In this document: piece by piece, positions 1 through 64,000 of the stretch | Numbering within the stretch: the stretch's first letter is position 1 | Layout of the letters: every line of letters starts with the position of its first letter | Source of the DNA: an uncultured Dehalococcoidales bacterium | GTDB taxonomy: Bacteria > Chloroflexota > Dehalococcoidia > GIF9 > UBA5629 | DNA: 64,000 bases | Reading direction: 5' to 3' | NCBI GenBank assembly: GCA_964548415.1 | Contig: CAZJQG010000006.1 | Location: forward strand, 12,548 to 76,547 | The notes under the pieces: generated by a model | Told to the model about the DNA's origin: nothing | Database searches by the model: none | What the model saw: the letters and a program-made list of their open reading frames with translations, nothing else | Translations under genes and position numbers: made by a program

Positions 1-89
1 TTCAGTTCCGGGTCTCGGCTTATGCCGGCCACCACCTCCTTCCCCATTCTACCTAGAGCACCATGCACCAATACTGTTATCGGTTCCAT
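1..89 (-). CDS. dapB: 4-hydroxy-tetrahydrodipicolinate reductase, N-terminal fragment (runs off window start)
   Basis: Not in ORF track (too short). Minus-strand ATG at 87-89 preceded by GAGGGGTGGG. Reads MEPITVLVHGALGRMGKEVVAGISRDPELK, which matches the G-x-x-GRMG dinucleotide-binding N-terminus typical of DapB. Confidence 0.5.
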   Translation of the reverse strand, partial: MEPITVLVHGALGRMGKEVVAGISRDPEL

Positions 90-123
90 TTCCCACCCCT
101 CGATTTTTGATAACGTAAAGGAT

Positions 124-2334
124 TTAACGCCATTTAGGAGGCTGGCGTCGGTTATCCTTGTTGTCGCGCTTCGGACCGCCGGGTCTAAACTTCTGTTGCC
201 TTGGAGGAGGGCGATGGCTTACCGGAGGTCTTGGCGCCTCGCTGCTTCCTGGTGCCCCCGAATCCGAAAAAACTGCCCGTCTTGACAGGTTTACTCTACC
301 CAGATGATCAATTTCTATAACCTTGACCGTTATCTCATCATCCACCTTGACCACATCTTCAACCTTAGCCACATGATAGTCTGCCAGTTCGCTGATATGG
401 ACCAACCCTTCTTTACCCGGAAGTATCTCTACAAAGGCGCCGAAGTTGGTCAGACGGGTGACTTTTCCAGTATAAATCCCGCCTACTTCTACTTCCTTGG
501 TTAGACCTTCTATTTTGGCTATTGCCTTCTGAGCTGCTTCCTCGCTGGGCGAACCGATAATCACAGTACCATCGTTCTCAACGTCTATGGTGACCTTCGC
601 TTCTTCGATAATGGAACGTATAGTCTTGCCGCCCGGCCCGATGACAGCCCCTATTTTACCCGGGTCTATCGTCATCTTGTACATCCGTGGAGCGTACGGG
701 CTCAGCTCGGAGCGGCTGGCGCTGATAATCTGGCTCAGCTTACCCAATATTTCAGTATGGGCTTCCCGGGCTTGTTTGATAGCTTTGGCCAATATATCGC
801 AACTTACGCCTTTAAGTTTGATGTCCAATTGTAGGGCTGTTATCCCTTTGGCGGTTCCCGCAACCTTGAAATCCATATCCCCATAGGCGTCTTCAATGCC
901 CTCGATATCCGTCAACACGACATAGTCATTGTTATCTCCGGTTACCAGGCCCATGGCGATACCGGCTACAGGAGCTTTAATCGGCACACCCGCGTCCATC
1001 AAAGCCAGCGTTGAGCTACAGACACTTGCCATCGAGGTGCTGCCGTTGGAGCTTAGCACCTCCGATACCAGACGAATGGTATAGGAAAATTCATCCTCGG
1101 ATGGAATTATGGGCGTCAGTGCCCTCTCCGCCAGAGCGCCGTGGCCTATCTCTCTGCGCCCGGGTGAGCCTAGGCGTTTTACCTCGCCGGTAGAAAACGG
1201 AGGGAAATTGTAGTGGTGCATGAAGCGCTTGGTCTCTTCAAGCCCAAGACCGTCAATAAGTTGTTCCTGTCGAAGGGAACCAAGTGTGGTAATGGTCAAT
1301 ACCTGGGTGAGTCCCCGGTTGAATATTCCCGAACCGTGCGTCCGCGGCAGGAAACCTACCTCGCCGCTGATGGGTCGTATCTCGTTGGGTTGGCGTCCGT
1401 CTATGTGCCGTCTATTTACCATGATCAGGTCCCTGGCCGACTTCTTAATTAGGTTTTCCAGAATACCGCTTATATCGGCTTCAGGGAATTCTTCTTTAAA
1501 CTTTTCTACTGCTTCACGTTTAATATCGGCGATTGCCTTCTCACGTTTAGCTCTCTCGGCTATGCCGACTGCCCGGCCTAAAATGCCCTCGAATTCCGCC
1601 GCAAGTGAGTTCGGCAAATCAGTGGCGGCCTCGGCGGCCTTCACTTCCATCTTAGGTTTGCCGTAAGCCTGGCGCACTTTCTCCTGGATATTTAAAATGT
1701 CCTGATTAGCCTGGTGCCCGAAGTTAATTGCCTCCAGGACTATATCTTGAGCGACTTCCTTGGCACCGGCTTCCACCATAACCACCGCCTCTCTGGTGCT
1801 CACGATAACAAGATCGAGTTGGCTATCGGCTAATTGAGGCAGGGTTGGGTTTAGTACCAGTCTACCATCCAGATATCCAACACGCACTGCGGCTACCGGG
1901 CCGTAGAAGGGGATGGAGGACATATGCATGGCAGTTGAAGCCCCGTTCACAGCCAGTATATCAGGGTCATTTTCCTGGTCGGTGGACAGGACAGTAACTA
2001 CGATTTGAACATCGTTACGGAGGTTTTTATCGAAAAGCGGACGAAGACTGCGGTCGGTTAACCGTCCGGCGAGAGTGGCCTCTTCGCTTGGACGTCCCTC
2101 ACGCCTGATGAAGCTACCGGGAATTTTGCCAACAGCATAATGGCGTTCTTCGTAATCCACGGTCAAGTGAACGAAATCGCCATCGCCACGTGGCTCTTCG
2201 CTGATACAGACGGTGACTAAAACAACCGTATCGCCGTAGCGAACGGTGACGGCGCTTTCGGCTTGTGCCGCCAGCTTACCTGTATCTATAGTTAGGCACC
2301 TGCCCCCAATTTCTCCCTGGACAGACTCAGACAT
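124..2334 (-). CDS. pnp: Polyribonucleotide nucleotidyltransferase (PNPase) with basic Pro/Arg-rich C-terminal tail
   Basis: 736-aa ORF with two RNase PH-like halves, a KH (GKIGAVIGPGGKTIR) and an S1 (GKVTRLTNFGAFVEI) domain. Sits immediately downstream of rpsO, the classic arrangement. Confidence 0.97.
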   Translation of the reverse strand: MSESVQGEIGGRCLTIDTGKLAAQAESAVTVRYGDTVVLVTVCISEEPRGDGDFVHLTVDYEERHYAVGKIPGSFIRREGRPSEEATLAGRLTDRSLRPLFDKNLRNDVQIVVTVLSTDQENDPDILAVNGASTAMHMSSIPFYGPVAAVRVGYLDGRLVLNPTLPQLADSQLDLVIVSTREAVVMVEAGAKEVAQDIVLEAINFGHQANQDILNIQEKVRQAYGKPKMEVKAAEAATDLPNSLAAEFEGILGRAVGIAERAKREKAIADIKREAVEKFKEEFPEADISGILENLIKKSARDLIMVNRRHIDGRQPNEIRPISGEVGFLPRTHGSGIFNRGLTQVLTITTLGSLRQEQLIDGLGLEETKRFMHHYNFPPFSTGEVKRLGSPGRREIGHGALAERALTPIIPSEDEFSYTIRLVSEVLSSNGSTSMASVCSSTLALMDAGVPIKAPVAGIAMGLVTGDNNDYVVLTDIEGIEDAYGDMDFKVAGTAKGITALQLDIKLKGVSCDILAKAIKQAREAHTEILGKLSQIISASRSELSPYAPRMYKMTIDPGKIGAVIGPGGKTIRSIIEEAKVTIDVENDGTVIIGSPSEEAAQKAIAKIEGLTKEVEVGGIYTGKVTRLTNFGAFVEILPGKEGLVHISELADYHVAKVEDVVKVDDEITVKVIEIDHLGRVNLSRRAVFSDSGAPGSSEAPRPPVSHRPPPRQQKFRPGGPKRDNKDNRRQPPKWR

Positions 2335-2357
2335 AACCTACCCCCAACGCTACGAGT

Positions 2358-2621
2358 TTATTTTCTCAGGCCTAACTTGGAAATCAAGCTCCGATAGCCC
2401 TTAATGTCCGTCTTCGAAGCGTAGGCCAGCAGGCGCCTGCGTTGTCCTATGAGCTTCAGAAGCCCCCGGCGGGTATGATGATCGTGAGGATGTGCCTTTA
2501 AATGCTCTGAGAGCTGGTTAATCCTCTCGGTGAGCAGCGCTACCTGGACTTGCGTGGAGCCGGTATCACCATCGTGTACCTTGTACTCCGCGACAATAGC
2601 GCTCTTCTTCTCTTTGTCCAA
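2358..2621 (-). CDS. rpsO: 30S ribosomal protein S15
   Basis: 87-aa ORF containing [48 protein letters not shown], the canonical S15 sequence. Confidence 0.97.
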
Positions 2622-2790
2622 ATTATTCTCCTTCGATATCCGTAACGCACAATTATATCATAGCACTGGAATCTGTGCACAATCATTTCTGGAGCTATTA
2701 ACATTTACGGAAGTTATTCTTCCATAGACCAAGGAACTAGATATTACACCCCCTTAAGACCGATAAATTTACTTTAGTCAGCGGCACAAT

Positions 2791-4542
2791 ATGGGGTATA
2801 ATTACGGCATGTCCTCCCAGGTCTTTTACCGCAAATGGCGTCCTCAAAACCTATCGGAAGTAGTAGGACAAGAGCATGTAACCCAGACACTTCGCCACGC
2901 AGTGTCTGGCAGAAGGGTAGCCCATGCCTACCTTTTCTGCGGGCCTCGAGGCACAGGGAAGACCAGCACCGGCCGCATACTGGCTAAAGCTGTAAATTGC
3001 CTTAATCCAGAACAGGGCGAGCCGTGCAATAGCTGTGACTCATGCAAAGCTATAAACGAAGCCAGCGCCCCCGATATCATAGAAATAGACGCCGCCAGCA
3101 ATCGTGGCATCGATGAAATCCGCGACCTCAGAGAAAAGGTCAACTATACGCCCAACATAGCCCGCTACAAGGTCTACATCATAGACGAGGTACACATGAT
3201 AACCAAAGAGGCTTCCAATGCCTTCCTTAAAACGCTGGAAGAGCCACCTCCTCACGCCATATTCATACTGGCTACCACCGAACCGCATAAAGTGCTACCG
3301 ACTATAATGTCGCGCTGCCAGAGATTCGATTTTCACCGTCTGTCGCAATCGTCGGTTATCTCCAAGCTGAACTTTATCTGCGAAAAGGAGGATATCAAGA
3401 TCGCGCCTGAAGCCTTGAGACTGATTGCGAAGGTCACCACCGGAAGCCTACGTGACGGTGAAAATCTGCTGGAGCAATTGGTTACATACTACGGTCATGA
3501 TATCGAACTGCACCAGGTGCAGGAAATGTTGGGCATCAGCGGAGACTTACGCATTCGAGAGCTGGCCAAAAATATCGTCAACAAGGACATCACAGCCGGC
3601 CTAAAGACGATAAACAGCGTCGCCGGTGACGGGCTCGACCTCCGCCAGTTCAACCGGGAACTGGTGGACTATTTAAGAGAGTTGCTGCTGGTAAAGTCCG
3701 GCTCGGAAGAAGTTATAGACGTTACCGTCGACGACTTAATAGAGATAAAGGAACTAGCCAAGGGCGCCGGCCTTGACTACCTTTTAGTCGCTGTCAAGCG
3801 CTTCGGCGAGATCGACCTTCGCCTGGATAATTACTCCCCGCTTCCCCTGGAACTGGCGCTGGTCGATTGTGTACTTACCACAGGGGAAGCCAGAGAGCCG
3901 GTCAAAACCAAAAAGTCCGAACCTGTAGAGCCGACTGCAGAGGCCAGCCGGCCGGCCAAATCAACCAGGCAGGTACCGGAAGCAAAACATAAAGCCAAGG
4001 CGCCAGCCGAAACAGAAGTAAAGCCAGAAGCCTCGGCTGAATCAGAAGCCAAGATAGAAACTGAGGCTGATACCAAAGCGGAAGCTAAATCTGAAGCTAC
4101 AGTTCCCGCGCCGGCCAAGAGTGCCGGAACCGGAACTGAGACGAGTGAGGCCAAGGCTCCTGAGACATCGCCTTCTTCCGAGATGGAAGACATACGAAGT
4201 CGTTGGAAAGATTTTGTTAATGCCATGCGTGGCGAAGGCTCCAAAGGCAACCTGGATGCCTTCTTGCGCAGCTCCTGTGAACCCGTATCCATAGAAAACA
4301 ACACGCTGACGCTGGGTTTCTATCATAAGTTTCACAAGGAATATATCGAAGACCCCAAATACAGACATCTGGTGGAGAAGAAGCTCCGTGAGGTCTTCGG
4401 TCATTCTTACCAGGTGCGCTGCATTCTTATTGCGCCCAGGCCAAAAGTGAAGCTTGAAACGGAGAGCCCCCTCGTAAAAGCCGCCAAGGAAAACTATGGC
4501 GCTACCATCGTCGGCAGGAAGCCCAGAATGGAGGATGAATGA
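2791..4542 (+). CDS. dnaX: DNA polymerase III subunit gamma/tau
   Basis: Walker A GPRGTGKT, Zn module CNSCDSCKAI, SRC motif (MSRCQRF), and an acidic/Lys-Ala-Glu-rich linker. The start could instead be the second ATG at 2809 (MSSQVFYRKWRPQ). Confidence 0.93.
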   Translation: MGYNYGMSSQVFYRKWRPQNLSEVVGQEHVTQTLRHAVSGRRVAHAYLFCGPRGTGKTSTGRILAKAVNCLNPEQGEPCNSCDSCKAINEASAPDIIEIDAASNRGIDEIRDLREKVNYTPNIARYKVYIIDEVHMITKEASNAFLKTLEEPPPHAIFILATTEPHKVLPTIMSRCQRFDFHRLSQSSVISKLNFICEKEDIKIAPEALRLIAKVTTGSLRDGENLLEQLVTYYGHDIELHQVQEMLGISGDLRIRELAKNIVNKDITAGLKTINSVAGDGLDLRQFNRELVDYLRELLLVKSGSEEVIDVTVDDLIEIKELAKGAGLDYLLVAVKRFGEIDLRLDNYSPLPLELALVDCVLTTGEAREPVKTKKSEPVEPTAEASRPAKSTRQVPEAKHKAKAPAETEVKPEASAESEAKIETEADTKAEAKSEATVPAPAKSAGTGTETSEAKAPETSPSSEMEDIRSRWKDFVNAMRGEGSKGNLDAFLRSSCEPVSIENNTLTLGFYHKFHKEYIEDPKYRHLVEKKLREVFGHSYQVRCILIAPRPKVKLETESPLVKAAKENYGATIVGRKPRMEDE

Positions 4543-4844
4543 ACAAGTTTGTACTTCGCCAGGCACAGGACTTACAGGCTAAGCTGGCTAAAGCCCAGCA
4601 AGAACTGGCCGAGATGACGGCCGAAGTAAGCTCCGGGGGTGGAGCCATCAAGATAGTGATTAACGGCCAGCAAAGAATTCAATCGGTGACCATATCGCCC
4701 GAGGTCATCAATGCCGAAGACGTCGAGATGCTCCAGGACCTGGTGGTTGCAGCCGTTAATGAAGCTATTCAAAAGTCTCAGGATATGGCGGCCAATCATC
4801 TTAGCGGCTTGACCGCCGGCCTAAAAATCCCGGGAATGTTTTAA
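4539..4844 (+). CDS. ybaB: YbaB/EbfC family nucleoid-associated protein
   Basis: 101 aa. ATGA start/stop overlap with dnaX. Conserved dnaX-ybaB-recR order. Contains the GGGAIKIVINGQQ motif. Confidence 0.9.
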   Translation: MNKFVLRQAQDLQAKLAKAQQELAEMTAEVSSGGGAIKIVINGQQRIQSVTISPEVINAEDVEMLQDLVVAAVNEAIQKSQDMAANHLSGLTAGLKIPGMF

Positions 4845-4853
4845 GGAGCATAG

Positions 4854-5465
4854 TTGAGCACGGATTCAACCTCAACTGCTGAGCCTATTTCCAGGCTAAT
4901 CGAGGAATTCGGTAAGCTGCCGGGCATCGGGCCGAAAAGCGCTCAGCGTTTAACTTATTACCTGCTCCGGTCTCCCGCCGGTGAAGTGGCCGCCCTGGCC
5001 GACGCCATCAGGAACCTGAAAGAGAAACTGGCTCTTTGTTCCGTTTGTCTCAATATCACGGACTCCGACCCCTGCGCTGTATGCCGGGATGCAGAACGCG
5101 ACCACACTAAAATCTGCGTTGTTGAAGAGCCGATAGATATACTGCCGCTGGAACGTACCAAGAAATACAAAGGGCTTTACCATGTGCTTCATGGCGTCAT
5201 ATCGCCGTCTGACGGTATAGGCCCCGACGAGCTCAAAATAAAGGAGTTGCTGTCGCGCCTTAATGACGGCATGGTGACCGAGGTGATACTGGCGACCAAT
5301 CCAAACCTGGAAGGTGAAGCCACAGCCATGTATCTTCAGCGGCTTGTGGCCCCTCTAGGTGTAAGAATCACTCGCCTCGCCCGCGGTTTGCCCTACGGTG
5401 CCGACCTGGAATATGCTGATGATGTCACCCTCAGCCGCGCCTTAGAAGGCCGCCAGGAAATGTGA
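4854..5465 (+). CDS. recR: Recombination protein RecR
   Basis: TTG start 5 nt after AAGGAG. HhH (LPGIGPKSAQRL), C4 zinc finger (CSVCLNITDSDPCAVC) and a Toprim domain. Confidence 0.95.
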   Translation: MSTDSTSTAEPISRLIEEFGKLPGIGPKSAQRLTYYLLRSPAGEVAALADAIRNLKEKLALCSVCLNITDSDPCAVCRDAERDHTKICVVEEPIDILPLERTKKYKGLYHVLHGVISPSDGIGPDELKIKELLSRLNDGMVTEVILATNPNLEGEATAMYLQRLVAPLGVRITRLARGLPYGADLEYADDVTLSRALEGRQEM

Positions 5466-5478
5466 ACAGCCGCCGACC

Positions 5479-6249
5479 ATGACATCTCCCCGGACTTATC
5501 AAACAGAAGCCATCGTCATCAAGCGAATCAAGCTGGGCGAAGCCGATAGAATCCTCACCATTTATACACCCTCATTCGGCAAGCTGAAAGCCGTAGCCAA
5601 AGGAACGCGGCGCCCCAAAAGCAAACTCGGAGGCCACGTAGAGCTTCTGACGCACAGCCGCTTGATGCTCGCCCGCGGCCGTAACCTGGACATCATCACC
5701 CAAGCCCAGACCATCGATAACTTCTTGCCGATAAAGGATGACCTGGACCGCCTGTCACGGGGCCTTTACATGGCCGAACTCGTAGATTCATTCACCGGTG
5801 AGCATATAGAGGACCGGCATCTTTTCGACCTGCTGCTGGAAACGCTGAAACAGTTATCACAGCCAACATACTGCGAGCCAATTTTGCGATACTTCGAGTT
5901 GAATCTCCTGGACCACCTCGGCTACCGCCCTCAGCTTCAGCACTGCACTGAGTGCAACTCCCCTCTGAACCCCGAGACCAATTTCTTCAGTCCCAAAATG
6001 GGCGGCATACTCTGCCATCAATGTGGTTTCAAAGAACCGATGTCGCGGCCTCTATCGTTGAACGCCTTAAAAGTACTGCGCCTCTGGCAGAACTGTAATT
6101 TCGCCGCCGTCCTGAAGGTTAAAATAAACCGTGAGCTGGCCGCGGAACTGGAACAAGTAATGCGGGAATATATCAAGTATTTACTCGAGAAACAGCTAAA
6201 ATCCACCGCCTGGTTAGACAGACTAAAAACAGAATCCGGCCAAGTCTAA
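5479..6249 (+). CDS. recO: DNA repair protein RecO
   Basis: 256 aa. N-terminal OB fold (EAIVIKRIKLGEADRILTIYT) and a C-terminal Cys4 zinc motif (CTECNSP...CHQCG). Confidence 0.9.
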   Translation: MTSPRTYQTEAIVIKRIKLGEADRILTIYTPSFGKLKAVAKGTRRPKSKLGGHVELLTHSRLMLARGRNLDIITQAQTIDNFLPIKDDLDRLSRGLYMAELVDSFTGEHIEDRHLFDLLLETLKQLSQPTYCEPILRYFELNLLDHLGYRPQLQHCTECNSPLNPETNFFSPKMGGILCHQCGFKEPMSRPLSLNALKVLRLWQNCNFAAVLKVKINRELAAELEQVMREYIKYLLEKQLKSTAWLDRLKTESGQV

Positions 6250-6259
6250 TTTCTACAAA

Positions 6260-9200
6260 TCACTTGCTCGCCAAGACTCGATTTATTTCCGTCTTTAGCT
6301 GTTTGGCATCAAAAGGCTTGATGACGTACGGGGCCCTCGTCTTGGAAAGGAAGCTCATAGTATTCGCTCCCATTATGTCACCCGTGATAAAAACCACTTT
6401 ATCAGCCAGACCCGGCGACAGTTTTTGGAAATGGCGGTATAATTCTATACCGCTCATACCCGGCATTTTAATATCCAGCATTATAGCCTGATATTCTTTA
6501 TTGTTGTTTACCTCTTCCAAGGCTACTTCGGCGCTGTCGACAGCTCGTACCTCATGGCCCTCTTCCGCCAGAATCTCGCTTACAAACTGCCTCACCATCA
6601 GATCATCATCTACCACCAGTATTTTCGCTTTAGGGGCTTTCCTGGTTTCACGCACTATAGGCCGTGGTACTTCTGCCGACTTGGTTTCGCCAACGATGGG
6701 CAGCTCCACAATGAAAGTAGCACCCTTCCCCAGCTGGCTTTCCGCCCATATCTTGCCTTTATGCCCCGTCACTATACCATGGCAAACACTCAGGCCAAGG
6801 CCCGTCCCCTGACCAACTTTTCTAGTAGTGAAGAACGGATTAAATATACGTTCCAGGTTTTCTTTAGCTATGCCCAATCCATTATCCTTAAAAGAAATCC
6901 GCACGTTTTCACCCACTTGCTCGGTCTTGATTGCGAGTTTGCCGCCGCCGTGGACCTGCTTTACCTCCGCTTCGGCATTCATAATCAAGTTAAGGAACAC
7001 TTGCTGGATTTGGCCCGCGTCAGCCACGGTCATCGGCAGTTCCGGGTCGAGCTGGAGTATAACTTTAGTATTGCTGCTCTGCAGGGAATATGCCCGCAAC
7101 TCGAGCGTCGTAGTAATAATTTCATTAATATCAACATGGGTCCTTTCCGGCTTCGCCTGGCGGGCAAAGACGAGTAGTTTCTTAATTATGCCGGCCACCC
7201 GTTGAGCGCCCTCGTTTATCACTTCTACGTCCCGTTTTATGTCCGCAGGTATATCTTTTCTATCAAGAAGAAGGTGAGCGTAACCTATGACCGCGGTTAG
7301 CGGATTGTTAATTTCATGGGCAACACCAGAAGCCAGTTCACCTACCGAAGCCAGGCGGCTGGCAAACTGAGCTTTTTGTTCCAGTTGTTTCCTTTCTTCT
7401 TCGGCTCGCTTTCGGTCGGTAATATCGCGGCTGATTCCACGGAAGCCAACTATTACACCTTCCTCGTTGCGAATCGGAAAGATAGAATCTTCCGTTTGTA
7501 TCCTGGTGCCGTCCTTTTTAATCTGCGAGGTGTTGAACAATTTATAGGGTTCACCCGTTCGATAGACAGAATTGTAAACTCCAAATACTTGCCTTCTCGA
7601 TTCAGGTGGTATGTAAACCTTATAGCTCATACTTATTAGTTCTTCTCTGGAATACCCCAACTGGCGACACAACGCATCGTTGAAGAACGTGAAATTACCC
7701 GCCAGGTCCACCTCATAGTAGGCCTCTTCCATCTCCTCGAGCATGGTCCGGTATCTTTCCTCAGACAACCTTAGGGCTTCCATCATCTGGAGACGCTCTG
7801 TTACATCGTGACTCAAACCGCGAAAGCCTATTACATCACCCGCCTTGTTTCTCAGCGGCAAAACCGTGTCCTCGCTGGATAATATTGATCCGTCTTGCTT
7901 TATAGCTTGAATTGGAATGCCTTTTAGCGCTCTGCCGGTCTTGTAGACCTGGCTAAAAGCCTCATAAATTCGCTTAACATCCTTTGCCGGTGTATATTCC
8001 TTATAAGCCATGCCCGTTAACTGGTCTCTTGGGCGGTCAGCCTTGCGGACCAGAGCGTCATTGAAGAAAGTCAATTTGCCGGAAAGGTCCAATTCGTAAT
8101 AAGCCTCTTCCATTTCATCCAGTACCGTTCGGTACCTTTCTTCCGAGCGTTGTAAATCTTCTATCATTTGCAGACGTGTACTTACATCGCGGCCGATTCC
8201 ACGGAAACCGGTAATCTCGCCTGCCTCATTCCGTATTGGAAAAACAGATATTTCACCCTGCCCGATACCACCGTCTTTCCTTACAATTTTGAAAACAAAG
8301 TCGCGCAACGGTTGTCCCTTACGATATACCCGGTTAAAAGCCTCATAAACCGCCGCCACATCATCAATCGCGGTGATGTTTCGATTATTCATGCCTACAA
8401 GTTCTTCTCTCGGATACCCCAGCTGCCCGCAGACTGCATCGTTCACAAATGTGAAATTGCCGGCAAGATCGACTTCAAAATAGCCGTCCTCCATCTCTTC
8501 CAAAATTGTCCGGTATCTCTCCTCCGATTGTTTTAAGGCGTTCTCTGCCTGATTGCGCTCTGTTATGTCAACAGCACTAATTAAAAATCCTGTCTCCTTG
8601 CCGCCTTCTACCACCACATGATAACCGCCTGGAAAGAAAAAAGTTCTTGGCCCCTGTTTAGTAATGACATCAAACTCAGTAGCCGCCGCGCGTTCGCCCT
8701 GCAAACCACCGGCGATGGCCTCCGCCGCCTTTTGAGCACTGTCGGGTGTGAAAAATTCAAGTAAATTTTTACCGATTATCTCGTCCTTGTTATACCCGTA
8801 GAGCTTCGCCGCCGCCTCATTAGCATCTATTATTGTGCCGTCTAATCCAACCAGCGCGTTGGCTACCTGGCTATATTCAAAAAGGTACCTGTACCTGGCT
8901 TCCCTCTCCTTCAGGGCTTGTTCCGTTTGTTTGCGCTCCGTGATGTCGCGGGCCGAACTGAAAAGAAGCATGTTGCCATCTATTTCGACAGCTCTGGTAT
9001 TAATTTCCAGCGGTACTATGGAGCCGTCCTTACGATAATGGTCTATTTGGTAAACATCAGCTCCCTCGAAGACGATTTGCTTGATTTGCTTCTCAAACAG
9101 CTCGGTGGAGTCGTTCACCCGCAATTTACGCATATTTATTTTAAGCAATTCGTCCTTCGGATAACCGTGTGTCCGGGCGGCAGCCTCGTTAACATAAGCC

Positions 9201-9406
9201 AAATGTCCGTCAACATCATGAACAAATATGGGATCGATAGTGCTTTCCAAAATCTGGACCGATTTGTCCAATATCTGGTCACGAAGTTTGATATCGTGTT
9301 TTACGCGCTTATATTCGGCTTGGACTACCTCCAATTCGGCAATCCGCTTCTTTAGAGATTTCAAATCATCTGAGGGTTGTTTTTTTGTTTTCTGGTTACC
9401 CGTCAT
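6260..9406 (-). CDS. Multi-PAS hybrid sensor histidine kinase/response regulator
   Basis: 1048 aa. N-terminal coiled coil, at least 5 PAS/PAC modules, HisKA (ELASGVAHEINNPL), HATPase (GTGLGLSVCHGIV) and a C-terminal receiver (ILVVDDD...DIKMPGMSG). Confidence 0.9.
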   Translation of the reverse strand: MTGNQKTKKQPSDDLKSLKKRIAELEVVQAEYKRVKHDIKLRDQILDKSVQILESTIDPIFVHDVDGHLAYVNEAAARTHGYPKDELLKINMRKLRVNDSTELFEKQIKQIVFEGADVYQIDHYRKDGSIVPLEINTRAVEIDGNMLLFSSARDITERKQTEQALKEREARYRYLFEYSQVANALVGLDGTIIDANEAAAKLYGYNKDEIIGKNLLEFFTPDSAQKAAEAIAGGLQGERAAATEFDVITKQGPRTFFFPGGYHVVVEGGKETGFLISAVDITERNQAENALKQSEERYRTILEEMEDGYFEVDLAGNFTFVNDAVCGQLGYPREELVGMNNRNITAIDDVAAVYEAFNRVYRKGQPLRDFVFKIVRKDGGIGQGEISVFPIRNEAGEITGFRGIGRDVSTRLQMIEDLQRSEERYRTVLDEMEEAYYELDLSGKLTFFNDALVRKADRPRDQLTGMAYKEYTPAKDVKRIYEAFSQVYKTGRALKGIPIQAIKQDGSILSSEDTVLPLRNKAGDVIGFRGLSHDVTERLQMMEALRLSEERYRTMLEEMEEAYYEVDLAGNFTFFNDALCRQLGYSREELISMSYKVYIPPESRRQVFGVYNSVYRTGEPYKLFNTSQIKKDGTRIQTEDSIFPIRNEEGVIVGFRGISRDITDRKRAEEERKQLEQKAQFASRLASVGELASGVAHEINNPLTAVIGYAHLLLDRKDIPADIKRDVEVINEGAQRVAGIIKKLLVFARQAKPERTHVDINEIITTTLELRAYSLQSSNTKVILQLDPELPMTVADAGQIQQVFLNLIMNAEAEVKQVHGGGKLAIKTEQVGENVRISFKDNGLGIAKENLERIFNPFFTTRKVGQGTGLGLSVCHGIVTGHKGKIWAESQLGKGATFIVELPIVGETKSAEVPRPIVRETRKAPKAKILVVDDDLMVRQFVSEILAEEGHEVRAVDSAEVALEEVNNNKEYQAIMLDIKMPGMSGIELYRHFQKLSPGLADKVVFITGDIMGANTMSFLSKTRAPYVIKPFDAKQLKTEINRVLASK

Positions 9407-9519
9407 CTACCACCTCCTGAAAGAGGAACGGATATTGTTCATCTACAGGGGATTAATCGCACCCGCTATTTCTACTACCTTTGACCCGGGATGTCAAGAT
9501 TATTTTATTCCACCTTATC

Positions 9520-9987
9520 TTAGCTTTCTTTAGCACTAGACCGGAAGCCAGGGGTTTTATTCATAAAGAAAAGCTGTAAAAAGTAGGCAGCGTAACAGCC
9601 GATAAAAGCGTCTGACATTTGGCCCAGGGGCCAGCGGTCGGTAAACCCGGATTTGACAAACAAATAGCCGCCCATAGCGGCTGTCGCTGTAATAATAAAA
9701 CCGAGAACCGCGAAGAGCCTTACATATTTGCTCCAGAGCCGTAAAAAGGCGAAGATCAGCACCAAAATTGAAAGCAGCCCTATAACGAATCCCATTATTC
9801 TATGATATAAAACCAGCTTAACCAGGAATACAATTAAAATCTGGCTTAAGCCGGCCGGGCCGCCGGGCAAAATAATAAAGTAAGTAATCCAATTTCCGCT
9901 TATACCCTGAAGTGTTAGTAGCGCCAGAATCACACCTGTCAATGCCCACAAAGTTACTGATAATTTGCGCTGTGAATTTTCACTCAT
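9520..9987 (-). CDS. Integral membrane protein (about 4 TM), function unknown
   Basis: 155-aa hydrophobic ORF, last gene of the co-directional block. Confidence 0.55.
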   Translation of the reverse strand: MSENSQRKLSVTLWALTGVILALLTLQGISGNWITYFIILPGGPAGLSQILIVFLVKLVLYHRIMGFVIGLLSILVLIFAFLRLWSKYVRLFAVLGFIITATAAMGGYLFVKSGFTDRWPLGQMSDAFIGCYAAYFLQLFFMNKTPGFRSSAKES

Positions 9988-10047
9988 GAAAAGCCTCCAA
10001 ACTTTTACTGTCTGCTCCTAAAATCATTGTGGCATCTTTTTCTGTAT

Positions 10048-10302
10048 TCAACTCACGCCCTCGGTGTTACGGCGCTTTCCCGTTTGTTGATAGATGTGCA
10101 AACCCAGGAGAACTACAAAGGGAATTATCAGTTCGTCATGAATCTGGAAAGCCAGGGCTTTGCCCAGAAGCCCGAAGGTTAAAAACTCGACTATTCTAAA
10201 GGCTGTAATACCGAAACCGGTCAAGACGTACAGGACGAGCACAGCCAGCAGCAACCAGTGTACCGCCTGTTTGGCTATGTTTTCCTTTAGTACATTTCTC
10301 AT
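10048..10302 (-). CDS. Small 2-TM membrane protein with conserved-looking His residues, translationally coupled to the Moco oxidoreductase
   Basis: 84 aa. Its start overlaps the upstream stop by 4 nt (10299-10302). Two hydrophobic helices with His in or near the helices (VHWLL, FQIHDEL, LGLHIY). Confidence 0.55.
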   Translation of the reverse strand: MRNVLKENIAKQAVHWLLLAVLVLYVLTGFGITAFRIVEFLTFGLLGKALAFQIHDELIIPFVVLLGLHIYQQTGKRRNTEGVS

Positions 10303-10964
10303 GGGCCAATGAAGTCTTTATTGAGATCACCGCTGTTGGAGTAGCCTCTTTCTTCCCAATAACCACGATAGTTAACATCGTCAGAAAGCTCGATTTGAGT
10401 CACCCATTTTTCCCATTTGTATCCCCACTTACTTTCAGCCACCAACTCGAAAGGGAAACCTCTTTCCGGTGGCAGCGTGACGCCGTTCATCTTGTAGGCG
10501 ATTAGAATATTATTATTAATAATGTAATCGAGGGGCACAGAGGTGGTGTAGCCATCATAAGCATGGAATATAATTACCTTTGCCTCAGGTTCAACCTTGG
10601 CATCGGCCAGCAAGTCCTTAATCAACACTCCCTGCCATAAAATATTAACACTCCAGCCTTCTACGCAGTCCAACTGCACAACTTTCTCGTAGTTCTGGTA
10701 ATTGTTAATAACCCGGTCATAAGTATATTCCGCTGGATTTTCTACCAGCCCTGTAATTTGCAGCTTATAGTTGGCCACATCAATATGTTGGGGGCCTTTG
10801 ATTGAGTTTTCCCGAAAATCGTTGATCGACGACAACTTCTCTCCCTGGTACTCCTTGACTTCCACGGGTTGCAGGCGACTTGTACTCGGTGTACAGCCAA
10901 CAGTCATTCCCAGAGCTATTAAGGCCAGCGAAAGGACAATGTAACCTTTCATAACCGCGTTCAT
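10299..10964 (-). CDS. Molybdopterin-dependent oxidoreductase (sulfite-oxidase/YedY-MsrP-like catalytic domain), lipoprotein
   Basis: Signal peptide plus lipobox (LGMTVGC). QLDCVEGWSV and GFPFELVAESKWGYKWEKWV motifs are typical of the Oxidored_molyb family. Confidence 0.8.
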   Translation of the reverse strand: MNAVMKGYIVLSLALIALGMTVGCTPSTSRLQPVEVKEYQGEKLSSINDFRENSIKGPQHIDVANYKLQITGLVENPAEYTYDRVINNYQNYEKVVQLDCVEGWSVNILWQGVLIKDLLADAKVEPEAKVIIFHAYDGYTTSVPLDYIINNNILIAYKMNGVTLPPERGFPFELVAESKWGYKWEKWVTQIELSDDVNYRGYWEERGYSNSGDLNKDFIGP

Positions 10965-11003
10965 TAGGTATCCTTAACTTCCATTTAAAGTAGCGGGGGT
11001 AGC

Positions 11004-11708
11004 CTAAAGACCGATTTCCCCATAGCCACGTGTGCTGTGCTTTACTTGAATCTGGTCATCCGAACCATATGCCCAGATTATCTTGTTTGAGCCAGTTGCT
11101 AGCGGACGGTCGTATTTATCAGCGGTATCCAACGCCCGTTTGAATTCAATAATTGTATAACCAGCTATCTCTTTACCGCCGAACTCGAGGATATCGTCGG
11201 TGCCGCCAAGTTGTTCGTCCGAAGTATGAGGGCCGAAATTGCCCGTCGAGTATTGGTCGTAAACTACTACTTGATCATTGCTTATATCGCCCAGAATGAT
11301 GTCGGCGTTATTCATAGTCAGCCCCGGCTGCATGCCAACAGCCACCCAGCCGGTTGTTTTAACTTTCAGCCCGATGCAAATATATTGCTCTTCGCTCCTC
11401 CAATTTATTTCATAGTCGCCGTATGTGTTTGTATTCGGATATTCCCCGGAACTGATGACTCCGTCAGCAGCCCACGTGGCCGTTGGTTGCATGGTTGTAT
11501 CCGCAGGCGGTGGTTCCCGGGGTGTCTGGGGATTTGAAAGGGGCTCTGTGGAAGCCGATGGCGGCACCGGTGATGTCTCCGGGGAAGAACAGGCAGTACC
11601 CAACATAGCCGCTGGGATAAACAGGGCTCCAACGACAATAAGTAATCCAAACCATCGACTAAGACCTGCCAGACTATTTTTCATTTTATCTTCCTTCTCT
11701 AACGACAA
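11004..11708 (-). CDS. Secreted/lipid-anchored DOMON-like domain protein
   Basis: Signal peptide, Pro/Thr/Ser linker, then a beta-sandwich-like segment (YEINWRSEEQYICIGLKVKTTGWVAVGM...IIWAYGSDD) resembling DOMON/ethylbenzene-dehydrogenase-type heme-binding domains. Confidence 0.6.
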   Translation of the reverse strand: MSLEKEDKMKNSLAGLSRWFGLLIVVGALFIPAAMLGTACSSPETSPVPPSASTEPLSNPQTPREPPPADTTMQPTATWAADGVISSGEYPNTNTYGDYEINWRSEEQYICIGLKVKTTGWVAVGMQPGLTMNNADIILGDISNDQVVVYDQYSTGNFGPHTSDEQLGGTDDILEFGGKEIAGYTIIEFKRALDTADKYDRPLATGSNKIIWAYGSDDQIQVKHSTRGYGEIGL

Positions 11709-11722
11709 CTGGCATTTGTGGT

Positions 11723-12565
11723 CTACGATCTCTTTATTTCTTTGAGCAGGTCATCAAATACCTCAACATGATACAGCTCGTGCTCCCTGATCCGCTTAAA
11801 CAGCTTCTTTAGGTTGCGATCGTCGACTTCATTAGTGGCGCGGTCATACATCGCAGCCACTTCTTTCTCTATTTTAATGTCATCGAGAAGCATATCGCCC
11901 ATTTTCTCGGCCTTGTCGAGCCCGGTATGCTCCAGCCTGGGATTGCCTTTGCCACTGACCATTTCTTCGGCAAGCCAGCCCATGTGCTGCATCTCGTTAA
12001 TGGCCTGGTCCTCCATTTCCACTTTCATATGCTCATTCGTTGCCAGATACGAGTGAAGCAGATATTGCAAAATAACGGTGTATTCGTGTTCAATGCCCCA
12101 GTTGAGAATTTCGGCCACCCTATCCTTGCGGTCACCTCTCAGATCCTTAACGCCTACCCTCTCAGTTTTCTCTACAAAATGGGTGAAGTCGCCGTGATGT
12201 GACTCTTCGTCAGAGAGAATCCGCTTGAGCAATCTCTTAATAGTGGGGTCGTCGATAATTTTAATGTGCTCCCTATACATGGTTATGGCATCGTCTTCGA
12301 GAAGCACGTCATTCTGCATCCAGTTTGATACGGTTTTACCCCCAGTCCTCATTTTGCCTCTATTCATGTTCGGCTTGCCGCCTAATTCGATTATCGTCTC
12401 GGCCAGCCAATCGAGATGGCGCATTTCTTCCCGGGCAATAGCTTCTATTTCACAGGCTAATTCCCCCTCACCCATGGCATAAGCATGACCCAGATACTGG
12501 ATAATGGCGCCGTGTTCACCCTGCAGGTCTTCATTAAGCAAAGCAATAATTTCTTCCTTATTCAT
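11723..12565 (-). CDS. Tandem ferritin-like (bacterioferritin-like) domain protein
   Basis: 280 aa with two repeats of a diiron-type helix pattern (EHGAIIQY...EEMRHLDWL...DEESHHGDF; EHEYTVILQY...NEMQHMGWL...REHELYHVE). Confidence 0.75.
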   Translation of the reverse strand: MNKEEIIALLNEDLQGEHGAIIQYLGHAYAMGEGELACEIEAIAREEMRHLDWLAETIIELGGKPNMNRGKMRTGGKTVSNWMQNDVLLEDDAITMYREHIKIIDDPTIKRLLKRILSDEESHHGDFTHFVEKTERVGVKDLRGDRKDRVAEILNWGIEHEYTVILQYLLHSYLATNEHMKVEMEDQAINEMQHMGWLAEEMVSGKGNPRLEHTGLDKAEKMGDMLLDDIKIEKEVAAMYDRATNEVDDRNLKKLFKRIREHELYHVEVFDDLLKEIKRS

Positions 12566-12611
12566 TGTCGCTCCGTCAGTTTATTTTGCGCAGCCTGTTA
12601 AGGTGAGTGAC

Positions 12612-12767
12612 TTACTTTTCATTCTTACCAATATACTTTTCCGGGTCCTTGTCGAAAGCCTTCTTGCACCCCAAAGCACAGAAGTAATATTTCTTGCCTT
12701 TGTACTCTGAGGTAGCCGGAGCCTTCTTTTCATCCACCTGCATCTTGCATACCGGATCTATTGCCAT
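12612..12767 (-). CDS. YHS-domain (TRASH-type) metal-binding protein
   Basis: Not in ORF track (51 aa). My translation is MAIDPVCKMQVDEKKAPATSEYKGKKYYFCALGCKKAFDKDPEKYIGKNEK, preceded by GGAGG. The DPVCxM...YYFCSxxC pattern is the YHS signature. It sits directly upstream of copA. Confidence 0.8.
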   Translation of the reverse strand: MAIDPVCKMQVDEKKAPATSEYKGKKYYFCALGCKKAFDKDPEKYIGKNEK

Positions 12768-12784
12768 ATCTTTACCTCCTACGA

Positions 12785-15277
12785 TTATTTATCAAGACCA
12801 GCAGGCTTGAATCTTCTCAAGCGTAGCGAGTTAGATACCACCGTAATGGAACTGGCTGCCATAGCGGCCGCCGCCATGATGGGATTTAGAAAACCATAGT
12901 CACCGAATATGAACCGTAGCCCGACCGGAACGCCGGTCCGGGAAAAGACCAGATACAGTACGCCGGCGGCTATCGGTATCAGAGCCACGTTATAACCGAA
13001 CGCCCAGAACAGGTTTTGTCTGATTATATTTATGGTGCGCTTGCTGAGGGATATAGCGGTTACTATTCCCATTAAATCCCCGCGCATCAGCGTGACCTCC
13101 GCTGTTTCCATGGCTACATCCGTCCCGGTTCCGATGGCTATGCCGACATCCGCCTGGGCCAGGGCTGGGGCGTCATTGATACCGTCTCCTACCATGGCCA
13201 CCACGCGGCCATCCTGCAATTTCTTAACCTCCGCCGCTTTGTGCTCGGGTAGAACGTCGGCCAAAACACGCTGGATACCGACCTCGCGGGCAATTGCCTC
13301 GGCTGTACGACGATTGTCGCCGGTAATCATCACCGTCTCTATACCCATCTTTTGAATGGCCTGAATTGCCTCTTTAGATTCAGGTTTCAGAGTGTCTGCC
13401 AGGGCAATTATGCCTTCCACCTGGCGGGCAACGGAGACAAACATGACCGTCTTGCCCTCCTGGAAAAGCTCTTCGGCTTTGTCACCTAGCCCGTTTAAAG
13501 AAATACGCCTGTCTTTCATTAATTTGAGATTACCCAGCATTACCTTCTTGCCACTCACCGAAGCCTCGATACCTAACCCGGGCAAAGCATTAAAGTCCGA
13601 GGCGCGCGATGTTTTCAAATTTCTTTCGGAAGCAGCCTTAACTATTGCCTGAGCGAGGGGATGCTCTGAGATTTTTTCAGCCGAAGCCGCTAGGCGCAGC
13701 ACGTCGTTCTCAGAAGACGAGGTAGCTGCCAGCACGTCGGTCACCGTCGGCTCACCCCGTGTCAGCGTGCCGGTTTTATCGAGTAGTATAGTATTAATCT
13801 GGTGCAGCCTTTCCAGAGATTCTCCGCTTCTAAAAAGTACGCCGTTATCGGCACCTTTACCGGTACCCACCATTATGGCGGTCGGTGTAGCCAGACCCAA
13901 AGCGCAGGGGCAGGCAATAATAAGCACCGCCACAAAGTTAAGAATGGCTAAAGTCAAGGCCGGCTGCGGACCGACAAAAAACCAAATAATGAAAGTAACC
14001 AGTGCAATTCCAATTACGGCCGGCACAAAATAGCTGGCTATAACATCGGCCAGGCGCTGAATGGGAGCTTTGCTGCCCTGGGCTTCATCTACCAGCCGGA
14101 TAATTCTGGCCAGAGTCGTATCTTTGCCTACCCTGGTTGCCTCAAACTGGAAGCTGCCAGTCTTATTTATGGTGGCGCCTATGACTTCATCGCCAACTTT
14201 CTTGTCGACCGGTAAGCTCTCGCCGGTTATCATCGACTCATCAATGCTGGAATAACCCTGCCTCACCACTCCGTCCACCGGTATCCTTTCGCCGGGGCGG
14301 ACAATAACGATATCTCCCACATTAACTTCCTCCACCGGAACTTCCGTTTCCTTGCCGTCACGTATGATAACCGCGGTCTTAGGATTAAGGCCTATGAGTC
14401 TTTTTATCGCCTCTGAGGTCTGGCTCCTGGCACGACTTTCCAGGTACCGACCAAATAATATCAAGGCAATAATCAGCGCTGACGTATCGAAGTACAGGTT
14501 TGGTGATAGACCAGCGCTGGTAAACAGGCGTGGAAAAAGAACGGCTACAACACTATAAAAGTAGGCTGCTGAACTGCCGACGGCGATAAGCGTGTTCATA
14601 TCAGCGGTTCGGTGCCTCAGAGCGCCCCACATTCCTCTATAAAATCTCCAACCTGCCCAGAACTGCACCGGCGTGGCCAATGCCCACAGCAAGTAAGGCG
14701 TATAAGGCTGCATCATCACCACTGGTATAAGGCCAAGCATCATAATTACGGCGCCGAGAATAATGGCAACAATGAACCGGTTTCTGACTACTCTCATCTC
14801 TCTCTGGGAAGCCGTGCTCACATCCTCCAGAGTCGCCGCTTCCGGGCCCAGGTCATAGCCGGCGTCTTCGGCGGCCTTCTGTAAATCGGCCACGCGCATG
14901 TCATCGGTATATTCCACCGTTGCCTTTTCCGAAGCCAGATTGACGTTGACTGAGACTACACCGGGCACAGCGGACAAAGCATCCTCCACCCTGCCCACGC
15001 AAGAAGCACACGTCATTCCGCTGACCGGGAATATTGATTTCTTAGTAGCTACACCGTAGCCCAGCTCCTGAATAGTATGTTTGATTTCAGCCAGATTCAC
15101 CTTGCGCGGGTCGTAATCCATCGAAACTTGTTCGGCAGCAAAGTTGACGTCCGCTCTTTTGACTCCGTGTGTTTCGCGAAGTCCTTTGCCGATGGTGCGG
15201 GCGCAGGTAGTACAGGTCATGCCGGTCACGTTGAGCCGGGCTTTTTCTAACTTATTATTTGCAGTTTTTGTCGTCAT
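12785..15277 (-). CDS. copA: Copper-translocating P1B-type ATPase
   Basis: Two N-terminal HMA domains ([16 protein letters not shown]), TM CPC motif ([13 protein letters not shown]), DKTGTLT, and GDGINDAP. Confidence 0.95.
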
Positions 15278-15292
15278 CTTCTCATAGTCCTA

Positions 15293-15628
15293 CTAACATG
15301 GTTTCATCATGGTAAGCATCATCTTGAACCTCTTGGTTGCCTTTAATGCATGGGGCTGATTAGCCGGCAGAACAACCATCTCGCCTCGCTTTAAAAGTAG
15401 AGGCATTCCCGAAATGGTTACCTCGACTTCTCCTTCAAGGAGATATACCATAGCATCGAACGGAGCGGTGTGCTCGCTCAAGCCCTGCCCTTCATCAAAT
15501 GCAAAAAGGGTTACGGTACCGGATTTTTCACTCATGATCTCCCGGCTAACTACCGCTCCGTCCTGATAGCCAACCAAATCGGCTAGCTTCTTTATTTGTT
15601 CGTTTAATCCTGAATTGCTAGGCTTCAT
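15293..15628 (-). CDS. Cupin domain protein
   Basis: 111 aa with a small beta-barrel pattern (GQGLSEHTAPFDAMVYLLEGEVEVTISG...LPANQPHAL). Confidence 0.7.
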   Translation of the reverse strand: MKPSNSGLNEQIKKLADLVGYQDGAVVSREIMSEKSGTVTLFAFDEGQGLSEHTAPFDAMVYLLEGEVEVTISGMPLLLKRGEMVVLPANQPHALKATKRFKMMLTMMKPC

Positions 15629-15662
15629 CGTCGTCCCTACAAACCGATCTTTCGAAGTAAGT

Positions 15663-15968
15663 CTATTTAACTTCGACGCTGATATCTATGCGCTCCACTC
15701 CATCCACGTCCTTCAACGAAGATATTATCCCTTTGAGTGTATTGTAAATAAGATCGTTGGGAAAAGGGGTTATGGGGATTTCAGTGTTATTAACCTTGAT
15801 TTCAATATTGCCCTTTTCCCCGTGTATTTCAAAATTTTGTATGTTGTCTCCGCCTTTAAGGGAGGCCACGGCCGCTGCCGTAGTTCGGGCTACGAATTCT
15901 TCAACAAACCGATTCATCGCCATCGGTTTATCGTTCACTTTTAGCCATGCTCTGTAATTATTTTCCAC
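15663..15968 (-). CDS. Hypothetical protein (101 aa)
   Basis: ORF with good operon spacing between fprA and the cupin gene. No motif recognised. Confidence 0.45.
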   Translation of the reverse strand: MENNYRAWLKVNDKPMAMNRFVEEFVARTTAAAVASLKGGDNIQNFEIHGEKGNIEIKVNNTEIPITPFPNDLIYNTLKGIISSLKDVDGVERIDISVEVK

Positions 15969-15987
15969 TTAACACCTCCCCTGCATT

Positions 15988-17172
15988 TTATTTGAAGCCC
16001 TGCTCCTTATGTTTCTGAGCAATTGTCTCTGCAAGATTGTCTAAAGCCATAAAATCAGCTTCTCTGGGATATCCTTTGACAATTACGGTTGGCAGCAATT
16101 CAACCTTTAGATTAGGTATCATAGCTACCAGTTGCTCCACTGTCTTACCTCCCCAGCCATAAGAACCGATAATCGACGCAAATTTCACGTTTGCTCTAAC
16201 CACGTTGGCCAGAGATGCCGCATAAGCCGCCTCCGGGTGTGGTCCGGCATGTACTGTAGGGGTTCCAATGACAATTGTCGCGGCATCTACCAGCGACATA
16301 GCCAGCTTACCCAGGTCTGTCACGGTGAGGTCGAACTGCTTCACCGTCACCCCCCGCTGGGTCAAAGCCTCGACTAAATAGGCCGCCATACTTCTGGTAC
16401 TTCCGTGCATGGAAACGTATGGCAGGACTACGATGTTCTTAGGTTCGCAGAACGCCCAATCGCGATGGGCTTTTATGATAAACTCGGGTTTATCGTACAC
16501 GGGTCCGTGGCTTGGGCAGATAAAGTCTATGGCATAATCGTTAATCTTTTCCAGATTTTTCTGTACGTTTGAGCGGAACGGCATCATGATTTCCGAATAA
16601 TATCTTTTGGCGGCTTCATATACCTGGCCTTCATCGGTTACATAAAGATTCGATGTGGCCAGATGGGAACCGAAGAAATCACAGGAGAAAAGCATTTTGT
16701 CTTCTTTCAGATATGTTAACATCGTTTCCGGCCAGTGAACCCAGGGAGCATGGATAAACTCGAGCGTCCGGTCTCCCAGCGTTACAGTTTCCTTATCCTC
16801 GACGGTAATAAATCTATCTTCCGGGATCAGGAGCAGGTCAATGAGCATTCCCTTACATCGTGGGGTACACACCAGCCTTGCCTCGGGATATTTCGCCAGC
16901 ACCCGCGGGATAGTCCCTGAATGGTCCTGCTCCGCGTGATTAGCTATAAGGTAATCAATCCGCTTTATTTTAAGCTCATCCAGATGGTCAAACAGGACAT
17001 GCTCCATGGTCGGATCCACCGTATCTATAAGAGCCGTTTTATCACCGCCCTTAATCAGATACGAGTTGTAACTAGTCCCATCTGGAAGCGGTATCAGCGA
17101 ATCGAAAAGGCGCCGGTCCCAGTCGACCGCTCCTACATGATAGACGCCGCGCTTAATTTCTCTCGGTTTCAT
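15988..17172 (-). CDS. fprA: Flavodiiron protein (A-type flavoprotein, O2/NO reductase)
   Basis: 394 aa. Metallo-beta-lactamase-like diiron domain (HAEQDHSG) followed by a flavodoxin-like domain (VVLPYVSMHGSTR). Confidence 0.9.
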   Translation of the reverse strand: MKPREIKRGVYHVGAVDWDRRLFDSLIPLPDGTSYNSYLIKGGDKTALIDTVDPTMEHVLFDHLDELKIKRIDYLIANHAEQDHSGTIPRVLAKYPEARLVCTPRCKGMLIDLLLIPEDRFITVEDKETVTLGDRTLEFIHAPWVHWPETMLTYLKEDKMLFSCDFFGSHLATSNLYVTDEGQVYEAAKRYYSEIMMPFRSNVQKNLEKINDYAIDFICPSHGPVYDKPEFIIKAHRDWAFCEPKNIVVLPYVSMHGSTRSMAAYLVEALTQRGVTVKQFDLTVTDLGKLAMSLVDAATIVIGTPTVHAGPHPEAAYAASLANVVRANVKFASIIGSYGWGGKTVEQLVAMIPNLKVELLPTVIVKGYPREADFMALDNLAETIAQKHKEQGFK

Positions 17173-17182
17173 TGTACCCCCG

Positions 17183-18394
17183 TTAGTATTGGAGAAGTCT
17201 TCGCTCTCCCTTTATCTTTTTAATCGGGGTAATATCCTGGGTCACTTCCAGACATCCCACATAACTGCCACCCCGACGGACTGCAAAATAGCGGATATGG
17301 ACCAATTTACCCTGCAGATTAATCCAGAACTGTGCCGAGTCTTCTTTGCCGCTTTTAAAATCTTCAAGTATCCGATTTACGATATTGACGCTTTTTTGAG
17401 GATGGCACTGCTGTACCTTGAGCCCGATAATGGCTTTTGCCCTGGGGAAAATTCTGTCTTTGGACTGGCTGAAATAACGCACCGTATCGTCCTTATCCAC
17501 AAAGGTCACGTCGACCGGCAAAGTATTGAATATTCCTTCAATCTGCTCTGGCAGCAGGTTACCGGTTTCAAAAGAGACCATGCCTTTCACCTCTGATTTA
17601 ACGCCTGCCTTTTCGATTTTTCCAAAGGCCACCGTGACCGGTTCGGGCGTAAAGCAGCAATAGCCTAGCTCATCGAACTGGCGCCTGATATCAATCCATT
17701 CGTCGTTGCCTATGACCTCGAGCGCCGCCGGGAACAGTATATTGTTCTCCTTGTAGAAATGATTCGATAACATTTCAGCCAACGCCAGAGCTACCTCGTT
17801 GAGATGTTTCACGAAATCTTTAAAATCGTGGCTTTCACAGCTATCAACGATGCGGTAAACGCTCTTCTCGGTATCCCTTATTCGGTCATGCTCCATCCAC
17901 ATAACCGCCGGGGGTTCTTTAATACCGTGTTTTTCTAAAGAGGGGAAGAGGACGTTTTCTTCTCTGATATAATGGCTGTCCGAATCCCTCAAATGCTTTA
18001 CTATGTGCTCCAGCTGGTCCATTTTTTCTCTCGCCGAAGCAAAATTTGCGGCTGCCTTCATTTCCATCGCCAGCTTTTTCAGGTCGTCGGCAAACTGCAG
18101 CAGAATTTTATGCTCTTCCATGAGAATTCGAACGGGGTGCCCGGCGGGCGCTATCGGCCCCTCCCGGTCAAACGATTCTTTAAGAAGGGCCAGGTGAACA
18201 TCGCAAAATTTCTGCAGCTCTTCTATAGCCAGGCCTTCCCTTACCAGTTCGTCCTCAACCTGCGCCATCTCGGCAGGTGGTACATAGCCGATTTGTTCCC
18301 GGCACTCACCTTTAATTTGCTCGGGGTCGGCACCATCATGCAGCCGCTTGATTAAGCTCTTTAATAACAGCTTCCTATCCTGTGCCTTAGTCAC
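17183..18394 (-). CDS. DUF438/hemerythrin-HHE/PAS-type domain protein
   Basis: 403 aa. N-terminal DUF438-like helix bundle, a central hemerythrin-like cation-binding region (HHxxEE-type helices) and a C-terminal PAS-like domain. Confidence 0.7.
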   Translation of the reverse strand: MTKAQDRKLLLKSLIKRLHDGADPEQIKGECREQIGYVPPAEMAQVEDELVREGLAIEELQKFCDVHLALLKESFDREGPIAPAGHPVRILMEEHKILLQFADDLKKLAMEMKAAANFASAREKMDQLEHIVKHLRDSDSHYIREENVLFPSLEKHGIKEPPAVMWMEHDRIRDTEKSVYRIVDSCESHDFKDFVKHLNEVALALAEMLSNHFYKENNILFPAALEVIGNDEWIDIRRQFDELGYCCFTPEPVTVAFGKIEKAGVKSEVKGMVSFETGNLLPEQIEGIFNTLPVDVTFVDKDDTVRYFSQSKDRIFPRAKAIIGLKVQQCHPQKSVNIVNRILEDFKSGKEDSAQFWINLQGKLVHIRYFAVRRGGSYVGCLEVTQDITPIKKIKGERRLLQY

Positions 18395-18433
18395 TGTTAC
18401 AACCTTTCACTTACCTTTTTATTCTGCTGTCGG

Positions 18434-18595
18434 TTAATCTATTTTGTCGAACTTATCCTTGGTAGCACCACAGACCGGACACACCCAATCATCCGGTAAC
18501 TTCTCCCAGGGCGTGCCTGCTGGCACGTGACCGTCCGGGTCACCGAGAGCCGGGTCATAAATATAGCCGCAAATCTGACACTGGTATTTTGACAT
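18434..18595 (-). CDS. rub: Rubredoxin
   Basis: Not in ORF track (53 aa). My translation is [53 protein letters not shown], with two CxxCG knuckles and the canonical rubredoxin sequence. The track ORF 18439..18678 is an out-of-frame shadow. Confidence 0.92.
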
Positions 18596-18610
18596 GATCG
18601 CCTCCTGTAT

Positions 18611-19132
18611 TTATTGTTGGACGTAAGTCGGAGCAGCCTTGGGCGTGGTGCCGCGCCTGACCTTATGGTAGTAATCATATGTCATTGGCTCTCCCTCTTT
18701 GATTATATCCGCTGCCACAATTTCCCCCACAAAGATGGTGTGTGTATGAACGTCTACCTGGTTGATCACCTTAGCCTCGATATACGCCACGGCATTGTCG
18801 ATAACTATAGGTGCGCCCACCTCTCCGATCTTATAATTGACGCCCTCAAATTTATCTACGTCCCTTCCTGATTTAAAGCCGAAATTACCAATGAATCTAA
18901 GAGGCGTCTCTTTGTCCAGGATAGAAACTGTGAAAACTTTACTGGCTGAGACGAATTCATTAGTTAAATTTTGTTTATTTAGCGCGCAAGCCACAACAGG
19001 CGGTTCCGAGCATACCTGAAATACAGTGTTCGAGAGCTGACCATTAAATTTGCCATCCTTTTTGGAACATAACACGTACATACCGTAAGTCATACTGTGA
19101 AGCGCTTGCAGATTCATTACAACTCCTTCCAT
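18611..19132 (-). CDS. Flavin reductase family protein
   Basis: 173 aa with a flavin reductase-like FMN-binding split barrel (YGMYVLCSK...NGQLSNTVFQVCSEPP...HTIFVGEIV). Confidence 0.85.
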   Translation of the reverse strand: MEGVVMNLQALHSMTYGMYVLCSKKDGKFNGQLSNTVFQVCSEPPVVACALNKQNLTNEFVSASKVFTVSILDKETPLRFIGNFGFKSGRDVDKFEGVNYKIGEVGAPIVIDNAVAYIEAKVINQVDVHTHTIFVGEIVAADIIKEGEPMTYDYYHKVRRGTTPKAAPTYVQQ

Positions 19133-19188
19133 AAATGCTTTTGAAATACTGCCCCCATCAGGCCCAAATACAATATCGGATTTATCGA

Positions 19189-19725
19189 TTAACCACCGTC
19201 GAGTGAATGATGTTCCGCCTTGCGAAAATAACCGGCCGGGTCAATCAGATATTCACGGTAGTCCACCAGAGCCAGATAGTGGCCCTGCTCTTCGGCAGCC
19301 AGCGCCGAATACAGTTTCTTCCCGGCGTCAAAGCCGACCTTTTGACTCTGGCTCAGGTAGAATTCACGCGTTTTGTTCTCCATCTCCATGGCCCCGGCTA
19401 TGCTATCGAGCTCCGTATCGATAGACTTGACCGTTGACGCCGCTGTTTTCATGGCGTCAGAAAACACCGTTTCCAGAATGTGGCCTTTTCCGGGTTGTAC
19501 CCCCATCTCCGGCCAAGCTTTCTGTTTTCTTATGGAGTTAAATATGCCGGCGAATATACGGCGGTGCTTGTCTTCTTCGCCTGCCAGCCAAAGAAAAAGC
19601 TCTTTGCCCAATTTATTATCGCTGCGCTGGCTGGCCTGTCGGTAATATTTTTTACCGTCGATCTCCATCTGAATTGCCAGTCGAATGGCTTCCACAGTCT
19701 CTTTTTGTTCTTGCCCTACAATCAT
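19189..19725 (-). CDS. Ferritin-like/rubrerythrin-family diiron protein (no rubredoxin domain)
   Basis: 178 aa with paired helices carrying E...ExxH-type ligands (MEIDGKKYY...GEEDKHRRIF; MEMENKTREFY...AEEQGHYLAL). Confidence 0.7.
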   Translation of the reverse strand: MIVGQEQKETVEAIRLAIQMEIDGKKYYRQASQRSDNKLGKELFLWLAGEEDKHRRIFAGIFNSIRKQKAWPEMGVQPGKGHILETVFSDAMKTAASTVKSIDTELDSIAGAMEMENKTREFYLSQSQKVGFDAGKKLYSALAAEEQGHYLALVDYREYLIDPAGYFRKAEHHSLDGG

Positions 19726-19737
19726 TTAAACTATCCC

Positions 19738-19968
19738 CTATTTCGCCTTCCTGACATAGGCATGATAGACGCTACCTTCCTCCTCGATTCCAAGACACTC
19801 GTTACCGGTGCTCTTGCACCAGTTGGGTATGTCGTCTTTTATACCTCTGTCATCAGCCAGGATTTCCAGCACCTGACCCGGCTTCATCTGCTTCATTTTT
19901 TGGGCGGTCTTGGCTATCGGCATCGGACAATAAAGCCCCATACAATCCAGAGTTTCGTCTGCTTTCAT
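19738..19968 (-). CDS. tusA: TusA/SirA-family sulfurtransferase
   Basis: 76 aa with the GLYCPMP active-site motif of the TusA family. Confidence 0.85.
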   Translation of the reverse strand: MKADETLDCMGLYCPMPIAKTAQKMKQMKPGQVLEILADDRGIKDDIPNWCKSTGNECLGIEEEGSVYHAYVRKAK

Positions 19969-19995
19969 AGCTAGTTTCTCCTGACCTGTTAATCG

Positions 19996-20229
19996 TTAGG
20001 TATTTTTACGCCCTTTCTTCAACGGTGCACCGCATTGAGGGCAGACGGTGGCGCCGACATCCGGTACCATTAAATTGCAACTGACACAGTAACTGATCAT
20101 CGATCCGCAGGCATGACAGAAAGGACAACTGGCACTAACCAGTTCCTCTTCACAATAAGGACATAGACACTTGTGCTGTTTCTTAGCCTTTCCAGCTTTA
20201 TTAGCAGACTTCACACTCTTCTCCTTCAT
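19996..20229 (-). CDS. Lys-rich zinc-ribbon protein (77 aa)
   Basis: Trimmed from track ORF 19996..20427 to the internal ATG (MKEKSVKS...). Three CxxC pairs (CPYC, CPFCHAC, CVSC, CPQC). The longer ORF overlaps nifU out of frame. Confidence 0.45.
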   Translation of the reverse strand: MKEKSVKSANKAGKAKKQHKCLCPYCEEELVSASCPFCHACGSMISYCVSCNLMVPDVGATVCPQCGAPLKKGRKNT

Positions 20230-20638
20230 CTTCTCCTCCTTTCTCTTGTAGACCTTCGATTTTGACGCCCTTCTTCTTGGCATAATCACGGATTGCTTCC
20301 TGAAGCGCCTGCGCTCCCAAATTAGAACAATGAAATTTATTCTTGGGCAGGCCCTCCAGTTCTTTGGCAACCAGGGCAGGTGTGATTTTAACGGCCTCTT
20401 CGAGCGTCTTACCTTTAGCCATTTCACTGGTCATGCTGGAAACCGCCACCGCAGCTCCGCAGCCGAAGGTCTGAAATTTAACGTCTTCGAGACGGTTGTC
20501 CTTGACCTTAATATAAAAGGTCATCATGTCGCCGCATACCGGATTACCAACCTCGCCCACACCGTCGGCGTCTTTAATCTCCCCGACATTCCGGGGATTC
20601 ATAAAATGGTCCATAACTTTATCGCTATATGCCGGCAT
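20201..20638 (-). CDS. nifU: IscU/NifU-type Fe-S cluster scaffold with acidic Cys-containing tail
   Basis: The motifs NPVCGD, FQTFGCGAAVA and HCSNLG are the three conserved scaffold cysteines. Confidence 0.9.
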   Translation of the reverse strand: MPAYSDKVMDHFMNPRNVGEIKDADGVGEVGNPVCGDMMTFYIKVKDNRLEDVKFQTFGCGAAVAVSSMTSEMAKGKTLEEAVKITPALVAKELEGLPKNKFHCSNLGAQALQEAIRDYAKKKGVKIEGLQEKGGEDEGEECEVC

Positions 20639-20644
20639 ATTCTC

Positions 20645-21844
20645 TCACCTCTTTTCTTTCATGAATTTGGCGTATAAAGGAGACATCTGCCTCAGCCTGC
20701 TTATAATAGGAGGCAATTTATTCAGCACGTAATCTACGTCAGCTTCCGTATGGTCGATGCCCAGACCAAAAAGCAAAGAACCCTGCGCGATTTCGTGAGG
20801 CAAGCCCATGGCGATCAGCACGTGCGAAGCCTTCAAGGCTTTGGATGTGCAGGCTGAGCCGCTGGAAACCGCAATGCCTTCCCGGTCAAGCCATAAAAGC
20901 ATCCCTTCCCCTTCGATGAATTCGATACAAAAACTGGCATTTTGTGGCAGACGCTGCGTAGGATGGCCGGTAACTAATACGTGTTCAACCGCAGCCGGTA
21001 AGCCTTTTATCAGCTTATCCCGCAGCTTGGATAACCTCTGGTTTCGCGCGGTCATATCTTGCACCGCCAACTCAGCGGCTTTGCCCATGCCGATAATGGC
21101 CGGAACGTTTTCGGTACCCGGTCTGCGTCCGCCTTCCTGCACACCTCCGTCCATCAAGGGAATTAGCCGTACCCTCTTGCGCACCCACAAAGCCCCAGAG
21201 CCCTTGGGACCGTAAAATTCGTTCCCTGCCAGACTCAGGGCATCTACTCCCAGCTTATTCACGTCAACCGGTATGGTCCCGGTACTGGCCACAGCATCCG
21301 TGTGAAACAAGACGCCGGCCTCTTTGACTTTCCTGGCTATATCTGCGATAGGTTCAATAGTGCCCACTTCACCATTGGCATGCATCACCGAGACAAGTAC
21401 GGTCTCTTTTTTAATATTGCTGGCCACTTCATCCGGGTCCACCATGCCGTATTTATCTACCGGCACTTCGGTGACCTCAAAGCCGGCCTTCTCCAGAGTC
21501 CTGGCGGCGTGCAGCACCGAGAAATGCTCGATTGCCGAGATAATCACGTGCTTACCTTTGGTTATCTGGCCCTGGGCCAGGCCTTTAATGGCCAGGTTAT
21601 TGGCTTCGGTTCCGCTGGAAGTGAAGATAATCTCTTCAGCTTCACCACCGATTAAGGCGGCTACCTGTTCGCGGGCTTTTTCTATAGCTTCTCTAGCTTC
21701 ATCACCCCAGGAATGGATCGATTGGGGATTGCCGTAAACCTGACGGAAATACGGCAGCATCGCCTCCAGCACGTCGGGTAGTACTGGCGTAGTGGCCATG
21801 TTATCCAGGTAAACTTTTCGTTCCGGCTTCTCATCATTCCCCAT
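20645..21844 (-). CDS. nifS: Cysteine desulfurase (NifS/IscS class)
   Basis: 399 aa. [11 protein letters not shown]-terminus, PLP-lysine region, SSGSACTS active-site loop. Overlaps the upstream gene by 11 nt. Confidence 0.93.
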
Positions 21845-22721
21845 TACCCATCTCCTGTTTTTTAGCTTGTTTCTTTACTTCGTTATATCTGGCCAGGCCT
21901 TCGTTAAACAGCCTTTCTTCTTCTTCACTAATAACAATAAGCGGCGGCACCGAAACTGGTTTGCCATTGTTGTCCGTGGCCACCATTATGTAGTGGGCGG
22001 TCATAGCCGGCCGGCGGGCCTCGGTAGCCAGGTTCTGGGCATCGATCTCCACACGTATCTCCATAGACGTTCGGCCGACGAAGGTTAGCCTGGCATGAAT
22101 CAGCACAACTTCCCCCACGTGAACGGGGGAAAGGAAACGGATATCATGCACCGTGCCGGTTACCGGATTAGCCTGGCTGTGCCTGGCGGCTACCACGCCC
22201 GCAGCGTTATCCATCATTTTCATGAGCTCACCGCCGTGGACCACGCCGGCCGGATTGCTGTGATGCGGCAGCATTAGCTCCGCCATATCCACCGCGGAGT
22301 GCCCCACAGTCTTGCCCTTCATCTCTTTTTCCCCGCGAAAAGCTTCTAACAGCTGATTGAAAGTTTCCTCGTGCCGCTTCTCCACCTTGCCCACTCGCTC
22401 GAAGAAGTTCTCGATTTTCTCGAAACCTTCTTCACTGGCGATCCGCGCGGCTTCGGGATATAACCTGCTGGCCTCTTCGTGTTCACGACCGATGGCAAGC
22501 TTAAGATTGGACTCGGTAACACCCAGGTCACCCAGAAATTTAAACTCGTGTTCGGCGTGCTCGGCTTCGTTCTGCGCTGTAGCCGCAAACATATCGGCGA
22601 TCTGGTCAAGCCCCGCCTCTCTGGCTGCTTTGGCAAAATAACTATAGATAGCCTGCACGCGCACTTCTCTGGCAAACGCCTGGCGTAAAGCTTCCTCCGT
22701 CCTGCTGCCTTTCAATCTCAT
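21834..22721 (-). CDS. Fusion protein: rubrerythrin-like diiron domain + hotdog-fold acyl-CoA thioesterase domain
   Basis: N-terminal about 140 aa has [10 protein letters not shown] and VEKRHEETF diiron helices. C-terminal about 150 aa has [23 protein letters not shown]...[12 protein letters not shown], the YciA/Acot-type hotdog signature. It is a single uninterrupted ORF. Confidence 0.8.
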
Positions 22722-22789
22722 AAATATCTCCTCGGTTAAGTGACTCGTTTTGGCCCTATTAAGCGTTTTTTAAGCGACCATTGACGACT

Positions 22790-23029
22790 CTACGGCACAT
22801 TCAGTTTTTCCTTTAGCCATTTTTCGTCGTAGCCTATTGAAATCTCGCCGTCGATGTCGACGACCGGTACTACCAGTTTACCCGTCTTGCTCACCATTTC
22901 ATCGCGGGCAATTTTGTTCTGGGAAACGTCCAGATACTTGTAAACGATTTTATTCTCGTCAAGCAGCTGCTTGACCTTAAAGCACCACGGTCAGGTAGTT
23001 GTAGAATAGAGTTTAACTTCTTTTGCCAT
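22790..23029 (-). CDS. Glutaredoxin-like selenoprotein candidate (in-frame TGA = Sec at codon 13; active site T-U-P-W-C)
   Basis: Not in ORF track. ATG at 23027-23029 follows GGAGG. Reads MAKEVKLYSTTT[TGA]PWCFKVKQLLDENKIVYKYLDVSQNKIARDEMVSKTGKLVVPVVDIDGEISIGYDEKWLKEKLNVP then TAG. Grx/NrdH fold landmarks are present (beta1, then CxxC position, then VP cis-Pro, then G..D). The TGA lies exactly where the first redox Cys belongs. Confidence 0.72.
22958..22975 (-). promoter_or_regulatory. Candidate bacterial SECIS hairpin
   Basis: Perfect 18-nt palindrome GUCAAGCAGCUGCUUGAC (7-bp stem, AGCU loop). It starts 16 nt after the UGA and has a G in the first two loop positions. Confidence 0.45.
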
Positions 23030-23169
23030 TTCGCCTCCTACAAAAAATTTCACTACAGTCAGCTGTATTTCCTTGCGCAATTATATAGCCGTAAATACGA
23101 AAAACGGCAGCTTCACACGCTGATAGACAATACGAATTGACCCCCGCTATAATACCCGGTCCTAAATTA

Positions 23170-23198
23170 AATATATGTAGGCTCATTATTATTGTCAA
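23170..23198 (-). promoter_or_regulatory. Sigma-70-type promoter candidate for the selenoprotein/rubrerythrin operon
   Basis: The minus strand reads TTGACA-17 nt-TATATT. This leaves a leader of about 130 nt before the ATG at 23029. Confidence 0.4.
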
Positions 23199-23320
23199 GC
23201 AGACGTAACTTATGTCTACTATACCCTCGCCGACTAATCGAGGATATTATGCACCATCAATCGTAAAATAGTCGCAAAATAGAGAGCTAAAAAGTTAAAA
23301 ACTTATGACATTTACCGAGG

Positions 23321-23509
23321 TCACTTAAACGGTCTCTGACCGTCTTCTTTTCTCAGCTTCTGAATACCGCAAGCGTTATTTTGCGCCGCCTTAACCCTAG
23401 CCCGTATCTCATGCAAGATTTCCCAGCCCATCTTCTCGTCGTGGTCGATAACCGCCTGTTCCAACCTGTCCACCTGCTGTTCATCAAGCGTAACCACTGC
23501 TTTCGGCAT
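23321..23509 (-). CDS. Small hypothetical protein (62 aa) translationally coupled to fur-family gene
   Basis: Trimmed from track ORF 23321..23551. The ATG overlaps the Fur-family TGA stop as TGATG at 23507-23511. Sequence begins MPKAVVTLDEQQVDRLEQAVIDHDEKMGWEILHEIRARV. Confidence 0.45.
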   Translation of the reverse strand: MPKAVVTLDEQQVDRLEQAVIDHDEKMGWEILHEIRARVKAAQNNACGIQKLRKEDGQRPFK

Positions 23510-23904
23510 CAACTTTCTCCAACCGCGGCTGCCAGCTGACATTCCAGACACAGCCCATAGAATTCCAGTCTATGGTACAATACCCGGAAACCCGTCCGTC
23601 GGGCCGCTATTTTATCCAGCTCCGAATTTAAAGGCTCATCAACATCGAAGACCCCTCCGCATGTTTCACATCGTAAATGATAATGATTATCGGTTCTGGC
23701 ATCGAAGCGGCTTAGGCAACTGCAAAGCACAAGCTCCGTTATCTCGCCGTTCTGGGAAAGCTGCCTCAGATTCCGATATACGGTGCCCAAACTGATATTA
23801 GGTATCTCCTTCCTGACCTGGCGGTATACCCAGTCGGCCGTGGGATGAGATGTCGTGTTTTTTAAGACTTCGAGTATGGCCTGCTTTTGTCTAGTTTTTC
23901 TCAT
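23509..23904 (-). CDS. Fur-family transcriptional regulator (Fur/PerR/Zur subtype undetermined)
   Basis: 131 aa. Winged helix (SLGTVYRNLRQL), HYHLRC metal site, and two CxxC pairs (CETC, CLEC) for structural Zn. Confidence 0.9.
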   Translation of the reverse strand: MRKTRQKQAILEVLKNTTSHPTADWVYRQVRKEIPNISLGTVYRNLRQLSQNGEITELVLCSCLSRFDARTDNHYHLRCETCGGVFDVDEPLNSELDKIAARRTGFRVLYHRLEFYGLCLECQLAAAVGES

Positions 23905-23968
23905 TTATTTATCAGTAATAGTTATCGTTAACCTAATTATACCTCAAATTGGGCGTGTGTCAATATGT

Positions 23969-24385
23969 TTACCCGGAAGAAGGTTTATTTTTTGGCTTTA
24001 CCACGAGCTTCAAACCTTCTATACCGGTAACTTCAACCTCATCTCCCACGCTAACCTCCGATTCTCCGGATACGGCCTTCCACAGCACACCCTGGACTTT
24101 GACGTAACCCTGCGGTGTCAACGGTTTAACTACAGTGCCTTGACTGCCAATGATACTATCCCTCGCCCCCTTCGGCCTTATAAAGAATGTCCGCCGGCCG
24201 ACACTGTACATAATACCGGAAAAAACGGCTAGAGCCAGCATCAGGACGGCCAGCCCCCACAAAGGGATATTTATATTGAAAAAATGTGGCAGAAGCCACA
24301 GGACAACGGCGGCCAGTAAGAGCTCTTCGAATATCCAGCTTAATACTGCCTGGAGCGTATACCACAGTGGCGGTCTGGTTTTCAT
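23969..24385 (-). CDS. NfeD-family membrane protein
   Basis: 138 aa. Two or three TM helices followed by a C-terminal OB-like domain (GTVVKPLTPQGYVKVQGVLWKAVS...VEVTGIEGLKLVV). Confidence 0.75.
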   Translation of the reverse strand: MKTRPPLWYTLQAVLSWIFEELLLAAVVLWLLPHFFNINIPLWGLAVLMLALAVFSGIMYSVGRRTFFIRPKGARDSIIGSQGTVVKPLTPQGYVKVQGVLWKAVSGESEVSVGDEVEVTGIEGLKLVVKPKNKPSSG

Positions 24386-24400
24386 TTCAGTCCGCCGTCT

Positions 24401-24682
24401 TTAGTCCGGGACATAGCGACCTTCACCGCAGAGAAAGGCGCAATTCGGACAGTATCTCGAGTCAGCCGGCACTTCGGCGCCGCAATTTGGACAGGTAGGG
24501 TTTAACTTGGCGCCGCATTTGCCGCAGAATCTGTAGTCGGGTGGGCTCTGTGAACTGCATTTCGGGCAGGTCTTGTCTGACGGCTGCACCGATGAAGCCA
24601 GCCTGGCCCCGCAGACCATGCAGAAACGGTAGCCCATTATATTTTCTGCTCCGCACTTGGGGCAGAGAAATGTTTCTACCAC
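24401..24682 (-). CDS. Multi-zinc-ribbon protein
   Basis: 93 aa with repeated CPxCG...RFCxxCG units. Confidence 0.65.
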   Translation of the reverse strand: MVETFLCPKCGAENIMGYRFCMVCGARLASSVQPSDKTCPKCSSQSPPDYRFCGKCGAKLNPTCPNCGAEVPADSRYCPNCAFLCGEGRYVPD

Positions 24683-24869
24683 GTCAGGCGCACTCCATAA
24701 TCGTATGTACCATAATTATAAAAAAACGACAACCAATTGTAGCCGTTTAGCGTCCCAACCTCAAGACATATGCAGAAAAAGTCTTGACCACGTTATAGCT
24801 CGCTGATACAATCGTGCCGTTCAGTTCAGTCGGGCAAAGCGAATTCACCGGGAAAAGGAGGAGTTCGTC

Positions 24870-25823
24870 ATGGAAAGAACGCTTGGGCCGAGGGACGTAG
24901 GAGGAATTCTAAAAGAAACTTTTACAATCTATAAAAACAACATTTGGCGACTCGTCGCTATAGGTTCTGTCGCCGCAGTACCAGGTGCTGTGATAGGTGC
25001 GTTTACCCAGCTTTTATCTCATAGATATAGCATGGTTGAAAATGTATATCCCGCAAGTTTATTTATCTTGATACCGCTTAACCTGATCACTTTCGCAGTA
25101 GCGGTATTAGCTATAGGAGCCACTACTCATGCGGTAGCTGTGCAATATTTTAAACGACCAGTCAGCATCGGCCGGGCTTTTAGCTTTTCCTGGAACAGGT
25201 TGTCAGACATGTTTTGGGCACTGGTCCTCATTTCTCTGGCTGTCTTCGGTATCATGGCAGCGGCTTTACTGATATCCTTACCCGTGGTCATGAGTGCTGA
25301 TGCTGACGCCAATCCGATATTATCCATTCTGCTATTCATGATCGTGTTTGTCGTCGCCTTTTTCATCGCCCTTTTACCTATTACTTATCTAGGTATTCGA
25401 TGGGTTTTTTCAACACAGTCAGCTCTACTACAAGGCTTGGGCCCTGTGGACGCACTCAAGAACAGCTGGCAACTGGTAAAGGAAAGCTGGTGGCGCGTCT
25501 TCGGTGTTCTGCTGCTACTGGGATTGATTTTATGTGCAATAACGATGATACTGACGGCACCGGTAATATTCGGAATAATGGGCGCAACCTATACTTCACA
25601 TACAACCGAGATGGCCGCAGGGCTGCCGACCTTGTCATTAGTTTGGATATGCGTTGCCTCGCTTATTGTAAATTTATTCGGAACACCTATCATCGCTGTA
25701 GGAGAAACCTTGCTCTACTTCGACCTGCGTGCCAGAAAACAGGGATATACTTTGGATAACTTGGCCGGCGAAATTAGAATGCCCGTCACGGCTGCGGAAT
25801 CGGCGGCTAGTCCTCAACAATAG
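24870..25823 (+). CDS. Polytopic membrane protein, unknown function
   Basis: 317 aa with about 6 TM helices. An upstream TTGACC-17 nt-TACAAT promoter-like motif lies at about 24784-24812. Confidence 0.6.
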   Translation: MERTLGPRDVGGILKETFTIYKNNIWRLVAIGSVAAVPGAVIGAFTQLLSHRYSMVENVYPASLFILIPLNLITFAVAVLAIGATTHAVAVQYFKRPVSIGRAFSFSWNRLSDMFWALVLISLAVFGIMAAALLISLPVVMSADADANPILSILLFMIVFVVAFFIALLPITYLGIRWVFSTQSALLQGLGPVDALKNSWQLVKESWWRVFGVLLLLGLILCAITMILTAPVIFGIMGATYTSHTTEMAAGLPTLSLVWICVASLIVNLFGTPIIAVGETLLYFDLRARKQGYTLDNLAGEIRMPVTAAESAASPQQ

Positions 25824-26568
25824 CCACCACACGTGCCCAGCCAGCTGAACCGCCCGCCAGTTTGACCGGAAAGCAGGCCACCTTGAAACCGAACGGTTTC
25901 GGCAGTTTGTCTAAATTGGCCAGCTTCTCGATGTGGCAGTATTCCTTTTCTCTGCCGGCGAAGTGTGCACCCCACAAAAGATCTCGATCGCCTGTTCTGC
26001 CGAACTCTTCTCTTATCGCCCAGAAGGGGCGGTCCCAGCCCCAGGCATCTATGCCCATAACCCGGACGCCTAGCTCAACTAACCACAGCGTCGATTCACG
26101 GGTGATGCCGCAGCCGGCATCGAAATATTCCTTTTTACCCCACAGCTTATCGGCGCCGGTCTGTATTAGGACGATGTCAAACGGTTTAATTTCATATTTA
26201 ATTTGCTTCAGGGCTGCTTTAAGGTCATCGACGGTAACACCGGAGCCACGCGGTTTATGCCTCATATCCAGCACTACGCCGTCATGATAAAACCATTCCA
26301 GCGGCATCTCGTCGATGGTTCTTGACTTCTTCCTCTCAGAAGTCGGTGCATAATGCCAGGGAGCATCAACGTGCGTTCCAGAATGGGAACCTGCCTCTAC
26401 ACTATCGGTGGCCCAGCCCAATCCTTCCGGCAGCTCCTCGGGGCTGCAGCCGAAGTAGTCGGACATTCGCTTAACGCTCTGTCCGTGAAGCAGGTGAGTG
26501 ACTTTAACCGGCTGCGGTTCGCTGGGGCTTTCTTCAAGGGGCAGGCTTAAATCTATGATTTTAGCCAC
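25807..26568 (-). CDS. Cyclase-family protein (kynurenine formamidase-like metal hydrolase)
   Basis: The HSGTHVDAPWH motif is characteristic of the putative cyclase/arylformamidase family. Confidence 0.85.
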   Translation of the reverse strand: MAKIIDLSLPLEESPSEPQPVKVTHLLHGQSVKRMSDYFGCSPEELPEGLGWATDSVEAGSHSGTHVDAPWHYAPTSERKKSRTIDEMPLEWFYHDGVVLDMRHKPRGSGVTVDDLKAALKQIKYEIKPFDIVLIQTGADKLWGKKEYFDAGCGITRESTLWLVELGVRVMGIDAWGWDRPFWAIREEFGRTGDRDLLWGAHFAGREKEYCHIEKLANLDKLPKPFGFKVACFPVKLAGGSAGWARVVAIVED

Positions 26569-26601
26569 GTTAACCTCTAAAATTATAGTTGTAAACTGAT
26601 T

Positions 26602-27225
26602 CTAACCGCGATGACGAAACCACGGGTGCAGTTGAATAACGGGAATCAATATATACACCCAGAGCGCCCACCTGGGTAGAATGACGGATAATCCCATTGA
26701 AACAAGGGCAATAACGGGTGTTACGAAATTGGCCCTTATTCCGGTGAGAATTATTTTCTTATCCAAATCCGGCGCCACAAGTCGATGATGGTAACAGGCG
26801 TACCACCAGTTCAGTAAGAAAAGCAGCCCCAATATAAACAAATTGCCACTGAATAAAAGTTCTGCCAGCGCCTGATGACTGTAATCTCCTACTACATCCG
26901 TAGTAAAAGGCATCAAGGCCACAAACATCAGTATGCCTATGTTTATCCAAAGATGCTTTCCATCCGTACGGTGTATAAAATGAAACTGCCGATGGTCGAC
27001 TACCCAGAAAACCGCCAGCAGTAAAAAGCTGAGCGCGTAATTAAAGAATTTGGGCCACTGGCCAATTAACAAATCGCTCAGTCCAAGCTTTGTCTGCATG
27101 GCGTCGGGAAGCGTCAGGGTGAGCACCAGAAGCGTCATGGCGATGGCAAAAATACCATCGGTCAAAGCTTCGAGACGACTTGTCGATAACGAAACAGTTG
27201 ATTTTTCTCGGCTGCTTTCAGCCAT
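26602..27225 (-). CDS. TMEM175/DUF1211-family potassium channel
   Basis: RLEALTDGIFAIAMTLLVL signature in TM1, with 6 TM helices. Confidence 0.8.
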   Translation of the reverse strand: MAESSREKSTVSLSTSRLEALTDGIFAIAMTLLVLTLTLPDAMQTKLGLSDLLIGQWPKFFNYALSFLLLAVFWVVDHRQFHFIHRTDGKHLWINIGILMFVALMPFTTDVVGDYSHQALAELLFSGNLFILGLLFLLNWWYACYHHRLVAPDLDKKIILTGIRANFVTPVIALVSMGLSVILPRWALWVYILIPVIQLHPWFRHRG

Positions 27226-27273
27226 TGCTGTCTCCTTCCATGCCTCCTGTTTCCAATTCTTGCCAAATTATAG

Positions 27274-29987
<2,714 letters not shown>

Positions 29988-30038
29988 CGACTCAAAGCTT
30001 AAAATATAATAAGTTAGATCAATACAGGGGGGACTAAT

Positions 30039-30266
30039 ATGACAGCAATGATCAAAATATTGACCGAGCCGTGGATGCTGTGGCTATGCGGCTCATTCGG
30101 CGATTCGCTTGTAATCGTTGGAATTGTCACTGCCGCACTGAACAAACAGATAGCTGGCTTCACACCTATAACCTGGATACTGCTGGGAATGGTCTTCTAT
30201 TTCTACTTCATTATTTCCTTGGCCGCCCGTATACTTGTAAGCCTGGAAAATAAAGTAAAGAAATAG
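30039..30266 (+). CDS. Small membrane protein (75 aa)
   Basis: Two hydrophobic helices, preceded by GGGGGG. Confidence 0.5.
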   Translation: MTAMIKILTEPWMLWLCGSFGDSLVIVGIVTAALNKQIAGFTPITWILLGMVFYFYFIISLAARILVSLENKVKK

Positions 30267-30337
30267 GCACGTCTCTATAGCCTTAACTTTTTATGTGATC
30301 ACGTACAGTCAAAAAGTTTATACCGGTATCAGGCTAC

Positions 30338-30502
30338 TTAGACCAGGACCTGCCCCAGGTAGAACGGCCAGACCACCAGCCCCAATATAATCTTCCACCA
30401 TACCAGGTTGGCATAACCGATGGTGAACAACCAGCCGGCAAACCAGAGAGCTCCGGCAAGACTTGACCCCGTGTGCGTGACCGCGTGTTTTATTTCCGCC
30501 AT
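30338..30502 (-). CDS. Small membrane protein (54 aa)
   Basis: Not in ORF track. GGGAGG 7 nt upstream. Reads MAEIKHAVTHTGSSLAGALWFAGWLFTIGYANLVWWKIILGLVVWPFYLGQVLV, which has two TM helices. It replaces the implausible track ORF 30318..30539. Confidence 0.5.
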   Translation of the reverse strand: MAEIKHAVTHTGSSLAGALWFAGWLFTIGYANLVWWKIILGLVVWPFYLGQVLV

Positions 30503-30568
30503 TTAAGTCCTCCCTTCGTATTATCGCGAGGTCCAGCATTCCATTTCTTTATAGGCCAGGAAATTCTG

Positions 30569-31114
30569 CTAGTTTATTTTCAGCAGTTCGATCTCGAACG
30601 TCAGGTCCTTGCCGGCGAGCGGGTGGTTGCCATCCAGTGTAACCGTGCCGTTATCGGAAATAGCGGTAATCGTAAATTGATATTGCTCGCCGTTGGGTCC
30701 TGTGGAAGTCAACGTCTGTCCTACAGCCAGTTCGCCATCCACCTTAATTCTGTCCCTCGATACCTCTACTACCATGTCATCCAGGTGGGGCCCGTACGCT
30801 TCAGCCGCCGGAATGGTAATTGTTTTCTTTTCGCCTACTTTCATCCCGACAACGGCCTTGTCGAATCCCTCAATCGTCTGCCCAGAACCGAGAGTAAATT
30901 CAAAAGGTTCTCCTCCAACTGACGATTGGACAACAGTTCCGTCAGCCAGTGACAACGTATAGTTCACCTGGACCTTATCGCCCTCCTTGGCGACCGCAGC
31001 GTTAGACGATGCTGAACTGCATCCGGCAAGAACCGCTCCTATAAGCAAAACCATGCTCAGCGCTATATAGCTAAATTTTCTCACTTTGTCCTCCAATTCA
31101 TATGTCAAATGCAC
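30569..31114 (-). CDS. FKBP-type peptidyl-prolyl isomerase, lipoprotein
   Basis: Lipobox LAGC. FKBP core (GDKVQVNYTLSLADGTVVQSS...PFEFTLGSGQTIEGFD) and a SlyD-like IF insert. Confidence 0.85.
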   Translation of the reverse strand: MHLTYELEDKVRKFSYIALSMVLLIGAVLAGCSSASSNAAVAKEGDKVQVNYTLSLADGTVVQSSVGGEPFEFTLGSGQTIEGFDKAVVGMKVGEKKTITIPAAEAYGPHLDDMVVEVSRDRIKVDGELAVGQTLTSTGPNGEQYQFTITAISDNGTVTLDGNHPLAGKDLTFEIELLKIN

Positions 31115-31118
31115 CGGA

Positions 31119-32663
31119 TTAACGAAATACCGGTGGCAGTAATTGTAAATAGTCCCTGCCGGTTATAGCACCGGCACAAATGAACGCAGAGTGGGCCGCA
31201 CCCTCTATACCCCCTTCGTTAAGCCGCTTGCCGTACGTATCGCCAGCAAAATAAAGGCCCTCTACAGTGGGGCACTTTACGTCAACCCATTCATCCTCCG
31301 GATGACGCCATAGTATGCAGGTATCTCCCACAGTAAAGAACATAAACTCCAGCGATTTTCTCCAGCCCGGAAACGCCGTATCGGCAAACTGCAACATACG
31401 GTCGATCACGATATCCACTTTCTTTTTATCATGCGCTTCTTCCGCCAGGATACTGCTGGCCATACCTGCCAGGTGCTTACCTTCGGGTGCAGTTGTCGGC
31501 GCCATGGTGGACATAGACACGACATCGAGTGGCACATTACCGCGGAATAGTCCTTCACTTTCCGGAATTAAGGCCGAGGTATGGTAAAAAGACCTGGAGT
31601 CCACTTCAAGCTCGCAGAAGTTACTCAGCGGTTGGGTCATACCGAACTGTGCCGCCACCATTGAGGTATGAATTACGTTTTTGGTTAATTTTACAAAATC
31701 CGGGGGCAGCAGGTTCTCAGGTACTATTTTGAGTAACATCTTTGGCGGGACGGCTAAGACTACTACCGGTGCTTTTATGTCAACGGTCTTACCCTCAATT
31801 TCAGCCACTACGCCGCCCGCCCTTCCGTCCTTGACCATAATCTCCTTGACCCGGGCATCCGTAAATATGTCGCCACCGACCTCTTTAACAGCAGCGGCAA
31901 ATCCCTCGGTAATAAAACGGTGCCCCGGTGCGCCGGCGAATCCCCAGGAACCGTTGGTTATATGCACGCCGGTATCTTGGACCTGCAAAAAAACTTTCAG
32001 GTTCTCACCGGCTGCATTTAGCGCCGGGTCATTGATTATCGTCTGGAAGGTCCCCATGGCATAATGGAATTCCTGCGCCAGCTCGCTTTTGGTTATACCT
32101 TCCACCCAATCTTTCAGGGTCACATGGTCAAGCTGTTCGGCTTCAGTTATGTTGTGTACCTGGAACTTATGTTTATGCACCTTGACCATTTCCGCATAAT
32201 CCTCATCGGTCATCCAGCCGTATCTCTCTTTCCTGCCCACGATATAAGGTTTCCAATCATGGTCGTACCACACGAAACCCCTGTTGGAATAAAAAATCGA
32301 CGCCTTATTAAACAGTGCCAGGGCCCGGCTGACACGGCCGCGGTTGGTATACCAGGCTCCCCTACCTCCGGCTTCAAGCACATATCCGTTTAGCATTTTC
32401 TTCTTTATCAATGTGGCCAAATCCGGCTCCGTCTTATCACTAATCCAGGAGTGAGCAGATAATGCCAGTGCCTTATTGAATTCGCTGGCGTCTCTAATGG
32501 CTTCTCCTCGGAACGACGTAGCGCGCCCACCGACCTGCGTTGAAGCTTCCAGAACAAGAACCTTTTTACGCTCCATGTTGGATAATAGAGCCCCCACCAG
32601 CGACCCGGCTATACCACAGCCAACTATTACTACGTCGTAATCACTTGAAATTTTGGCGGACAT
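31119..32663 (-). CDS. FAD-dependent oxidoreductase (phytoene-desaturase/amine-oxidase superfamily)
   Basis: Start trimmed to MSAKISSDYDVVIVGCGIAGS (GxGxxG dinucleotide fold directly after the ATG, with GGGAGA upstream). The track ORF extends to 32858 and would overlap the divergent neighbour. Confidence 0.75.
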   Translation of the reverse strand: MSAKISSDYDVVIVGCGIAGSLVGALLSNMERKKVLVLEASTQVGGRATSFRGEAIRDASEFNKALALSAHSWISDKTEPDLATLIKKKMLNGYVLEAGGRGAWYTNRGRVSRALALFNKASIFYSNRGFVWYDHDWKPYIVGRKERYGWMTDEDYAEMVKVHKHKFQVHNITEAEQLDHVTLKDWVEGITKSELAQEFHYAMGTFQTIINDPALNAAGENLKVFLQVQDTGVHITNGSWGFAGAPGHRFITEGFAAAVKEVGGDIFTDARVKEIMVKDGRAGGVVAEIEGKTVDIKAPVVVLAVPPKMLLKIVPENLLPPDFVKLTKNVIHTSMVAAQFGMTQPLSNFCELEVDSRSFYHTSALIPESEGLFRGNVPLDVVSMSTMAPTTAPEGKHLAGMASSILAEEAHDKKKVDIVIDRMLQFADTAFPGWRKSLEFMFFTVGDTCILWRHPEDEWVDVKCPTVEGLYFAGDTYGKRLNEGGIEGAAHSAFICAGAITGRDYLQLLPPVFR

Positions 32664-32823
32664 TTCGTCTCCCTGGCTAATGTATATACTTTGCGTGACT
32701 AGTGCAAATTTTACACCTACGTTTTGTTCATTAGCAATTTCTTCTAATATACCGCGTCTCTTTGCCGCTGCCAGACTCCAATGATATAATGGCTGAAAAG
32801 CAGCTAAGCATACTCTTTTTAAC

Positions 32824-33330
32824 GTGGCCAAACCAAATTTAGACAGGAAATTGACCATCGCCGTTATAGGCGGCGGGAAATGTACTGCTCAGGAAGCGGC
32901 GCTGGCAGAGACCGTAGGCAGGGAGCTGGCGAAACGGGGCGCCGTTCTGGTCTGCGGCGGTCTAAGCGGTGTTATGGAATCCGCCTGCCGCGGAGCCGCC
33001 ATAGAGTCAGGTCTAACCATCGGCATTCTTCCCTCTGAAAATCCGACAGATGCCAATCCTTACGTTCAGATACCTATTGCCACCGGCATCGGCCATGCCA
33101 GAAACCTGGCGGTGGTGAGGTCAGCCCGGGCAGTGATAGCCATCGACGGCGACTACGGTACGCTGAGTGAGATCGGTTTCGCACTAAAGGGCGGCATCCC
33201 GGTTGTTGGACTCCGTACCTGGTCCCTATATAAAAACGGCGACGAGGACAGGTCGATTATCAAAGCCGATGACGCCGTCGAGGCTGTGGAGAAGGCCATC
33301 TCACTGGCGAAAGGACGGAAACCCGACTGA
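32824..33330 (+). CDS. TIGR00725/LOG-like Rossmann-fold protein
   Basis: IAVIGGG...[16 protein letters not shown]...[11 protein letters not shown]...GDYGTLSEI pattern of the TIGR00725 family. Confidence 0.75.
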
Positions 33331-33331
33331 C

Positions 33332-34624
33332 ATGACTAAAACAACTAAAGCGACTATAAAGAAAATAAGAGCCCGCGAGATACTCGATTCTCGCGGCAAT
33401 CCTACCATCGAGGCCGAGGTGGTACTATCCGATGGGGCGTCCGGCATAGCCGGGGTCCCCTCGGGCGCCAGCACCGGCAAGCACGAAGCCGTTGAGCTCC
33501 GGGACGGTGATAAGTGCCGCTACGGCGGGCTCGGTGTGCTCAAGGCCGTCACCAACGTCAATAACAAAATTGCCCCGGCACTGGTGGGCATGGTTGCCAC
33601 ATCACAAGAGGACATAGACGAACAAATGCTCCGGCTCGACGGCACAACCGACAAGGCCAACCTGGGGGCCAACGCCATATTATCGGTATCTCTGGCAACA
33701 GCCAGGGCGGCGGCGGCTTCAGCGGGTTTACCTCTATACCGCTACCTTGGAGGCGAGAATGCCAGCCTTTTGCCGCTTCCGCTGCTCAATATTCTAAACG
33801 GGGGCAAGCACGCCGAAAACTCCACTGACCTGCAGGAGTTTATGGTAGTGCCGGCAGGAGCGGGGAGTTTTAATCAGGCACTCCAGATGGCCACCGAAAT
33901 TTATCATTCGCTTAAGAAAGTGATTAAGGTAAAGGGATTAAATACCAACGTCGGCGACGAGGGCGGTTTCGCTCCATCCCTGGAATCTAATAAACAGGCG
34001 GTCGAGCTTATCATGGCGGCAATCGACCTGGCAGGCTACAAGGCCGGGAAGGACTGCTTCATTGCTTTGGATCCGGCGTCCAGCAGCTTTTTCATTGACG
34101 GAAAATACGTCCTGGCCAGGGAAGGACTGAAGCTCACCAGCGAGGAAATGATCGCCTATTACGCCGACTGGGTATCGAACTATCCCATAGTCATTATTGA
34201 GGACGGACTCGACGAGGACGACTGGTCAGGGTGGGTGTCGATGAACTCGCGGTTGGGTAAAAAGGTTATGCTGGTTGGAGACGATATATACACCACCAAT
34301 ATATATCTTTTAAACAAGGGTATAAAAGAGAAGGCATCCAACGCCATTCTGATTAAACCCAACCAGATCGGTACGTTGAGCGAAACTCTGGCCGTGGTAA
34401 AGAGGGCCCACGAGGTAGGCTGGTCTACCGTCATCAGCCACCGCTCGGGTGAGACCGAGGATACCACCATCGCCGACCTGGCTGTAGCCATGAGCACTGG
34501 TCTGATAAAGACCGGCGCACCCTGCCGCAGTGAGCGGGTGGCCAAGTATAATCGGCTGCTAAAAATAGAAGAGGAACTGGGAACATCCGCCCGGTTCCCC
34601 GGTAAGGAATCGCTCTCAATATAG
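33332..34624 (+). CDS. eno: Enolase
   Basis: [20 protein letters not shown]-terminus and the SHRSGETED motif. Start trimmed from track ORF 33203. Confidence 0.97.
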
Positions 34625-34634
34625 GAGGCCGGAA

Positions 34635-35627
34635 ATGGAAATAATCCAGGGCGTTCATCAAATAAAGGTGCCGGTGCCCGGAGCGGTCGACAGCATGAAC
34701 ATCTACCTTGTAGAAGGCACCCAGGGCAACCTGCTCATCGATACCGGCTTAGATACCCCTGACGCTTTCGGCGCGCTGCGCGATGCTCTTAAGTTCAGCG
34801 GCTTCGGATTCAAAGACATTACCGTGATTGCAGCCACTCATGTGCACCCCCATCATTTCGGGCTGGCGAACAAACTCAAACAACTGTCCGGCGCTAAAGT
34901 AGCTCTTGGCGAAATAGAGTCCAAATTTATCGATACCCGTTACGGCAGAACCGAAGCATTATTGAAGCAGGTCAAACAGCTGCTAACATCTAACGGCGTC
35001 CCGGAAAGCGATTCGACCACCCTGGCCGAATCGTCTCTGGAGGTAAAAGAATTTGTAGGAGTGGCTAAACCGGATATCATTTTGAAGGACGGCGACAAAA
35101 TAACGGTGGCCTCGCAGGAGTTCAAGGTTATACTAACGCCGGGACATTCCACGGGACATATCTGTTTCTACGAGCCCAAGCGGAAGATGTTCTTTTCCGG
35201 CGACCACCTGCTGCCCGATATATTTCCGCATATAGGTTATCATCCGCAGTCAGGAGAAAATCCGCTGGCCGACTTCTTTAAATCCATAGAAGCGCTGGCC
35301 AGCCTGGACATTAATTTTATCTTCCCCGGCCACGGTTCGGTTTTCAGCGGCTTCAAGCTCAGGCTGGGAGAACTACATTATTATCACGACCAGCGACAGC
35401 GGGAAGTAAGCAGGATAATTGAGTCCGATACCAAGAGCGCTTACCAGATAGCCGGCGAGCTACCGTGGAATCCGGCCGGTGACTCCATCCAGTTCAATAA
35501 GCTATCGGCCTTCGATAAGAGGCTGGCGGTAATGGAAACGCTGGCCGAGCTTAAACTGATGCTCGGCCAGGGCAAGGCACAAAAAGTAGTTAAAGAGAAC
35601 GTCGACCTCTACTTTGCAGGAGGCTAG
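34635..35627 (+). CDS. MBL-fold metallo-hydrolase
   Basis: THVHPHHFG (HxHxDH-type) motif and a downstream TPGHSTGH. Confidence 0.85.
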   Translation: MEIIQGVHQIKVPVPGAVDSMNIYLVEGTQGNLLIDTGLDTPDAFGALRDALKFSGFGFKDITVIAATHVHPHHFGLANKLKQLSGAKVALGEIESKFIDTRYGRTEALLKQVKQLLTSNGVPESDSTTLAESSLEVKEFVGVAKPDIILKDGDKITVASQEFKVILTPGHSTGHICFYEPKRKMFFSGDHLLPDIFPHIGYHPQSGENPLADFFKSIEALASLDINFIFPGHGSVFSGFKLRLGELHYYHDQRQREVSRIIESDTKSAYQIAGELPWNPAGDSIQFNKLSAFDKRLAVMETLAELKLMLGQGKAQKVVKENVDLYFAGG

Positions 35628-35637
35628 CTAACGAAAA

Positions 35638-35665
35638 AACTCTAAACACTAATATCTAAATCCTA
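35638..35665. repeat. Left heptad array (AAnnCTA x4) flanking the four-helix-bundle gene
   Basis: The sequence aactcta aacacta atatcta aatccta has 7-nt periodicity. It is the reverse complement of the TAGnnTT units on the right flank. Confidence 0.6.
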
Positions 35666-35676
35666 AATAAATTCAA

Positions 35677-36039
35677 ATGACCCAAAATAAAAAATCCAAC
35701 AAATATGACTTGGAAGAACGGACCCTAGGATTTGCAAAAAACGTCATAGAATTCACAAAGATACTTCCACAGACTATTTGCAAAATAGAGTTGATAAAGC
35801 AGCTTGTCAGGGCTTCCGGTTCCGTAGGTGCCAACTGCATAGAAGCCAATGAATCATTAAGCAGAAAAGACTTCGCGGTAAGAGTTAAAATTTGTCGAAA
35901 AGAATGTAAAGAAAGCAGGCACTGGCTTAACCTTATTGAAACGAGCGGTGAAAGCTACACAGAAAAGAAGCAAATGTTAATCAACGAAGCCACAGAACTC
36001 ATGAAAATCTTTGGTTCCATAGTTGAAAAAACAAAATAG
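35677..36039 (+). CDS. Four-helix-bundle protein (23S rRNA intervening-sequence protein / Avd family)
   Basis: 120 aa. FAKNVIEFTKILP...QLVRASGSVGANCIEANESLSRKDF...CRKECKESRHWL is the typical sequence of this family. Confidence 0.85.
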   Translation: MTQNKKSNKYDLEERTLGFAKNVIEFTKILPQTICKIELIKQLVRASGSVGANCIEANESLSRKDFAVRVKICRKECKESRHWLNLIETSGESYTEKKQMLINEATELMKIFGSIVEKTK

Positions 36040-36046
36040 TTCTTGA

Positions 36047-36095
36047 TATTAGTATTTTGATATTGTTTAGTATTTAGAGTTTAGGTTTTAGGATT
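36047..36095. repeat. Right heptad array (..., TAGnnTT x4)
   Basis: The sequence tattagt attttga tattgtt tagtatt tagagtt taggttt taggatt fills the whole gap to the queF ATG. Confidence 0.6.
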
Positions 36096-36102
36096 TAACC
36101 GG

Positions 36103-36513
36103 ATGGATTCAGAAATAAAAAGGAAGGTTCAATCGCTGAAGCTGAAATACAAAAATGTTCCCCAGCCGGAGCTTCTCATCACCTTGCCCAACCCCAATCC
36201 AGATACGGAATATGAAGAAGAAATCGTCACTTCAGAGTTTACAACCCTGTGTCCACTCAATCCGGGCCAGCCCGACTATGCCCGGCTGACCATAAAATTT
36301 GTTCCGGATAAAAAAATAATCGAGTTGAAATCACTCAAGTTCTACCTGACAAGTTACAGGATGGTAGAGACATTTTTTGAGGAGGCGACTAACCGGATAC
36401 TTGACGACCTGGTTGCTGCCGTTAAGCCGAAAAGAATGAACATCGTAGCCGAGTGGAACGTCAGGGGAGGTATACTAACCAGAGTAACTGTTAATTACAG
36501 CCGGAAACGTTGA
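36103..36513 (+). CDS. queF: NADPH-dependent 7-cyano-7-deazaguanine reductase
   Basis: EFTTLCPLNPGQPDYARLTIKFVPD...ELKSLKFYL contains the QueF catalytic Cys and the QueF motif. Confidence 0.9.
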   Translation: MDSEIKRKVQSLKLKYKNVPQPELLITLPNPNPDTEYEEEIVTSEFTTLCPLNPGQPDYARLTIKFVPDKKIIELKSLKFYLTSYRMVETFFEEATNRILDDLVAAVKPKRMNIVAEWNVRGGILTRVTVNYSRKR

Positions 36514-36564
36514 AGACCGTAAGATCGATTGCCGATCACGATGACTAATGATAGGAGGTTCACC

Positions 36565-36681
36565 ATGCCACTTGTTGATAGAAAGAGACTAAACAATGCC
36601 ATCGCCATTTGCGTCGGTGCCACCATCTACTGGTTTGTCATTATTTGCCGGCTGCTTTACTATTTCATGAAGGGCAGCTAA
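36565..36681 (+). CDS. Possible 38-aa single-TM peptide
   Basis: Not in ORF track. AGGAGG 7 nt upstream. Reads MPLVDRKRLNNAIAICVGATIYWFVIICRLLYYFMKGS. Confidence 0.3.
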   Translation: MPLVDRKRLNNAIAICVGATIYWFVIICRLLYYFMKGS

Positions 36682-36809
36682 ACAGACAAATCCTGCACGG
36701 CCCGTCTAGGGCATTGGCAGCGCACGCAGTCCAAGTTATAATAAAAGGGTAGGCGGTTCGGTTGAGGACGGCGCGGAAATCCCGCGGTTCTTTCCATAGA
36801 TTATGATAG

Positions 36810-37835
<1,026 letters not shown>

Positions 37836-37838
37836 TGC

Positions 37839-38591
37839 CTAACTATATATGCCGCTAAGCAATGGAGTGGGATCAAGCCAGGGACCTACAGAGTTCACCG
37901 GGTATTTGAAGCCTATCTTGGCCAGTTCCTTTAGTCCCGTTGTCGTTCTCTCCAACTCGCCGACCGGCAAGGCTATGGTGATCTCATCATCGGAAACCCC
38001 GCCCATAGACCTCTCTCCATAACAGGGTATGCTAACCGATGGCTTACCGGTGATATAGCACTGCGCCAGCGAATCGGTGCAGGCCCCTTCACCGATAAAG
38101 GAGAACGAGAAGCGCTCGTACTTTACTTTCTGAAGGCCGCAAAGCACCATCATTATCTGGGCCGGGTTTCCGTACATAAGAACAACCTCCGGCTCAAATT
38201 TCTGCTTCGTCAGGGGAGCCAGCACGATGGCGCCACCCATGGGAATCCGGTAATAATCGTTCTGCTGCTGCAGGGCGTCTTCAGGCGACCGGAACCAGGT
38301 CTTGGACAGCATAGCCGCTTCGGCGTTCATGCTTTTTTCGCTGGCCTGCTTGAGACCGAACAGCCTGGAGCAGCGGTCCTGTATCTTATCCTCGCGTGTG
38401 ATGCCTACTGTGATGCCGTTAACGCGCACCATAAAAGGCACCTGGCAGAAGGTGAAGAAGCGCTCGAGCCTGACCACATTCTTAACGTTATGCAGGGCCT
38501 CGGCCTTCTCCAGCCTGCGGTAGGCTATTATCTTGGTTCTAAGCCTTAAAGAGTTCTCGAGCTCGGTACCCAGTTCAAGCCAGTTTAGCAT
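37839..38591 (-). CDS. DUF169-like protein
   Basis: Start trimmed to MLNWLELG (the track ORF extends to 38660 into the upstream gene). Overall pattern, including the C-terminal CYGERSMGGVSDDEITIALP, resembles DUF169/COG2043 proteins. Confidence 0.55.
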   Translation of the reverse strand: MLNWLELGTELENSLRLRTKIIAYRRLEKAEALHNVKNVVRLERFFTFCQVPFMVRVNGITVGITREDKIQDRCSRLFGLKQASEKSMNAEAAMLSKTWFRSPEDALQQQNDYYRIPMGGAIVLAPLTKQKFEPEVVLMYGNPAQIMMVLCGLQKVKYERFSFSFIGEGACTDSLAQCYITGKPSVSIPCYGERSMGGVSDDEITIALPVGELERTTTGLKELAKIGFKYPVNSVGPWLDPTPLLSGIYS

Positions 38592-38631
38592 TGCTTTATC
38601 TCCTTTAATAACAAAATATCTAAATGAAAGG

Positions 38632-39819
38632 CTAATGCCTTCGCGTCGGCAGAGATTCAAGCACGATCTGTGAGATATCCTTTACCGTCAGCTTGTCCTC
38701 AAGGCCTTCACTCTTTACAGCATCGGTGAACATGGCCAGGCAGCTGGGACAGGCAACCGCCAAAGTGTCAGCACCAGTGGCATAGGCATCCCTGATCCTG
38801 ATACGCGCCGGGCTGTCCTGCCCCCCTGCCAGCAAGTCCATAATGAAGTTGCCGCTGCCGCCACCGCAGCAGAAGGCATCGGCTCTATTCTTTTCCATTT
38901 CCATCAGCTCAAGGCCGGGTATGCTGCACAATATCTTCCTCGGCTCCTCATAAATTTGGTTATACCGACCCAGAAAACACGGGTCCTGATAGGTGACCTT
39001 TGCCTTATTTGGAGAAAGCTTTACCTTATTTTCTTTGATTAAATCAGCGAGAAGTTGGCTATAGTGATACACCTCGAAGCTGGCACCCAGTGAAGGGTAG
39101 CGGTTTTTCATAACGTTGTAAGCGTGTGGAGACAGTGTTACTATCTTCTTTACACCGTGCTCTTTAAATTTCTGGTTATTTTTTTCAACCAGAGTTTGAA
39201 ACAGCCCCATTTCACCCATCATGTAGACCTCGTTGCCGCAGCACTCCTCATCGTTACCCAGTATACCGAAGGAAACCCCAGCTGCGTTAAGTACATCAGC
39301 CAGGCTTCTGGCCATTCTCTGCCCGTTCTCGTCGTAAGAGCCCAGGCAGCCCACATATAAAAGATATTCGTCGCCCGGAGCATATATCTTCGTGCCGTTG
39401 GCCCAGGCAGCTCTATCATCTCTGAGCAGTTTGTAAGGATTACCGTATCCGTAAACGGCCTCGAAGAAGCGGGCCACCCTGGGCGGTATCTTACCTTTTT
39501 CTACCATGTCGCTCCTGGCTCCCACTATCCAATCGACGATATCGGGAGCGAACTTCATTGGGCACTGTTCGGTGCAGTTCTTACAGGTGGTACACGTGTA
39601 CAGGATTTCCGCGAGGCGTTCCGACCATTCAACGTCACCCTTCAACCAGCCGTATATGAGCCACAGCCTGCCACCGGTAGAATAAGTATCAAATCTAAAT
39701 CTTCTGTAGGCCGGGCAATTCAAAGAAGAATAGTCAGTAGGGAACTTGCAGTAACCGCATCTAAAACATCTATGGATTTGGCTGGCATAGTCCTGTTGCT
39801 GCATTATCTCGCCTCCCAA
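38632..39819 (-). CDS. (Fe-S)-binding protein with CCG domains (HdrD/GlcF-like)
   Basis: Two ferredoxin-type clusters (CFRCGYCKF...CP; CTTCKNCTEQCP) and two cysteine-rich CCG motifs (ECCGNE, FCCGGGSG). Confidence 0.8.
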   Translation of the reverse strand: MGGEIMQQQDYASQIHRCFRCGYCKFPTDYSSLNCPAYRRFRFDTYSTGGRLWLIYGWLKGDVEWSERLAEILYTCTTCKNCTEQCPMKFAPDIVDWIVGARSDMVEKGKIPPRVARFFEAVYGYGNPYKLLRDDRAAWANGTKIYAPGDEYLLYVGCLGSYDENGQRMARSLADVLNAAGVSFGILGNDEECCGNEVYMMGEMGLFQTLVEKNNQKFKEHGVKKIVTLSPHAYNVMKNRYPSLGASFEVYHYSQLLADLIKENKVKLSPNKAKVTYQDPCFLGRYNQIYEEPRKILCSIPGLELMEMEKNRADAFCCGGGSGNFIMDLLAGGQDSPARIRIRDAYATGADTLAVACPSCLAMFTDAVKSEGLEDKLTVKDISQIVLESLPTRRH

Positions 39820-41186
39820 TTTCCCGGATTCATAATTCCGTTAGGGTCCAGGAGTTTTTTTATACTCATCATGAGCTCCAGCGTGTTCGGGTCCATCCTC
39901 TCCATCATTATCTTCTGCTCATCTATGTTTGGTTTCCACAGGAGCCCACCCTTGTCCGCTACAAACTCGGCCGCTTCATGTAAAGCTTTTCGAGCTCTGC
40001 CCATCTCGTCCTGGTTCGCCCGATTGAACGTGTAAGCAAACGAGAACATCATACAGTGGCCGCCGTGAATAACCCGGCCTGAGCCACCGTACACGACTTT
40101 ATATTTTACGGCCAGTTCTGCCACTTTTCTGGCGCATTCCGGATACAGCTCCATGGGAATAATCGGCCCGGCGTATTCGAAACCGCCTCCCTTTCTGACA
40201 TCGGCAAAAGCAGTCATGCTTTTCTGTGGGTTGTCCATGAAGTCATGTCTCATATCGAGATTGATGGTCATAAACCCTGCATCCCTGCTATCAACATACG
40301 CTTGAACCGAATCATATACCATCTTCCTCTTCATCTCGAGCTCGTCTTCGGAGTCTGCGGTCAAGAAGATGTTGATGTGATAGTTCCCTCTGAACATTAG
40401 CGGCCGCTCCTGGGCCCAGATAGCCAGGTCTTCTACCATCTCCGTATGGGTTATCTTGTATATGATGTATGGTATTAGGTCTTCCTTGTCTGTTACCAGT
40501 ATTTCCAGGTCCTTCATTTTCTTTTTCGGATAAAGTTTTAAACCAACCTTTGTCAGGATACCCGTGGTACCGAGCCAGCCCAAAAACAGTCCTGATAAAT
40601 CGGGCAGCGGAGGCCCTTTAGAAAACCAGAACGGCCCCACCGAACAAGAACCGATTTTGCAGACGTCTCCTGTAGGCAAAACCACCTCCAGACCGTTAAC
40701 CATATCTGAGTTAAAACCGTATTGATTTGTCAGCCGCCCCTGCCCATGTATCACAACATTCGCGGCTATGGTGGTTATCGGAGGAGCTTCGGGAACGCTG
40801 TGTCTCAAATCAGGATAGTGCTTATTTAAATGGTCTCTCAACGCCCCATTGGAAACGCCGCCCTCGACGACAACATATCTGGCACCCTCGTTTACTTCAA
40901 TAATTTTGTCCATCCTCTTCATATCCATCACTATCCCGCCCCTAAGTGGAATAACAAGGCCGGTCAACGCCAGTCCCGCTCCCTTGGGAACTATCGACAC
41001 CTTCTCCTTGTTTGCCAGCTTCACTATCTGCTGCACTTCCTCGGTCGTCTTAGGCATTACCACGTAATCAGCTTCATGAGGCGTCATTAAACCGGGGTCG
41101 CGCCCATAGAAATAACGCTCTTCGTGGTGGTTCGAAGCGAAATCTTTGCCTACTATCTTAACGAGGGCTTCCAATACATCGTTCAT
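39804..41186 (-). CDS. FAD-linked oxidase (GlcD/D-lactate dehydrogenase-like)
   Basis: 460 aa. FAD_binding_4-type N-terminal domain (VVMPKTTEEVQQIVKLANKEKVSIVPKGAGLALTG). Overlaps both neighbours (4 nt and 16 nt). Confidence 0.85.
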   Translation of the reverse strand: MNDVLEALVKIVGKDFASNHHEERYFYGRDPGLMTPHEADYVVMPKTTEEVQQIVKLANKEKVSIVPKGAGLALTGLVIPLRGGIVMDMKRMDKIIEVNEGARYVVVEGGVSNGALRDHLNKHYPDLRHSVPEAPPITTIAANVVIHGQGRLTNQYGFNSDMVNGLEVVLPTGDVCKIGSCSVGPFWFSKGPPLPDLSGLFLGWLGTTGILTKVGLKLYPKKKMKDLEILVTDKEDLIPYIIYKITHTEMVEDLAIWAQERPLMFRGNYHINIFLTADSEDELEMKRKMVYDSVQAYVDSRDAGFMTINLDMRHDFMDNPQKSMTAFADVRKGGGFEYAGPIIPMELYPECARKVAELAVKYKVVYGGSGRVIHGGHCMMFSFAYTFNRANQDEMGRARKALHEAAEFVADKGGLLWKPNIDEQKIMMERMDPNTLELMMSIKKLLDPNGIMNPGNWEAR

Positions 41187-42223
41187 ACTGTCACCTCCAC
41201 TACCTGTTTTTCACCGATCGCCAGTTTGCACAGGTCGATTATATGTATCGGTTTCATCCCCCGCCTGGCAACTTTCTCAGCTAGAGGGTCCCAGCAGGCG
41301 GGGCAGTTGAACACGCAGTATTCAGCTCCGTGTTTGACCATATCGTCAATGTTCCTCTTTTGTACATCATGTCCGGCATCGTAACCCTTTGAAGTCATTA
41401 AAAGCCCCCCACAACACAGCGCATTTTCATGGTCATATTCCCGTTTAACTCTCTCAACCCCAATGAGCTCGAATATATCGTCAACGAAGTGGTCTGTTTC
41501 CGGCGACAATCGGGCGGAGCAGTTCCGATGATACGCAGCTTTGATATTGAGCGGCTTTATGTCACTCCGGAGCTCTGTTAGCCTGTTATACATATACTCA
41601 AAGTAGTGAATCGATTTAAACGGGACCTCAATGCCATAAGCCGGGGCCAGCTTGGTAAAGGTACCGTAACATTCGTCATGTAAAAATATGACTTCTTTGA
41701 TCCCCTGATTCCAGATATTGTCTATTACCTTGGGAAGGTTTTCCTTTATCACTGACATCCTGGCAAAATGCAAGAACATGGCCTGACAGAAAAACTCAGT
41801 ACCCAAGATCCACGAGGGGAGAATATCTTCAAATAGCTTTCCGCTGGCTAAGGTATACAATCTGGGTATAGCGCAGAAAGATAACGCTGTTTGACCGGGT
41901 TTTCCCACTAGAAATTTGCCCTGTGCGGTGGTCATATTGATTGCCTGCTTGGTGATGGGCCTGGATTGAGGTAGTATCCCCATCTCTTCCTGACGCTCGA
42001 CAATTAAATATAGAGGGTGATTGCCAAATGGACAATATTCCTCACACGCATAGCAGGTAACGCAGGCCTTCAATATTGGAGAATCTTCGCCGGCGATTAC
42101 CTTCCGCCATTCTTTTCTAGCCGACTCTTTATCGTAATCCATATACTGGCATTTGACCAGACAGCTCATGGCTTTACAGCTAGCGCATTGGGTTTTGTCA
42201 AACTTAAGATGAGGCATTCTCAA
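41183..42223 (-). CDS. (Fe-S)-binding protein with CCG domain (second HdrD-like subunit)
   Basis: CASCKAMSCLVKCQ and CVTCYACEEYCP clusters, plus ALCCGG and FNCPACW motifs. Confidence 0.8.
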   Translation of the reverse strand: MRMPHLKFDKTQCASCKAMSCLVKCQYMDYDKESARKEWRKVIAGEDSPILKACVTCYACEEYCPFGNHPLYLIVERQEEMGILPQSRPITKQAINMTTAQGKFLVGKPGQTALSFCAIPRLYTLASGKLFEDILPSWILGTEFFCQAMFLHFARMSVIKENLPKVIDNIWNQGIKEVIFLHDECYGTFTKLAPAYGIEVPFKSIHYFEYMYNRLTELRSDIKPLNIKAAYHRNCSARLSPETDHFVDDIFELIGVERVKREYDHENALCCGGLLMTSKGYDAGHDVQKRNIDDMVKHGAEYCVFNCPACWDPLAEKVARRGMKPIHIIDLCKLAIGEKQVVEVTV

Positions 42224-42387
42224 ATCCCCCTTTCTGGTGAATTTTCACAGAAAGCTTCACTCTTGTCAATCGAGTGTTCTAAATGAGCGATAGAACATAG
42301 ATTCTGGTTTCATAGCTGTAGTCATCTAAACGTTTTTCTTATCAGCTACGTTCTACTATAATAGACGCCAGGTCAGAGGTCCTCCTG

Positions 42388-42930
42388 GTGTTAAGTGAAG
42401 AATATTTAGTACAGCAGGCGATAAATGGTAATCAAGCGGCATTTACGCAGCTATATAACCAGAATTTTGATAGGATACATCGATATATCTTTATCAAGGT
42501 ACGAGACCGGGCTCAGGCGGAGGATTTAACACAAGATGTATTCATCAGAGCTCTGGAGTCGATTAATACCTATAAATGGCGAGACCTGCCATTTGCGGCC
42601 TGGTTATTCAAGATCGCTCATAACAGGGTAATTGACCATGTACGTAAGCAGTCGAAAGAAAAAAGGGCCCCACTCGAGGAAGCTTATGCCAGGAGCGTGG
42701 AAGACCCGATACAGATGACAGAAAGGGATTATGAGGTATATCAATTGAAGTTGGCACTTGAACAGTTACCGGAGGCGCAACGAGATGTTGCCACCCTGCG
42801 TTTTATCGGCCAGCTGTCTATAGCGGAGGTGGCCAAGACGCTCGGTAAAAGTGAAGGTACGGTCAAGGCGTTACAGTTCAATGCCACAGCTTCATTGAGG
42901 AAAGCTCTTTACGGAAAATTTGATGTCTAG
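42388..42930 (+). CDS. ECF-type RNA polymerase sigma factor
   Basis: 180 aa with sigma-70 region 2 (DLTQDVFIRALE...WLFKIAHNRVIDHVRK) and region 4 (SIAEVAKTLGKSEGTVKALQFNA). Confidence 0.9.
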   Translation: MLSEEYLVQQAINGNQAAFTQLYNQNFDRIHRYIFIKVRDRAQAEDLTQDVFIRALESINTYKWRDLPFAAWLFKIAHNRVIDHVRKQSKEKRAPLEEAYARSVEDPIQMTERDYEVYQLKLALEQLPEAQRDVATLRFIGQLSIAEVAKTLGKSEGTVKALQFNATASLRKALYGKFDV

Positions 42931-44119
42931 AAATTTAGACGATATATTCAACGAATGTTACGAGCGGATACGCTTCGGCGAAAGCCTCGAAAGCGTCCTC
43001 CGGAGCTACCCGCAGTACCGTTCACAGTTGGAACCTCTGCTCAGAACGACCTTTGATATCGGGCGCAGGGCGTCCTTTATTCAGCCTCGTCCGGAATTCA
43101 GGCACTGGGCCAGGGTGCGCTTCGAATCGGCCATGCAGTACCCGCAGCGGCAGCAGGAGCCGGTTAGAAGGGAAACCCAGGCAGCTTCCATGTGGCTGCG
43201 GCACGGCTGGGCTGTGATTGTCAGTGCTGGTATAGTGCTCATGCTAGGTGTTGGAAGCACCATGGCCGCATCGTCACAGGCCATGCCTACGGACCCTCTC
43301 TATGCGTTAAAGCCGCTCACCGAAGATGTGCAGAGAGCCTTTGCCGTATCGCCGGACCGTAAAGCTCAATTTGAAACCGACATCGCCAATATCAGGGCGG
43401 CCGAGTTACAGGCTATGGCTGATGCCGGCAATGCCCAGGAGGCGGCCAAGGCAGCCCAGAGATATGACGACCAGTTCGAAAAGGCGGTACAGGCTATTTT
43501 AGCTACAGAAGGGACTGAGCCTATAGTTACCAGGCCCCCGGTGGCCACGCCGGTGACCACGCCAACGCCGGTTACACCGACGCCTGTGGTTACTCCACCT
43601 GTCGAGGTACCCACACCTGTAGTTACAAGTACCGATAACGGTACGGCGGGTGAAAATGCAGCTACCGAGAATACAACTCAGTCCGGAACTGCCACGCCGC
43701 CTGCTGTTCCCGTAACCTCGGAAAACACCACTCCACCGGATACTCCTGCTGTAACGACAGGTACTGGGGAGCAGCCTACCGCGGTAACCGAGGAGCAACC
43801 GGCGGTAACTGAAGAGCAGCCGGCTACAACTACCTCCGGTAGTACTCAGTCTTCCAAGGCCCAGGAGTTGAGGGACAGGCTGAACCGCCAGAAATCCACA
43901 GTCGAGCAGTCCTTAAAGGACGCCCGGGAGAAGGCATCACATCAAGATAAATCGAACTGGCAGGACACCATCGACAAAGTATCGAAGAAGACTGCCACCC
44001 GGACTACGTCAGAGCAAAGCGATAGCTCCAATCAGACCACCATTCAGACGGACAACAAGACTGTACCCAATACCGGTTCGGACAAGAACAGACCTTCCTC
44101 TTCAAATCGGCATCGCTAA
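42920..44119 (+). CDS. Putative anti-sigma factor (single TM, DUF5667-like extracytoplasmic helical domain, Pro/Thr-rich linker)
   Basis: 11-nt overlap with the sigma gene. TM helix (WAVIVSAGIVLMLGVG), helical domain, then a PVTTPTPVTPTPVVTPP low-complexity stretch. Confidence 0.6.
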   Translation: MMSRNLDDIFNECYERIRFGESLESVLRSYPQYRSQLEPLLRTTFDIGRRASFIQPRPEFRHWARVRFESAMQYPQRQQEPVRRETQAASMWLRHGWAVIVSAGIVLMLGVGSTMAASSQAMPTDPLYALKPLTEDVQRAFAVSPDRKAQFETDIANIRAAELQAMADAGNAQEAAKAAQRYDDQFEKAVQAILATEGTEPIVTRPPVATPVTTPTPVTPTPVVTPPVEVPTPVVTSTDNGTAGENAATENTTQSGTATPPAVPVTSENTTPPDTPAVTTGTGEQPTAVTEEQPAVTEEQPATTTSGSTQSSKAQELRDRLNRQKSTVEQSLKDAREKASHQDKSNWQDTIDKVSKKTATRTTSEQSDSSNQTTIQTDNKTVPNTGSDKNRPSSSNRHR

Positions 44120-44209
44120 GGATATGCCACCCGCCCAGTAGACCATCACGCCATTATCTCTATAGTGGGGATATTTTTTATCCCCTATTAAAAGTGGCTG
44201 CCAAACCCA

Positions 44210-44237
44210 TTGACAAAGGTCCATTAGCTGTTATAAT
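44210..44237 (+). promoter_or_regulatory. Promoter of paralog 1
   Basis: CCATTGACA-16 nt-TGtTATAAT (extended -10). Confidence 0.55.
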
Positions 44238-44306
44238 GCCATAAGTCCCTTTGCACACGCGCCTTTAGCGCGCGCAATAAATCCTAGAAAGGAATTAATC
44301 ACCGTC

Positions 44307-46442
44307 ATGGCAGCAAAAAGAAAACTCATAGCGCTTACAACCATAATTTTACTGACATTAATGGTAATACCTTTTTCATTGGTTAATACTGTTAGAGCCG
44401 ATTCACTTCAGTCCGACGTCTGGGTATCACCCGCTCCGCTGGGCAGTGACAGCAATCCGGGTACGAAAGCCCAGCCCTTCGCCACCATCCAGTATGGCAT
44501 CGACCATGTAGCGTCGCAAGGCACGGTGCATATCGCACCTGGCACCTATAAGGAAAACCTGATGATAACAAGCGATGTTTGGCTGGAAGGCGCCGACGCT
44601 CGTTCCACCATTGTCGATGGTGGTGGTTTAGGTACGGTAATCGTCACCGCCGCTGGAAACGAATATATAATATCCGGGCTTACCATCCAGAACGGATTGG
44701 GCTCGGTAACTACGGACGCGAATAACAATCAGTTGCCGTATGCCGGCATGAACCTGCCGTTTTCTCAGCAGTCACCGCAACAAATCCCGGTGATAGGTGC
44801 AGGCGGTGGCATTTTTATCGCTGAAGACAGCTTGGTCGACATATTTCAATGTGTCATAAAGAACAACGAGGCCTACGTTGGCGGCGGCGTCTGTAATACG
44901 GGTATTCTGTTCATGGGAGCCTGCACAGTCAGCGGCAACACCGCCTATGGTGGTGGCGCCGGCATCTTCAACGCCATACCGTTTGATGGAACCGGCGTCC
45001 GGGAAAACCAGATTGGAGGCATAGCATTTATTTTTGAATGCACTGTAAGCGGCAACACGATTCCCGCTAATACGGAGGTACCCGCTGTCGGAGCCGGCAT
45101 CCTTAACGATGGCGAGATGCTGGTATTTGACTGCACGATAGCCCACAACACAGCGGTTAATCCCGATACGTATGGCGGTGGATTCTATAATGCGATTGAA
45201 GCTTATTTTGGGGGTACGATCGTAGCCAATAATACGGCCGGTACCGGAAACAATGGTTACAATGCGGAAGGGGAGATAATTTCGGGGGGATATAACCTCG
45301 ACAGCGAGGATAGCTGCGGCTTCGATGAAGAAACTGACCTGGTAAATACTGATCCCGTACTTGGTCCGCTTCAGGACAACGGCGGACCTACTCCCACCCA
45401 TGCTCTACATCACGGCAGTCCGGCGATTGATAGCGAATCGTGCTTGCTTACCTTTTTCTTCTTTCTAGGGGCGCAGGCACAGGGACTCGTCAGCCCCGGA
45501 GAGGTTAGTGCCTTAGAGAATAAAGTAAATGAGTTCTTCCCCGAGAACACGGACCAACGCGGCGTTCCGCGACCGCAGGGCGAAGACTGCGATAGAGGTG
45601 CCTATGAGCTGGCTCAGGCTTCCGTAGCATCGGCGACAAATCAAGGAACCGTGTATTTTTCTACCGTTAACGGATACATAACCGACCTGACTGCACTGAG
45701 CGAATCGGAAACTGGATGCGGACCAAACGCTAATTTTAACTTCCCTTACGGTCTGTTCTCCTTCAACGTAACCGATATAACTCCCGGCTCCACAGCCACT
45801 ATCGTCATCATATTGCCGGGAAACGTCCCCACCGGCACGCAGTACTGGAAGTGCCTTAACGGCGGTTGGGTAAATTGCAGCTCGCTGCTGGGAAGCAATG
45901 ACGGCGATAGCGTGCTGACGTTAACCATCACCGATGGCAGTTTGGGCGACCGGGACAATTCCGCTAACGGTACCATATCCGACCCGGGAGGCCCGGTCTG
46001 GTTCGGAGCGCCGTCGGAACTCAAGGTTTCCCCGGCAATGTCGCGCCCGCTTAACGCTTCCCAGATGTCGGTTCAATACCTTAGCGTTAACCCTCGGCAG
46101 GCAGCCAATAACAGCCCCGTAACCATTTCCGCCAACGTAGTCAACACCGGCGACCAGGGTGGGAATATGAGCGTTGCTTTAAAGATTAACGGCGTGGTGG
46201 AACAGACCAGGATGGTCAGCGTCGGCCCACAGGCCTCCCAGCCGATAAAATTCACCGTATCCAGGTCTGAGCCCGGCACTTATTCCATCGATATTGGCGG
46301 CCAGACCGGCAGCTTCACCATACCTGATAAACAGACCGCAAACAACCCGCCTGTTAACTGGACCATGATTGCCTTCCTGATTATGGCTGTCCTGGCCATA
46401 GCCGTTGCCATGGTACTGATTCTTCACCGAAGGTCTGCCTGA
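44307..46442 (+). CDS. Secreted beta-helix/CARDB surface protein, paralog 1 of 5 (longest; extra inserted domain)
   Basis: Signal peptide. N-module [29 protein letters not shown]...GTVHIAPGTYKENL. PbH1-like turns (CTVSGNT). [16 protein letters not shown]...[17 protein letters not shown] module. About 170-aa insert. CARDB-like domain. TM plus HRRSA end. Confidence 0.85.
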   Translation: MAAKRKLIALTTIILLTLMVIPFSLVNTVRADSLQSDVWVSPAPLGSDSNPGTKAQPFATIQYGIDHVASQGTVHIAPGTYKENLMITSDVWLEGADARSTIVDGGGLGTVIVTAAGNEYIISGLTIQNGLGSVTTDANNNQLPYAGMNLPFSQQSPQQIPVIGAGGGIFIAEDSLVDIFQCVIKNNEAYVGGGVCNTGILFMGACTVSGNTAYGGGAGIFNAIPFDGTGVRENQIGGIAFIFECTVSGNTIPANTEVPAVGAGILNDGEMLVFDCTIAHNTAVNPDTYGGGFYNAIEAYFGGTIVANNTAGTGNNGYNAEGEIISGGYNLDSEDSCGFDEETDLVNTDPVLGPLQDNGGPTPTHALHHGSPAIDSESCLLTFFFFLGAQAQGLVSPGEVSALENKVNEFFPENTDQRGVPRPQGEDCDRGAYELAQASVASATNQGTVYFSTVNGYITDLTALSESETGCGPNANFNFPYGLFSFNVTDITPGSTATIVIILPGNVPTGTQYWKCLNGGWVNCSSLLGSNDGDSVLTLTITDGSLGDRDNSANGTISDPGGPVWFGAPSELKVSPAMSRPLNASQMSVQYLSVNPRQAANNSPVTISANVVNTGDQGGNMSVALKINGVVEQTRMVSVGPQASQPIKFTVSRSEPGTYSIDIGGQTGSFTIPDKQTANNPPVNWTMIAFLIMAVLAIAVAMVLILHRRSA

Positions 46443-46465
46443 AAAAAGCTCCACGGATGAACCGG

Positions 46466-46493
46466 AAGGGGACACGCATGGTGTCCCCTTTCT
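46466..46493 (+). terminator. Rho-independent terminator after paralog 1
   Basis: AAGGGGACAC-gcatg-GTGTCCCCTT followed by a T-rich stretch. Confidence 0.7.
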
Positions 46494-46528
46494 CGTCCCT
46501 ATATATCTGGCGGGCACGCTGCTACCCA

Positions 46529-46556
46529 TTGACAAGCTAAAGCATCCTGATATAAT
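46529..46556 (+). promoter_or_regulatory. Promoter of paralog 2
   Basis: CCATTGACAAG-...-ATCCTGaTATAAT, with a 16-nt spacer and an extended -10. Confidence 0.6.
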
Positions 46557-46620
46557 TCGTTAAGGACAATCACGGACTACCGCGTGGAAAAGCGGCAATA
46601 TACAGCTTAGGAGGTCTATC

Positions 46621-48372
46621 ATGGTCAAGGCGAATCGAATCATCTTGGTAGTAGCAGTTCTTTTGTTAGTGGCGCTTGCAATCCCGCTTTCACTATCAAA
46701 TTCTGCAGGGGCAAATAACTGCCCATCCAGCGTTTACGTGGCACCGCCGCCGTTCGGCGACGACGCCAATCCCGGCACCCAAGCTCAACCCTTCGCCACC
46801 ATCCAGCAGGGGATAGATGTAGTATGTGATGAAGGGACGGTGTACGTGGCGGCTGGTACGTACTTTGAGCATCTATCTATCAACTTCGCGGTCAACCTGG
46901 TTGGCGCCGGTGCCCCGGTCACTATTATCGATGGTGGGGCCATTGCTACCAATATCGCGATTGGCGGCTCGGTAATTACCATATCCAGCGCACCCGATGA
47001 GGTAAACGTAATCTCCGGCTTCACCATTCAGAATGGTAACGCAGTGCTCACACCCCTGAACCCCGGTACAGAGCAGGTACTTTATGCCGGAATTAAATTG
47101 CCTTCTATCCAGAGGTTGCCACAGTTGATAGACGACGGATCTGATTGCGGCGGCGGAATTTTTATATATGACACCCATATCGTAACTCTCAATGATTGTA
47201 CCATCAGAAATAATACGGCTTTCGACGGCGGAGGTATATGTAACCATGGCCAGCTGACCATGAACCGGTGCACCGTCAGCGGCAACAAAGCTTTATTCTC
47301 CGGCGGCGGCATATATAACGAAGTTGGTTTCATGCCGGATACCGGAGTTATGACGCTGACGAACTGCACTATCAGCGGAAACCAGGCCTTGGGAGCCCTA
47401 CCCCTGGGCACCGATGCGGCCCCAGAGCCGAGAATGGCCTTAGGAGGCGGCATATTTAATGGCACAAACGCCACTATGCACCTGTTGAACGTAACCATAG
47501 CTAACAATTCCGCGCTCGGTTCATCTTCCCATGGTGGCGGTTTTGCCAACGGATCTTTGCGCACCGGTTATTTTAAAAATACCATCGTGGCTAACAATGT
47601 TGCCGGCGACGGCGTCACCAATAACGGGTACGATATTGGATTCGGCACCGGGATTCACTCACTGGGCCATAACCTTGATAGCGAGAACACCTGTGGTTTC
47701 GACCAGCCTACAGATCTGATTAATACCAACCCGCTGCTCGGCCCGCTCCAGGACAACGGCGGACCCACCTTTACTTGCGCACTGCTCGAGGGCAGCCCCG
47801 CTATTGACGCAGGTGATGACGCCGGAGCTCCAGCCACCGACCAGCGCGGCGTTACCAGGCCCCAGGGCGCACACGTCGATATCGGCGCTTATGAGTTCGT
47901 ACCGGTAGTAACACCAGAAGCAGGCGGGCCCGCCCAGTTTAACGTCTCCCCTTCCAATCCTAATAACTGGACCAGAAACCTCAATCCGCCCACTATGTCA
48001 GTGGCCTTCGTCAGCGTTAATCCACAGCAGGCAGTGGCCGATCAACCGGTCACCATCTCAACTAACGTGGTCAACACCGGCGACCAGGGCGGCAACATGA
48101 GCGTCGCACTTAAGATTAACGGCATAGTGGAACAAACCAGGATGGTCAGCGTCGGTCCTCAGGCTTCCCAGCCCATTAAATTTACTGTAACCAAGGCTCA
48201 ACCGGGCACTTACGCCATAGATATCGGCGGCCAGACCGGAAGCTTCACCATACCTGATGCACAGGCTGCAAATAGGCTGTCAATTAACTGGACGATGATT
48301 ATACTTCTCATTATGGCCGTCCTGGCGATAGCCATAGTAATGGTCTTGATGCTTAACCGCCGTTCGGCTTAA
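46621..48372 (+). CDS. Secreted beta-helix/CARDB surface protein, paralog 2
   Basis: Same architecture as paralog 1: signal peptide ending ..[56 protein letters not shown] turns, [28 protein letters not shown]...[24 protein letters not shown]-like domain, TM plus NRRSA. Confidence 0.88.
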
Positions 48373-48392
48373 AATCAGCTCTGTAACAATCA

Positions 48393-48427
48393 AAAAGGGG
48401 ACTTTACACTGGAGTCCCCTTTTTTAT
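48393..48427 (+). terminator. Rho-independent terminator after paralog 2
   Basis: GGGGACT-9 nt loop-AGTCCCC followed by TTTTTTATTTTT. Confidence 0.7.
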
Positions 48428-48463
48428 TTTTCGAAAACTTCAAAATAGTTGACAGCCGGGCTA

Positions 48464-48491
48464 TTGACAAACTGACACCGGATGTTATACT
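48464..48491 (+). promoter_or_regulatory. Promoter of paralog 3
   Basis: TTGACA-16 nt-TGtTATACT. A second TTGACA lies at 48449-48454. Confidence 0.5.
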
Positions 48492-48560
48492 GGTTTCCGA
48501 CATCTATTAACTTTGCGCCTATAGGGCCGAAGGAGAAGTCCCCAAACACGGAGGTTAGCA

Positions 48561-50303
48561 ATGATTAAAGCAGGCAAAGCGTTCTCTCTCACGACAGTCC
48601 TACTATTGCTGGTACTGGCACTGGCTTTATCGCCTTCATATGTATCGGCTAATAGCTGCCAGAGCGAAGTATATGTGGCTCCGCCACCGGTGGGCAATGA
48701 CGCCAATCCCGGCACCCAAGCTCAACCCTTCGCCACCATCCAGCACGGGATAGATATGGTCTGCGACGATGGCACCGTCTTCGTGGCTAACGGAACTTAC
48801 CATGAAAATCTTGAAATCTGTAAGAGTTTGACCATGATCGGTGCCGGCGCACCGACAACCATCATTGACGGTGGAGGAATCGGACGCGTCATCCACATTG
48901 ATGGCTGTCCGGGCAATGAATCAGAGCAAGGAATTAACACCGCTGCCCAAAGCAATGTAATTTCTAACTTTACCATCCAGAACGGTCGCATAAATTGGGG
49001 ATGCTCAGGAATGCCGGTGGGAGGCGGCGTCTACGTGACCATGGGACACATTGTCACCATGAATGACTGCACCATAAAGAACAATGTGGCCGAGTTCCTG
49101 GGAGGGGGCATATACAATGCCGGGCAAATGGCGCTAAACAGGTGTACGGTGAGTGGTAACTCTGCCGGCATGGTCGGCGGCGGCATTGCTAACTTTTGGG
49201 ACGAACCGATACTGGACAGCGACGGCACCATGTCGTTGACCAACTGCACCATCTACGGGAACAATGTTTTTCAGGCAGAGCCAGCAGGCGCTGCGCCCGA
49301 ATTTGCTGTATCCCTGGCACTGGGTGGGGGTGTATACAATGGCGGCAACGCCAGCTTTTTGAATGTGACCATAGCTAACAACACTATATCCCAAATCACT
49401 GTAGACGGTAATCCCGCACCTGAAATTCTGAGTCTCCCAGTACCTCATGGTGGCGGCTTCGCCAACGTACCACTTCAGTGCGAGCAGGATAACGGACCTA
49501 TTGTTCATACGCCTGTGGCGACTTTCAAAAATACAATTGTGGCCAATAATACCCCTGAAAACGGTTATAGCAGCGGCGGAATCGTTATTTCGGAGGGCCA
49601 TAACCTTGATAGCGAGAACACCTGTGGTTTCGACCAGCCTACAGATCTGATTAATACCAACCCGCTGCTCGGCCCGCTCCAGGACAACGGCGGACCCACC
49701 TTTACTTGCGCACTGCTCGAGGGCAGCCCCGCTATTGACGCAGGTGATGACGCCGGAGCTCCAGCCACCGACCAGCGCGGCGTTACCAGGCCCCAGGGCG
49801 CACACGTCGATATCGGCGCTTATGAGTTCGTACCGGTAGTAACACCAGAAGCAGGCGGGCCCGCCCAGTTTAACGTCTCCCCTTCCAATCCTAATAACTG
49901 GACCAGAAACCTCAATCCGCCCACTATGTCAGTGGCCTTTGTCAGCGTCAATCCTCAACAGGCAGTGGCCAATCAGCCAGTTACCATCTCCACAAACGTG
50001 GTCAATACAGGCGACCAGGGCGGCAACATGAGCGTCGCCCTTAAGGTCAACGGCGTCGTAGAGCAGACCAGGATGGTCAGCGTCGGCCCTCAGGCCTCCC
50101 AGCCCATTAAATTCACCGTAGCCAGGTCCGAGCCCGGCACCTATGCCATTGATATCGGCGGCCAGACCGGCAGCTTCACCGTACCGGCGACACGGGCCAG
50201 CCGTAGCCTGCCAGTAAACTGGAACATGATTGCCTTCATCCTCATGGCATTGCTGGCGTTCGCCATCGCCATGATACTAATTTTCAACCGAAGGTCTACC
50301 TGA
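48561..50303 (+). CDS. Secreted beta-helix/CARDB surface protein, paralog 3
   Basis: Same architecture as paralog 2. 345 nt are identical to paralog 2 and the 3' part is near-identical to paralog 4. Ends NRRST. Confidence 0.88.
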
Positions 50304-50324
50304 AATTATCTAGACAGCCAGTCA

Positions 50325-50356
50325 AAGGGGGGCAAGTAGTACCCCCCTTTTCTTTT
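50325..50356 (+). terminator. Rho-independent terminator after paralog 3
   Basis: AAGGGGGG-9 nt loop-CCCCCCTT followed by TTCTTTTCT. Confidence 0.7.
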
Positions 50357-50386
50357 CTCCAGATTCAGCCTGACTGCGCCCTGCCA

Positions 50387-50414
50387 TTGACAAGACTAAC
50401 TATCCTGATATAAT
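50387..50414 (+). promoter_or_regulatory. Promoter of paralog 4
   Basis: CCATTGACAAG-...-ATCCTGaTATAATTCGTTA, nearly identical to the paralog 2 promoter. Confidence 0.6.
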
Positions 50415-50486
50415 TCGTTACGGATACTATTGGGTTCAATGAAGGGACAGCCTCTACGAGAGTGAGGCGCAACTTAGGAGGTCACT

Positions 50487-52217
50487 ATGGTTAAGACTGT
50501 CAAAGCATGTTCGGTGGTGGTAGTCATGTTGCTGGCAGTTCTGGGGGTGTTTCTTGCACCAGCGCACGTTGTCGGAAATGCGTGCTCTGCAGATGTCTGG
50601 GTGGCTCCCCCGCCATTTGGTAATGATGCCAATCCCGGCGCTCAAACCCAGCCTTTCGCTACCATCCAGAAAGGTATCGATACGGTATGCTGGAATGGCA
50701 CTGTACACGTAGCTGCCGGCACTTACCATGAGAGCCTGCATATTTACGATTCACAGAATTTGTTGGGCGCCGGAGCCCCGACGACAATTATCGAGGGAAA
50801 TGGTGGCACAGTTATCAAAATCATAAGCGCACCTAATTCTACAAACAACATCTCCGGTTTCACCATAAAAAATGGTAACCTAGTATCGAGCTTCTGGGAC
50901 CCGGCTGCAGAACGAGTCCTTTATGCCGGTGTCAAATTACCATCCATAGAGCGGTTACCGCAACTATTCGACATTAGCTACCTCTACGGTGGCGGCATAG
51001 AAATCGGCGATACACATATCGTCACCATCAACGACTGCGTTATCAAGGACAACGAAGCTTCTTATGGTGGCGGTGTCTACAACGAAGGACAGCTTTACAT
51101 GAACCGATGTACCGTGAGCAACAACCGTGTTCAGTTTGATGGAGGCGGCATTCATAATTATTATGCTGGCGTTTATGCCGATAGCGGCAGGATGTGGCTG
51201 ACCAACTGTACAATAAGCAATAACAGCTGTACCACGAACAATTTCGGTAGCCTTGGGAAAGAATTTGCATTTGCCCGAATCTGCTATGCCACAGCTGTAC
51301 TTCAAGGTGGCGGTATTTTCAGTAACGGCACCATGGAGCTGCTTAACTGTACTATCACCAACAACTCGGCTGAAGACTACGGCGGAGGATTTGTCAATAG
51401 CTCACCGGATACAGCCATATTCAAAAACACAATAGTGGCTAATAACACTGCCGGTGACACCAGCACCAACAATTGTTCCAATAGGCCGGGGGCTGTAATC
51501 ACCTCTCTGGGTCATAACCTGGACAGCGAGAATACCTGCCATTTCAACCAGCCTACCGATCTGATAAATACCAACCCGCTTCTCGGCCCACTTCGTGACA
51601 ACGGCGGCCCCACGTTTACCTGCGCACTGCTCGTCGGCAGCCCAGCCATTGACGCCGGCGACGACAGCGGCGCACCGGCCACCGACCAGCGCGGCGTCAG
51701 CAGGCCCCAGGGCGCACACGTCGACATCGGCGCTTTCGAATTGGTCCTTGTAGAAACCCCTGAACTAGGCGGGCCCGCTCACCCGAACGTTTCCCCGCCC
51801 TCTACTAATAACTGGACGCGAAACCTGAGCCCGGCCACGATGTCAGTGGCCTTTGTCAGCGTCAATCCTCAACAGGCAGTGGCCAATCAGCCAGTTACCA
51901 TCTCCACAAACGTGGTCAATACCGGCGACCAGGGCGGCAACATGACCGTCGCCCTTAAGGTCAACGGCGTCGTAGAGCAGACCAGGATGGTCAGCGTGGG
52001 CCCTCAGGCCTCCCAGCCGATTAAATTCACCGTGGCCAGGTCACAACCCGGCACTTATGCAATCGATATCGGCGGCCAGACAGGCAGCTTCATCATACCC
52101 GGTAGCCAGAGCAACCAGGCCGCTCCTATGAATACAGGCATGATTATCTTGCTGGTTATAGCAGTCCTGGCAGTTGCTGTTGTAATGGCCCTGCTGCTAA
52201 GCCGCCGCTCGGCTTAA
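50487..52217 (+). CDS. Secreted beta-helix/CARDB surface protein, paralog 4
   Basis: Same architecture as the other paralogs. Ends SRRSA. Confidence 0.88.
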
Positions 52218-52241
52218 GATCGAATAAACCGCAAGAAAACA

Positions 52242-52272
52242 GGGGGGCGCCGGTCGCGCCCCCTTCCTTTTT
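52242..52272 (+). terminator. Rho-independent terminator after paralog 4
   Basis: GGGGGCGC-cggtc-GCGCCCCC followed by TTCCTTTTT. Confidence 0.7.
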
Positions 52273-52309
52273 CCACATATGGCTCCGATATTCCATTGCA
52301 GGCAATCCA

Positions 52310-52337
52310 TTGACAAGTCAGGCTATCCTGATATAAT
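52310..52337 (+). promoter_or_regulatory. Promoter of paralog 5
   Basis: CCATTGACAAG-...-ATCCTGaTATAAT with a 16-nt spacer. Confidence 0.6.
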
Positions 52338-52411
52338 GGCCTGGAACAATTCTAAACCCAATTCGTAGCCTACGGGAAAGGAGGCTGATTCTTTAGCTCA
52401 GGAGGTCGGTT

Positions 52412-53992
52412 ATGGTTAGAACAGGTAAAATTGTCTCGATTTTCGCGATTCTGTTAGTGGTAGTGCTGGCGGTGTCTGCGGCGCCGGCAAACGTGTCAGG
52501 CACTTGCGACACCGATGTATGGGTGGCTCCGCCGCCACTGGGCAACGACGCCAATCCAGGAACTCAGTCACAGCCTTTTGAGCATATCCAGACAGGTATC
52601 AATAACGTATGCACAGATGGCACGGTACATGTGGCCGCAGGTACCTACCATGAAAACCTTTTCATATCTGGTGCCACGAACCTAACCGGTGCCGGCGCCC
52701 ACAATACAATCATTGACGGAGGCAGCACCGGCACAGTTATCAACATCTCCAGCGGACCCGTCACAAACATGATTTCCGGGTTTACAATCCAGAATGGCGC
52801 CCCCTTTGGCTCGTATCCCGGTGGTGGTATTTATACAGATGGAATGCATATCGTCACCCTTAACGACTGCGTCATCAAGGACAACCAAGCCGATTACGGC
52901 GGCGGCATATATAACCTGGGTCAGCTTTACATGAACCGATGTACCGTCAGCGGTAACTCGGCTGTTTACGGTGGCGGTGGCATATACAACACCCCGGGCG
53001 GAATTGGAGACAGCGGACAGGCATGGCTGGACAACTGCACCATCAGCGGCAACAAGGTGACCGAATTCGACTTCAGCGGCGGAGGCGGTATTTATAACTA
53101 TAACGGCACTATAGAACTGCTCAATTGTACCATCGCCTACAATTCCACGAGCAGCTTTAGCGGTACAGTTGGTGGTGGATTCTATAACTATTCCAGTGAT
53201 ACTATGTACTTTAAAAACACCATAGTGGCAAATAACACCGCTGGCAACGACCTATACAACAACGGTCACTCCTCACCGGCGGAAGCGACCGTATCTCAGG
53301 GCTACAATCTGGACAGCGAGAACAGCTGTGGCTTCGACCAGCCCACTGACAAGATTAACACCGACCCTCTGCTCGGTCCGCTCCAAGATAACGGCGGCCC
53401 TACCTTCACCCATGCACTGATGCACGGCAGCCCAGCCATAGACAACGGCGGAGACCCGGGCATTACTGACCAGCGCGGCGTACCAAGACCACAGGGGCCG
53501 GCCTTCGACATCGGCGCCTACGAACTGGAACAGGCCGAAGTAGCCCCACCTGTAGGAACTCAAATCAATGTGTCACCCACCAATCCCAACAACTGGACAC
53601 GCCTGAACCCGCCCACCATGTCGGTGGCCTTTGTCAGCGTTAACCCCCAGCAGGCCGTGGCCAATCAACCCGTCACCATCTCGACCAACGTGGTCAACAC
53701 CGGCGACCAGGGGGGTAACATGAGCGTCGCGCTCAAGATCAACGGGCAGGTGGCCGAGACCAGAATGGTAAGCGTGGGACCTCAAACTTCCCAGCCCATT
53801 AAATTCACCGTAACCAGAGCCCAGCCGGGAACGTACGCCATAGATATCGGCGGCCAGACCGGCAGCTTCACAATACCCGATAACCGTTCGGCATCTGCTC
53901 CGATGAACAGGAACGTGGTCATTCTTATCGCTATTGGAGTGCTGGCATTCATCTCGGCCATGATATTTATACTCAGCCGGCGCCCGGCATAA
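52412..53992 (+). CDS. Secreted beta-helix/CARDB surface protein, paralog 5 (shortest)
   Basis: Same architecture as the other paralogs. Ends SRRPA. Confidence 0.88.
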
Positions 53993-54014
53993 GCTGAATC
54001 GCTAACGCTAGATA

Positions 54015-54045
54015 AAGGGAGCATCGTCGATGCTCCCTTTTTTTG
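54015..54045 (+). terminator. Rho-independent terminator after paralog 5
   Basis: GGGAGCAT-cgtcg-ATGCTCCC followed by TTTTTTTG. Confidence 0.7.
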
Positions 54046-54260
54046 ATGTCTGCCAGGTACTTTGGTACAGCAGTATACTTTAGTACACACAGTTTTCGTC
54101 GAGCCCGGCCTGAAGCTGCCGTGAGCCTGAAATACTCCTTTTTCTACGTGTAAACCTGCATTTTTCGCTATAAACCTTTGTCTATCCCCTCCGTTATTTA
54201 TAAGCACAGAACGGAAATTTTAATCCGTTCCGTAATCCACTAAAGGAGGGTTTAAAAAAG

Positions 54261-56132
54261 ATGAACAAGTGGATCATGCCGGTGATGATAGCCATCGTCG
54301 CCCTGCTGATGCCGGTATCAACGGCAAGTGTCAGCGCCCAGGACGGAACTGGTCTGAGCATCAGCAAATCGGCCGCGCCGACTGTGGCTGCAGTAGGTGA
54401 TACCATCACGTACACCTACGCCATCACCAACACCGACAACGTCACTATTAGCGGCATCAACCTGCAGGACGATTTACTGGGGGCAATCGACCTGGGCGGC
54501 CAGACCAGCCTTGATGCCGGCGGTACTATCACCGCTGCGGCAACCTACACCGTAGTCGCGGCAGACTTACCGGGCCCGCTGGTGAATACGGCGACCGTCT
54601 CCGGCGCCGACCCGGACGGTAACGCCGTCACTGCCAGTACTTCAGCCACTGTCGAATTAAGCTATACCGCTTCGTTACAGCTAACGAAGGTCGCCCAACC
54701 GGCCACGGCCGCAGTTGGCGATAGCATCGATTATACCTTTACCATCGCCAACAACGGACCGGTGACCGTCTCCGACATCACCCTGACGGACGACCAACTC
54801 GGCACCATCGACCTGGGCGGACAGACCAGCCTGACTGCAGACGGAACGATCACGGCGACAGCAACCTATACCGTTGTAGAAGCTGACCTGCCGGGGCCGA
54901 TTACCAACACTGCTACGGTTTCCGGCACCGACCCTGACGGCAACCCGGTTAGCATCAGTGCTACCGCCACGGTTGGGCTTAACTACGAAGCTTTGCTTCA
55001 GCTCAATAAGGTCGCCCAGCCGGCCTCGGCGACCGTAGGTGACAACATTAGTTACACTTACACCATTACCAATAACGGGCCGGTCACTATAAGCGGCATC
55101 GCCTTACAGGACGACTTACTGGGAGCCATAGATCTCGGCGGACTGACCAGCCTTAATGCCGGTGCCAGTGCCTCCGCTTCGGCAACGTATACTGTAGTAG
55201 AAGCCGACCTGCCGGGTCCTATCGTCAATACTGCTACCGTTTCCGGCACCGACCCCAACGGCAACTCAATCACTGCCAGTGCCACAGCTACTGTAGAACT
55301 GACCGGCAACGCCTCCCTTGAGGTTATCAAAAGCGCCGACAGAGATACGGCCTCGCCACGGCAGACCATAAATTACTCTTATACGGTTGCCAATAATGGA
55401 AACATAACCATAAACGATCTGTCGCTTAGCGATGATAAGCTGGGGGCTCTTTCGTTGAGCGCGAATACGCTGGCTCCCGGCGAGAGCGCTACTGCAACTG
55501 CCAACTACGCGGTCACTATAGCTGACTTACCCGGTCCTATCGTGAACACGGCCACTGCAGAAGGCACTGGTTCGGATGGTCAGTCTATTTCAGCTACCAG
55601 TTCCCAGGTCTCCGTCTCCCTGTCCGTGAACAGATGGGAACTGTTCAAAGCCGAGATACTGAAATTGATGGGAGTGCCCGGTAAAGGTATCGACCACGCT
55701 CCAGGCCTTCAAAAACCTTTCAACCCGAAATCTCAGGCCGCCGAGCATGCCGGCCCAAAGAACACCTCACAGCAGCCTGACTCCGATGAGCCCGAACAAT
55801 TTCAAATAAACCAGAATGAAGACAACGAGGGTGCAGAGGAGCAGCTTCAGATAAGACAGGAGACACAGAACCAGGGCACCGGCAGGCAGCTTCAGCTAAG
55901 AGAAGAGACACAGAACCAGGGCACCGGGGAGCAACTGCAGGTGACCAACGAGGTACAAAATCAGTCTGAGAATGGCCCGGTTATACATAATAATGACGAA
56001 GACAACACTGGAAAGGGCCAGCTAAATAACAACGGAGACACAGATAACCAAACCGGCGGACAGGTAAATCCGGGCAACGGCCACCAATCGGACAAGGACA
56101 AAAAGAATAACAAGTCCCAGTCGGGGAGATAG
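54261..56132 (+). CDS. DUF11-type 'conserved repeat domain' surface protein with Gln/Asn/Glu-rich C-terminal tail
   Basis: Signal peptide, then five units of about 95 aa (..K.A.PA.A.VGD.I.YTYTITN.G.VTIS.I.L.DD.LG.IDLGG...PGPI.NTATVSGTDPDGN..). The tail is a low-complexity Q/N/E/G stretch with no C-terminal TM. Confidence 0.85.
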   Translation: MNKWIMPVMIAIVALLMPVSTASVSAQDGTGLSISKSAAPTVAAVGDTITYTYAITNTDNVTISGINLQDDLLGAIDLGGQTSLDAGGTITAAATYTVVAADLPGPLVNTATVSGADPDGNAVTASTSATVELSYTASLQLTKVAQPATAAVGDSIDYTFTIANNGPVTVSDITLTDDQLGTIDLGGQTSLTADGTITATATYTVVEADLPGPITNTATVSGTDPDGNPVSISATATVGLNYEALLQLNKVAQPASATVGDNISYTYTITNNGPVTISGIALQDDLLGAIDLGGLTSLNAGASASASATYTVVEADLPGPIVNTATVSGTDPNGNSITASATATVELTGNASLEVIKSADRDTASPRQTINYSYTVANNGNITINDLSLSDDKLGALSLSANTLAPGESATATANYAVTIADLPGPIVNTATAEGTGSDGQSISATSSQVSVSLSVNRWELFKAEILKLMGVPGKGIDHAPGLQKPFNPKSQAAEHAGPKNTSQQPDSDEPEQFQINQNEDNEGAEEQLQIRQETQNQGTGRQLQLREETQNQGTGEQLQVTNEVQNQSENGPVIHNNDEDNTGKGQLNNNGDTDNQTGGQVNPGNGHQSDKDKKNNKSQSGR

Positions 56133-56154
56133 CTAACTGGAATTAGCTTCGTTA

Positions 56155-56190
56155 AAGAGGGCGGCCAATGGGCCGCCCTCTACTTTTTGT
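56155..56190. terminator. Bidirectional terminator between convergent genes
   Basis: GAGGGCGGCC-aatg-GGCCGCCCTC flanked by an A-run and a T-run. Confidence 0.7.
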
Positions 56191-56211
56191 CCGTTATAGT
56201 GGATCGTTTTA

Positions 56212-57930
56212 CTATTTTCTATTTTTAGTGTGCAGGTATTCCTCGTATTCCACCATTTTGATCAGCACCCTGGCGGCATGCCTGCCCGAGGGATAAGCAT
56301 AATGGGTACCCTCAAGGCGAGGCTGGTCCGAAGTGAAAAAGGTAGTAGTCAGCACCGGCTTCTTATAGCTGGCCACCCACTGCTCGGCCATCGCCACCAG
56401 AAAATGCGCGGAGGCCTGGTCAGGGGTCGGCACTTCCTTTATGCCCACTTCGGCCAGAGCCGCAGAGCCGGGCGGCAGAAAGGCGCTGATAAGGTATGGA
56501 ATTCTGAGGCGGCCGGAGACGATGGCGGCGGCGATTATCTCTGTCACATCGTTCACATCTTCATCCTGATAAATGCCCATTCTCGAAGCCATCAACGAAA
56601 CGACAGGACGCACCGTATTGCCTATTTTTACGGTATCTTTGGCCAGCAAGGCCGCCGTGAACTCCTGGGCTATAGCATGAAAGACTTCGCGATTGGACAG
56701 CCAGGGAGCTTGCTCCCCGGATTCTCTGGAAACAAATAGCGATGTATAAATCGAAAAGCCGCTGAAACCCATAAAAATCAAAGAATCGATCTCGTCCACC
56801 TTTAGCAGCTTTCCTGGAGCCGTAAGATACGTAAGTAAGTTCCTGTCACCAGCCGGGTCGACGGGGTTGCCGTGGCTCCACCGTGGTGGAAACACCTTAT
56901 TCAGAGCAGCGATTACCCGGTCCGGCAGTTTGACTACATCCAGTCCCTCGGTGGCACAGGCTTCGGCGCAGAGAATGCCGTAGCTGCCGCCGGGAGTCAG
57001 TATGGCCACGTTTCTGCCTTTAGGCAGCGGCTGGGTTAAAAATCCGATGGCTACGTCCAGCAGCTCTTCCGGGCTTTCCACACGGACAGCACCGATTTCC
57101 TTAAACGCAGCTTCATAAGCCTCATCCGAGCCGGCCAGCGCTCCTGAATGCGAGGTGATGGCCTTAGCAGCCGCGTCCGTTTTGCCGGGCTTTAGCACGA
57201 TGACCGGCTTGGTCTGCGTGACTTTCTCTACCTTTTCCATGAACCGTCGACCGTCTACCAGGCCTTCGATATAAGCCAGTATCACCTTGACCTCGGGGTC
57301 CTGCCCGAAATATTCGATATAGTCCTCAATCTGTATATCCGCAGCGCACCCGCAACTTACGTAGCGATGGAAGCCCACTCCCCGCATAAATCCGGAAGTA
57401 ACAACTGCACCGCCGACATTTCCGCCTTGAGAAACAAAAGCCAGCGGTCCGTCCTTAACCGGCAGTGGAAACATAAATCCCCTTAAATCGGAAGAAGCGC
57501 TCCAGTAGCCCATGCAGTTGGGGCCGATAAAGTGGATATTGCCTCTGCGGGCGATGCTCAGCACCTCGTCCTGCAGCTTCTTGCCTTCTTTTCCGATTTC
57601 GGCAAAGCCGGCTGAAATAATAACTGCCGCCTTAACACCTTTGGCCACGCAATCCTCCATCACCGAAGCCACTACGGTGGAGGGGACGACGACAATGACC
57701 ATGTCGACCGGGTCCGGTATGTTGCTGACACGGGCATAAGCCTTATGCCCCAGGACTTCGCTTTCTCTGTTATTCACCGGATACACCGGCCCCTTGAAGC
57801 CATTAAGCGCGCTGGTAAATGAAGAATACCCCCACTTATTCCAGTTGCTGGTGGCGCCCACGACGGCCACGGACCTGGGATTGAATAAGGAGTCCAGCTC
57901 TTCGACTATATTTTGAACCATCAATGTCAC
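56212..57930 (-). CDS. CoA-binding acyl-CoA synthetase (ADP-forming, alpha-type) family protein
   Basis: N-terminal CoA-binding Rossmann fold (PRSVAVVGATSN..WGY) and succinyl-CoA-ligase-like flavodoxin domains (VSQGGNVG, SHSGALAG). No ATP-grasp part is evident. Confidence 0.75.
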   Translation of the reverse strand: MTLMVQNIVEELDSLFNPRSVAVVGATSNWNKWGYSSFTSALNGFKGPVYPVNNRESEVLGHKAYARVSNIPDPVDMVIVVVPSTVVASVMEDCVAKGVKAAVIISAGFAEIGKEGKKLQDEVLSIARRGNIHFIGPNCMGYWSASSDLRGFMFPLPVKDGPLAFVSQGGNVGGAVVTSGFMRGVGFHRYVSCGCAADIQIEDYIEYFGQDPEVKVILAYIEGLVDGRRFMEKVEKVTQTKPVIVLKPGKTDAAAKAITSHSGALAGSDEAYEAAFKEIGAVRVESPEELLDVAIGFLTQPLPKGRNVAILTPGGSYGILCAEACATEGLDVVKLPDRVIAALNKVFPPRWSHGNPVDPAGDRNLLTYLTAPGKLLKVDEIDSLIFMGFSGFSIYTSLFVSRESGEQAPWLSNREVFHAIAQEFTAALLAKDTVKIGNTVRPVVSLMASRMGIYQDEDVNDVTEIIAAAIVSGRLRIPYLISAFLPPGSAALAEVGIKEVPTPDQASAHFLVAMAEQWVASYKKPVLTTTFFTSDQPRLEGTHYAYPSGRHAARVLIKMVEYEEYLHTKNRK

Positions 57931-58088
57931 CTCTCTGGTATACTTATGGACGAAATCGACCGGGTTGATTACGGAGTTCGGCCGACATCCGAATATTATA
58001 ACAGATTCGTGAGGTCCGAATGATTCTTATGTAATACATTCCCGGCTTGTCCGTATATTATTCAGAGATACTGATAAAAGGAGGCTTA

Positions 58089-58982
58089 ATGAATAAGGTT
58101 CTTAAAATTCTGATTCCGGTACTCTTGATTCTGGCGCTTCTGTCAGTCGCCGGCTGTGCCAGGCAAGCGTCCGAGACGTCAGTGCCATACCCTGGCGGGC
58201 ATGTCCCCACATCAGCGCCGCCACCGGCACCGGTAATACTGGAATCCAAGGGCGCTACCTATGACTCGACTTCCAGGCTGGTTAGCAGTGATTCCGGCGG
58301 AGGCGAAATCGACCGCAAAATCGTCAAGAACGGCTATATGACGCTGGAAGTAAATGATATAGCAGCGGCCATTAATGGTATAACCGCTATTGCCAACGGC
58401 TTGAACGGCTATGTGGTCTCTTCGAGCCAGCGGGGCTATCCGGATGTCACCTACGGTCAGATTTCCATTCGCGTACCTTCCGACACCTTCGATGAGGCGC
58501 TTAACCAGCTGCGTAAGCTGGCGGTCAACGTGCCCAGCGAGAGCACCAATAGCCAGGACGTGACCCAGGAGTATACCGACCTGCAGGCCCAGCTCAGAAA
58601 TCTGGAAGCCACCGAAGCCCAGTACCTGCAGATACTACAGAAAGCCGAGAAGGTAGAGGACATACTCGCCGTCCAGCGCGAGCTTTCCAACGTGCGAGGT
58701 CAAATCGAGCAAATTAAGGGGCGTATATTGTATATAGAGCGCACCTCCGACATGGCGCTAATCGATGTCAACCTGCAGAAGGTTAAACCTATCGGCGGTA
58801 CTGCCTGGAACGCGCTCGAGACTCTGAAGTCGGCCGCCCGCGGTCTGGTCAGCTTCGGTAAAGCGCTGGCCGATGTGCTCATCTGGCTGGTCATATTCAG
58901 CCCGGTCTGGATTATCATACTGGTCGTGGTGCTCTACTTCGTTAAATGGCGACCACGCAGGGCCAAAGCTTCCAAAAAATAG
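58089..58982 (+). CDS. DUF4349-like lipoprotein with C-terminal TM
   Basis: Start trimmed to MNKVLKILIPVLLILALLSVAGC (lipobox). IVKNGYMTLEVNDI... coiled-coil central part and a C-terminal TM. Confidence 0.7.
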   Translation: MNKVLKILIPVLLILALLSVAGCARQASETSVPYPGGHVPTSAPPPAPVILESKGATYDSTSRLVSSDSGGGEIDRKIVKNGYMTLEVNDIAAAINGITAIANGLNGYVVSSSQRGYPDVTYGQISIRVPSDTFDEALNQLRKLAVNVPSESTNSQDVTQEYTDLQAQLRNLEATEAQYLQILQKAEKVEDILAVQRELSNVRGQIEQIKGRILYIERTSDMALIDVNLQKVKPIGGTAWNALETLKSAARGLVSFGKALADVLIWLVIFSPVWIIILVVVLYFVKWRPRRAKASKK

Positions 58983-58991
58983 AACCAGAAC

Positions 58992-59046
58992 ATGTAGGCC
59001 CGAGGCTTTAGCCTCGGAACCCCGACCCTTAAGGGTCGGGGCTACA
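58992..59046. repeat. Double-hairpin palindromic element (family 1)
   Basis: atgtagg-[CCGAGGC ttt aGCCTCGG]-aa-[CCCCGACCC ttaa GGGTCGGGG]-ctacat. Confidence 0.65.
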
Positions 59047-59073
59047 TTTCCGGCAAATTAAAAAAGGGGAAAT

Positions 59074-59418
59074 ATGAACAATATGATCGCCTACTGCGGA
59101 ATAGTTTGCACCGAATGCCCGGCATTCATAGCCACGCAGGAAAACGACGATGCCAAACGAGCCAAAGTGGCTGACATGTGGTCGAAGCAGTATAAGATGG
59201 CCGTCAAAACGGAGGATATCAACTGCGACGGCTGCATATCCGCAGGCGGCAGGCTAATTAACTACTGTTCGGTTTGTGACATAAGGAAATGCGGCCGGGA
59301 CCACGGCGTGGTGAACTGTGCTTACTGCGATGACTACGGCTGCGAAAAGCTGACCAGGTTCTTTAAAGTAGCGCCGCATGCCAAAGAGTCACTGGAGAAA
59401 ATCAGGAAAAAGAAATAG
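59074..59418 (+). CDS. DUF3795-like Cys-rich protein
   Basis: The pattern YCGIVCTECPAF...CDGC...CSVCDIRKC...CAYCDDYGCEKL is typical of DUF3795 proteins. Confidence 0.7.
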   Translation: MNNMIAYCGIVCTECPAFIATQENDDAKRAKVADMWSKQYKMAVKTEDINCDGCISAGGRLINYCSVCDIRKCGRDHGVVNCAYCDDYGCEKLTRFFKVAPHAKESLEKIRKKK

Positions 59419-59430
59419 TAGTCTCCAACT

Positions 59431-59473
59431 GTCATTGCGAGTCCTTCCTGCATAGGAAGGACGTGGCAATCTC
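59431..59473. repeat. Single arm of the GTCATTGCGAG...CGTGGCAATCTC element (family 2)
   Basis: gtcattgcgag-[TCCTTCC tgcata GGAAGGA]-cgtggcaatctc. Confidence 0.6.
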
Positions 59474-59589
59474 GTCTGAGGGTAGGCTAGAGCATCTGCT
59501 CCAGCCACAGTAAGGCAGTACAAATATAATCCGTAGAGCGGATGCTCCACGGTACCCGAGTATCCAATCTATCGAATTTATAGCTTAGA

Positions 59590-59625
59590 ATTTTGATATT
59601 GTTTAGGATTTAGAGCTTTGTATTT
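59590..59625. repeat. Solo heptad array related to right flank of the four-helix-bundle cassette
   Basis: 59590-59615 matches 36054-36079 at 25 of 26 nt (attttgatattgtttagKatttagag). Confidence 0.6.
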
Positions 59626-59640
59626 GGAGCTTCCGTGATG

Positions 59641-60417
59641 TCACATCACGGAAAGTCCGCCGTCCACACACAGCGTCTGCCCCGTTATATACGACGCCTC
59701 GGCCGACGCCAGGAACAGTACCGCGTAGGCAATCTCTTCCGCTTTGCCGTGGCGTCGCATCGGCACCCGTACTTGAATCCCCTGTTCCCGCTTCTCCCCC
59801 ATGATGGGCTGTACCATCGGGGTGGCGATAAAGCCGGGCGCCACGCAGTTCACCCGGATATTGTCCTTGGCCAGACCCACCGCCAGGGACCTGGTCAACG
59901 CCAGAACACCGGCCTTGGAGGTGGCATAGGCGTACAGTCGGTGGCCGTAAAATGCGGCCATAGAAGCGTTATTCACGATAGCGCCGCCGCCGGCCTTCTT
60001 CATCTCCGGCACGGCGTATTGGCACATGAAGAGTATGCTCTTGAGGTTGGTATTCATGACGGCATCCCACTCTGCCTCGGTAACCTTGAGGCCGCCGCCG
60101 CCCAGCCCGATGCCCACGTTATTGAACACTATATCCAGCCTGCCATATATAGAAATGGCGGCATCGACGACTTTCTTAGCGCCGGCTTCGGTGGCCACGT
60201 CGGCCTCAAACGCTCTAGCCTGGCCGCCTTCGCCGGTAATTAATTTGACGGTCTCTTTCGCGGCTGCCAGGTCCTTATCCACGGCCAGCACCCTGGCACC
60301 CTCACGGGCAAAAAGGATGGCCGTGGCCTTGCCGTTGCCCATGCCGGGACGCGACGAGCCGGCGCCGGATACGATAGCCACCTTGTCCTTCAATCTGTCC
60401 ATGGCTGTCCTCCTCAA
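59641..60417 (-). CDS. SDR-family oxidoreductase
   Basis: TGxxxGxG-type SGAGSSRPGMGNG, NNVG, and YxxxK (YATSKAGV). Confidence 0.88.
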   Translation of the reverse strand: MRRTAMDRLKDKVAIVSGAGSSRPGMGNGKATAILFAREGARVLAVDKDLAAAKETVKLITGEGGQARAFEADVATEAGAKKVVDAAISIYGRLDIVFNNVGIGLGGGGLKVTEAEWDAVMNTNLKSILFMCQYAVPEMKKAGGGAIVNNASMAAFYGHRLYAYATSKAGVLALTRSLAVGLAKDNIRVNCVAPGFIATPMVQPIMGEKREQGIQVRVPMRRHGKAEEIAYAVLFLASAEASYITGQTLCVDGGLSVM

Positions 60418-60420
60418 ATA

Positions 60421-60972
60421 TTACATTACGGGGTCGAACGCCTTTTCGCCGGGCTCGAGCTCTACCTCCAGCGCCACCAGTATCCGTGACACCATCCCGT
60501 AATAGCCGATGGTCATGGTAAGCTTGACTATCTGCGCGTCGTTGAAAAAGCGCTTCAAATTGGCGAAGGTGGCGTCGCCGACCTTAACGTTCAGCGTTAC
60601 CTCGTCCGTGTACTGCAACACGGCGCGCTCGATTTCGGTAAACTTTTCGGAGGTTTTCCAGTCAGACAGGTGGTTTATCTGGTCCGTGGTGACGCCAGCA
60701 ACCTTGCCTATGACCACGTGCTTGGTGAACTCATACTCCGATTTCAGTAAATTACCGACGCGGAGTATGGCCAGCTCGCGCAATTTCGGGTCGAGTATCT
60801 CGGCATTAAGTATGGCATTGCCCAGCCTGATAAAATTTCTGCCCACTTTGGGGGAATTGCCCACAGCCCGGTAAAGGTTGATGATGGGGGCTTTATTGTC
60901 TTCCAGTTTTTGGAACAGCTCTTTAATGACGGGGTCGGCCTGCTCTTTCTCAAGTAATTTGACGCGTGCCAT
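60421..60972 (-). CDS. Carboxymuconolactone decarboxylase (AhpD-like) family protein
   Basis: 183 aa. All-helical CMD-like pattern (LRELAILRVGNLLKSEYEFTKH). No Cys residues. Confidence 0.7.
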   Translation of the reverse strand: MARVKLLEKEQADPVIKELFQKLEDNKAPIINLYRAVGNSPKVGRNFIRLGNAILNAEILDPKLRELAILRVGNLLKSEYEFTKHVVIGKVAGVTTDQINHLSDWKTSEKFTEIERAVLQYTDEVTLNVKVGDATFANLKRFFNDAQIVKLTMTIGYYGMVSRILVALEVELEPGEKAFDPVM

Positions 60973-61054
60973 GATTCCTCCTTTATGCCCGAACTCCGAT
61001 AATACGACGGCGCCACATCACTGTCAACAGGAGATGTAATTGCATTTCCGTGCC

Positions 61055-61081
61055 GTAGGGGCGTACCTTCAGGTGCGCCCC
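61055..61081. repeat. Single hairpin of family 1
   Basis: gtaGGGGCGtACC-ttca-GGTgCGCCCC. Confidence 0.55.
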
Positions 61082-61119
61082 GCCGCGGAGCGGATGCTCC
61101 ACGGTACCCCACGTGTCGT

Positions 61120-61233
61120 GTCGTCGCGAGTCCTTCCACGGAAGGACGTGGCGATCTCATCAATAAAAACCGGGTTGGTGCCAGGACGAGATTACCACGT
61201 CGTCCCGATTTCATCACGACCCCTCGCAATGAC
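61120..61233. mobile_element. MITE-like composite palindromic element, copy A (two inverted family-2 arms around a ~30-nt core)
   Basis: Left arm gtcgtcgcgag..cgtggcgatctc, core atcaataaaaaccgggttggtgccaggac, right arm gagattaccacg..ctcgcaatgac. Confidence 0.5.
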
Positions 61234-61295
61234 CACATTTTGTGATCCCACTCCCCTCACCTAGATTGATTGATCCGCGTTTCGATATGAATTTG

Positions 61296-61330
61296 TTTAG
61301 GATTTAGGAATTCTGATTTAGGATTTCAGT
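61296..61330. repeat. Heptad array (TTTAGGA)n
   Basis: tttagga tttagga attctga tttagga tttcagt. Confidence 0.6.
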
Positions 61331-61399
61331 CAAGAAAAAACGCAGCGTCTTTTAGATAGACTGGACTTACACTGCAGAGACCTCTATACTGCACCCACT

Positions 61400-61966
61400 A
61401 TGGAAAAACCAACCATCTGGGACAGATATGCCAGGGGCCTGAACAATATAATCAAGGGCGATAAAAAACGCCGGTTAATTGTGACTCCCATCGCGGCTAT
61501 CATCTTCTTCGGCCTGTTGACCTTCTTCGTCCTCTGCTCCTTCTGGGTGGATAAATGGCTCCACCTGCCTTATTTGCCGGACTCCTGGTGGAGGTATACA
61601 ATCGCCGGTATCCTATTCTTACCCGGATTCGTGCTGGGCTTCATGACGGTAACAAAGTTTTTTAGTACCCGGGGCACACCCGTTCCCACCAGTCCGCCGC
61701 CGAAGCTCATAACCACCGGCCTTTACGGCTGTATCAGAAATCCGATGGCCCTGGGGCTGCTGCTCATGCTGGAAGGGCTGGGCTTCTACTTCGGGTCGCT
61801 GTCGCTAATCGTCTTCTTCGCCCCGCTGCCGGTGGTGCTCTACGCACTTGAGATAAAAGCGGTTGAAGAGCCTGAGCTTGAGATGAGATTCGGCCAGGCA
61901 TACGTGGAATACAAGAAGCGGGTGCCCATGTTTATTCCACGATGTAGGGGCAGGATTAAACATTAA
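61400..61966 (+). CDS. Isoprenylcysteine carboxyl / phospholipid methyltransferase-family membrane protein
   Basis: 188 aa, multi-TM. LITTGLYGCIRNPMALG and an EEPELEMRFGQAYVEYKKRVP C-terminal signature. Confidence 0.8.
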   Translation: MEKPTIWDRYARGLNNIIKGDKKRRLIVTPIAAIIFFGLLTFFVLCSFWVDKWLHLPYLPDSWWRYTIAGILFLPGFVLGFMTVTKFFSTRGTPVPTSPPPKLITTGLYGCIRNPMALGLLLMLEGLGFYFGSLSLIVFFAPLPVVLYALEIKAVEEPELEMRFGQAYVEYKKRVPMFIPRCRGRIKH

Positions 61967-62067
61967 GAGATAAATCCCCCTTTTCCTAAGGGGGAGATTC
62001 TGCTAAATTCAATATTAGCGGCTGCTTCTCCCTTTGTTAAAGGGAGATTGAGAGGGATTTTCCCCGT

Positions 62068-62182
62068 GTCATTCTAAGGTCATTCGTAGAAAGCCGTGGT
62101 AACCTCTTAAATAAAAACCACGTTGGTACCAGGGACGAGATTGCCACGTCGCCCCGATTTCACCGGGACTCCTCGAAATGAC
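62068..62182. mobile_element. MITE-like composite palindromic element, copy B
   Basis: Collinear with copy A over its full length (gtcattctaag..cgtggtaacctc - ttaaataaaaaccacgttggtaccagggac - gagattgccacg..ctcgaaatgac). Confidence 0.5.
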
Positions 62183-62243
62183 AGGAAGAACAACCTGTAT
62201 TTTTGACGTTTAACGTGAACCTTTGACCTTTGGTTTTTAACTT

Positions 62244-63053
62244 TTAACTTTCGTTGGGGTGTCTCTTCAGAAAATCCAGTATTGCCTTGACCGCATCCGG
62301 CGACTGCGTAAAAGCATGGCCGGCGTTTTTCACCATAACCAGCTCGGCGCCCGGTATTCGTGAAGCTATAATCTTCGAGTTTTCAGGCGGAATCAGCCTG
62401 TCGGAATCTCCGGCGATAACCAGCGTCGGCACCTTTATCTGGGGAAGCCGGTCGCAGGTGTCGTGTCCGGCGATGGCGCTGCCGTGTCCGGCAAAACCCT
62501 GTGGCGGCGTGGGATACTCAGAGGTGACTTTTACCAGCGTCTCGACTGCCTGCGGATGGCTGTCGATGTAGTCCTGCGTCCATATCCAAGGCGCCGTAGC
62601 CCTGGCGCGTTCCTCCACGGAAAACTTGGCCGCGTCCGGATTGAACAGAAACGCCAGCGCCTCAGGCGTGGGTATGACCGATGTTTTGCCGCCGCAGTTG
62701 GAGCAGCCGACTATGAGGTTGAGTACACTATCCGGATAATCGAGGGCAAACTCCTGTGAAATCATGCCGCCCATGGAAACACCGAAAACATTGGCCTTAT
62801 CCAGGCCAATGGCATCCAGCAGACCTTTAGCATCGGCAGCAAACATCTTCATTGAATAAGGAGGTTCCGGCTTATCCGTCCTGCCGGTGCCGCGGTTATC
62901 GAAGATAATGGCGCGGTAATATTTGGCCATCTCGGGAACCAGCGTGAACCAGTGGCCGGAATTGAAGCTGTAGCCCTGTATCATCAGCAGCGGCTCGCCC
63001 TCCCCGTGTATTTCGTAGTAAATATTTATATCGTTAGCTTTCACCGTAGGCAT
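62244..63053 (-). CDS. Alpha/beta hydrolase
   Basis: 269 aa. Nucleophile elbow GVSMGG, C-terminal GDSDRLIP and NAGHA motifs. Confidence 0.88.
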   Translation of the reverse strand: MPTVKANDINIYYEIHGEGEPLLMIQGYSFNSGHWFTLVPEMAKYYRAIIFDNRGTGRTDKPEPPYSMKMFAADAKGLLDAIGLDKANVFGVSMGGMISQEFALDYPDSVLNLIVGCSNCGGKTSVIPTPEALAFLFNPDAAKFSVEERARATAPWIWTQDYIDSHPQAVETLVKVTSEYPTPPQGFAGHGSAIAGHDTCDRLPQIKVPTLVIAGDSDRLIPPENSKIIASRIPGAELVMVKNAGHAFTQSPDAVKAILDFLKRHPNES

Positions 63054-63249
63054 GTTATTTCCTCCAGATATGTCTAGTACCTTTTTAATTTTACATCACC
63101 TTATTTTTAAATAATAGGGATTATCACCCTCACCCTGTCCCTCTCCCTTGAAGGGAGAGGGAATAAGAGATAATACTCTCTCACCTGGAGGGAGAGAGCT
63201 AGAGTGATGGGGATATCAACAATTTAAATTAACATGTATTTCTGTTAGT

Positions 63250-63305
63250 GTAGGGACAGACCTTCAGGTCTGTCCGCTGAGGACAGGTCTAAAGACCTGT
63301 TCTAC
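63250..63305. repeat. Double-hairpin palindromic element (family 1), second copy
   Basis: gtag-[GGACAGACC ttca GGTCTGTCC]-gctga-[GGACAGGTC taaa GACCTGTtC]-tac. Confidence 0.65.
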
Positions 63306-63485
63306 GTGCTGTTTATCCCGCTCATCCTGAGCTTGTCGAAGGACGAATCTTCTCCCTTAGGAAAAGGGAGACTGAGAAGGATTTTAGAAGAGTTAAATGT
63401 TAAAGATTAAGAATAAAATGTTCGCGCAAGGGTGAAAAGTATTTTTGACGTTTAACTTGAACTTCTGATTTTTGGCTTTTAACTT

Positions 63486-64000
63486 TTAACTTTTTCTGTC
63501 CGGGTGTCTCTTCAAAAACCCCAGTATGGCGGTAATGGACTCCCGTGCGGCATCGCCGAAGAAGCCGTGTCCCGAGTTTTTCAGCATCACCAGCTCGGCG
63601 CCGGGTATCCTGTAAGCTATAATCTTCGAGTTTTCCGCCGGTATTATCCTGTCGGAATCCCCGGCAATTACCAGGGTAGGCGCCTTGATTTGAGGCAGCC
63701 GGTCATAGGTATCTATGGTCCTGATTACACCTGCCTGGCAGGCATAGCCACGGGTCGGTGTTGGATATTTAGCTGTAGTCTCCACGTACAGGTCGACCGC
63801 CCTCGGATGTTTATCGATGAACTCCTGGTTCCACAGCCAGGGCGCTGTCTTTCTGGCCCGTTCCTCGACAGGAAGTTTGGCCATCTCTACGCCGAAGAGA
63901 AATTCCAGTTGTTCTTTGCTCTGCTTTATCGCGTGCTTGCCGCCGCATTCGGTGCAGCCCAGTATCAGGCTGATGACCCTATCAGGATAGTTAAGGACAA
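63486..64000 (-). CDS. Alpha/beta hydrolase paralog (C-terminal part; continues beyond window end)
   Basis: The frame stays open upstream of the track's ATG (63884) to the window edge (..VLNYPDRVISLILGCTECGGKHAIKQSKEQLEFLFGVEMAKLP..). It is collinear with 62244..63053, including GDSDRIIP and NSGHG. Confidence 0.8.
   Translation of the reverse strand, partial: VLNYPDRVISLILGCTECGGKHAIKQSKEQLEFLFGVEMAKLPVEERARKTAPWLWNQEFIDKHPRAVDLYVETTAKYPTPTRGYACQAGVIRTIDTYDRLPQIKAPTLVIAGDSDRIIPAENSKIIAYRIPGAELVMLKNSGHGFFGDAARESITAILGFLKRHPDRKS

Follow-up and report, generated by a model that had tools for sequence, protein, structure and literature searches.

The 64-kb stretch of Dehalococcoidia DNA analyzed here (hereafter the window) carries a short glutaredoxin (Grx)-like locus that is very probably an intact gene encoding a selenocysteine (Sec)-containing protein, judging from its own sequence and those of its relatives. 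Every sequence-level feature of a bacterial selenoprotein gene that could be assessed here is present, and the gene adds another member to a known, experimentally tested selenoprotein family. The UGA at codon 13 would be read as Sec, giving a U-P-W-C active site in which Sec13 would act as the attacking residue and Cys16 as the resolving one. A preliminary description of this DNA had put the locus forward as a candidate selenoprotein, a reading now supported by the pairing of Sec with Cys among homologs, by a hairpin specific to the TGA forms, and by a nearest solved structure whose protein has a native Sec13.

The reading frame runs on the minus strand from an ATG at 23029 to a TAG at 22792-22790, in the order MAKEVKLYSTTT (12 codons), TGA at 22993-22991, and a segment that begins PWCFKVKQ and ends NVP; the residues from the TGA to the stop are PWCFKVKQLLDENKIVYKYLDVSQNKIARDEMVSKTGKLVVPVVDIDGEISIGYDEKWLKEKLNVP. 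The TGA is the sole interruption of this 79-residue glutaredoxin-fold frame. A GGAGG-type motif precedes the ATG in 26 aligned loci, with 1-2 mismatches in a few, and the candidate promoter motif farther upstream (Table 1) is kept in about half of the related loci; the upstream region also has a conserved block around 23330-23235. The preliminary description had traced the same path from GGAGG and ATG through the TGA to the TAG, and its coordinates are correct, the full ribosome-binding motif being AGGAGG at 23039-23034. It had also described the gene as missed, as indeed it is: neither half forms an ORF of useful length, and the JGI annotation of the same DNA calls just a 35-aa fragment at the locus. 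When the 79-aa product, of about 9 kDa, was searched with Cys put in at the TGA, it matched the Pfam Glutaredoxin family (PF00462) over residues 5-62 at 63 bits, above the gathering threshold of 22.9 (E 2.9e-17). The U/C column of this match corresponds to Cys13 of PDB entry 7c10, at the start of helix 1; the TGA occupies the first position of the CxxC motif, where the preliminary description had put it.

Table 1. Features of the Grx-like locus and its neighborhood, in coordinates of the window
Feature	Position	Strand	Remarks
Grx-like gene, predicted selenoprotein, complete	22790..23029	minus	79 codons including one proposed Sec-UGA, plus TAG stop
In-frame TGA, proposed Sec codon	22991..22993	minus	codon 13, first position of the U-P-W-C redox motif
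Candidate bacterial SECIS hairpin GUCAAGC-AGCU-GCUUGAC	22958..22975	minus	7-bp stem, loop 22968-22965
Shine-Dalgarno AGGAGG upstream of the Grx ATG	23034..23039	minus	read from the sequence
Sigma-70-like promoter TTGACA-17-TATATT, ~140 nt upstream of the Grx ATG	23170..23198	minus	pattern match only, 11/12 matches
62-aa ORF (orf62), conserved, no assigned family	23321..23509	minus	start overlaps the PerR stop (TGATG)
PerR/Fur-family regulator	23509..23904	minus	NCBIfam PerR models E 4e-33, below curated cutoffs
Rubrerythrin::4HBT-thioesterase fusion (Rbr::4HBT)	21834..22721	minus	68 nt downstream of the Grx gene
NifS, NifU, TusA-like, rubrerythrin, flavin reductase, rubredoxin, hemerythrin/DUF438, FprA flavodiiron protein	15988..21844	minus	

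A scan of one genome per species with the Grx protein recovered 80 loci, and a metagenome scan 80 more. Across these genome and metagenome loci, the first motif position is encoded by TGA in 33 and by TGT or TGC in 96, the latter count including about 10 unrelated CPxC ORFs in the flanks, which were later excluded from the hairpin comparison. The UGA thus aligns with Cys in homologs, as a Sec/Cys pair, and its recurrence at one column in 33 independent loci goes beyond chance. Every named TGA form belongs to a Dehalococcoidia, Dehalococcoidales or Chloroflexota MAG, ten such MAGs coming from the genome scan; CAYPRI01, CAZJID01, VGOO01, CAVVVB01 and DAOUCT01 are among the MAGs with TGA forms. 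The proteins of these forms are 59-86% identical to that of the window and carry the motif T-U-P-W-C. Cys forms were recovered from one Dehalococcoidales MAG (L008) and from Omnitrophota, Patescibacteria, Thermotogota, Clostridium and others; CAZQRP01 is one of the Cys-form genomes. Across 27 distinct TGA-form genes, protein-level conservation with synonymous variation extends over codons 2-12 and 14-79; Ala2, Lys6, Tyr8 and Thr10 are invariant, each with two or three codons in use. Because the amino acids of codons 2-12 are kept under synonymous variation, the segment N-terminal to the TGA appears to be translated in frame. The preliminary description had proposed asking whether homologs carry TGA or Cys at this column and whether the sequence is conserved in frame beyond it; both came out in its favor, with conservation as protein on both flanks of the TGA.

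In the standard bacterial mechanism, a SECIS element binds SelB carrying Sec-tRNA(Sec) at the ribosome. The consensus for bacterial SECIS elements (bSECIS) is reportedly that of Zhang and Gladyshev. In the window, a candidate element of this kind begins 15 nt after the UGA, its first loop base lying 22 nt after it, and has a folding energy of -10.6 kcal/mol, which only 3 of 1000 shuffled sequences equal. The published bSECIS model describes a stem of 4-16 bp with a loop of 3-9 nt, a G in the first two loop positions, a UGA-to-loop distance of 16-37 nt, and an energy of at most -7.5 kcal/mol (PMC13188914). The hairpin falls within these limits on all four counts, with its 7 bp, an AGCU loop with G at position 2, and the distance and energy just given. 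As in fdhF and other bSECIS genes, an in-frame UGA is followed by a stem-loop whose spacing, loop G and energy agree with the model; the hairpin nevertheless lacks sequence similarity to the E. coli fdhF SECIS and differs from the fdhF paradigm in its short 7-bp stem without a clear lower stem. In its loop, moreover, the G is followed by C, at a position where G or U prevails in the published model and among the relatives. Rfam gave no SECIS or other meaningful match, either for the window at the gathering threshold or for 22700-23100 at E <=10. An alternative UGACC/GGUCA hairpin, which appears in some minimum-free-energy folds, was rejected since it is lost in sequences with AAA-GUC. The in-gene hairpin, with its apical loop at this distance past the UGA, would direct recoding by binding SelB with Sec-tRNA(Sec) at the ribosome, as in the standard mechanism.

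Comparison of the TGA forms with each other and with the Cys forms points in the same direction. RNAalifold independently predicts the same helix from 25 distinct TGA-form sequences, and 92% of cells are paired in the TGA forms, as against 23-44% when the 3' arm is slid. Covariation is modest, consisting of one G:C to A:U double change (in L088); further stem changes are C:G to U:G and A:U to G:U wobbles, and half of the TGA-form sequences have an A.G or A.C mismatch in the stem. On average, the Sec forms make 6.3 of the 7 pairs and fold at -8.05 kcal/mol, against 4.3 of 7 and -2.2 kcal/mol in the 76 Cys forms. The constraint is also visible at synonymous sites. Codon entropy in the five pairing codons of the TGA forms is 0-0.38 bits, compared with a minimum of 0.44 and a mean of 1.09 for the gene's remaining 58 degenerate codon columns. 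The pairing codons are GTC (25/27), AAG (21/21), CAG (27/27), TTG (14/15) and GAC (26/26); window-wide, AAG and GAC are used at about 50% and 54%, respectively.

An alternative view is that the hairpin is a by-product of the VKQLLD peptide, or a generic pause site, and that some other element directs recoding. Part of the stem complementarity may indeed stem from the peptide, because Val/Asp, Lys/Leu and Gln/Leu codons are reverse complements; the Cys forms retain their average of 4.3 in-register pairs, and the covariation is weak. We nonetheless regard this view as quite improbable, since the choice of GTC, AAG, CAG, TTG and GAC is fixed in the TGA forms only and relaxes in Cys forms with an identical peptide. 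In the closest Cys forms (P0004-P0006), the VKQLLDEN peptide is unchanged but pairing codons differ by TTG>TTA and GAC>GAT, and the hairpin is down to -1.6 to -4.0 kcal/mol. Conversely, one TGA form (L012) has a different peptide (KVKGFLTS) and still forms a hairpin, GUCAAG-GGGUU-CUUGAC, whose 3' arm is offset by one nucleotide from the register of the reading frame. The agreement of position, loop and energy with the published model also speaks against a by-product. From these alignments, we conclude that RNA-level selection tied to the TGA acts on the hairpin.

Genes for Sec insertion were sought around the locus. No selA, selB, selD or tRNA-Sec was found in the 64-kb window, in its extensions of about 10 kb, or in the related loci. 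ARAGORN reported zero tRNAs of any kind, hence no tRNA-Sec, in the window and 12 related loci, and tblastn with approximate E. coli SelA, SelB and SelD sequences as probes gave no match in the window or in loci L001-L083. Pfam and NCBIfam searches of 40 window ORFs, together with JGI Pfam calls for the rest, returned no sel gene, MsrA, peroxiredoxin or thioredoxin reductase (TrxR). The 10-kb contig extensions on each side, obtained via flanking genes, held housekeeping genes only. The extension also revealed that the window is not simply a single JGI contig. As to the wider lineage, two Dehalococcoidia MAGs, with 49 and 46 selenoprotein genes in BSepDB, rank with the bacteria that have the most, and an earlier paper described Sec-annotated dehydrogenases in Dehalococcoidales.

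Lack of Sec machinery in the window, flanks and related loci would suit a reading of the UGA as a standard amino acid (Trp, Gly or Cys) instead of Sec, through code reassignment or near-cognate suppression; so would three further database entries that give W at the Sec position, although these come from a code-4 gene caller. Several observations make this reading very improbable. Of the 53 window ORFs that reach 100 aa, 14 end in TGA, including dnaX (4540-4542) and the PerR-like gene of the Fur family (23511-23509), so the window uses the standard genetic code; the preliminary description had likewise taken TGA as an ordinary stop from these two genes. A codon-usage-scored scan for ORFs read through a single TGA, covering the window and 17 related loci, found the Grx gene alone to be credible, leaving no second read-through candidate in the window; its other matches were rejected as consecutive in-frame genes or antisense noise. 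In homologs, the column is Cys and never Trp or Gly. Moreover, the TGA is accompanied by a SECIS-type hairpin with synonymous-site constraint that decays in the Cys forms, and the homolog cGrx1, discussed below, natively has Sec at residue 13.

Public protein sets suggest yet another reading, in which translation begins after the TGA and yields a truncated domain without the redox motif. About 100 clusters are annotated in this way, cut to 57-63 aa and named 'glutaredoxin 3' or 'NrdH-redoxin'. We consider a downstream start extremely improbable: by alignment to 7c10, its product would miss strand beta-1 and the entire U/CxxC site; the 12 codons 5' of the TGA and the P-W-C 3' of it are conserved as protein; the conserved GGAGG precedes the upstream ATG and no internal start; and the annotated starts vary among clusters, as is typical of gene-caller artifacts. 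Finally, that the locus is a pseudogene, or its TGA an assembly or sequencing error in a TGY Cys codon, with no functional protein, might be read from the gene callers' treatment of the locus and from the Sec machinery not being seen within the window, but has negligible probability given that the gene, TGA included, has exactly the same bases in three metagenome assemblies that derive from two or more samples (JGI 3300022556, ENA ERZ27245614 and JGI 3300025136), that TGA recurs at this column across 33 loci encoding proteins with just 59-86% identity to that of the window, that both halves are under protein-level purifying selection, and that the ribosome-binding site is conserved.

With the Sec-containing product as the preferred reading, its closest characterized relatives can be named. 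The best solved-structure match is PDB 7c10 (E 1.1e-14, 41% identity over 76 residues), from glutaredoxin-1 of Clostridium (Alkaliphilus) oremlandii OhILAs (cGrx1; also PDB 7c12 and 7c13), a native selenoprotein with catalytic Sec13; Grx proteins of the UxxC type (PF00462) are among the experimentally verified prokaryotic selenoproteins. The window protein shares with cGrx1 its length class, an N-terminus of the form MAKEV..., the resolving Cys16 and, by prediction, Sec13 within U-P-x-C. They differ in motif (U-P-H-C in cGrx1, U-P-W-C in the window) and in host, a Clostridium as opposed to a Dehalococcoidia bacterium. Whereas cGrx1 reduces the selenoprotein MsrA, no MsrA lies nearby among the genes scanned in the window; and whereas cGrx1 is recycled by glutathione according to the published work, the neighborhood of the window's relatives points to a TrxR-like reductase.

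The top-ranked NCBIfam model is TIGR02196 (YruB), which the product, with Cys substituted for Sec, matches at 75.5 bits, below the curated cutoff of 88.55. YruB corresponds to C. pasteurianum Cp9, which is encoded between Cp34 (a TrxR-like reductase) and Cp20 (a peroxiredoxin) and carries electrons between them (PMC3720550, citing Reynolds et al. 2002 for the transfer). Cp9 proteins are 75-80 aa long, with a C-P-[YW]-C motif preceded by [IV]-x-[ILV]-[YF]-[ST] (PMC3720550). At 79 aa, with U-P-W-C and VKLYS as the preceding element, the window protein conforms to this pattern, with Sec predicted in place of the first Cys of Cp9. Both sit in an oxidative-stress context, and a gene resembling TrxR or the C-terminal part of AhpF is found directly beside Grx in 17 of the 33 relatives with Sec and in many of those with Cys. 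The Cp9 system, however, has a peroxiredoxin, where the neighbors of the window Grx are rubrerythrin-type proteins and none of the loci inspected has a peroxiredoxin next to the Grx gene; it also has a TrxR-like gene, which the window itself lacks. A literature search combining selenoproteins with YruB found nothing.

Other small Grx-like families fit less well. NrdH-redoxins and Bacillus cereus BC3987 are likewise small Grx-fold proteins, theirs being reduced by thioredoxin reductase, but the window protein has neither the C-V-Q-C nor the C-P-P-C motif, and the matches are weak (TIGR02194 at 29.9 bits against a cutoff of 85.75; PDB 1r7h, 3zit and 3zij). Assignment as an NrdH-redoxin (TIGR02194) was rejected on these grounds, U-P-W-C not being C-[VMI]-Q-C and the score lying far below the cutoff, and also because no nrdHIEF or other ribonucleotide reductase genes lie nearby. 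The UXX-star Grx-like selenoproteins were rejected as well (NF041212, 50.6 against 66 bits; NF041114, 34.2 against 72 bits). We take the name of that family to imply Sec three residues before the stop, whereas Sec in the window protein would be residue 13 of 79. Taken on motif and similarity, the protein appears to belong to a short Cp9/YruB/cGrx1-like branch of PF00462.

Contextual analysis places the Grx gene in a conserved redox neighborhood. A redox context had been noted in the preliminary description and is borne out, with the PerR/Fur-family regulator upstream and the rubrerythrin fusion, NifS, NifU and FprA downstream, all on the same strand (Table 1). Across the Sec loci, a one-strand order recurs: DZR-NfeD-PerR-orf62-Grx-Rbr::4HBT-NifS-NifU-TusA-Rbr-flavin reductase-rubredoxin-hemerythrin-FprA. 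In 26 of the 33 Sec loci, the PerR gene is at most 3 kb away from Grx, and in 28 the Rbr::4HBT fusion is a conserved neighbor. The orf62 product is 62-77% identical in 22 loci and had no family match in profile searches. Since no terminator-like site lies in the 68 nt that separate Grx from the rubrerythrin fusion, the two genes are likely co-transcribed. Adjacency, and adjacency only, suggests that PerR may control the Grx gene.

Directly after Grx, 17 of the 33 Sec loci have a gene for a 303-aa flavoprotein with a CATC motif (two of the matches being cut by a contig end), and many Cys loci of several phyla have it in this place too. Its scores, 309 bits for the TrxR-like portion of AhpF and 291 bits for TrxR, fall short of the equivalog cutoffs in both cases. 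No such TrxR-like gene follows Grx in the window or in its nearest relatives (L001, L002 and L084-L094); in the window, no TrxR-like, peroxiredoxin or MsrA gene adjoins Grx, and a TrxR-like gene is absent window-wide. Because the reductase gene is not adjacent in this sublineage, its reductase would be encoded elsewhere.

These associations suggest that the Grx protein is probably a small electron carrier in a PerR-linked cluster for oxygen/peroxide defense and Fe-S repair. In most relatives, the TrxR/AhpF-C-like flavoprotein encoded just downstream would reduce Grx(Sec), which in turn would hand electrons to a peroxidase or a repair enzyme. Read from gene order, this proposed electron path seems to us evenly poised between right and wrong. 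A broader reading, which we offer as speculative and think unlikely to hold as a whole, is that the Sec Grx marks a selenium-dependent, PerR-controlled oxygen/peroxide module of one strictly anaerobic Dehalococcoidia clade. Its members would be PerR, orf62, Grx(Sec), the TrxR-like reductase, the Rbr::thioesterase, NifS/NifU/TusA and FprA. As part of the same speculative reading, the window's sublineage would have lost the dedicated TrxR-like reductase from its operon and would rely on another electron donor, for example the downstream flavin reductase/rubredoxin branch, and the enzymes served might be rubrerythrin-type peroxidases and not a peroxiredoxin.

Selenoprotein glutaredoxins and Sec-rich Dehalococcoidia are already described, and knowledge of Sec decoding and of selenoprotein families is unchanged by this gene. 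Its particular features are local ones: the U-P-W-C motif, the cluster linked to PerR, a TrxR-like partner gene in its relatives, and mis-annotation that is widespread in public databases. The gene and the approximately 100 clusters of relatives are missing from databases or N-terminally truncated there, without the active site; because such genes are missing or mis-annotated, inventories of redox proteins and of selenium use in Dehalococcoidia would be undercounted. With the predicted product, a conserved PerR-linked gene cluster for oxidative stress and Fe-S repair in obligate anaerobes would include a selenoprotein, and gene neighborhood suggests that electrons may pass from a TrxR-like flavoprotein to Grx(Sec), a path that can be tested.

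Public records of relatives of the glutaredoxin-like gene are systematically mis-annotated. Among the public protein clusters P0018–P0120 and P0001–P0003, formed at 90% identity, about 100 record the protein at 57–63 aa, under the names 'glutaredoxin 3', 'NrdH-redoxin' or 'glutaredoxin family protein', and the translations of three place Trp at the Sec codon.

Judged on sequence, the 62-aa ORF lying between the PerR/Fur-family regulator gene and the glutaredoxin-like gene is a genuine small gene. Its ATG overlaps the PerR stop in the window (TGATG), and it is retained at this position in 22 of the 33 related loci, with 62–77% identity; its product found no match in Pfam or NCBIfam. The gene for the rubrerythrin::4HBT fusion, a protein without a rubredoxin-like tail, adjoins the glutaredoxin-like gene in 28 of these 33 loci. 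The pairing of rubrerythrin with 4HBT is itself uncommon. Upstream, the conserved non-coding block contains a palindrome (AAGTT-TTT-AACTT) and one direct repeat, and may represent an operator or promoter. The second predicted promoter, with its variable leader, was recovered in only some relatives, and in L003, L004, L092, L100 and L110 the leader following it carries a terminator-like hairpin.

Features of the window and of related loci
Feature	Location	Strand	Detail
Rubrerythrin domain + 4HBT acyl-CoA thioesterase domain	21834–22721	−	one 295-aa protein
Second sigma-70-like promoter (predicted)	23170–23198	−	TTGACA-17-TATATT
Conserved non-coding block	about 23235–23330	−	AAATGTCATAAGTTTTTAACTTTT ... 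ATTTTACGACTATTTTACGA ... GCATAATATC
62-aa ORF	23321–23509	−	product begins MPKAVVTLDEQQVDRLEQAVIDHDEK
DUF169 + two CCG-domain Fe-S proteins (HdrD/GlpC-like) + FAD-linked oxidase	37839–42223	−	
Sigma-factor + DUF5667 gene pair	42388–44119		
Six tandem genes	44307–56132	+	526–711 aa products, signal-peptide-like N-termini
TrxR/AhpF-C-like flavoprotein gene	L007 6255–7166; L010 6247–7158		

Elsewhere in the window, the sigma-factor and DUF5667 gene pair precedes the six tandem genes, the first of which has no match in Pfam, while the last encodes CLIPPER-type domains according to the JGI annotation; several of their products have similar-looking N-termini, a resemblance from which the genes may be paralogs. 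Selenoproteins are known in the Fe-S oxidoreductase family; no in-frame TGA was found in the cluster encoding DUF169, the CCG-domain proteins and the FAD-linked oxidase. The 64-kb window contains no tRNA genes and no Rfam families at the gathering threshold. Its two ends match separate contigs of one JGI metagenome (Ga0212121_10000062 and Ga0212121_10002835), and the source assembly of the window is therefore more contiguous than those contigs.

In many Sec and Cys relatives from several phyla, a gene for a 303-aa TrxR/AhpF-C-like flavoprotein with a CATC motif lies directly 3' of the glutaredoxin-like gene; beyond the tabulated loci, it was recovered in L003, L004, L006, L009, L096–L105, L113 and L170–L173. 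It is missing from the entire 64-kb window, and has therefore been lost or moved elsewhere in the window's sublineage. The nearest Cys forms (clusters P0004–P0006; contigs L170–L175) share the peptide VKQLLDEN with the Sec form, and in L170–L173 an HSP20 gene is interposed between PerR and the glutaredoxin-like gene. Synonymous changes in the Cys forms of L170–L175 weaken the hairpin, the candidate bacterial SECIS within the gene, a pattern suggesting that Sec gave way to Cys recently in this group and that the element then decayed.

Follow-up and report, generated by a model that had tools for sequence, protein, structure and literature searches.

Beta-helix surface-protein array and sigma factor-CLIPPER genes in a Dehalococcoidia envelope locus: evidence for two interleaved units

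A 13.7-kb region (42388-56132) of the 64-kb stretch of DNA analysed here (the window) contains eight ORFs, every one on the + strand. Our best explanation is that these genes make up two interleaved units: Unit A, a constitutive array of genes for beta-helix coat proteins, and Unit B, an ECF sigma/anti-sigma pair together with a sigma-controlled gene for a CLIPPER (DUF11) protein. We put the probability of this reading as a whole at roughly 0.55. The eight-ORF layout agrees exactly, in coordinates and lengths, with that listed in an earlier note on this DNA. The same note did not recognize a described system, and our literature search found no published description of one. At the domain level this was overstated, as the choice-of-anchor Q and U domains are already named in NCBIfam and a 2025 study characterized DUF11 as the CLIPPER isopeptide domain (PMC12617251). 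We view the region as a lineage-specific envelope locus of an uncultivated Dehalococcoidia bacterium, assembled from domains already catalogued.

Promoter motifs

ECF-type motifs were identified as consensus matches to TAAAC-N16/17-CGTT. One (TAAAC-N17-CGTT; 42327-42352, +) lies before the sigma gene, predicting autoregulation, and was found in 9/9 loci examined, including the distant L012, L092 and L094; a conserved TATAAT (42357-42362) is located 3' of it. Another (TAAAC-N16-CGTT; 54171-54195, +) lies before the CLIPPER gene and was seen in all eight loci that reach this gene, among them L012 and L013, where the CLIPPER proteins share only 44-49% identity. The window contains four matches versus 0.94 expected, and these are two of them. 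Each related locus with both sigma and CLIPPER genes has the motif at exactly those two sites.

No ECF-type motif was found 5' of any of the five paralogs (p1-p5). Instead, each is preceded by a consensus match to an extended -10 sigma-70 promoter. The pattern TTGACA-N13-TGnTAWAMT occurs five times in 64 kb, once 5' of each paralog (0.01 expected by chance), and it also precedes 7/7 paralogs of related loci L001, L004, L005 and L009. The p1 promoter (44210-44237; TTGACA-16-TGnTATAAT) matches at 12/12 positions and that of p3 (48464-48491) at 11/12, with the TG present; p2 (46529-46556), p4 (50387-50414) and p5 (52310-52337) have consensus promoters, all on the + strand. A strong Shine-Dalgarno sequence is found at each paralog, and directly 3' of every one is a GC hairpin followed by a T-run, a predicted terminator (p1, 46468-46488, hairpin-T; p2, 48392-48424; p3, 50327-50347; p4, 52241-52265; p5, 54014-54040). 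Insofar as each gene has its own predicted promoter and terminator, these data bear out the suggestion that the paralogs are individually expressed, and the five are probably expressed both separately and strongly.

The sigma/anti-sigma pair had been thought to belong with the array. The distribution of promoters, with the ECF-type motif only before the sigma and CLIPPER genes and sigma-70 consensus promoters before the paralogs, argues against this. So does the distant relative L012 (sigma 62% identical), in which sigma, anti-sigma and CLIPPER genes are contiguous, with no beta-helix gene between them; both motifs are kept, and the beta-helix gene is 8 kb off. From motif conservation we infer that the ECF sigma appears to control the neighbouring CLIPPER gene, and it does not appear to drive the beta-helix array.

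Proteins of the array

The array comprises p1 (44307-46442, +; 711 aa), a long-type surface protein; p2 (46621-48372, +; 583 aa), p3 (48561-50303, +; 580 aa) and p4 (50487-52217, +; 576 aa), which are short-type; and p5 (52412-53992, +; 526 aa), the shortest. No sixth copy was detected by tblastn within the 64-kb window. An AF2 model of p2 (pLDDT 79) contains a beta-helix (residues 37-390), a disordered linker (430-452), an Ig domain (459-544) and a TM helix (557-578). The beta-helix is capped N-terminally by a DUF1565-type module and C-terminally by choice-of-anchor Q, and the TM helix is followed by an RR(S/P)A tail. By Pfam, CARDB is borderline (18.7-24.1 bits versus a cut-off of 22.7); by Foldseek, the p2 model matches the PF1109 CARDB domain with a TM-score of 0.65-0.70 on the target. 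The earlier assignment of a beta-helix, a CARDB-like Ig domain and a C-terminal TM helix is thus borne out by model and structural match, and the general picture of exported beta-helix proteins, anchored at the C terminus and variable in the centre between conserved ends, is supported. The name choice-of-anchor Q had been given correctly, as NF041518 matched all five paralogs at 76-104 bits (cut-off 25). The CARDB-plus-TM module also forms the C-terminal end of many different proteins, 173-1312 aa in size.

A five-part plan common to all paralogs had been proposed; p1 departs from it in three ways. In p1, the order is signal peptide, beta-helix, choice-of-anchor Q, choice-of-anchor U, CARDB-like domain and TM helix. 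The U domain (NF041766, 103 bits) is extra, the Q module is split by a 30-aa insertion private to p1, and both conserved cysteines are missing. The first of these cysteines, just after the signal peptide, co-occurs with a second ~35 residues on: both are present in 35/44 sequences, neither in 8/44 and the first only in 1/44. This pattern points to a disulfide and not to a lipobox. The centres had also been described as rich in N-x-S/T sequons. This applies weakly to p2-p5, where sequons reach 1.5-2 times shuffle expectation, with much of the excess due to the N-C-T contained in the repeat motif, and not to p1, which is not enriched.

Sigma, anti-sigma and CLIPPER proteins

The first gene (42388-42930, +; 180 aa) encodes an ECF (group IV) sigma factor, with matches to Sigma70_r2, Sigma70_r4 and Sigma70_ECF. 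The nearest family is BldN: TIGR02952 is the best NCBIfam model, and its score of 162 bits falls under the equivalog cut-off of 206. The best PDB match is 6dxo_A (1.4e-28), which we take to be the RsbN-BldN entry. The anti-sigma gene (42920-44119, +; 399 aa) overlaps the sigma gene and probably begins with the ATG at 42923. A single hydrophobic span and a match to DUF5667 (54.8 bits, cut-off 27) in the extracytoplasmic part confirm the expectation of an overlapping single-TM anti-sigma with a Pro/Thr-rich ectodomain, the Pro/Thr-rich stretch forming a linker. Similarity of this protein to solved chains in the PDB was not detected. Its homologs come from Chloroflexota only, and in the loci examined the sigma gene always precedes the anti-sigma gene. 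In two more distant relatives, L092 and L094, neither CLIPPER nor beta-helix genes adjoin the pair; the targets of the sigma may be different or more numerous.

The CLIPPER/CLIPPER_2 (DUF11/DUF7507) gene (54261-56132, +; terminator 56156-56181) encodes a secreted protein of 623 aa, comprising a signal peptide, four Ig repeats, a conserved ~40-aa motif and a low-complexity, polar tail; it lacks a TM anchor. Five DUF11 repeats had been counted previously; DUF7507, DUF11 and TIGR01451 each match four stretches, and the domain calls are strong (249 bits). Candidate isopeptide lysines (K36, K143, K250, K357) recur with a 107-aa period, and a candidate K...DD...N triad can be read from the sequence in each of the four repeats. 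The AF2 model of repeat 4 (pLDDT 89) matches 9IFR with a TM-score of 0.59 on the target and 21% identity. The ~40-aa motif, encoded at about 55635-55760, matches no Pfam or NCBIfam model. A stem-loop (54207-54230, +) of nine pairs, four with compensatory changes among only six sequences, lies close to the 5' end of the CLIPPER 5'UTR.

Recombination and copy number

A 345-nt tract is 100% identical between p2 (47664-48008) and p3 (49595-49939), both +, as expected of a gene-conversion tract. p3 is a mosaic, equal to p2 over this tract and, over 49926-50128, matching p4 at 97.5% identity. The CARDB-like stalks are closest to others of the same genome, at 97-100% identity in L004 and L005 and 87-93% in the window. 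These data bear out the earlier suggestion of recombination between paralogs, which, as judged from these sequence comparisons, is real and goes with concerted evolution. The helix centres find their best matches across genomes (p5-L004_b, 73%; p3-L009_b, 66%; p2-L011_b, 64%), that of p5 being most like L004_b and L001_a, which suggests that the centres are old lineages common to several genomes and not products of recent shuffling. In the family alignment, variable, indel-rich segments fall on low-confidence helix loops of the AF2 model. Copy number varies between genomes, in keeping with the earlier reading: related genomes have one or two beta-helix copies, compared to at least five in the window.

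Proposed explanation and alternatives

In the explanation that we favour, Unit A consists of at least five monocistronic genes in tandem, whose products are type-I membrane proteins: a Sec signal peptide is followed by a right-handed beta-helix, which a flexible linker joins to a CARDB-like Ig stalk, and then by a TM helix with the RR(S/P)A tail. All copies would be made constitutively and abundantly, and together they would form much of the protein coat, or adhesive surface, on the outside of the cell. Diversity would lie in the helix loops, with gene conversion keeping stalk and anchor alike within a genome. In Unit B, an envelope signal would free the BldN-like ECF sigma from the DUF5667 membrane anti-sigma; the freed sigma would transcribe the operon that encodes it as well as the CLIPPER gene 3' of the array, and the CLIPPER protein, with its conserved docking-like motif, may modify or reinforce the coat. 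A coat or adhesin is the best inference for the putative role of the array proteins, and an S-layer role is plausible. For Dehalococcoides mccartyi, an unrelated beta-propeller has been reported as the S-layer protein (bioRxiv 10.1101/2024.05.28.596244), and therefore the coat here may be of other material.

An unlikely alternative, which still carries some weight, is a Pmp-like adhesin repertoire, with each helix binding a ligand of its own, be it a mineral, a polymer or a partner cell, on a stalk of Ig domain and TM helix, and no continuous coat. GGG[IVF]xN and (C/N)T(I/V)xxN repeats occur in p2-p5 (about four per protein), some homologs match Chlam_PMP (PF02415), the beta-helix protein RbtA is a cell-surface protein, fibrillar adhesins are the typical home of CLIPPER domains, and variation is concentrated in loops. 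However, consensus promoters on all copies suit a bulk structural role at least equally, and this alternative overlaps our best explanation, not being exclusive of a coat.

We consider it improbable that the ECF sigma/anti-sigma pair controls the whole array as a regulon, with the paralogs serving as a surface-variation repertoire through recombination and differential expression. Sigma, anti-sigma, array and DUF11 genes are indeed neighbours, both in the window and in four other, distinct related loci, genes are mosaic with variable centres, and copy number ranges from 1 to 5. Yet, besides the promoter evidence and the age of helix centres common across genomes, no switching machinery was found, and the array has no invertible repeats, simple-sequence (slippage) tracts or silent cassettes. 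All five copies are complete and have predicted promoters. Moreover, contigs of six other metagenome samples tile 36621-49713 and 49813-62217 and are 99.975-100% identical to the window. These data argue against the surface-variation reading of the earlier note.

Still less probable are cell-anchored enzymes, with pectate-lyase-like helices acting on extracellular polysaccharides or polymers and paralogs differing in substrate. Lyases and hydrolases are often beta-helical, and there are weak matches to DUF1565, Beta_helix, Pel9A-like and NosD models, but no catalytic family matched at or above its cut-off. Among the 50 Foldseek matches listed, those to the beta-helix are RbtA and a phage tail-fibre protein (9rkv), none is a lyase, and the others, GH3 glycosidases included, align to the Ig domain only; the caps and GGG/N turns, and not a groove, contain the invariant residues.

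Finally, an array made by mis-joined or expanded repeats in a short-read MAG is very unlikely: independent contigs do all break in the 345-nt identical tract of p3, with L003 stopping at 49713 and L095 beginning at 49813, so that 49714-49812 is backed by the window contig alone, but the paralogs are just 56-67% identical in protein, the six-sample contigs cover both flanks, and related genomes share this layout, with their one or two copies, leaving a copy undercount at this tract as the only realistic assembly error.

Comparison with known systems

The two-unit explanation can be set beside several known systems. Chlamydial Pmp proteins likewise belong to a family of multiple paralogs, are exported to the surface and have a right-handed beta-helix with repeated GG(A/G)(I/L/V/F)xN-type turns, and the homologs that score on PF02415 strengthen the likeness; none of the window paralogs matched Chlam_PMP at E <= 0.01. 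In contrast to Pmps, there is no autotransporter barrel here, a single TM helix together with an Ig stalk provides the anchor, a choice-of-anchor Q module forms the cap and the host lies outside the chlamydiae, in the class Dehalococcoidia.

The best structural match to the p2 helix is rhombotarget A (RbtA) of Acinetobacter baumannii (PDB 9CDV/9CDU; Foldseek E 5e-8, ~445 aligned columns), and p2 matches TIGR04212 weakly. However, identity is 14-15% and the TM-score only 0.38-0.49, and the GlyGly-CTERM signal of RbtA (per the TIGR04212 name, GlyGly_RbtA) is absent from the window paralogs. We take this to be a rhombosortase signal. RbtA combines a beta-helix passenger with a lineage-specific C-terminal anchor (PMC12643943); the match transfers no function, because that paper gives none for RbtA.

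Fibrillar adhesins with CLIPPER/CLIPPER_2 domains (PMC12617251; PDB 9IFR) resemble the CLIPPER protein in its four strong repeats, each with K...DD...N. Unlike them, the proteins here are short (1-4 repeats), with no recognisable adhesive head or anchor, and have the ~40-aa motif and polar tail at the end and a predicted ECF promoter.

In Streptomyces, sigma-BldN and RsbN, an ECF sigma and a single-pass anti-sigma, direct secreted surface proteins, the chaplins and rodlins of the surface sheath (PMC6101532); an analogous arrangement is predicted here, and BldN is the best NCBIfam model of the sigma. The differences are the sub-equivalog score (162 versus 206 bits), the DUF5667 anti-sigma and the predicted target, a CLIPPER protein here and an amyloid-forming chaplin in Streptomyces.

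TM-anchored S-layer proteins (C. glutamicum PS2 and archaeal examples) are encoded by one dominant gene, compared to five co-encoded divergent paralogs here. S-layer genes are linked with strong promoters. Like S-layer proteins of this kind, the array proteins have a wall-distal passenger on an Ig-type stalk, with a TM anchor at the C terminus, and the sigma-70 consensus promoters suit the very high abundance expected of S-layer proteins.

Gene layout and domain plan of the paralogs

All eight ORFs of the locus (42388–56132) lie on the + strand, with coordinates and lengths exactly as claimed: an ECF sigma gene (sigma, 42388–42930), the overlapping anti-sigma gene (42920–44119), five tandem beta-helix paralogs (p1–p5, "the array", 44307–53992; 711, 583, 580, 576 and 526 aa), and a DUF11/DUF7507 gene 3' of the array (CLIPPER, 54261–56132, 623 aa). 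No sixth copy was found in the 64-kb window by tblastn. The domain name choice-of-anchor Q, which the earlier note gave, is correct, as p1–p5 all score above the NF041518 cut-off of 25 bits (p1, 75.7 bits in two pieces; p2–p5, 93–104 bits). Scores against Pfam CARDB (PF07705) were 18.7–24.1 bits versus a gathering threshold of 22.7, with p5 alone above it. A single five-part plan, proposed for all five paralogs, applies to p2–p5, which are 56–67% identical to one another in a full-length alignment. p1 is a distinct long type, with ∼44% identity to p2–p5 over the helix and a choice-of-anchor U domain (NF041766; 103 bits, cut-off 32; aa 474–564) that p2–p5 lack. Homologs with a named source come from MAGs of Dehalococcoidia, Dehalococcoidales or 'Chloroflexi RBG_13'.

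p1 also carries a hydrophobic, in-frame insertion of 30 aa, SCLLTFFFFLGAQAQGLVSPGEVSALENKVNEFFPEN, in its Q module (45440–45545, aa ∼378–414). The insertion is private, being missing from the long-type orthologs of related loci (L004_a, L005_a/b and L001_a), and it may disturb the Q cap.

An AF2 model of p2 (44-sequence alignment, pLDDT 79) predicts a signal helix (residues 2–20), a right-handed beta-helix (∼37–390), a disordered linker (430–452), a beta-sandwich (459–544) and a TM helix (557–578). By Foldseek, the sandwich resembles the CARDB domain of PF1109 (TM-score 0.65–0.70 on target). The C-terminus (TM/RRSA tail) matched none of the NCBIfam sorting-signal models, and no match to a catalytic family backs an enzyme reading of the array helix.

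The conserved Cys noted after the signal peptide co-occurs with a second Cys in the N-cap, and p1 is without both. Across 44 sequences, 35 have both residues, eight have neither and one has the first alone. This co-occurrence, together with the missing lipobox, led us to reject a lipoprotein reading and indicates a probable disulfide in the N-cap rather than lipidation. The sequon richness remarked on earlier proved to be a weak enrichment, 1.5–2 times the shuffle expectation, and we discarded an N-glycosylation signal because much of the excess is accounted for by the N-C-T of the repeat.

Independent contigs support the array

Could the array be an assembly artefact? Matching contigs come from six other metagenome samples, ENA ERZ27245470, ERZ27245614 and ERZ27247969 and JGI 3300022556, 3300025145 and 3300013129. 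One (L003) is 100% identical to the window over 36621–49713, four (L095 to L098) are 100% identical, beginning at 49813–50009 and extending up to 62217, and another (L010) is 99.975% identical to 51563–59600. The array is therefore real, with independent support on either side of 49714–49812, the sole stretch resting on the window contig alone. Since these short-read contigs of the strain break in a 345-nt tract shared by p2 and p3 (49595–49939; L003 ends at 49713, L095 to L098 start at 49813–50009), five is strictly a minimum copy number. No structural variation was seen in the population sampled by these metagenomes.

Two classes of predicted promoter

Each of p1–p5 is preceded by a GC hairpin and T-run, then TTGACA-16-TGnTATAAT and, last, a strong Shine-Dalgarno sequence. 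Across the 64-kb window the strict pattern TTGACA-N13-TGnTAWAMT has five matches, versus 0.01 expected, one before each paralog; it also precedes 7/7 paralogs of the related loci L001, L004, L005 and L009. The sigma and CLIPPER genes lack this array-type sigma-70 promoter. Upstream alignments from four genomes show TAAAC-N16/17-CGTT conserved before both, a predicted −35 AAC/−10 CGT pair of the classical ECF type. The window has four matches to this motif, versus 0.94 expected, two of which are the sigma and CLIPPER sites. The others, at 24725 (− strand, near an NfeD gene) and 27278 (before DNA ligase), we treated as chance, given the expected number and the absence of the motif from the syntenic ligase-region loci L004 and L005. 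Related loci with both genes each have the ECF motif at precisely these two sites and at no others. Upstream of DUF4349 it is absent in the window, L004, L005, L009 and L094, and L092 has one weaker match there (CAAAC..CGTC). These data argue against assigning the sigma/anti-sigma pair to the array, as the earlier note implied: the ECF motif sits at the sigma and CLIPPER genes, the predicted sigma-70 promoters at the paralogs.

Two further elements lie close to the ECF sites. At the sigma promoter, the ECF −10 CGTT is followed 4 nt downstream by a TATAAT (42357–42362) that is perfectly conserved in 9/9 loci, which hints at an overlapping housekeeping −10 keeping sigma expressed at a basal level. 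The CLIPPER gene has a stem-loop (54207–54230) immediately 3' of its predicted ECF −10, found at the same place in L001, L004, L005, L009 and L011. Four of its nine pairs show compensatory changes among six sequences, and it may stabilise the 5' end of the mRNA or act as an operator. Scans of the window for Rfam families and tRNAs gave no matches.

The sigma/anti-sigma pair and its genomic context

Identification of sigma as an ECF factor stands. Sigma70_r2, Sigma70_r4 and Sigma70_ECF were all found, TIGR02937 scored 102 bits (cut-off 42.9), and the features of the ECF (group IV) class are present, namely sigma2 and sigma4 domains only, a length of ∼180 aa and an overlapping anti-sigma gene. 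The anti-sigma is likewise as described, overlapping the sigma gene and having one hydrophobic span and a Pro/Thr-rich ectodomain; residues 121–195 match DUF5667 (PF18915) at 54.8 bits (cut-off 27). A PDB sequence search with the anti-sigma or the CLIPPER protein returned no match. The DNA encoding the ectodomain has short repeats in tandem, with units of 12 and 21 nt (43538–43563 and 43781–43831), and the homologous region of L094 (8834–9560) has long (∼90 nt) tandem repeats and a truncated gene call. Anti-sigma linker length seems to vary between lineages.

The order sigma, DUF5667 anti-sigma, beta-helix gene(s), CLIPPER recurs in four further distinct loci (L001, L004, L005 and L009; L006 is a near-duplicate of L005 and was counted with it), with one or two beta-helix genes compared to five in the window. 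In L004, L005 and L009, CLIPPER is followed by a convergent CoA ligase gene and DUF4349. L011 is a fragment of the same order (the 3' end of a paralog, a second paralog, CLIPPER, CoA ligase), and both promoter types precede the expected genes. L012 is a more distant case (sigma 62% identical). Its sigma and anti-sigma genes form a contiguous block with CLIPPER, and it has both ECF motifs; its sole beta-helix gene, of 1137 aa, is 8 kb off, beyond an FAD-oxidase/CCG cluster. In L092 and L094, which are more distant still (anti-sigma 39% identical), sigma/anti-sigma lie in the same backbone, followed directly by DUF4349, and the autoregulatory ECF motif is retained. A profile search of genome contigs with the five-paralog alignment gave two loci only, the patterns chosen being too specific, and a metagenome contig search, which returned mostly distant beta-helix+Q relatives without the anchor, was of use only for L012–L015 and L027.

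These locus orders suggest that the sigma/anti-sigma pair is part of a conserved backbone, that CLIPPER is the most consistent predicted target of sigma, and that the beta-helix array is a separately promoted (predicted sigma-70) insertion between them. Because DUF4349 directly follows sigma/anti-sigma in the distant relatives, the array together with CLIPPER and the gene for the ADP-forming CoA ligase appears to behave as an insert. In the backbone the genes run DNA ligase, Pth, enolase, QueF, GAPDH. The window flanks (27331–42223 and 56212–58982) are syntenic, with DNA ligase, Pth, then sigma/anti-sigma and DUF4349; in related loci, Pth is separated from the sigma gene by enolase, a metallo-beta-lactamase-fold gene, QueF and GAPDH. 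Elsewhere in the window (6260–9406, − strand) is an unrelated gene for a 1048-aa hybrid histidine kinase with at least five PAS domains, HisKA/HATPase and a receiver domain.

Homogenised anchors and divergent passengers

Recombination among the paralogs, as proposed, is evident from a sliding-window comparison, which shows mosaicism. Nucleotides 47664–48008 of p2 and 49595–49939 of p3 are 100% identical over 345 nt, with ∼55% identity immediately upstream, and 49926–50128 of p3 is 97.5% identical to p4. In L005, protein identity between the two paralogs (9078–9830 and 11297–12049) is 100% from the U domain through to the stop, a conversion tract much longer than that of p2/p3.

We calculated identities module by module for 13 genes from six genomes. 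Within genomes, the CARDB-like stalk is 97–100% identical in L004 and L005, 91% in L009 and 87–93% in the window; across genomes, it is 61–72% identical (window versus L004 and L005). In L004, L005 and L009 the TM segment follows a similar pattern. Helix centres are 45–59% identical within the window, and the best matches across genomes are at 73% (p5–L004_b), 66% (p3–L009_b) and 64% (p2–L011_b). Stalk and anchor thus bear the signature of concerted evolution. As stalks are alike within a genome and helix centres across genomes, the passengers are old lineages, differentially kept or lost, with anchors homogenised inside each genome. Variable, indel-rich blocks of the 44-sequence alignment (residues 101–120, 141–180, 221–240, 261–280 and 301–320) largely coincide with low-pLDDT loops of the helix. 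The CARDB+TM module is matched by 157 clusters at 50% identity (E ≤ 1e-30), lies C-terminally in proteins of 173–1312 aa, and is a generic anchor of the lineage.

The earlier reading of the array as a system of surface variation fared poorly, there being no sign of switching. A predicted promoter stands before every copy, silent promoterless cassettes are absent among the array copies, and no invertible repeats or slippage (simple-sequence) tracts were found flanking the promoters.

The CLIPPER protein

Four DUF11 repeats were counted, rather than the five claimed. DUF7507 (PF24346; 249 bits) and DUF11 (PF01345; 84 bits) each match four stretches, above cut-offs. In 2025 DUF11 was renamed CLIPPER and DUF7507 CLIPPER_2, and both were shown to be isopeptide domains of a CnaA-like kind that typify the stalks of adhesins (PMC12617251). 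Lys, DD and Asn at matching positions in 4/4 repeats form a candidate isopeptide triad, and an AF2 model of repeat 4 (pLDDT 89) matches 9IFR (TM-score 0.59 on target, 21% identity) among other E-set folds.

The repeats are followed by a ∼40-aa motif, (K/T)AEILKLxGVPGKGIxxAPGLQKPFNPKSQAAEHAG (window ∼55635–55760), conserved in all five full-length orthologs compared (AF2 pLDDT ∼81–89) and matched by no Pfam or NCBIfam model. Small secreted proteins of Dehalococcoidia that have no CLIPPER domain (P0249, P0262, P0264 and P0252) carry it as well, two or three times in tandem. The family with this motif has about 160 members at E ≤ 0.001, and those with a named source are from Dehalococcoidia or Chloroflexi. 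The 120 members listed are of 135–337 aa, and the window protein (623 aa) is the longest encountered. The tail of the CLIPPER gene (55841–55927) holds a 45-nt tandem repeat (1.9 copies, 92% matches) encoding EEQLQIRQETQNQGTG units.

Proposed working and significance

The analysis establishes how genes and domains are laid out, where the two classes of motif lie, that these are conserved across genomes, and that stalk and anchor evolve in concert; on this footing we propose how the locus might work. The paralogs would be made constitutively and in abundance, pass out through Sec and stay anchored in the membrane through the C-terminal helix, and the Ig stalk would raise diverse beta-helices outward as a coat or adhesive surface. 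The DUF5667 ectodomain would sense an envelope signal and release sigma, which would boost its own operon and the CLIPPER gene, whose secreted product might then dock on the surface via the ∼40-aa motif. In the fullest form of this reading, the beta-helix/Ig-stalk/TM proteins would be the principal S-layer-like coat of a large uncultivated Dehalococcoidia lineage, heteromeric and built from divergent paralogs, with stalks kept compatible by gene conversion and with on-demand remodelling by ECF-sigma-controlled, isopeptide-stabilised CLIPPER docking via the KAEILK..GVPGKGI..APGLQKPFNPKSQAAEHAG motif. We put the chance that this fullest form is correct at roughly one in five.

The locus reveals no new mechanism or new fold. 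The claim of an undescribed system fails for the domains, which are already catalogued, and holds for the cassette, the predicted regulon and the candidate docking motif, which are absent from the literature we found. Literature searches on DUF5667, on polymorphic outer-membrane proteins in dehalococcoids, and on CARDB with beta-helix in Chloroflexi returned no papers, and we found no published report of a regulon for this sigma group. Sediments and aquifers harbour Dehalococcoidia in abundance and, to our knowledge, almost nothing is known of the envelope of the uncultivated lineages. The locus provides concrete candidates for their exposed surface, which are likely phage receptors, adhesion factors and metaproteomic markers, and offers an ECF sigma/promoter/target triplet open to testing. 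It is also a clean natural case of modular evolution, the anchor apparently homogenised by gene conversion and the passengers anciently divergent.

Comparison with known systems

The array helix has repeat motifs like those of chlamydial Pmp proteins and, as they do, belongs to a paralog family. However, the array proteins lack the autotransporter beta-barrel and end in an Ig domain and one TM helix; p1–p5 have no match to Chlam_PMP (PF02415) at E ≤ 0.01, although some homologs do carry it. The best structural match of the p2 helix is RbtA, but p2 has no GlyGly-CTERM signal, and the RbtA equivalog model (TIGR04212, cut-off 295 bits) gave 15.8 bits for p2 only, so the paralogs do not qualify as rhombosortase targets. 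RbtA is a cell-surface protein to which its paper assigns no function (PMC12643943). S-layer proteins with a TM anchor exist, and the S-layer protein of D. mccartyi is a beta-propeller (bioRxiv 10.1101/2024.05.28.596244). For a possible S-layer role of the paralogs the signals are indirect, namely their consensus promoters and TM anchor.

For sigma, the best-scoring NCBIfam model is the BldN family (TIGR02952), at 162 bits, under the equivalog cut-off of 206.45. The closest solved relative is 6dxo_A, which we take to be the RsbN–BldN entry. By analogy, sigma-BldN with RsbN is probably the nearest functional counterpart of the sigma/anti-sigma pair. That system drives the chaplin and rodlin sheath genes (PMC6101532).

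Follow-up and report, generated by a model that had tools for sequence, protein, structure and literature searches.

Among bacterial paralogs, ectopic gene conversion and concerted evolution are known from the tufA/tufB genes of Salmonella and E. coli and from the rRNA operons, and the subject was reportedly reviewed for bacteria by Santoyo and Romero in 2005. The opa genes of Neisseria form a cell-surface family with partial concerted evolution and chimaeras, and gene conversion is also the basis of cassette-based antigenic variation in the pilE/pilS, vlsE and msp2 systems. Partial concerted evolution together with chimaera formation in a cell-surface family has been described for the FLO adhesins of yeast (PMC3512402), and cassette-based antigenic variation by gene conversion for mgpB/C with MgPar in M. 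genitalium (PMC2169797). Here, we analyse a tandem array of surface-protein genes from an uncultured Dehalococcoidales bacterium, in which two adjacent paralogs, p2 and p3, share a tract of 345 identical nucleotides. We consider this identity, with a probability of about 85%, to be the footprint of recent intrachromosomal (ectopic) gene conversion between p2 and p3, the mechanism itself being ordinary and well known, with nothing new in it.

Results

The array comprises five tandem paralogs (p1 to p5) at positions 44307-53992 of the window, i.e., of the whole 64-kb stretch of DNA that was analysed, and the tract lies in p2 and p3. All five are complete open reading frames, each with a ribosome-binding site, a signal peptide, a consensus promoter and a terminator, and the encoded proteins are each built from a beta-helix head, a choice-of-anchor Q domain, a linker, a predicted CARDB domain and, at the C-terminus, a membrane anchor. 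On the forward strand, p1 (44307..46442, 711 aa) carries an extra choice-of-anchor U domain, and p2 (46621..48372, 583 aa) consists of signal peptide, DUF1565/beta-helix, choice-of-anchor Q, a predicted CARDB domain and a C-terminal TM helix followed by RRSA. The third gene, p3 (48561..50303, 580 aa), is a mosaic in which the tract identical to p2 and a p4-like one lie between a head module and a tail of its own, and p4 (50487..52217, 576 aa) and p5 (52412..53992, 526 aa) complete the array on the same strand. The p2 promoter (TTGACA-16-TATAAT with TG, 46529..46556, forward strand) matches the consensus at 12/12 positions, as do its equivalents in front of p1 (44210-44237), p4 (50387-50414) and p5 (52310-52337), while that of p3 (48464-48491) matches at 11/12, and a terminator hairpin lies upstream of every one of the five promoters. 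The left flank is formed by an ECF sigma factor gene (42388-42930, forward strand) and a DUF5667 protein gene (42920-44119, forward strand), an arrangement that is syntenic in related genomes, and the right flank by a DUF7507/DUF11 (CLIPPER) repeat surface protein gene (54261..56132, forward strand). Note that antisense ORFs overlap the tract region mechanically, one of them encoding 223 aa (49134-49805).

Domain assignments were obtained with the NCBIfam model NF041518 (choice-of-anchor Q), which scored 102.9 bits in p2, 103.7 in p3 and 75.7 in p1 (cut-off 25), and with DUF1565, which scored 37 bits in p2 (cut-off 20.3). The CARDB family PF07705 scored 18.7-24.1 bits around its gathering cut-off of 22.7, p5 alone lying above it. 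The AF2 model predicts a beta-helix followed by a CARDB sandwich, with a confident beta-sandwich at residues 459-544 whose structural match is the CARDB domain of PF1109 (3idu; TM 0.71 normalised to the target), and the top Foldseek matches were rhombotarget A (PDB 9cdu/9cdv) and this same PF1109 domain. Literature searches on choice-of-anchor Q, and on Dehalococcoidia with CARDB, returned nothing relevant.

The preliminary description of this DNA had claimed that positions 47664-48008 equal 49595-49939 without mismatch, that the first downstream mismatch is C (48009) versus T (49940), and that the sequence immediately upstream is unrelated in detail. Direct recomparison reproduced each of these points: the identity is exact over all 345 nt (forward strand, offset 1931), the same two bases follow it, and at the same offset 40 of the 60 positions to its left are mismatched. 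Not one further base matches at either end, p2 and p3 differ at 75 positions in the next 345 nt to the right, and the repeat is the longest exact one of the array; within the 64-kb window, no other direct-repeat family with 100% identity was found. In protein terms, the tract covers residues 348-463 of p2 and 345-460 of p3, and in p2 numbering it takes in the last rung of the beta-helix, all of the choice-of-anchor Q domain (370-426), the linker, which is disordered (429-453), and the initial strand of CARDB, so that its earlier placement from the end of the beta-helix to the start of CARDB was essentially right. The left end coincides with the point where DNA homology between p2 and p3 starts, i.e., where the divergent beta-helix head gives way to the conserved GHNLDSE motif, and the right end falls within homologous sequence, where CARDB begins.

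Neither chance nor selection on the protein can account for this identity. A perfect run of 345 nt would have a probability of ~6e-31 at the 81.7% identity that p4 shows to p2/p3 over the same tract, and of ~7e-23 at the 86.3% identity of p2 and p3 just downstream. In a permutation test of the Sawyer/GENECONV type, which the preliminary description had proposed as a check, the uninterrupted run of concordant polymorphic sites shared by p2 and p3 was 159 sites long, while the longest run in 10,000 permutations was 24 (P<1e-4); differences are thus significantly scarcer along the tract than the distribution of variable sites predicts. The earlier observation of zero synonymous differences inside otherwise diverged genes holds as well, with 0 differences at 84.7 synonymous sites in the tract, saturated synonymous sites upstream (pS 0.76) and dS 0.74 directly downstream. 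Since the identity extends to synonymous sites, constraint on the protein does not explain it. Recombination rather than selection on the protein, as first proposed, is the reading on which the permutation test, the synonymous sites and the phylogenetic incongruence described below agree.

The p2/p3 conversion is one of a series, as the array also contains an older tract shared by p3 and p4 and two short ones. The older tract (49926..50121 in p3, 51840..52035 in p4, both on the forward strand) starts within the last 14 nt of the p2/p3 tract and contains exact blocks of 83 and 51 nt. Here p3 and p4 show 5 differences in 182 nt, compared with 25-28 differences to p2, and a dS of 0.10 versus 0.74-0.86, with 33 concordant sites in a run (P<1e-4). 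The p2/p3 tract is significantly younger than this one (0/345 versus 5/182 differences, Fisher P = 0.005). An identical 47-mer linking the 5' modules of p2 (46762..46808) and p3 (48699..48745), likewise noticed earlier, proved exact on the forward strand at offset 1937; 21 concordant polymorphic sites of the N module fall into it (global P = 2e-4), p4, p5 and p1 differ from it at synonymous sites, and it is probably a micro-conversion. A shorter exact block of 26 nt in the p4 head module (51090..51115, forward strand), identical to 52922-52947 of p5, contains 18 concordant polymorphic sites (global P = 8e-4) and is possibly another. Because p3 is first identical to p2 and then nearly identical to p4, it is probably the recipient. 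From this mosaic structure we infer that transfer probably ran from p2, the probable donor copy, to p3. Against this direction, the boundary shared with the p3/p4 tract coincides with the linker/CARDB junction, which could be a natural stop of independent events. A metagenome scan with p3 yielded six loci with at most 72% protein identity and no same-species pre-conversion allele, and a strain variant with 2 SNPs in 8 kb (L025) starts in p4 and leaves the tract uncovered.

Independent short-read assemblies of several samples contain contigs that are 100% identical to the window. One of them (L006) covers the whole p2 copy of the tract with unique p2 flanks on each side and also links the start of the p3 copy (119 nt) to p3-specific upstream sequence, and two others (L007 and L008) link the end of that copy, over 127 and 99 nt, to downstream sequence specific to p3. 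The lengths at which contigs break in the tract (119, 127 and 99 nt) are assembler k-mer lengths, which means that the assembly graph branches exactly at the tract boundaries and that the repeat is real. The p3 head, the tract and the p2 tail are joined in a loop contig of 1,934 nt (L014) with a period of 1,931, the signature that such a repeat is expected to leave in a de Bruijn graph; P0001, which is 94% identical to p3, was considered as a divergent p3 allele and rejected as a chimeric product of this loop contig.

These contigs also bear on the possibility of an assembly artefact, in which similar copies were collapsed to one consensus used twice or p3 was mis-threaded through p2. Every public contig that reaches the region is a de Bruijn assembly broken inside the tract, a chimeric loop contig does exist, and the complete p3 protein was on record in no other public assembly in an exact-protein look-up. 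Moreover, assemblers collapse bubbles when two paths are nearly identical. No independent contig ties the central ~99 nt of the p3 copy to p3-specific flanks; a few SNPs may be hidden there by bubble-popping, and '0 differences' may mean 'very few'. However, for two tandem copies, the order in the window is the only linear route through the graph that leaves no edge unused, and the anchoring of the first 119 and last 127 nt to p3, like the crossing of the p2 copy, comes from independent contigs. The four representations of the tract (two in the window, one each in L006 and L014) are all identical, and the same assemblies kept the p3/p4 tract distinct, although it is only 2.7% divergent. Even with a few central SNPs, the tract would remain at least ~98% identical and gene conversion would stand. 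We therefore hold an artefact to be very improbable.

Comparison with other genomes separated the histories of the two halves of the genes. The p3 head module is 64-67% identical at the nucleotide level to those of L015, L017b and L022, and that of p2 64-66% to those of L019 and L020, while the p2 and p3 head modules are 56% identical to each other, below either's orthologs. In the tract region, p2 and p3 are 100% identical to each other; their identity is 82% with p4 and does not exceed 73% with sequences from other genomes. The tract groups paralogs and the head flanks group orthologs, at the nucleotide and also at the protein level, and the head modules are old, distinct types that have orthologs in other genomes. 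Among the window paralogs, the R and C parts are 69-100% identical versus 50-62% for the N module. Similar patterns were found elsewhere: a paralog pair of L017 shows 58% identity in the N module, 89-90% in the R and C regions and an exact block of 97 nt, and in L024, adjacent paralogs share 92.9% identity across their final 435 nt. The same segment has thus been homogenised repeatedly and independently within genomes, and the clustering of the 3' parts by genome, seen in three related arrays too, points to domain-restricted concerted evolution. Gene order in the array differs between related genomes, and copy number at the syntenic site is 1, 1, 2, at least 3 and 5 across genomes. In species-representative genomes scanned with p2, only distant beta-helix proteins of Planctomycetota and Verrucomicrobiota were found, and no close genome. 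Judged by the source names of the homologs, which are Chloroflexi and Dehalococcoidia MAGs, the array would belong to a member of the Chloroflexota, probably of the class Dehalococcoidia.

The varying copy number (1-5) and gene order indicate that unequal exchange does occur in the array, and p3 combines p2-like with p4-like segments; p3 (or p2) could thus be a hybrid from unequal crossing-over or segmental duplication, of which the tract would be a remnant, and the loop contig could be a real copy-number variant. A single unequal crossover, however, would leave identity up to the end of the duplicated unit and not a 345-nt island between diverged flanks, with synonymous substitutions at saturation on one side and at a dS of 0.74 on the other. 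Both head modules, moreover, have separate old orthologs elsewhere, and two crossovers 345 nt apart would operationally be a conversion. Reciprocal events are thus about as improbable an origin as faulty assembly. Scarcely credible is the idea that change in both copies is forbidden by an overlapping gene or by an element at the RNA or DNA level: antisense ORFs do overlap (49134-49805), but p4 differs from the tract at 63 of 345 sites (dS to p2/p3 0.70), the homologous stretches of p4, p5 and p1 carry at least 63 differences, mostly synonymous, identity to orthologs from other genomes does not exceed 73%, the tract matches no Rfam family (an Rfam scan of 42-57 kb gave one sub-threshold chance match, outside genes), and an element needed in just two of five copies would be ad hoc.

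Discussion

Gene conversion between p2 and p3 may be pictured as follows. A break or gap in one copy would be repaired by homologous recombination, for which the neighbouring copy at a distance of 1,931 bp would serve as template, either through heteroduplex formation with mismatch repair or through synthesis-dependent strand annealing. We infer this pathway, like the non-reciprocity of the transfer, in which ~345 nt would be overwritten and the donor left unchanged. Divergence of the head modules would bar leftward spread of the tract past the GHNLDSE junction, and the newer p2-type tract would have overwritten the left part of the older p4-like tract in p3. A series of such events homogenises the 3' stalk/anchor half within each genome, while the 5' heads persist as ancient, distinct types.

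Two known sources of diversity in surface proteins were considered and rejected. Cassette-based antigenic or phase variation does not fit five paralogs that are all complete, with promoter, RBS, signal peptide and terminator. A diversity-generating retroelement would have a TR/VR repeat pair differing mainly at the adenines of the template repeat; the repeat pair found here has no differences, and those between p3 and p4 are not adenine-specific.

Beyond the conversion itself, the array might be a system of constant stalk and interchangeable heads, in which selection favours conversion of the half with choice-of-anchor-Q, linker and CARDB-anchor, keeping the heads compatible with one shared envelope partner, in which copy number is actively changing by unequal exchange, and for which the 1,931-bp loop contig would be a real product of amplification or excision. 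We regard this extended reading as unlikely, albeit less so than the artefact or the reciprocal origin; if true, the locus would be a natural model for modular cell-surface evolution in the wall-less Dehalococcoidia.

Altogether, p2 and p3 provide a statistically unambiguous and very clean case of ectopic gene conversion in an uncultivated environmental bacterium, in which a single gene displays three tract ages (dS 0, 0.10 and 0.70). The array also shows that homogenisation can halt precisely at a domain junction, leaving one half of a surface protein under concerted evolution and the other half as ancient orthologous types. In addition, such arrays break short-read assemblies, which leads to loop contigs and to chimeric proteins in public databases, as with P0001.

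When compared to choice-of-anchor Q, DUF1565 and CARDB proteins and to rhombotarget A, p2 and p3 are alike in their choice-of-anchor Q matches, p2 also in its DUF1565 match, and the modelled fold is alike as well, while the array proteins are anchored by a simple TM helix at the C-terminus, with RRSA, RRST or RRPA after it, instead of GlyGly-CTERM or another recognised sorting signal. With tufA/tufB and the rRNA operons, the array shares non-allelic copies on the same chromosome, tracts without synonymous divergence between more diverged flanks, and paralogs that cluster by genome and not by orthology. In contrast, the array is homogenised only in its 3' half (stalk and anchor), the 5' half consisting of ancient types, and its genes are adjacent tandem copies whose number varies among relatives. 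Like the FLO and opa families, it is a surface-protein family in which ectopic recombination of paralogs gives rise to mosaic genes, with conserved segments as the recombination substrates; unlike them, it shows no sign of shuffling of the heads, i.e., of the variable part, and its host is an uncultivated environmental bacterium and not a pathogen or a yeast. The cassette systems (pilE/pilS, vlsE, msp2 and MgPar) are similar in their short conversion tracts between surface-protein repeats of one genome, which in the array, too, would be unidirectional, yet they rely on one expression site and on silent, promoterless, partial cassettes, and it is the variable region that is converted, whereas the array holds five complete genes with their own promoters and the converted segment is the conserved one.

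Identical tract and gene array

Five surface-protein paralogs are arranged in tandem on one strand (p1, 44307-46442; p2, 46621-48372; p3, 48561-50303; p4, 50487-52217; p5, 52412-53992), and the identical tract is located in p2 and p3. Direct comparison showed that 47664-48008 in p2 equals 49595-49939 in p3 at every base, as the preliminary description had claimed, and that this 345-nt match cannot be extended by even one base to the left or right. Both the first downstream mismatch reported there (C at 48009 versus T at 49940) and the second exact match, of 47 nt (46762-46808 = 48699-48745), were recovered, and the claimed upstream divergence amounts to 40 differences in the 60 nt left of the tract at the same offset, with 75 differences in the 345 nt to its right. 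The 345-mer is the longest exact repeat of the array, no other direct-repeat family with 100% identity was found in the 64-kb window, and divergence, taking the assembly as correct, has a 95% upper bound of 0.9% for all sites and 3.5% for synonymous sites.

In all paralog proteins, an N-terminal signal peptide leads into a right-handed beta-helix module (DUF1565), a choice-of-anchor Q domain (NF041518; 103 bits, cut-off 25) and, past a linker, a CARDB-like domain and a C-terminal hydrophobic helix ending with RRSA, RRST or RRPA; the named homologs, on which the taxonomic placement is based, come from Chloroflexi and Dehalococcoidia MAGs. In the AlphaFold2 model of p2 (mean pLDDT 76), the beta-helix spans residues 37 to ~350, 350-430 is of low confidence, the linker (429-453) is disordered, and a confident beta-sandwich (459-544) precedes a helix (557-578), the top structural matches being rhombotarget A (9cdu/9cdv) and the CARDB domain of PF1109 (3idu). 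The tract encodes p2 residues 348-463, reaching from the last helix rung across the entire choice-of-anchor Q domain and the linker to the first CARDB strand, which confirms the domain span first assigned to it. Note that p1 is an outlier, with an additional choice-of-anchor U domain (residues 474-564) and a choice-of-anchor Q domain interrupted by a hydrophobic insertion (SCLLTFFFFLGAQAQ...).

Upstream of each paralog are a terminator hairpin, a consensus TTGACA-16-(TG)TATAAT promoter and an AGGAGG ribosome-binding site. These sigma-70 promoters with extended -10 (44210-44237, 46529-46556, 48464-48491, 50387-50414 and 52310-52337) match the consensus at 12 of 12 positions in four genes and at 11 of 12 in p3. 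With these elements, each of the five paralogs is a complete, independent transcription unit rather than a silent cassette. The array is flanked on the left by an ECF sigma factor and a DUF5667 protein, and on the right by a DUF7507/DUF11 repeat protein and an ADP-forming acetyl-CoA synthetase gene. The ECF sigma/anti-sigma-like pair immediately precedes the array, but an obvious ECF-type promoter was seen at none of the five paralogs.

Elsewhere in the window, several genes have short AT-rich intergenic repeats (TTAGTATTTTGATATTGTTTAGGATTTAGAG... and GTATTTTTGACGTTTAAC...TTTTAACTTTTAACTTT) in front of them (36049-36089, 59585-59625 and 61279-61319; also 62197-62251 and 63439-63493), which may be a shared regulatory or promoter-region element. 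Two adjacent paralogous segments (62317-62462 and 63568-63713; 81% identical over 146 nt, spacing 1,251) sit where the annotation of L011, a contig from another assembly, has two tandem alpha/beta-hydrolase genes.

Assembly check

Bubble merging during assembly could have hidden a few SNPs between the p2 and p3 copies. No independent contig ties the central ~99 nt of the p3 copy to p3-specific flanks, and the full p3 protein was not found in other public assemblies. Against such an artefact, array contigs from several other samples and assemblers are all 100% identical to the window. Among them, L006 (MEGAHIT) crosses the entire p2 copy, flanked by unique sequence, and stops after the first 119 nt of the p3 copy, while L007 and L008 start 127 and 99 nt, respectively, before the end of the p3 copy. 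The lengths 119, 127 and 99 are all standard k values of assemblers, so the graphs from independent samples branch exactly at the tract boundaries of the window. In addition, the window order is the sole linear path using every graph edge for two tandem copies, so that a flank swap is of no concern. The two copies are thus identical or nearly so, and the assembly limits touch merely the claim of exactly zero differences.

The contig L014 (ENA ERZ27247969 k141_193878, 1,934 nt) joins window 48834-49594 to 47664-48836, i.e., p3 head, tract, p2 tail, intergenic region and p3 start, and is self-closing with a period of 1,931; it is either the de Bruijn loop artefact expected from the repeat or a real amplification/excision variant of the array. 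Its translated product is present in protein databases (P0001, 94% identical to p3) and is a database chimera. Scanning metagenomes with p3 yielded no pre-conversion allele. The source population is nearly clonal, since the other public contigs, from at least six samples, are all 100% identical; a strain variant, L025 (ENA ERZ27245614), differs from the window by 2 SNPs in 8,038 nt, the tract lying outside its span. Both SNPs (52539 and 53676) are non-synonymous and fall in p5 (L to Q, T to I).

Tests of chance and selection

On a codon alignment of p1-p5, the p2-p3 identity profile was sharply mosaic, with 38-76% over most of the head (the 5' beta-helix part), 100% in the tract and 56-93% beyond. 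The proposed GENECONV-type test, run as a Sawyer-type permutation (880 polymorphic ungapped columns, 10,000 permutations), gave a p2-p3 run of 159 concordant sites, for a permutation maximum of 24 (P<1e-4). The longest runs for p3-p4 and p4-p5 were 33 (P<1e-4) and 18 (global P = 0.004).

Nei-Gojobori estimates by region showed head modules saturated in all pairs (pS 0.71-0.80), whereas none of the 84.7 synonymous sites of the p2-p3 tract differs, precisely as first claimed. Over the tract, dS from p2/p3 reaches 0.70 to p4 and 2.3 to p5; in the 180 nt after it, dS is 0.74 for p2-p3 and 0.10 for p3-p4; in the tail, it ranges over 0.5-1.8 for all pairs (~1.2 for p2-p3 and p3-p4). Synonymous sites inside the tract vary freely in p1, p4 and p5, therefore constraint on the protein, on codon usage or on a nucleic-acid element cannot explain the identity. 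An embedded nucleic-acid element is rejected by this free variation in three paralogs, and a scan of the tract against Rfam matched no family. The synonymous identity of the tract, set against saturated or diverged flanks and the other paralogs, upholds the initial reading of recombination rather than selection on the protein.

Mosaic structure of p3

The variable-site map resolved p3 into a four-part mosaic. Its own head runs up to 49594 and is followed by the p2-identical tract (49595-49939), a near-p4 tract (49926 to ~50121, with exact blocks of 83 and 51 nt) and, lastly, its own tail. The near-p4 tract shows 5 differences in 182 nt to p4 versus 25-28 to p2, and the switch from p2-like to p4-like sequence falls in a 14-nt stretch, ATGTCAGTGGCCTT, common to p2, p3 and p4. 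The p2-p4 distance is alike in both segments (dS 0.70 and 0.86), and of the two tracts that of p2/p3 is significantly younger (0/345 differences, versus 5/182 for p3/p4; Fisher P = 0.005). The simplest account would be a two-step history, in which p3 and p4 had a common tract reaching further left, and p2 sequence would later have replaced p3 from the head/stalk junction to 49939. From these patterns, the direction p2 to p3 appears likelier than the reverse (roughly 60:40), although the right boundary also falls at the linker/CARDB junction, a place where homology might bring independent tracts to an end.

The left boundary lies exactly where nucleotide homology among all paralogs begins (GGNCAYAAC..., encoding GHNLDSE), which fits a homology-dependent process unable to enter the diverged head. 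When head columns alone were permuted, the p2-p3 47-mer (21 concordant sites, global P = 2e-4) and a p4-p5 26-mer (51090-51115 = 52922-52947; 18 concordant sites, P = 8e-4) were significant, and these two short head tracts suggest occasional micro-conversions at conserved motifs.

Relatives and concerted evolution

Homologs from the protein search (many relatives) were split at the GHNLDSE motif. The p3 head groups with the homologous proteins P0002-P0010 (60-70% amino acid identity), that of p2 with P0012 and P0014 (65%) and that of p4 with P0015 (69%), while the p2 and p3 heads are merely 56% identical in amino acid and nucleotide comparisons alike. In nucleotide comparisons, the p3 head shares 64-67% identity with L015, L017b and L022, and the p2 head 64-66% with L019 and L020, all contigs from other genomes. 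Head modules thus fall into old types. The tract region behaves oppositely, following the genome where heads follow cross-genome type: p2 and p3 are 100% identical here, identity to p4 is 82%, and no sequence of another genome exceeds 73%. The related genome L017, which has two paralogs at the syntenic site, shows 58% identity between their heads but 89-90% in the tract and CARDB/tail regions, with a 97-nt exact block; in L024, adjacent p4-type and p2-type genes are 92.9% identical over their final 435 nt. Consequently, the 3' half of the family evolves in concert within genomes, but the 5' half does not.

Paralog number at the syntenic site is one in both L015 and L022, two in L017, three or more in L018 plus L024 and five in the window; the tandem family expands and contracts. 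In these genomes and in window 42388-57930 alike, the array lies between ECF sigma/DUF5667 genes to its left and a CoA ligase gene to its right. Head types run p3, p4, p2 in L018 plus L024 versus p2, p3, p4 in the window, and the DUF11/CLIPPER gene is missing from L015.

Mechanism and comparison with known systems

Altogether, one paralog carries a young stretch of donor sequence whose boundaries are limited by homology, and the family around it displays repeated patches of different ages and copy-number change. The pathway may be RecA-type homologous repair of a lesion, with the neighboring copy 1.9 kb away as template, proceeding by heteroduplex correction or by synthesis-dependent strand annealing. 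An alternative with an identical footprint would be replication template switching. Homogenization limited to the 3' half has two readings that are not separable here: a neutral one, with heads diverged below the identity needed for recombination, or a selective one, in which the stalk and anchor need to fit a common partner or the diversity of heads is protected.

The process is a known one and would not surprise a specialist. As an example of domain-restricted concerted evolution, the tract is tidy, well supported and somewhat instructive, and it comes from a surface-protein array that is expanding in an uncultivated Chloroflexota lineage. A diversity-generating retroelement (DGR) is ruled out, as its mismatch pattern is absent. 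Unlike in cassette-type antigenic variation, all array copies are complete and promoter-bearing, which rules out such a system. By its testable features, the tract belongs with classical bacterial ectopic gene conversion and concerted evolution, and works as in tuf genes, rRNA operons and surface-protein families.
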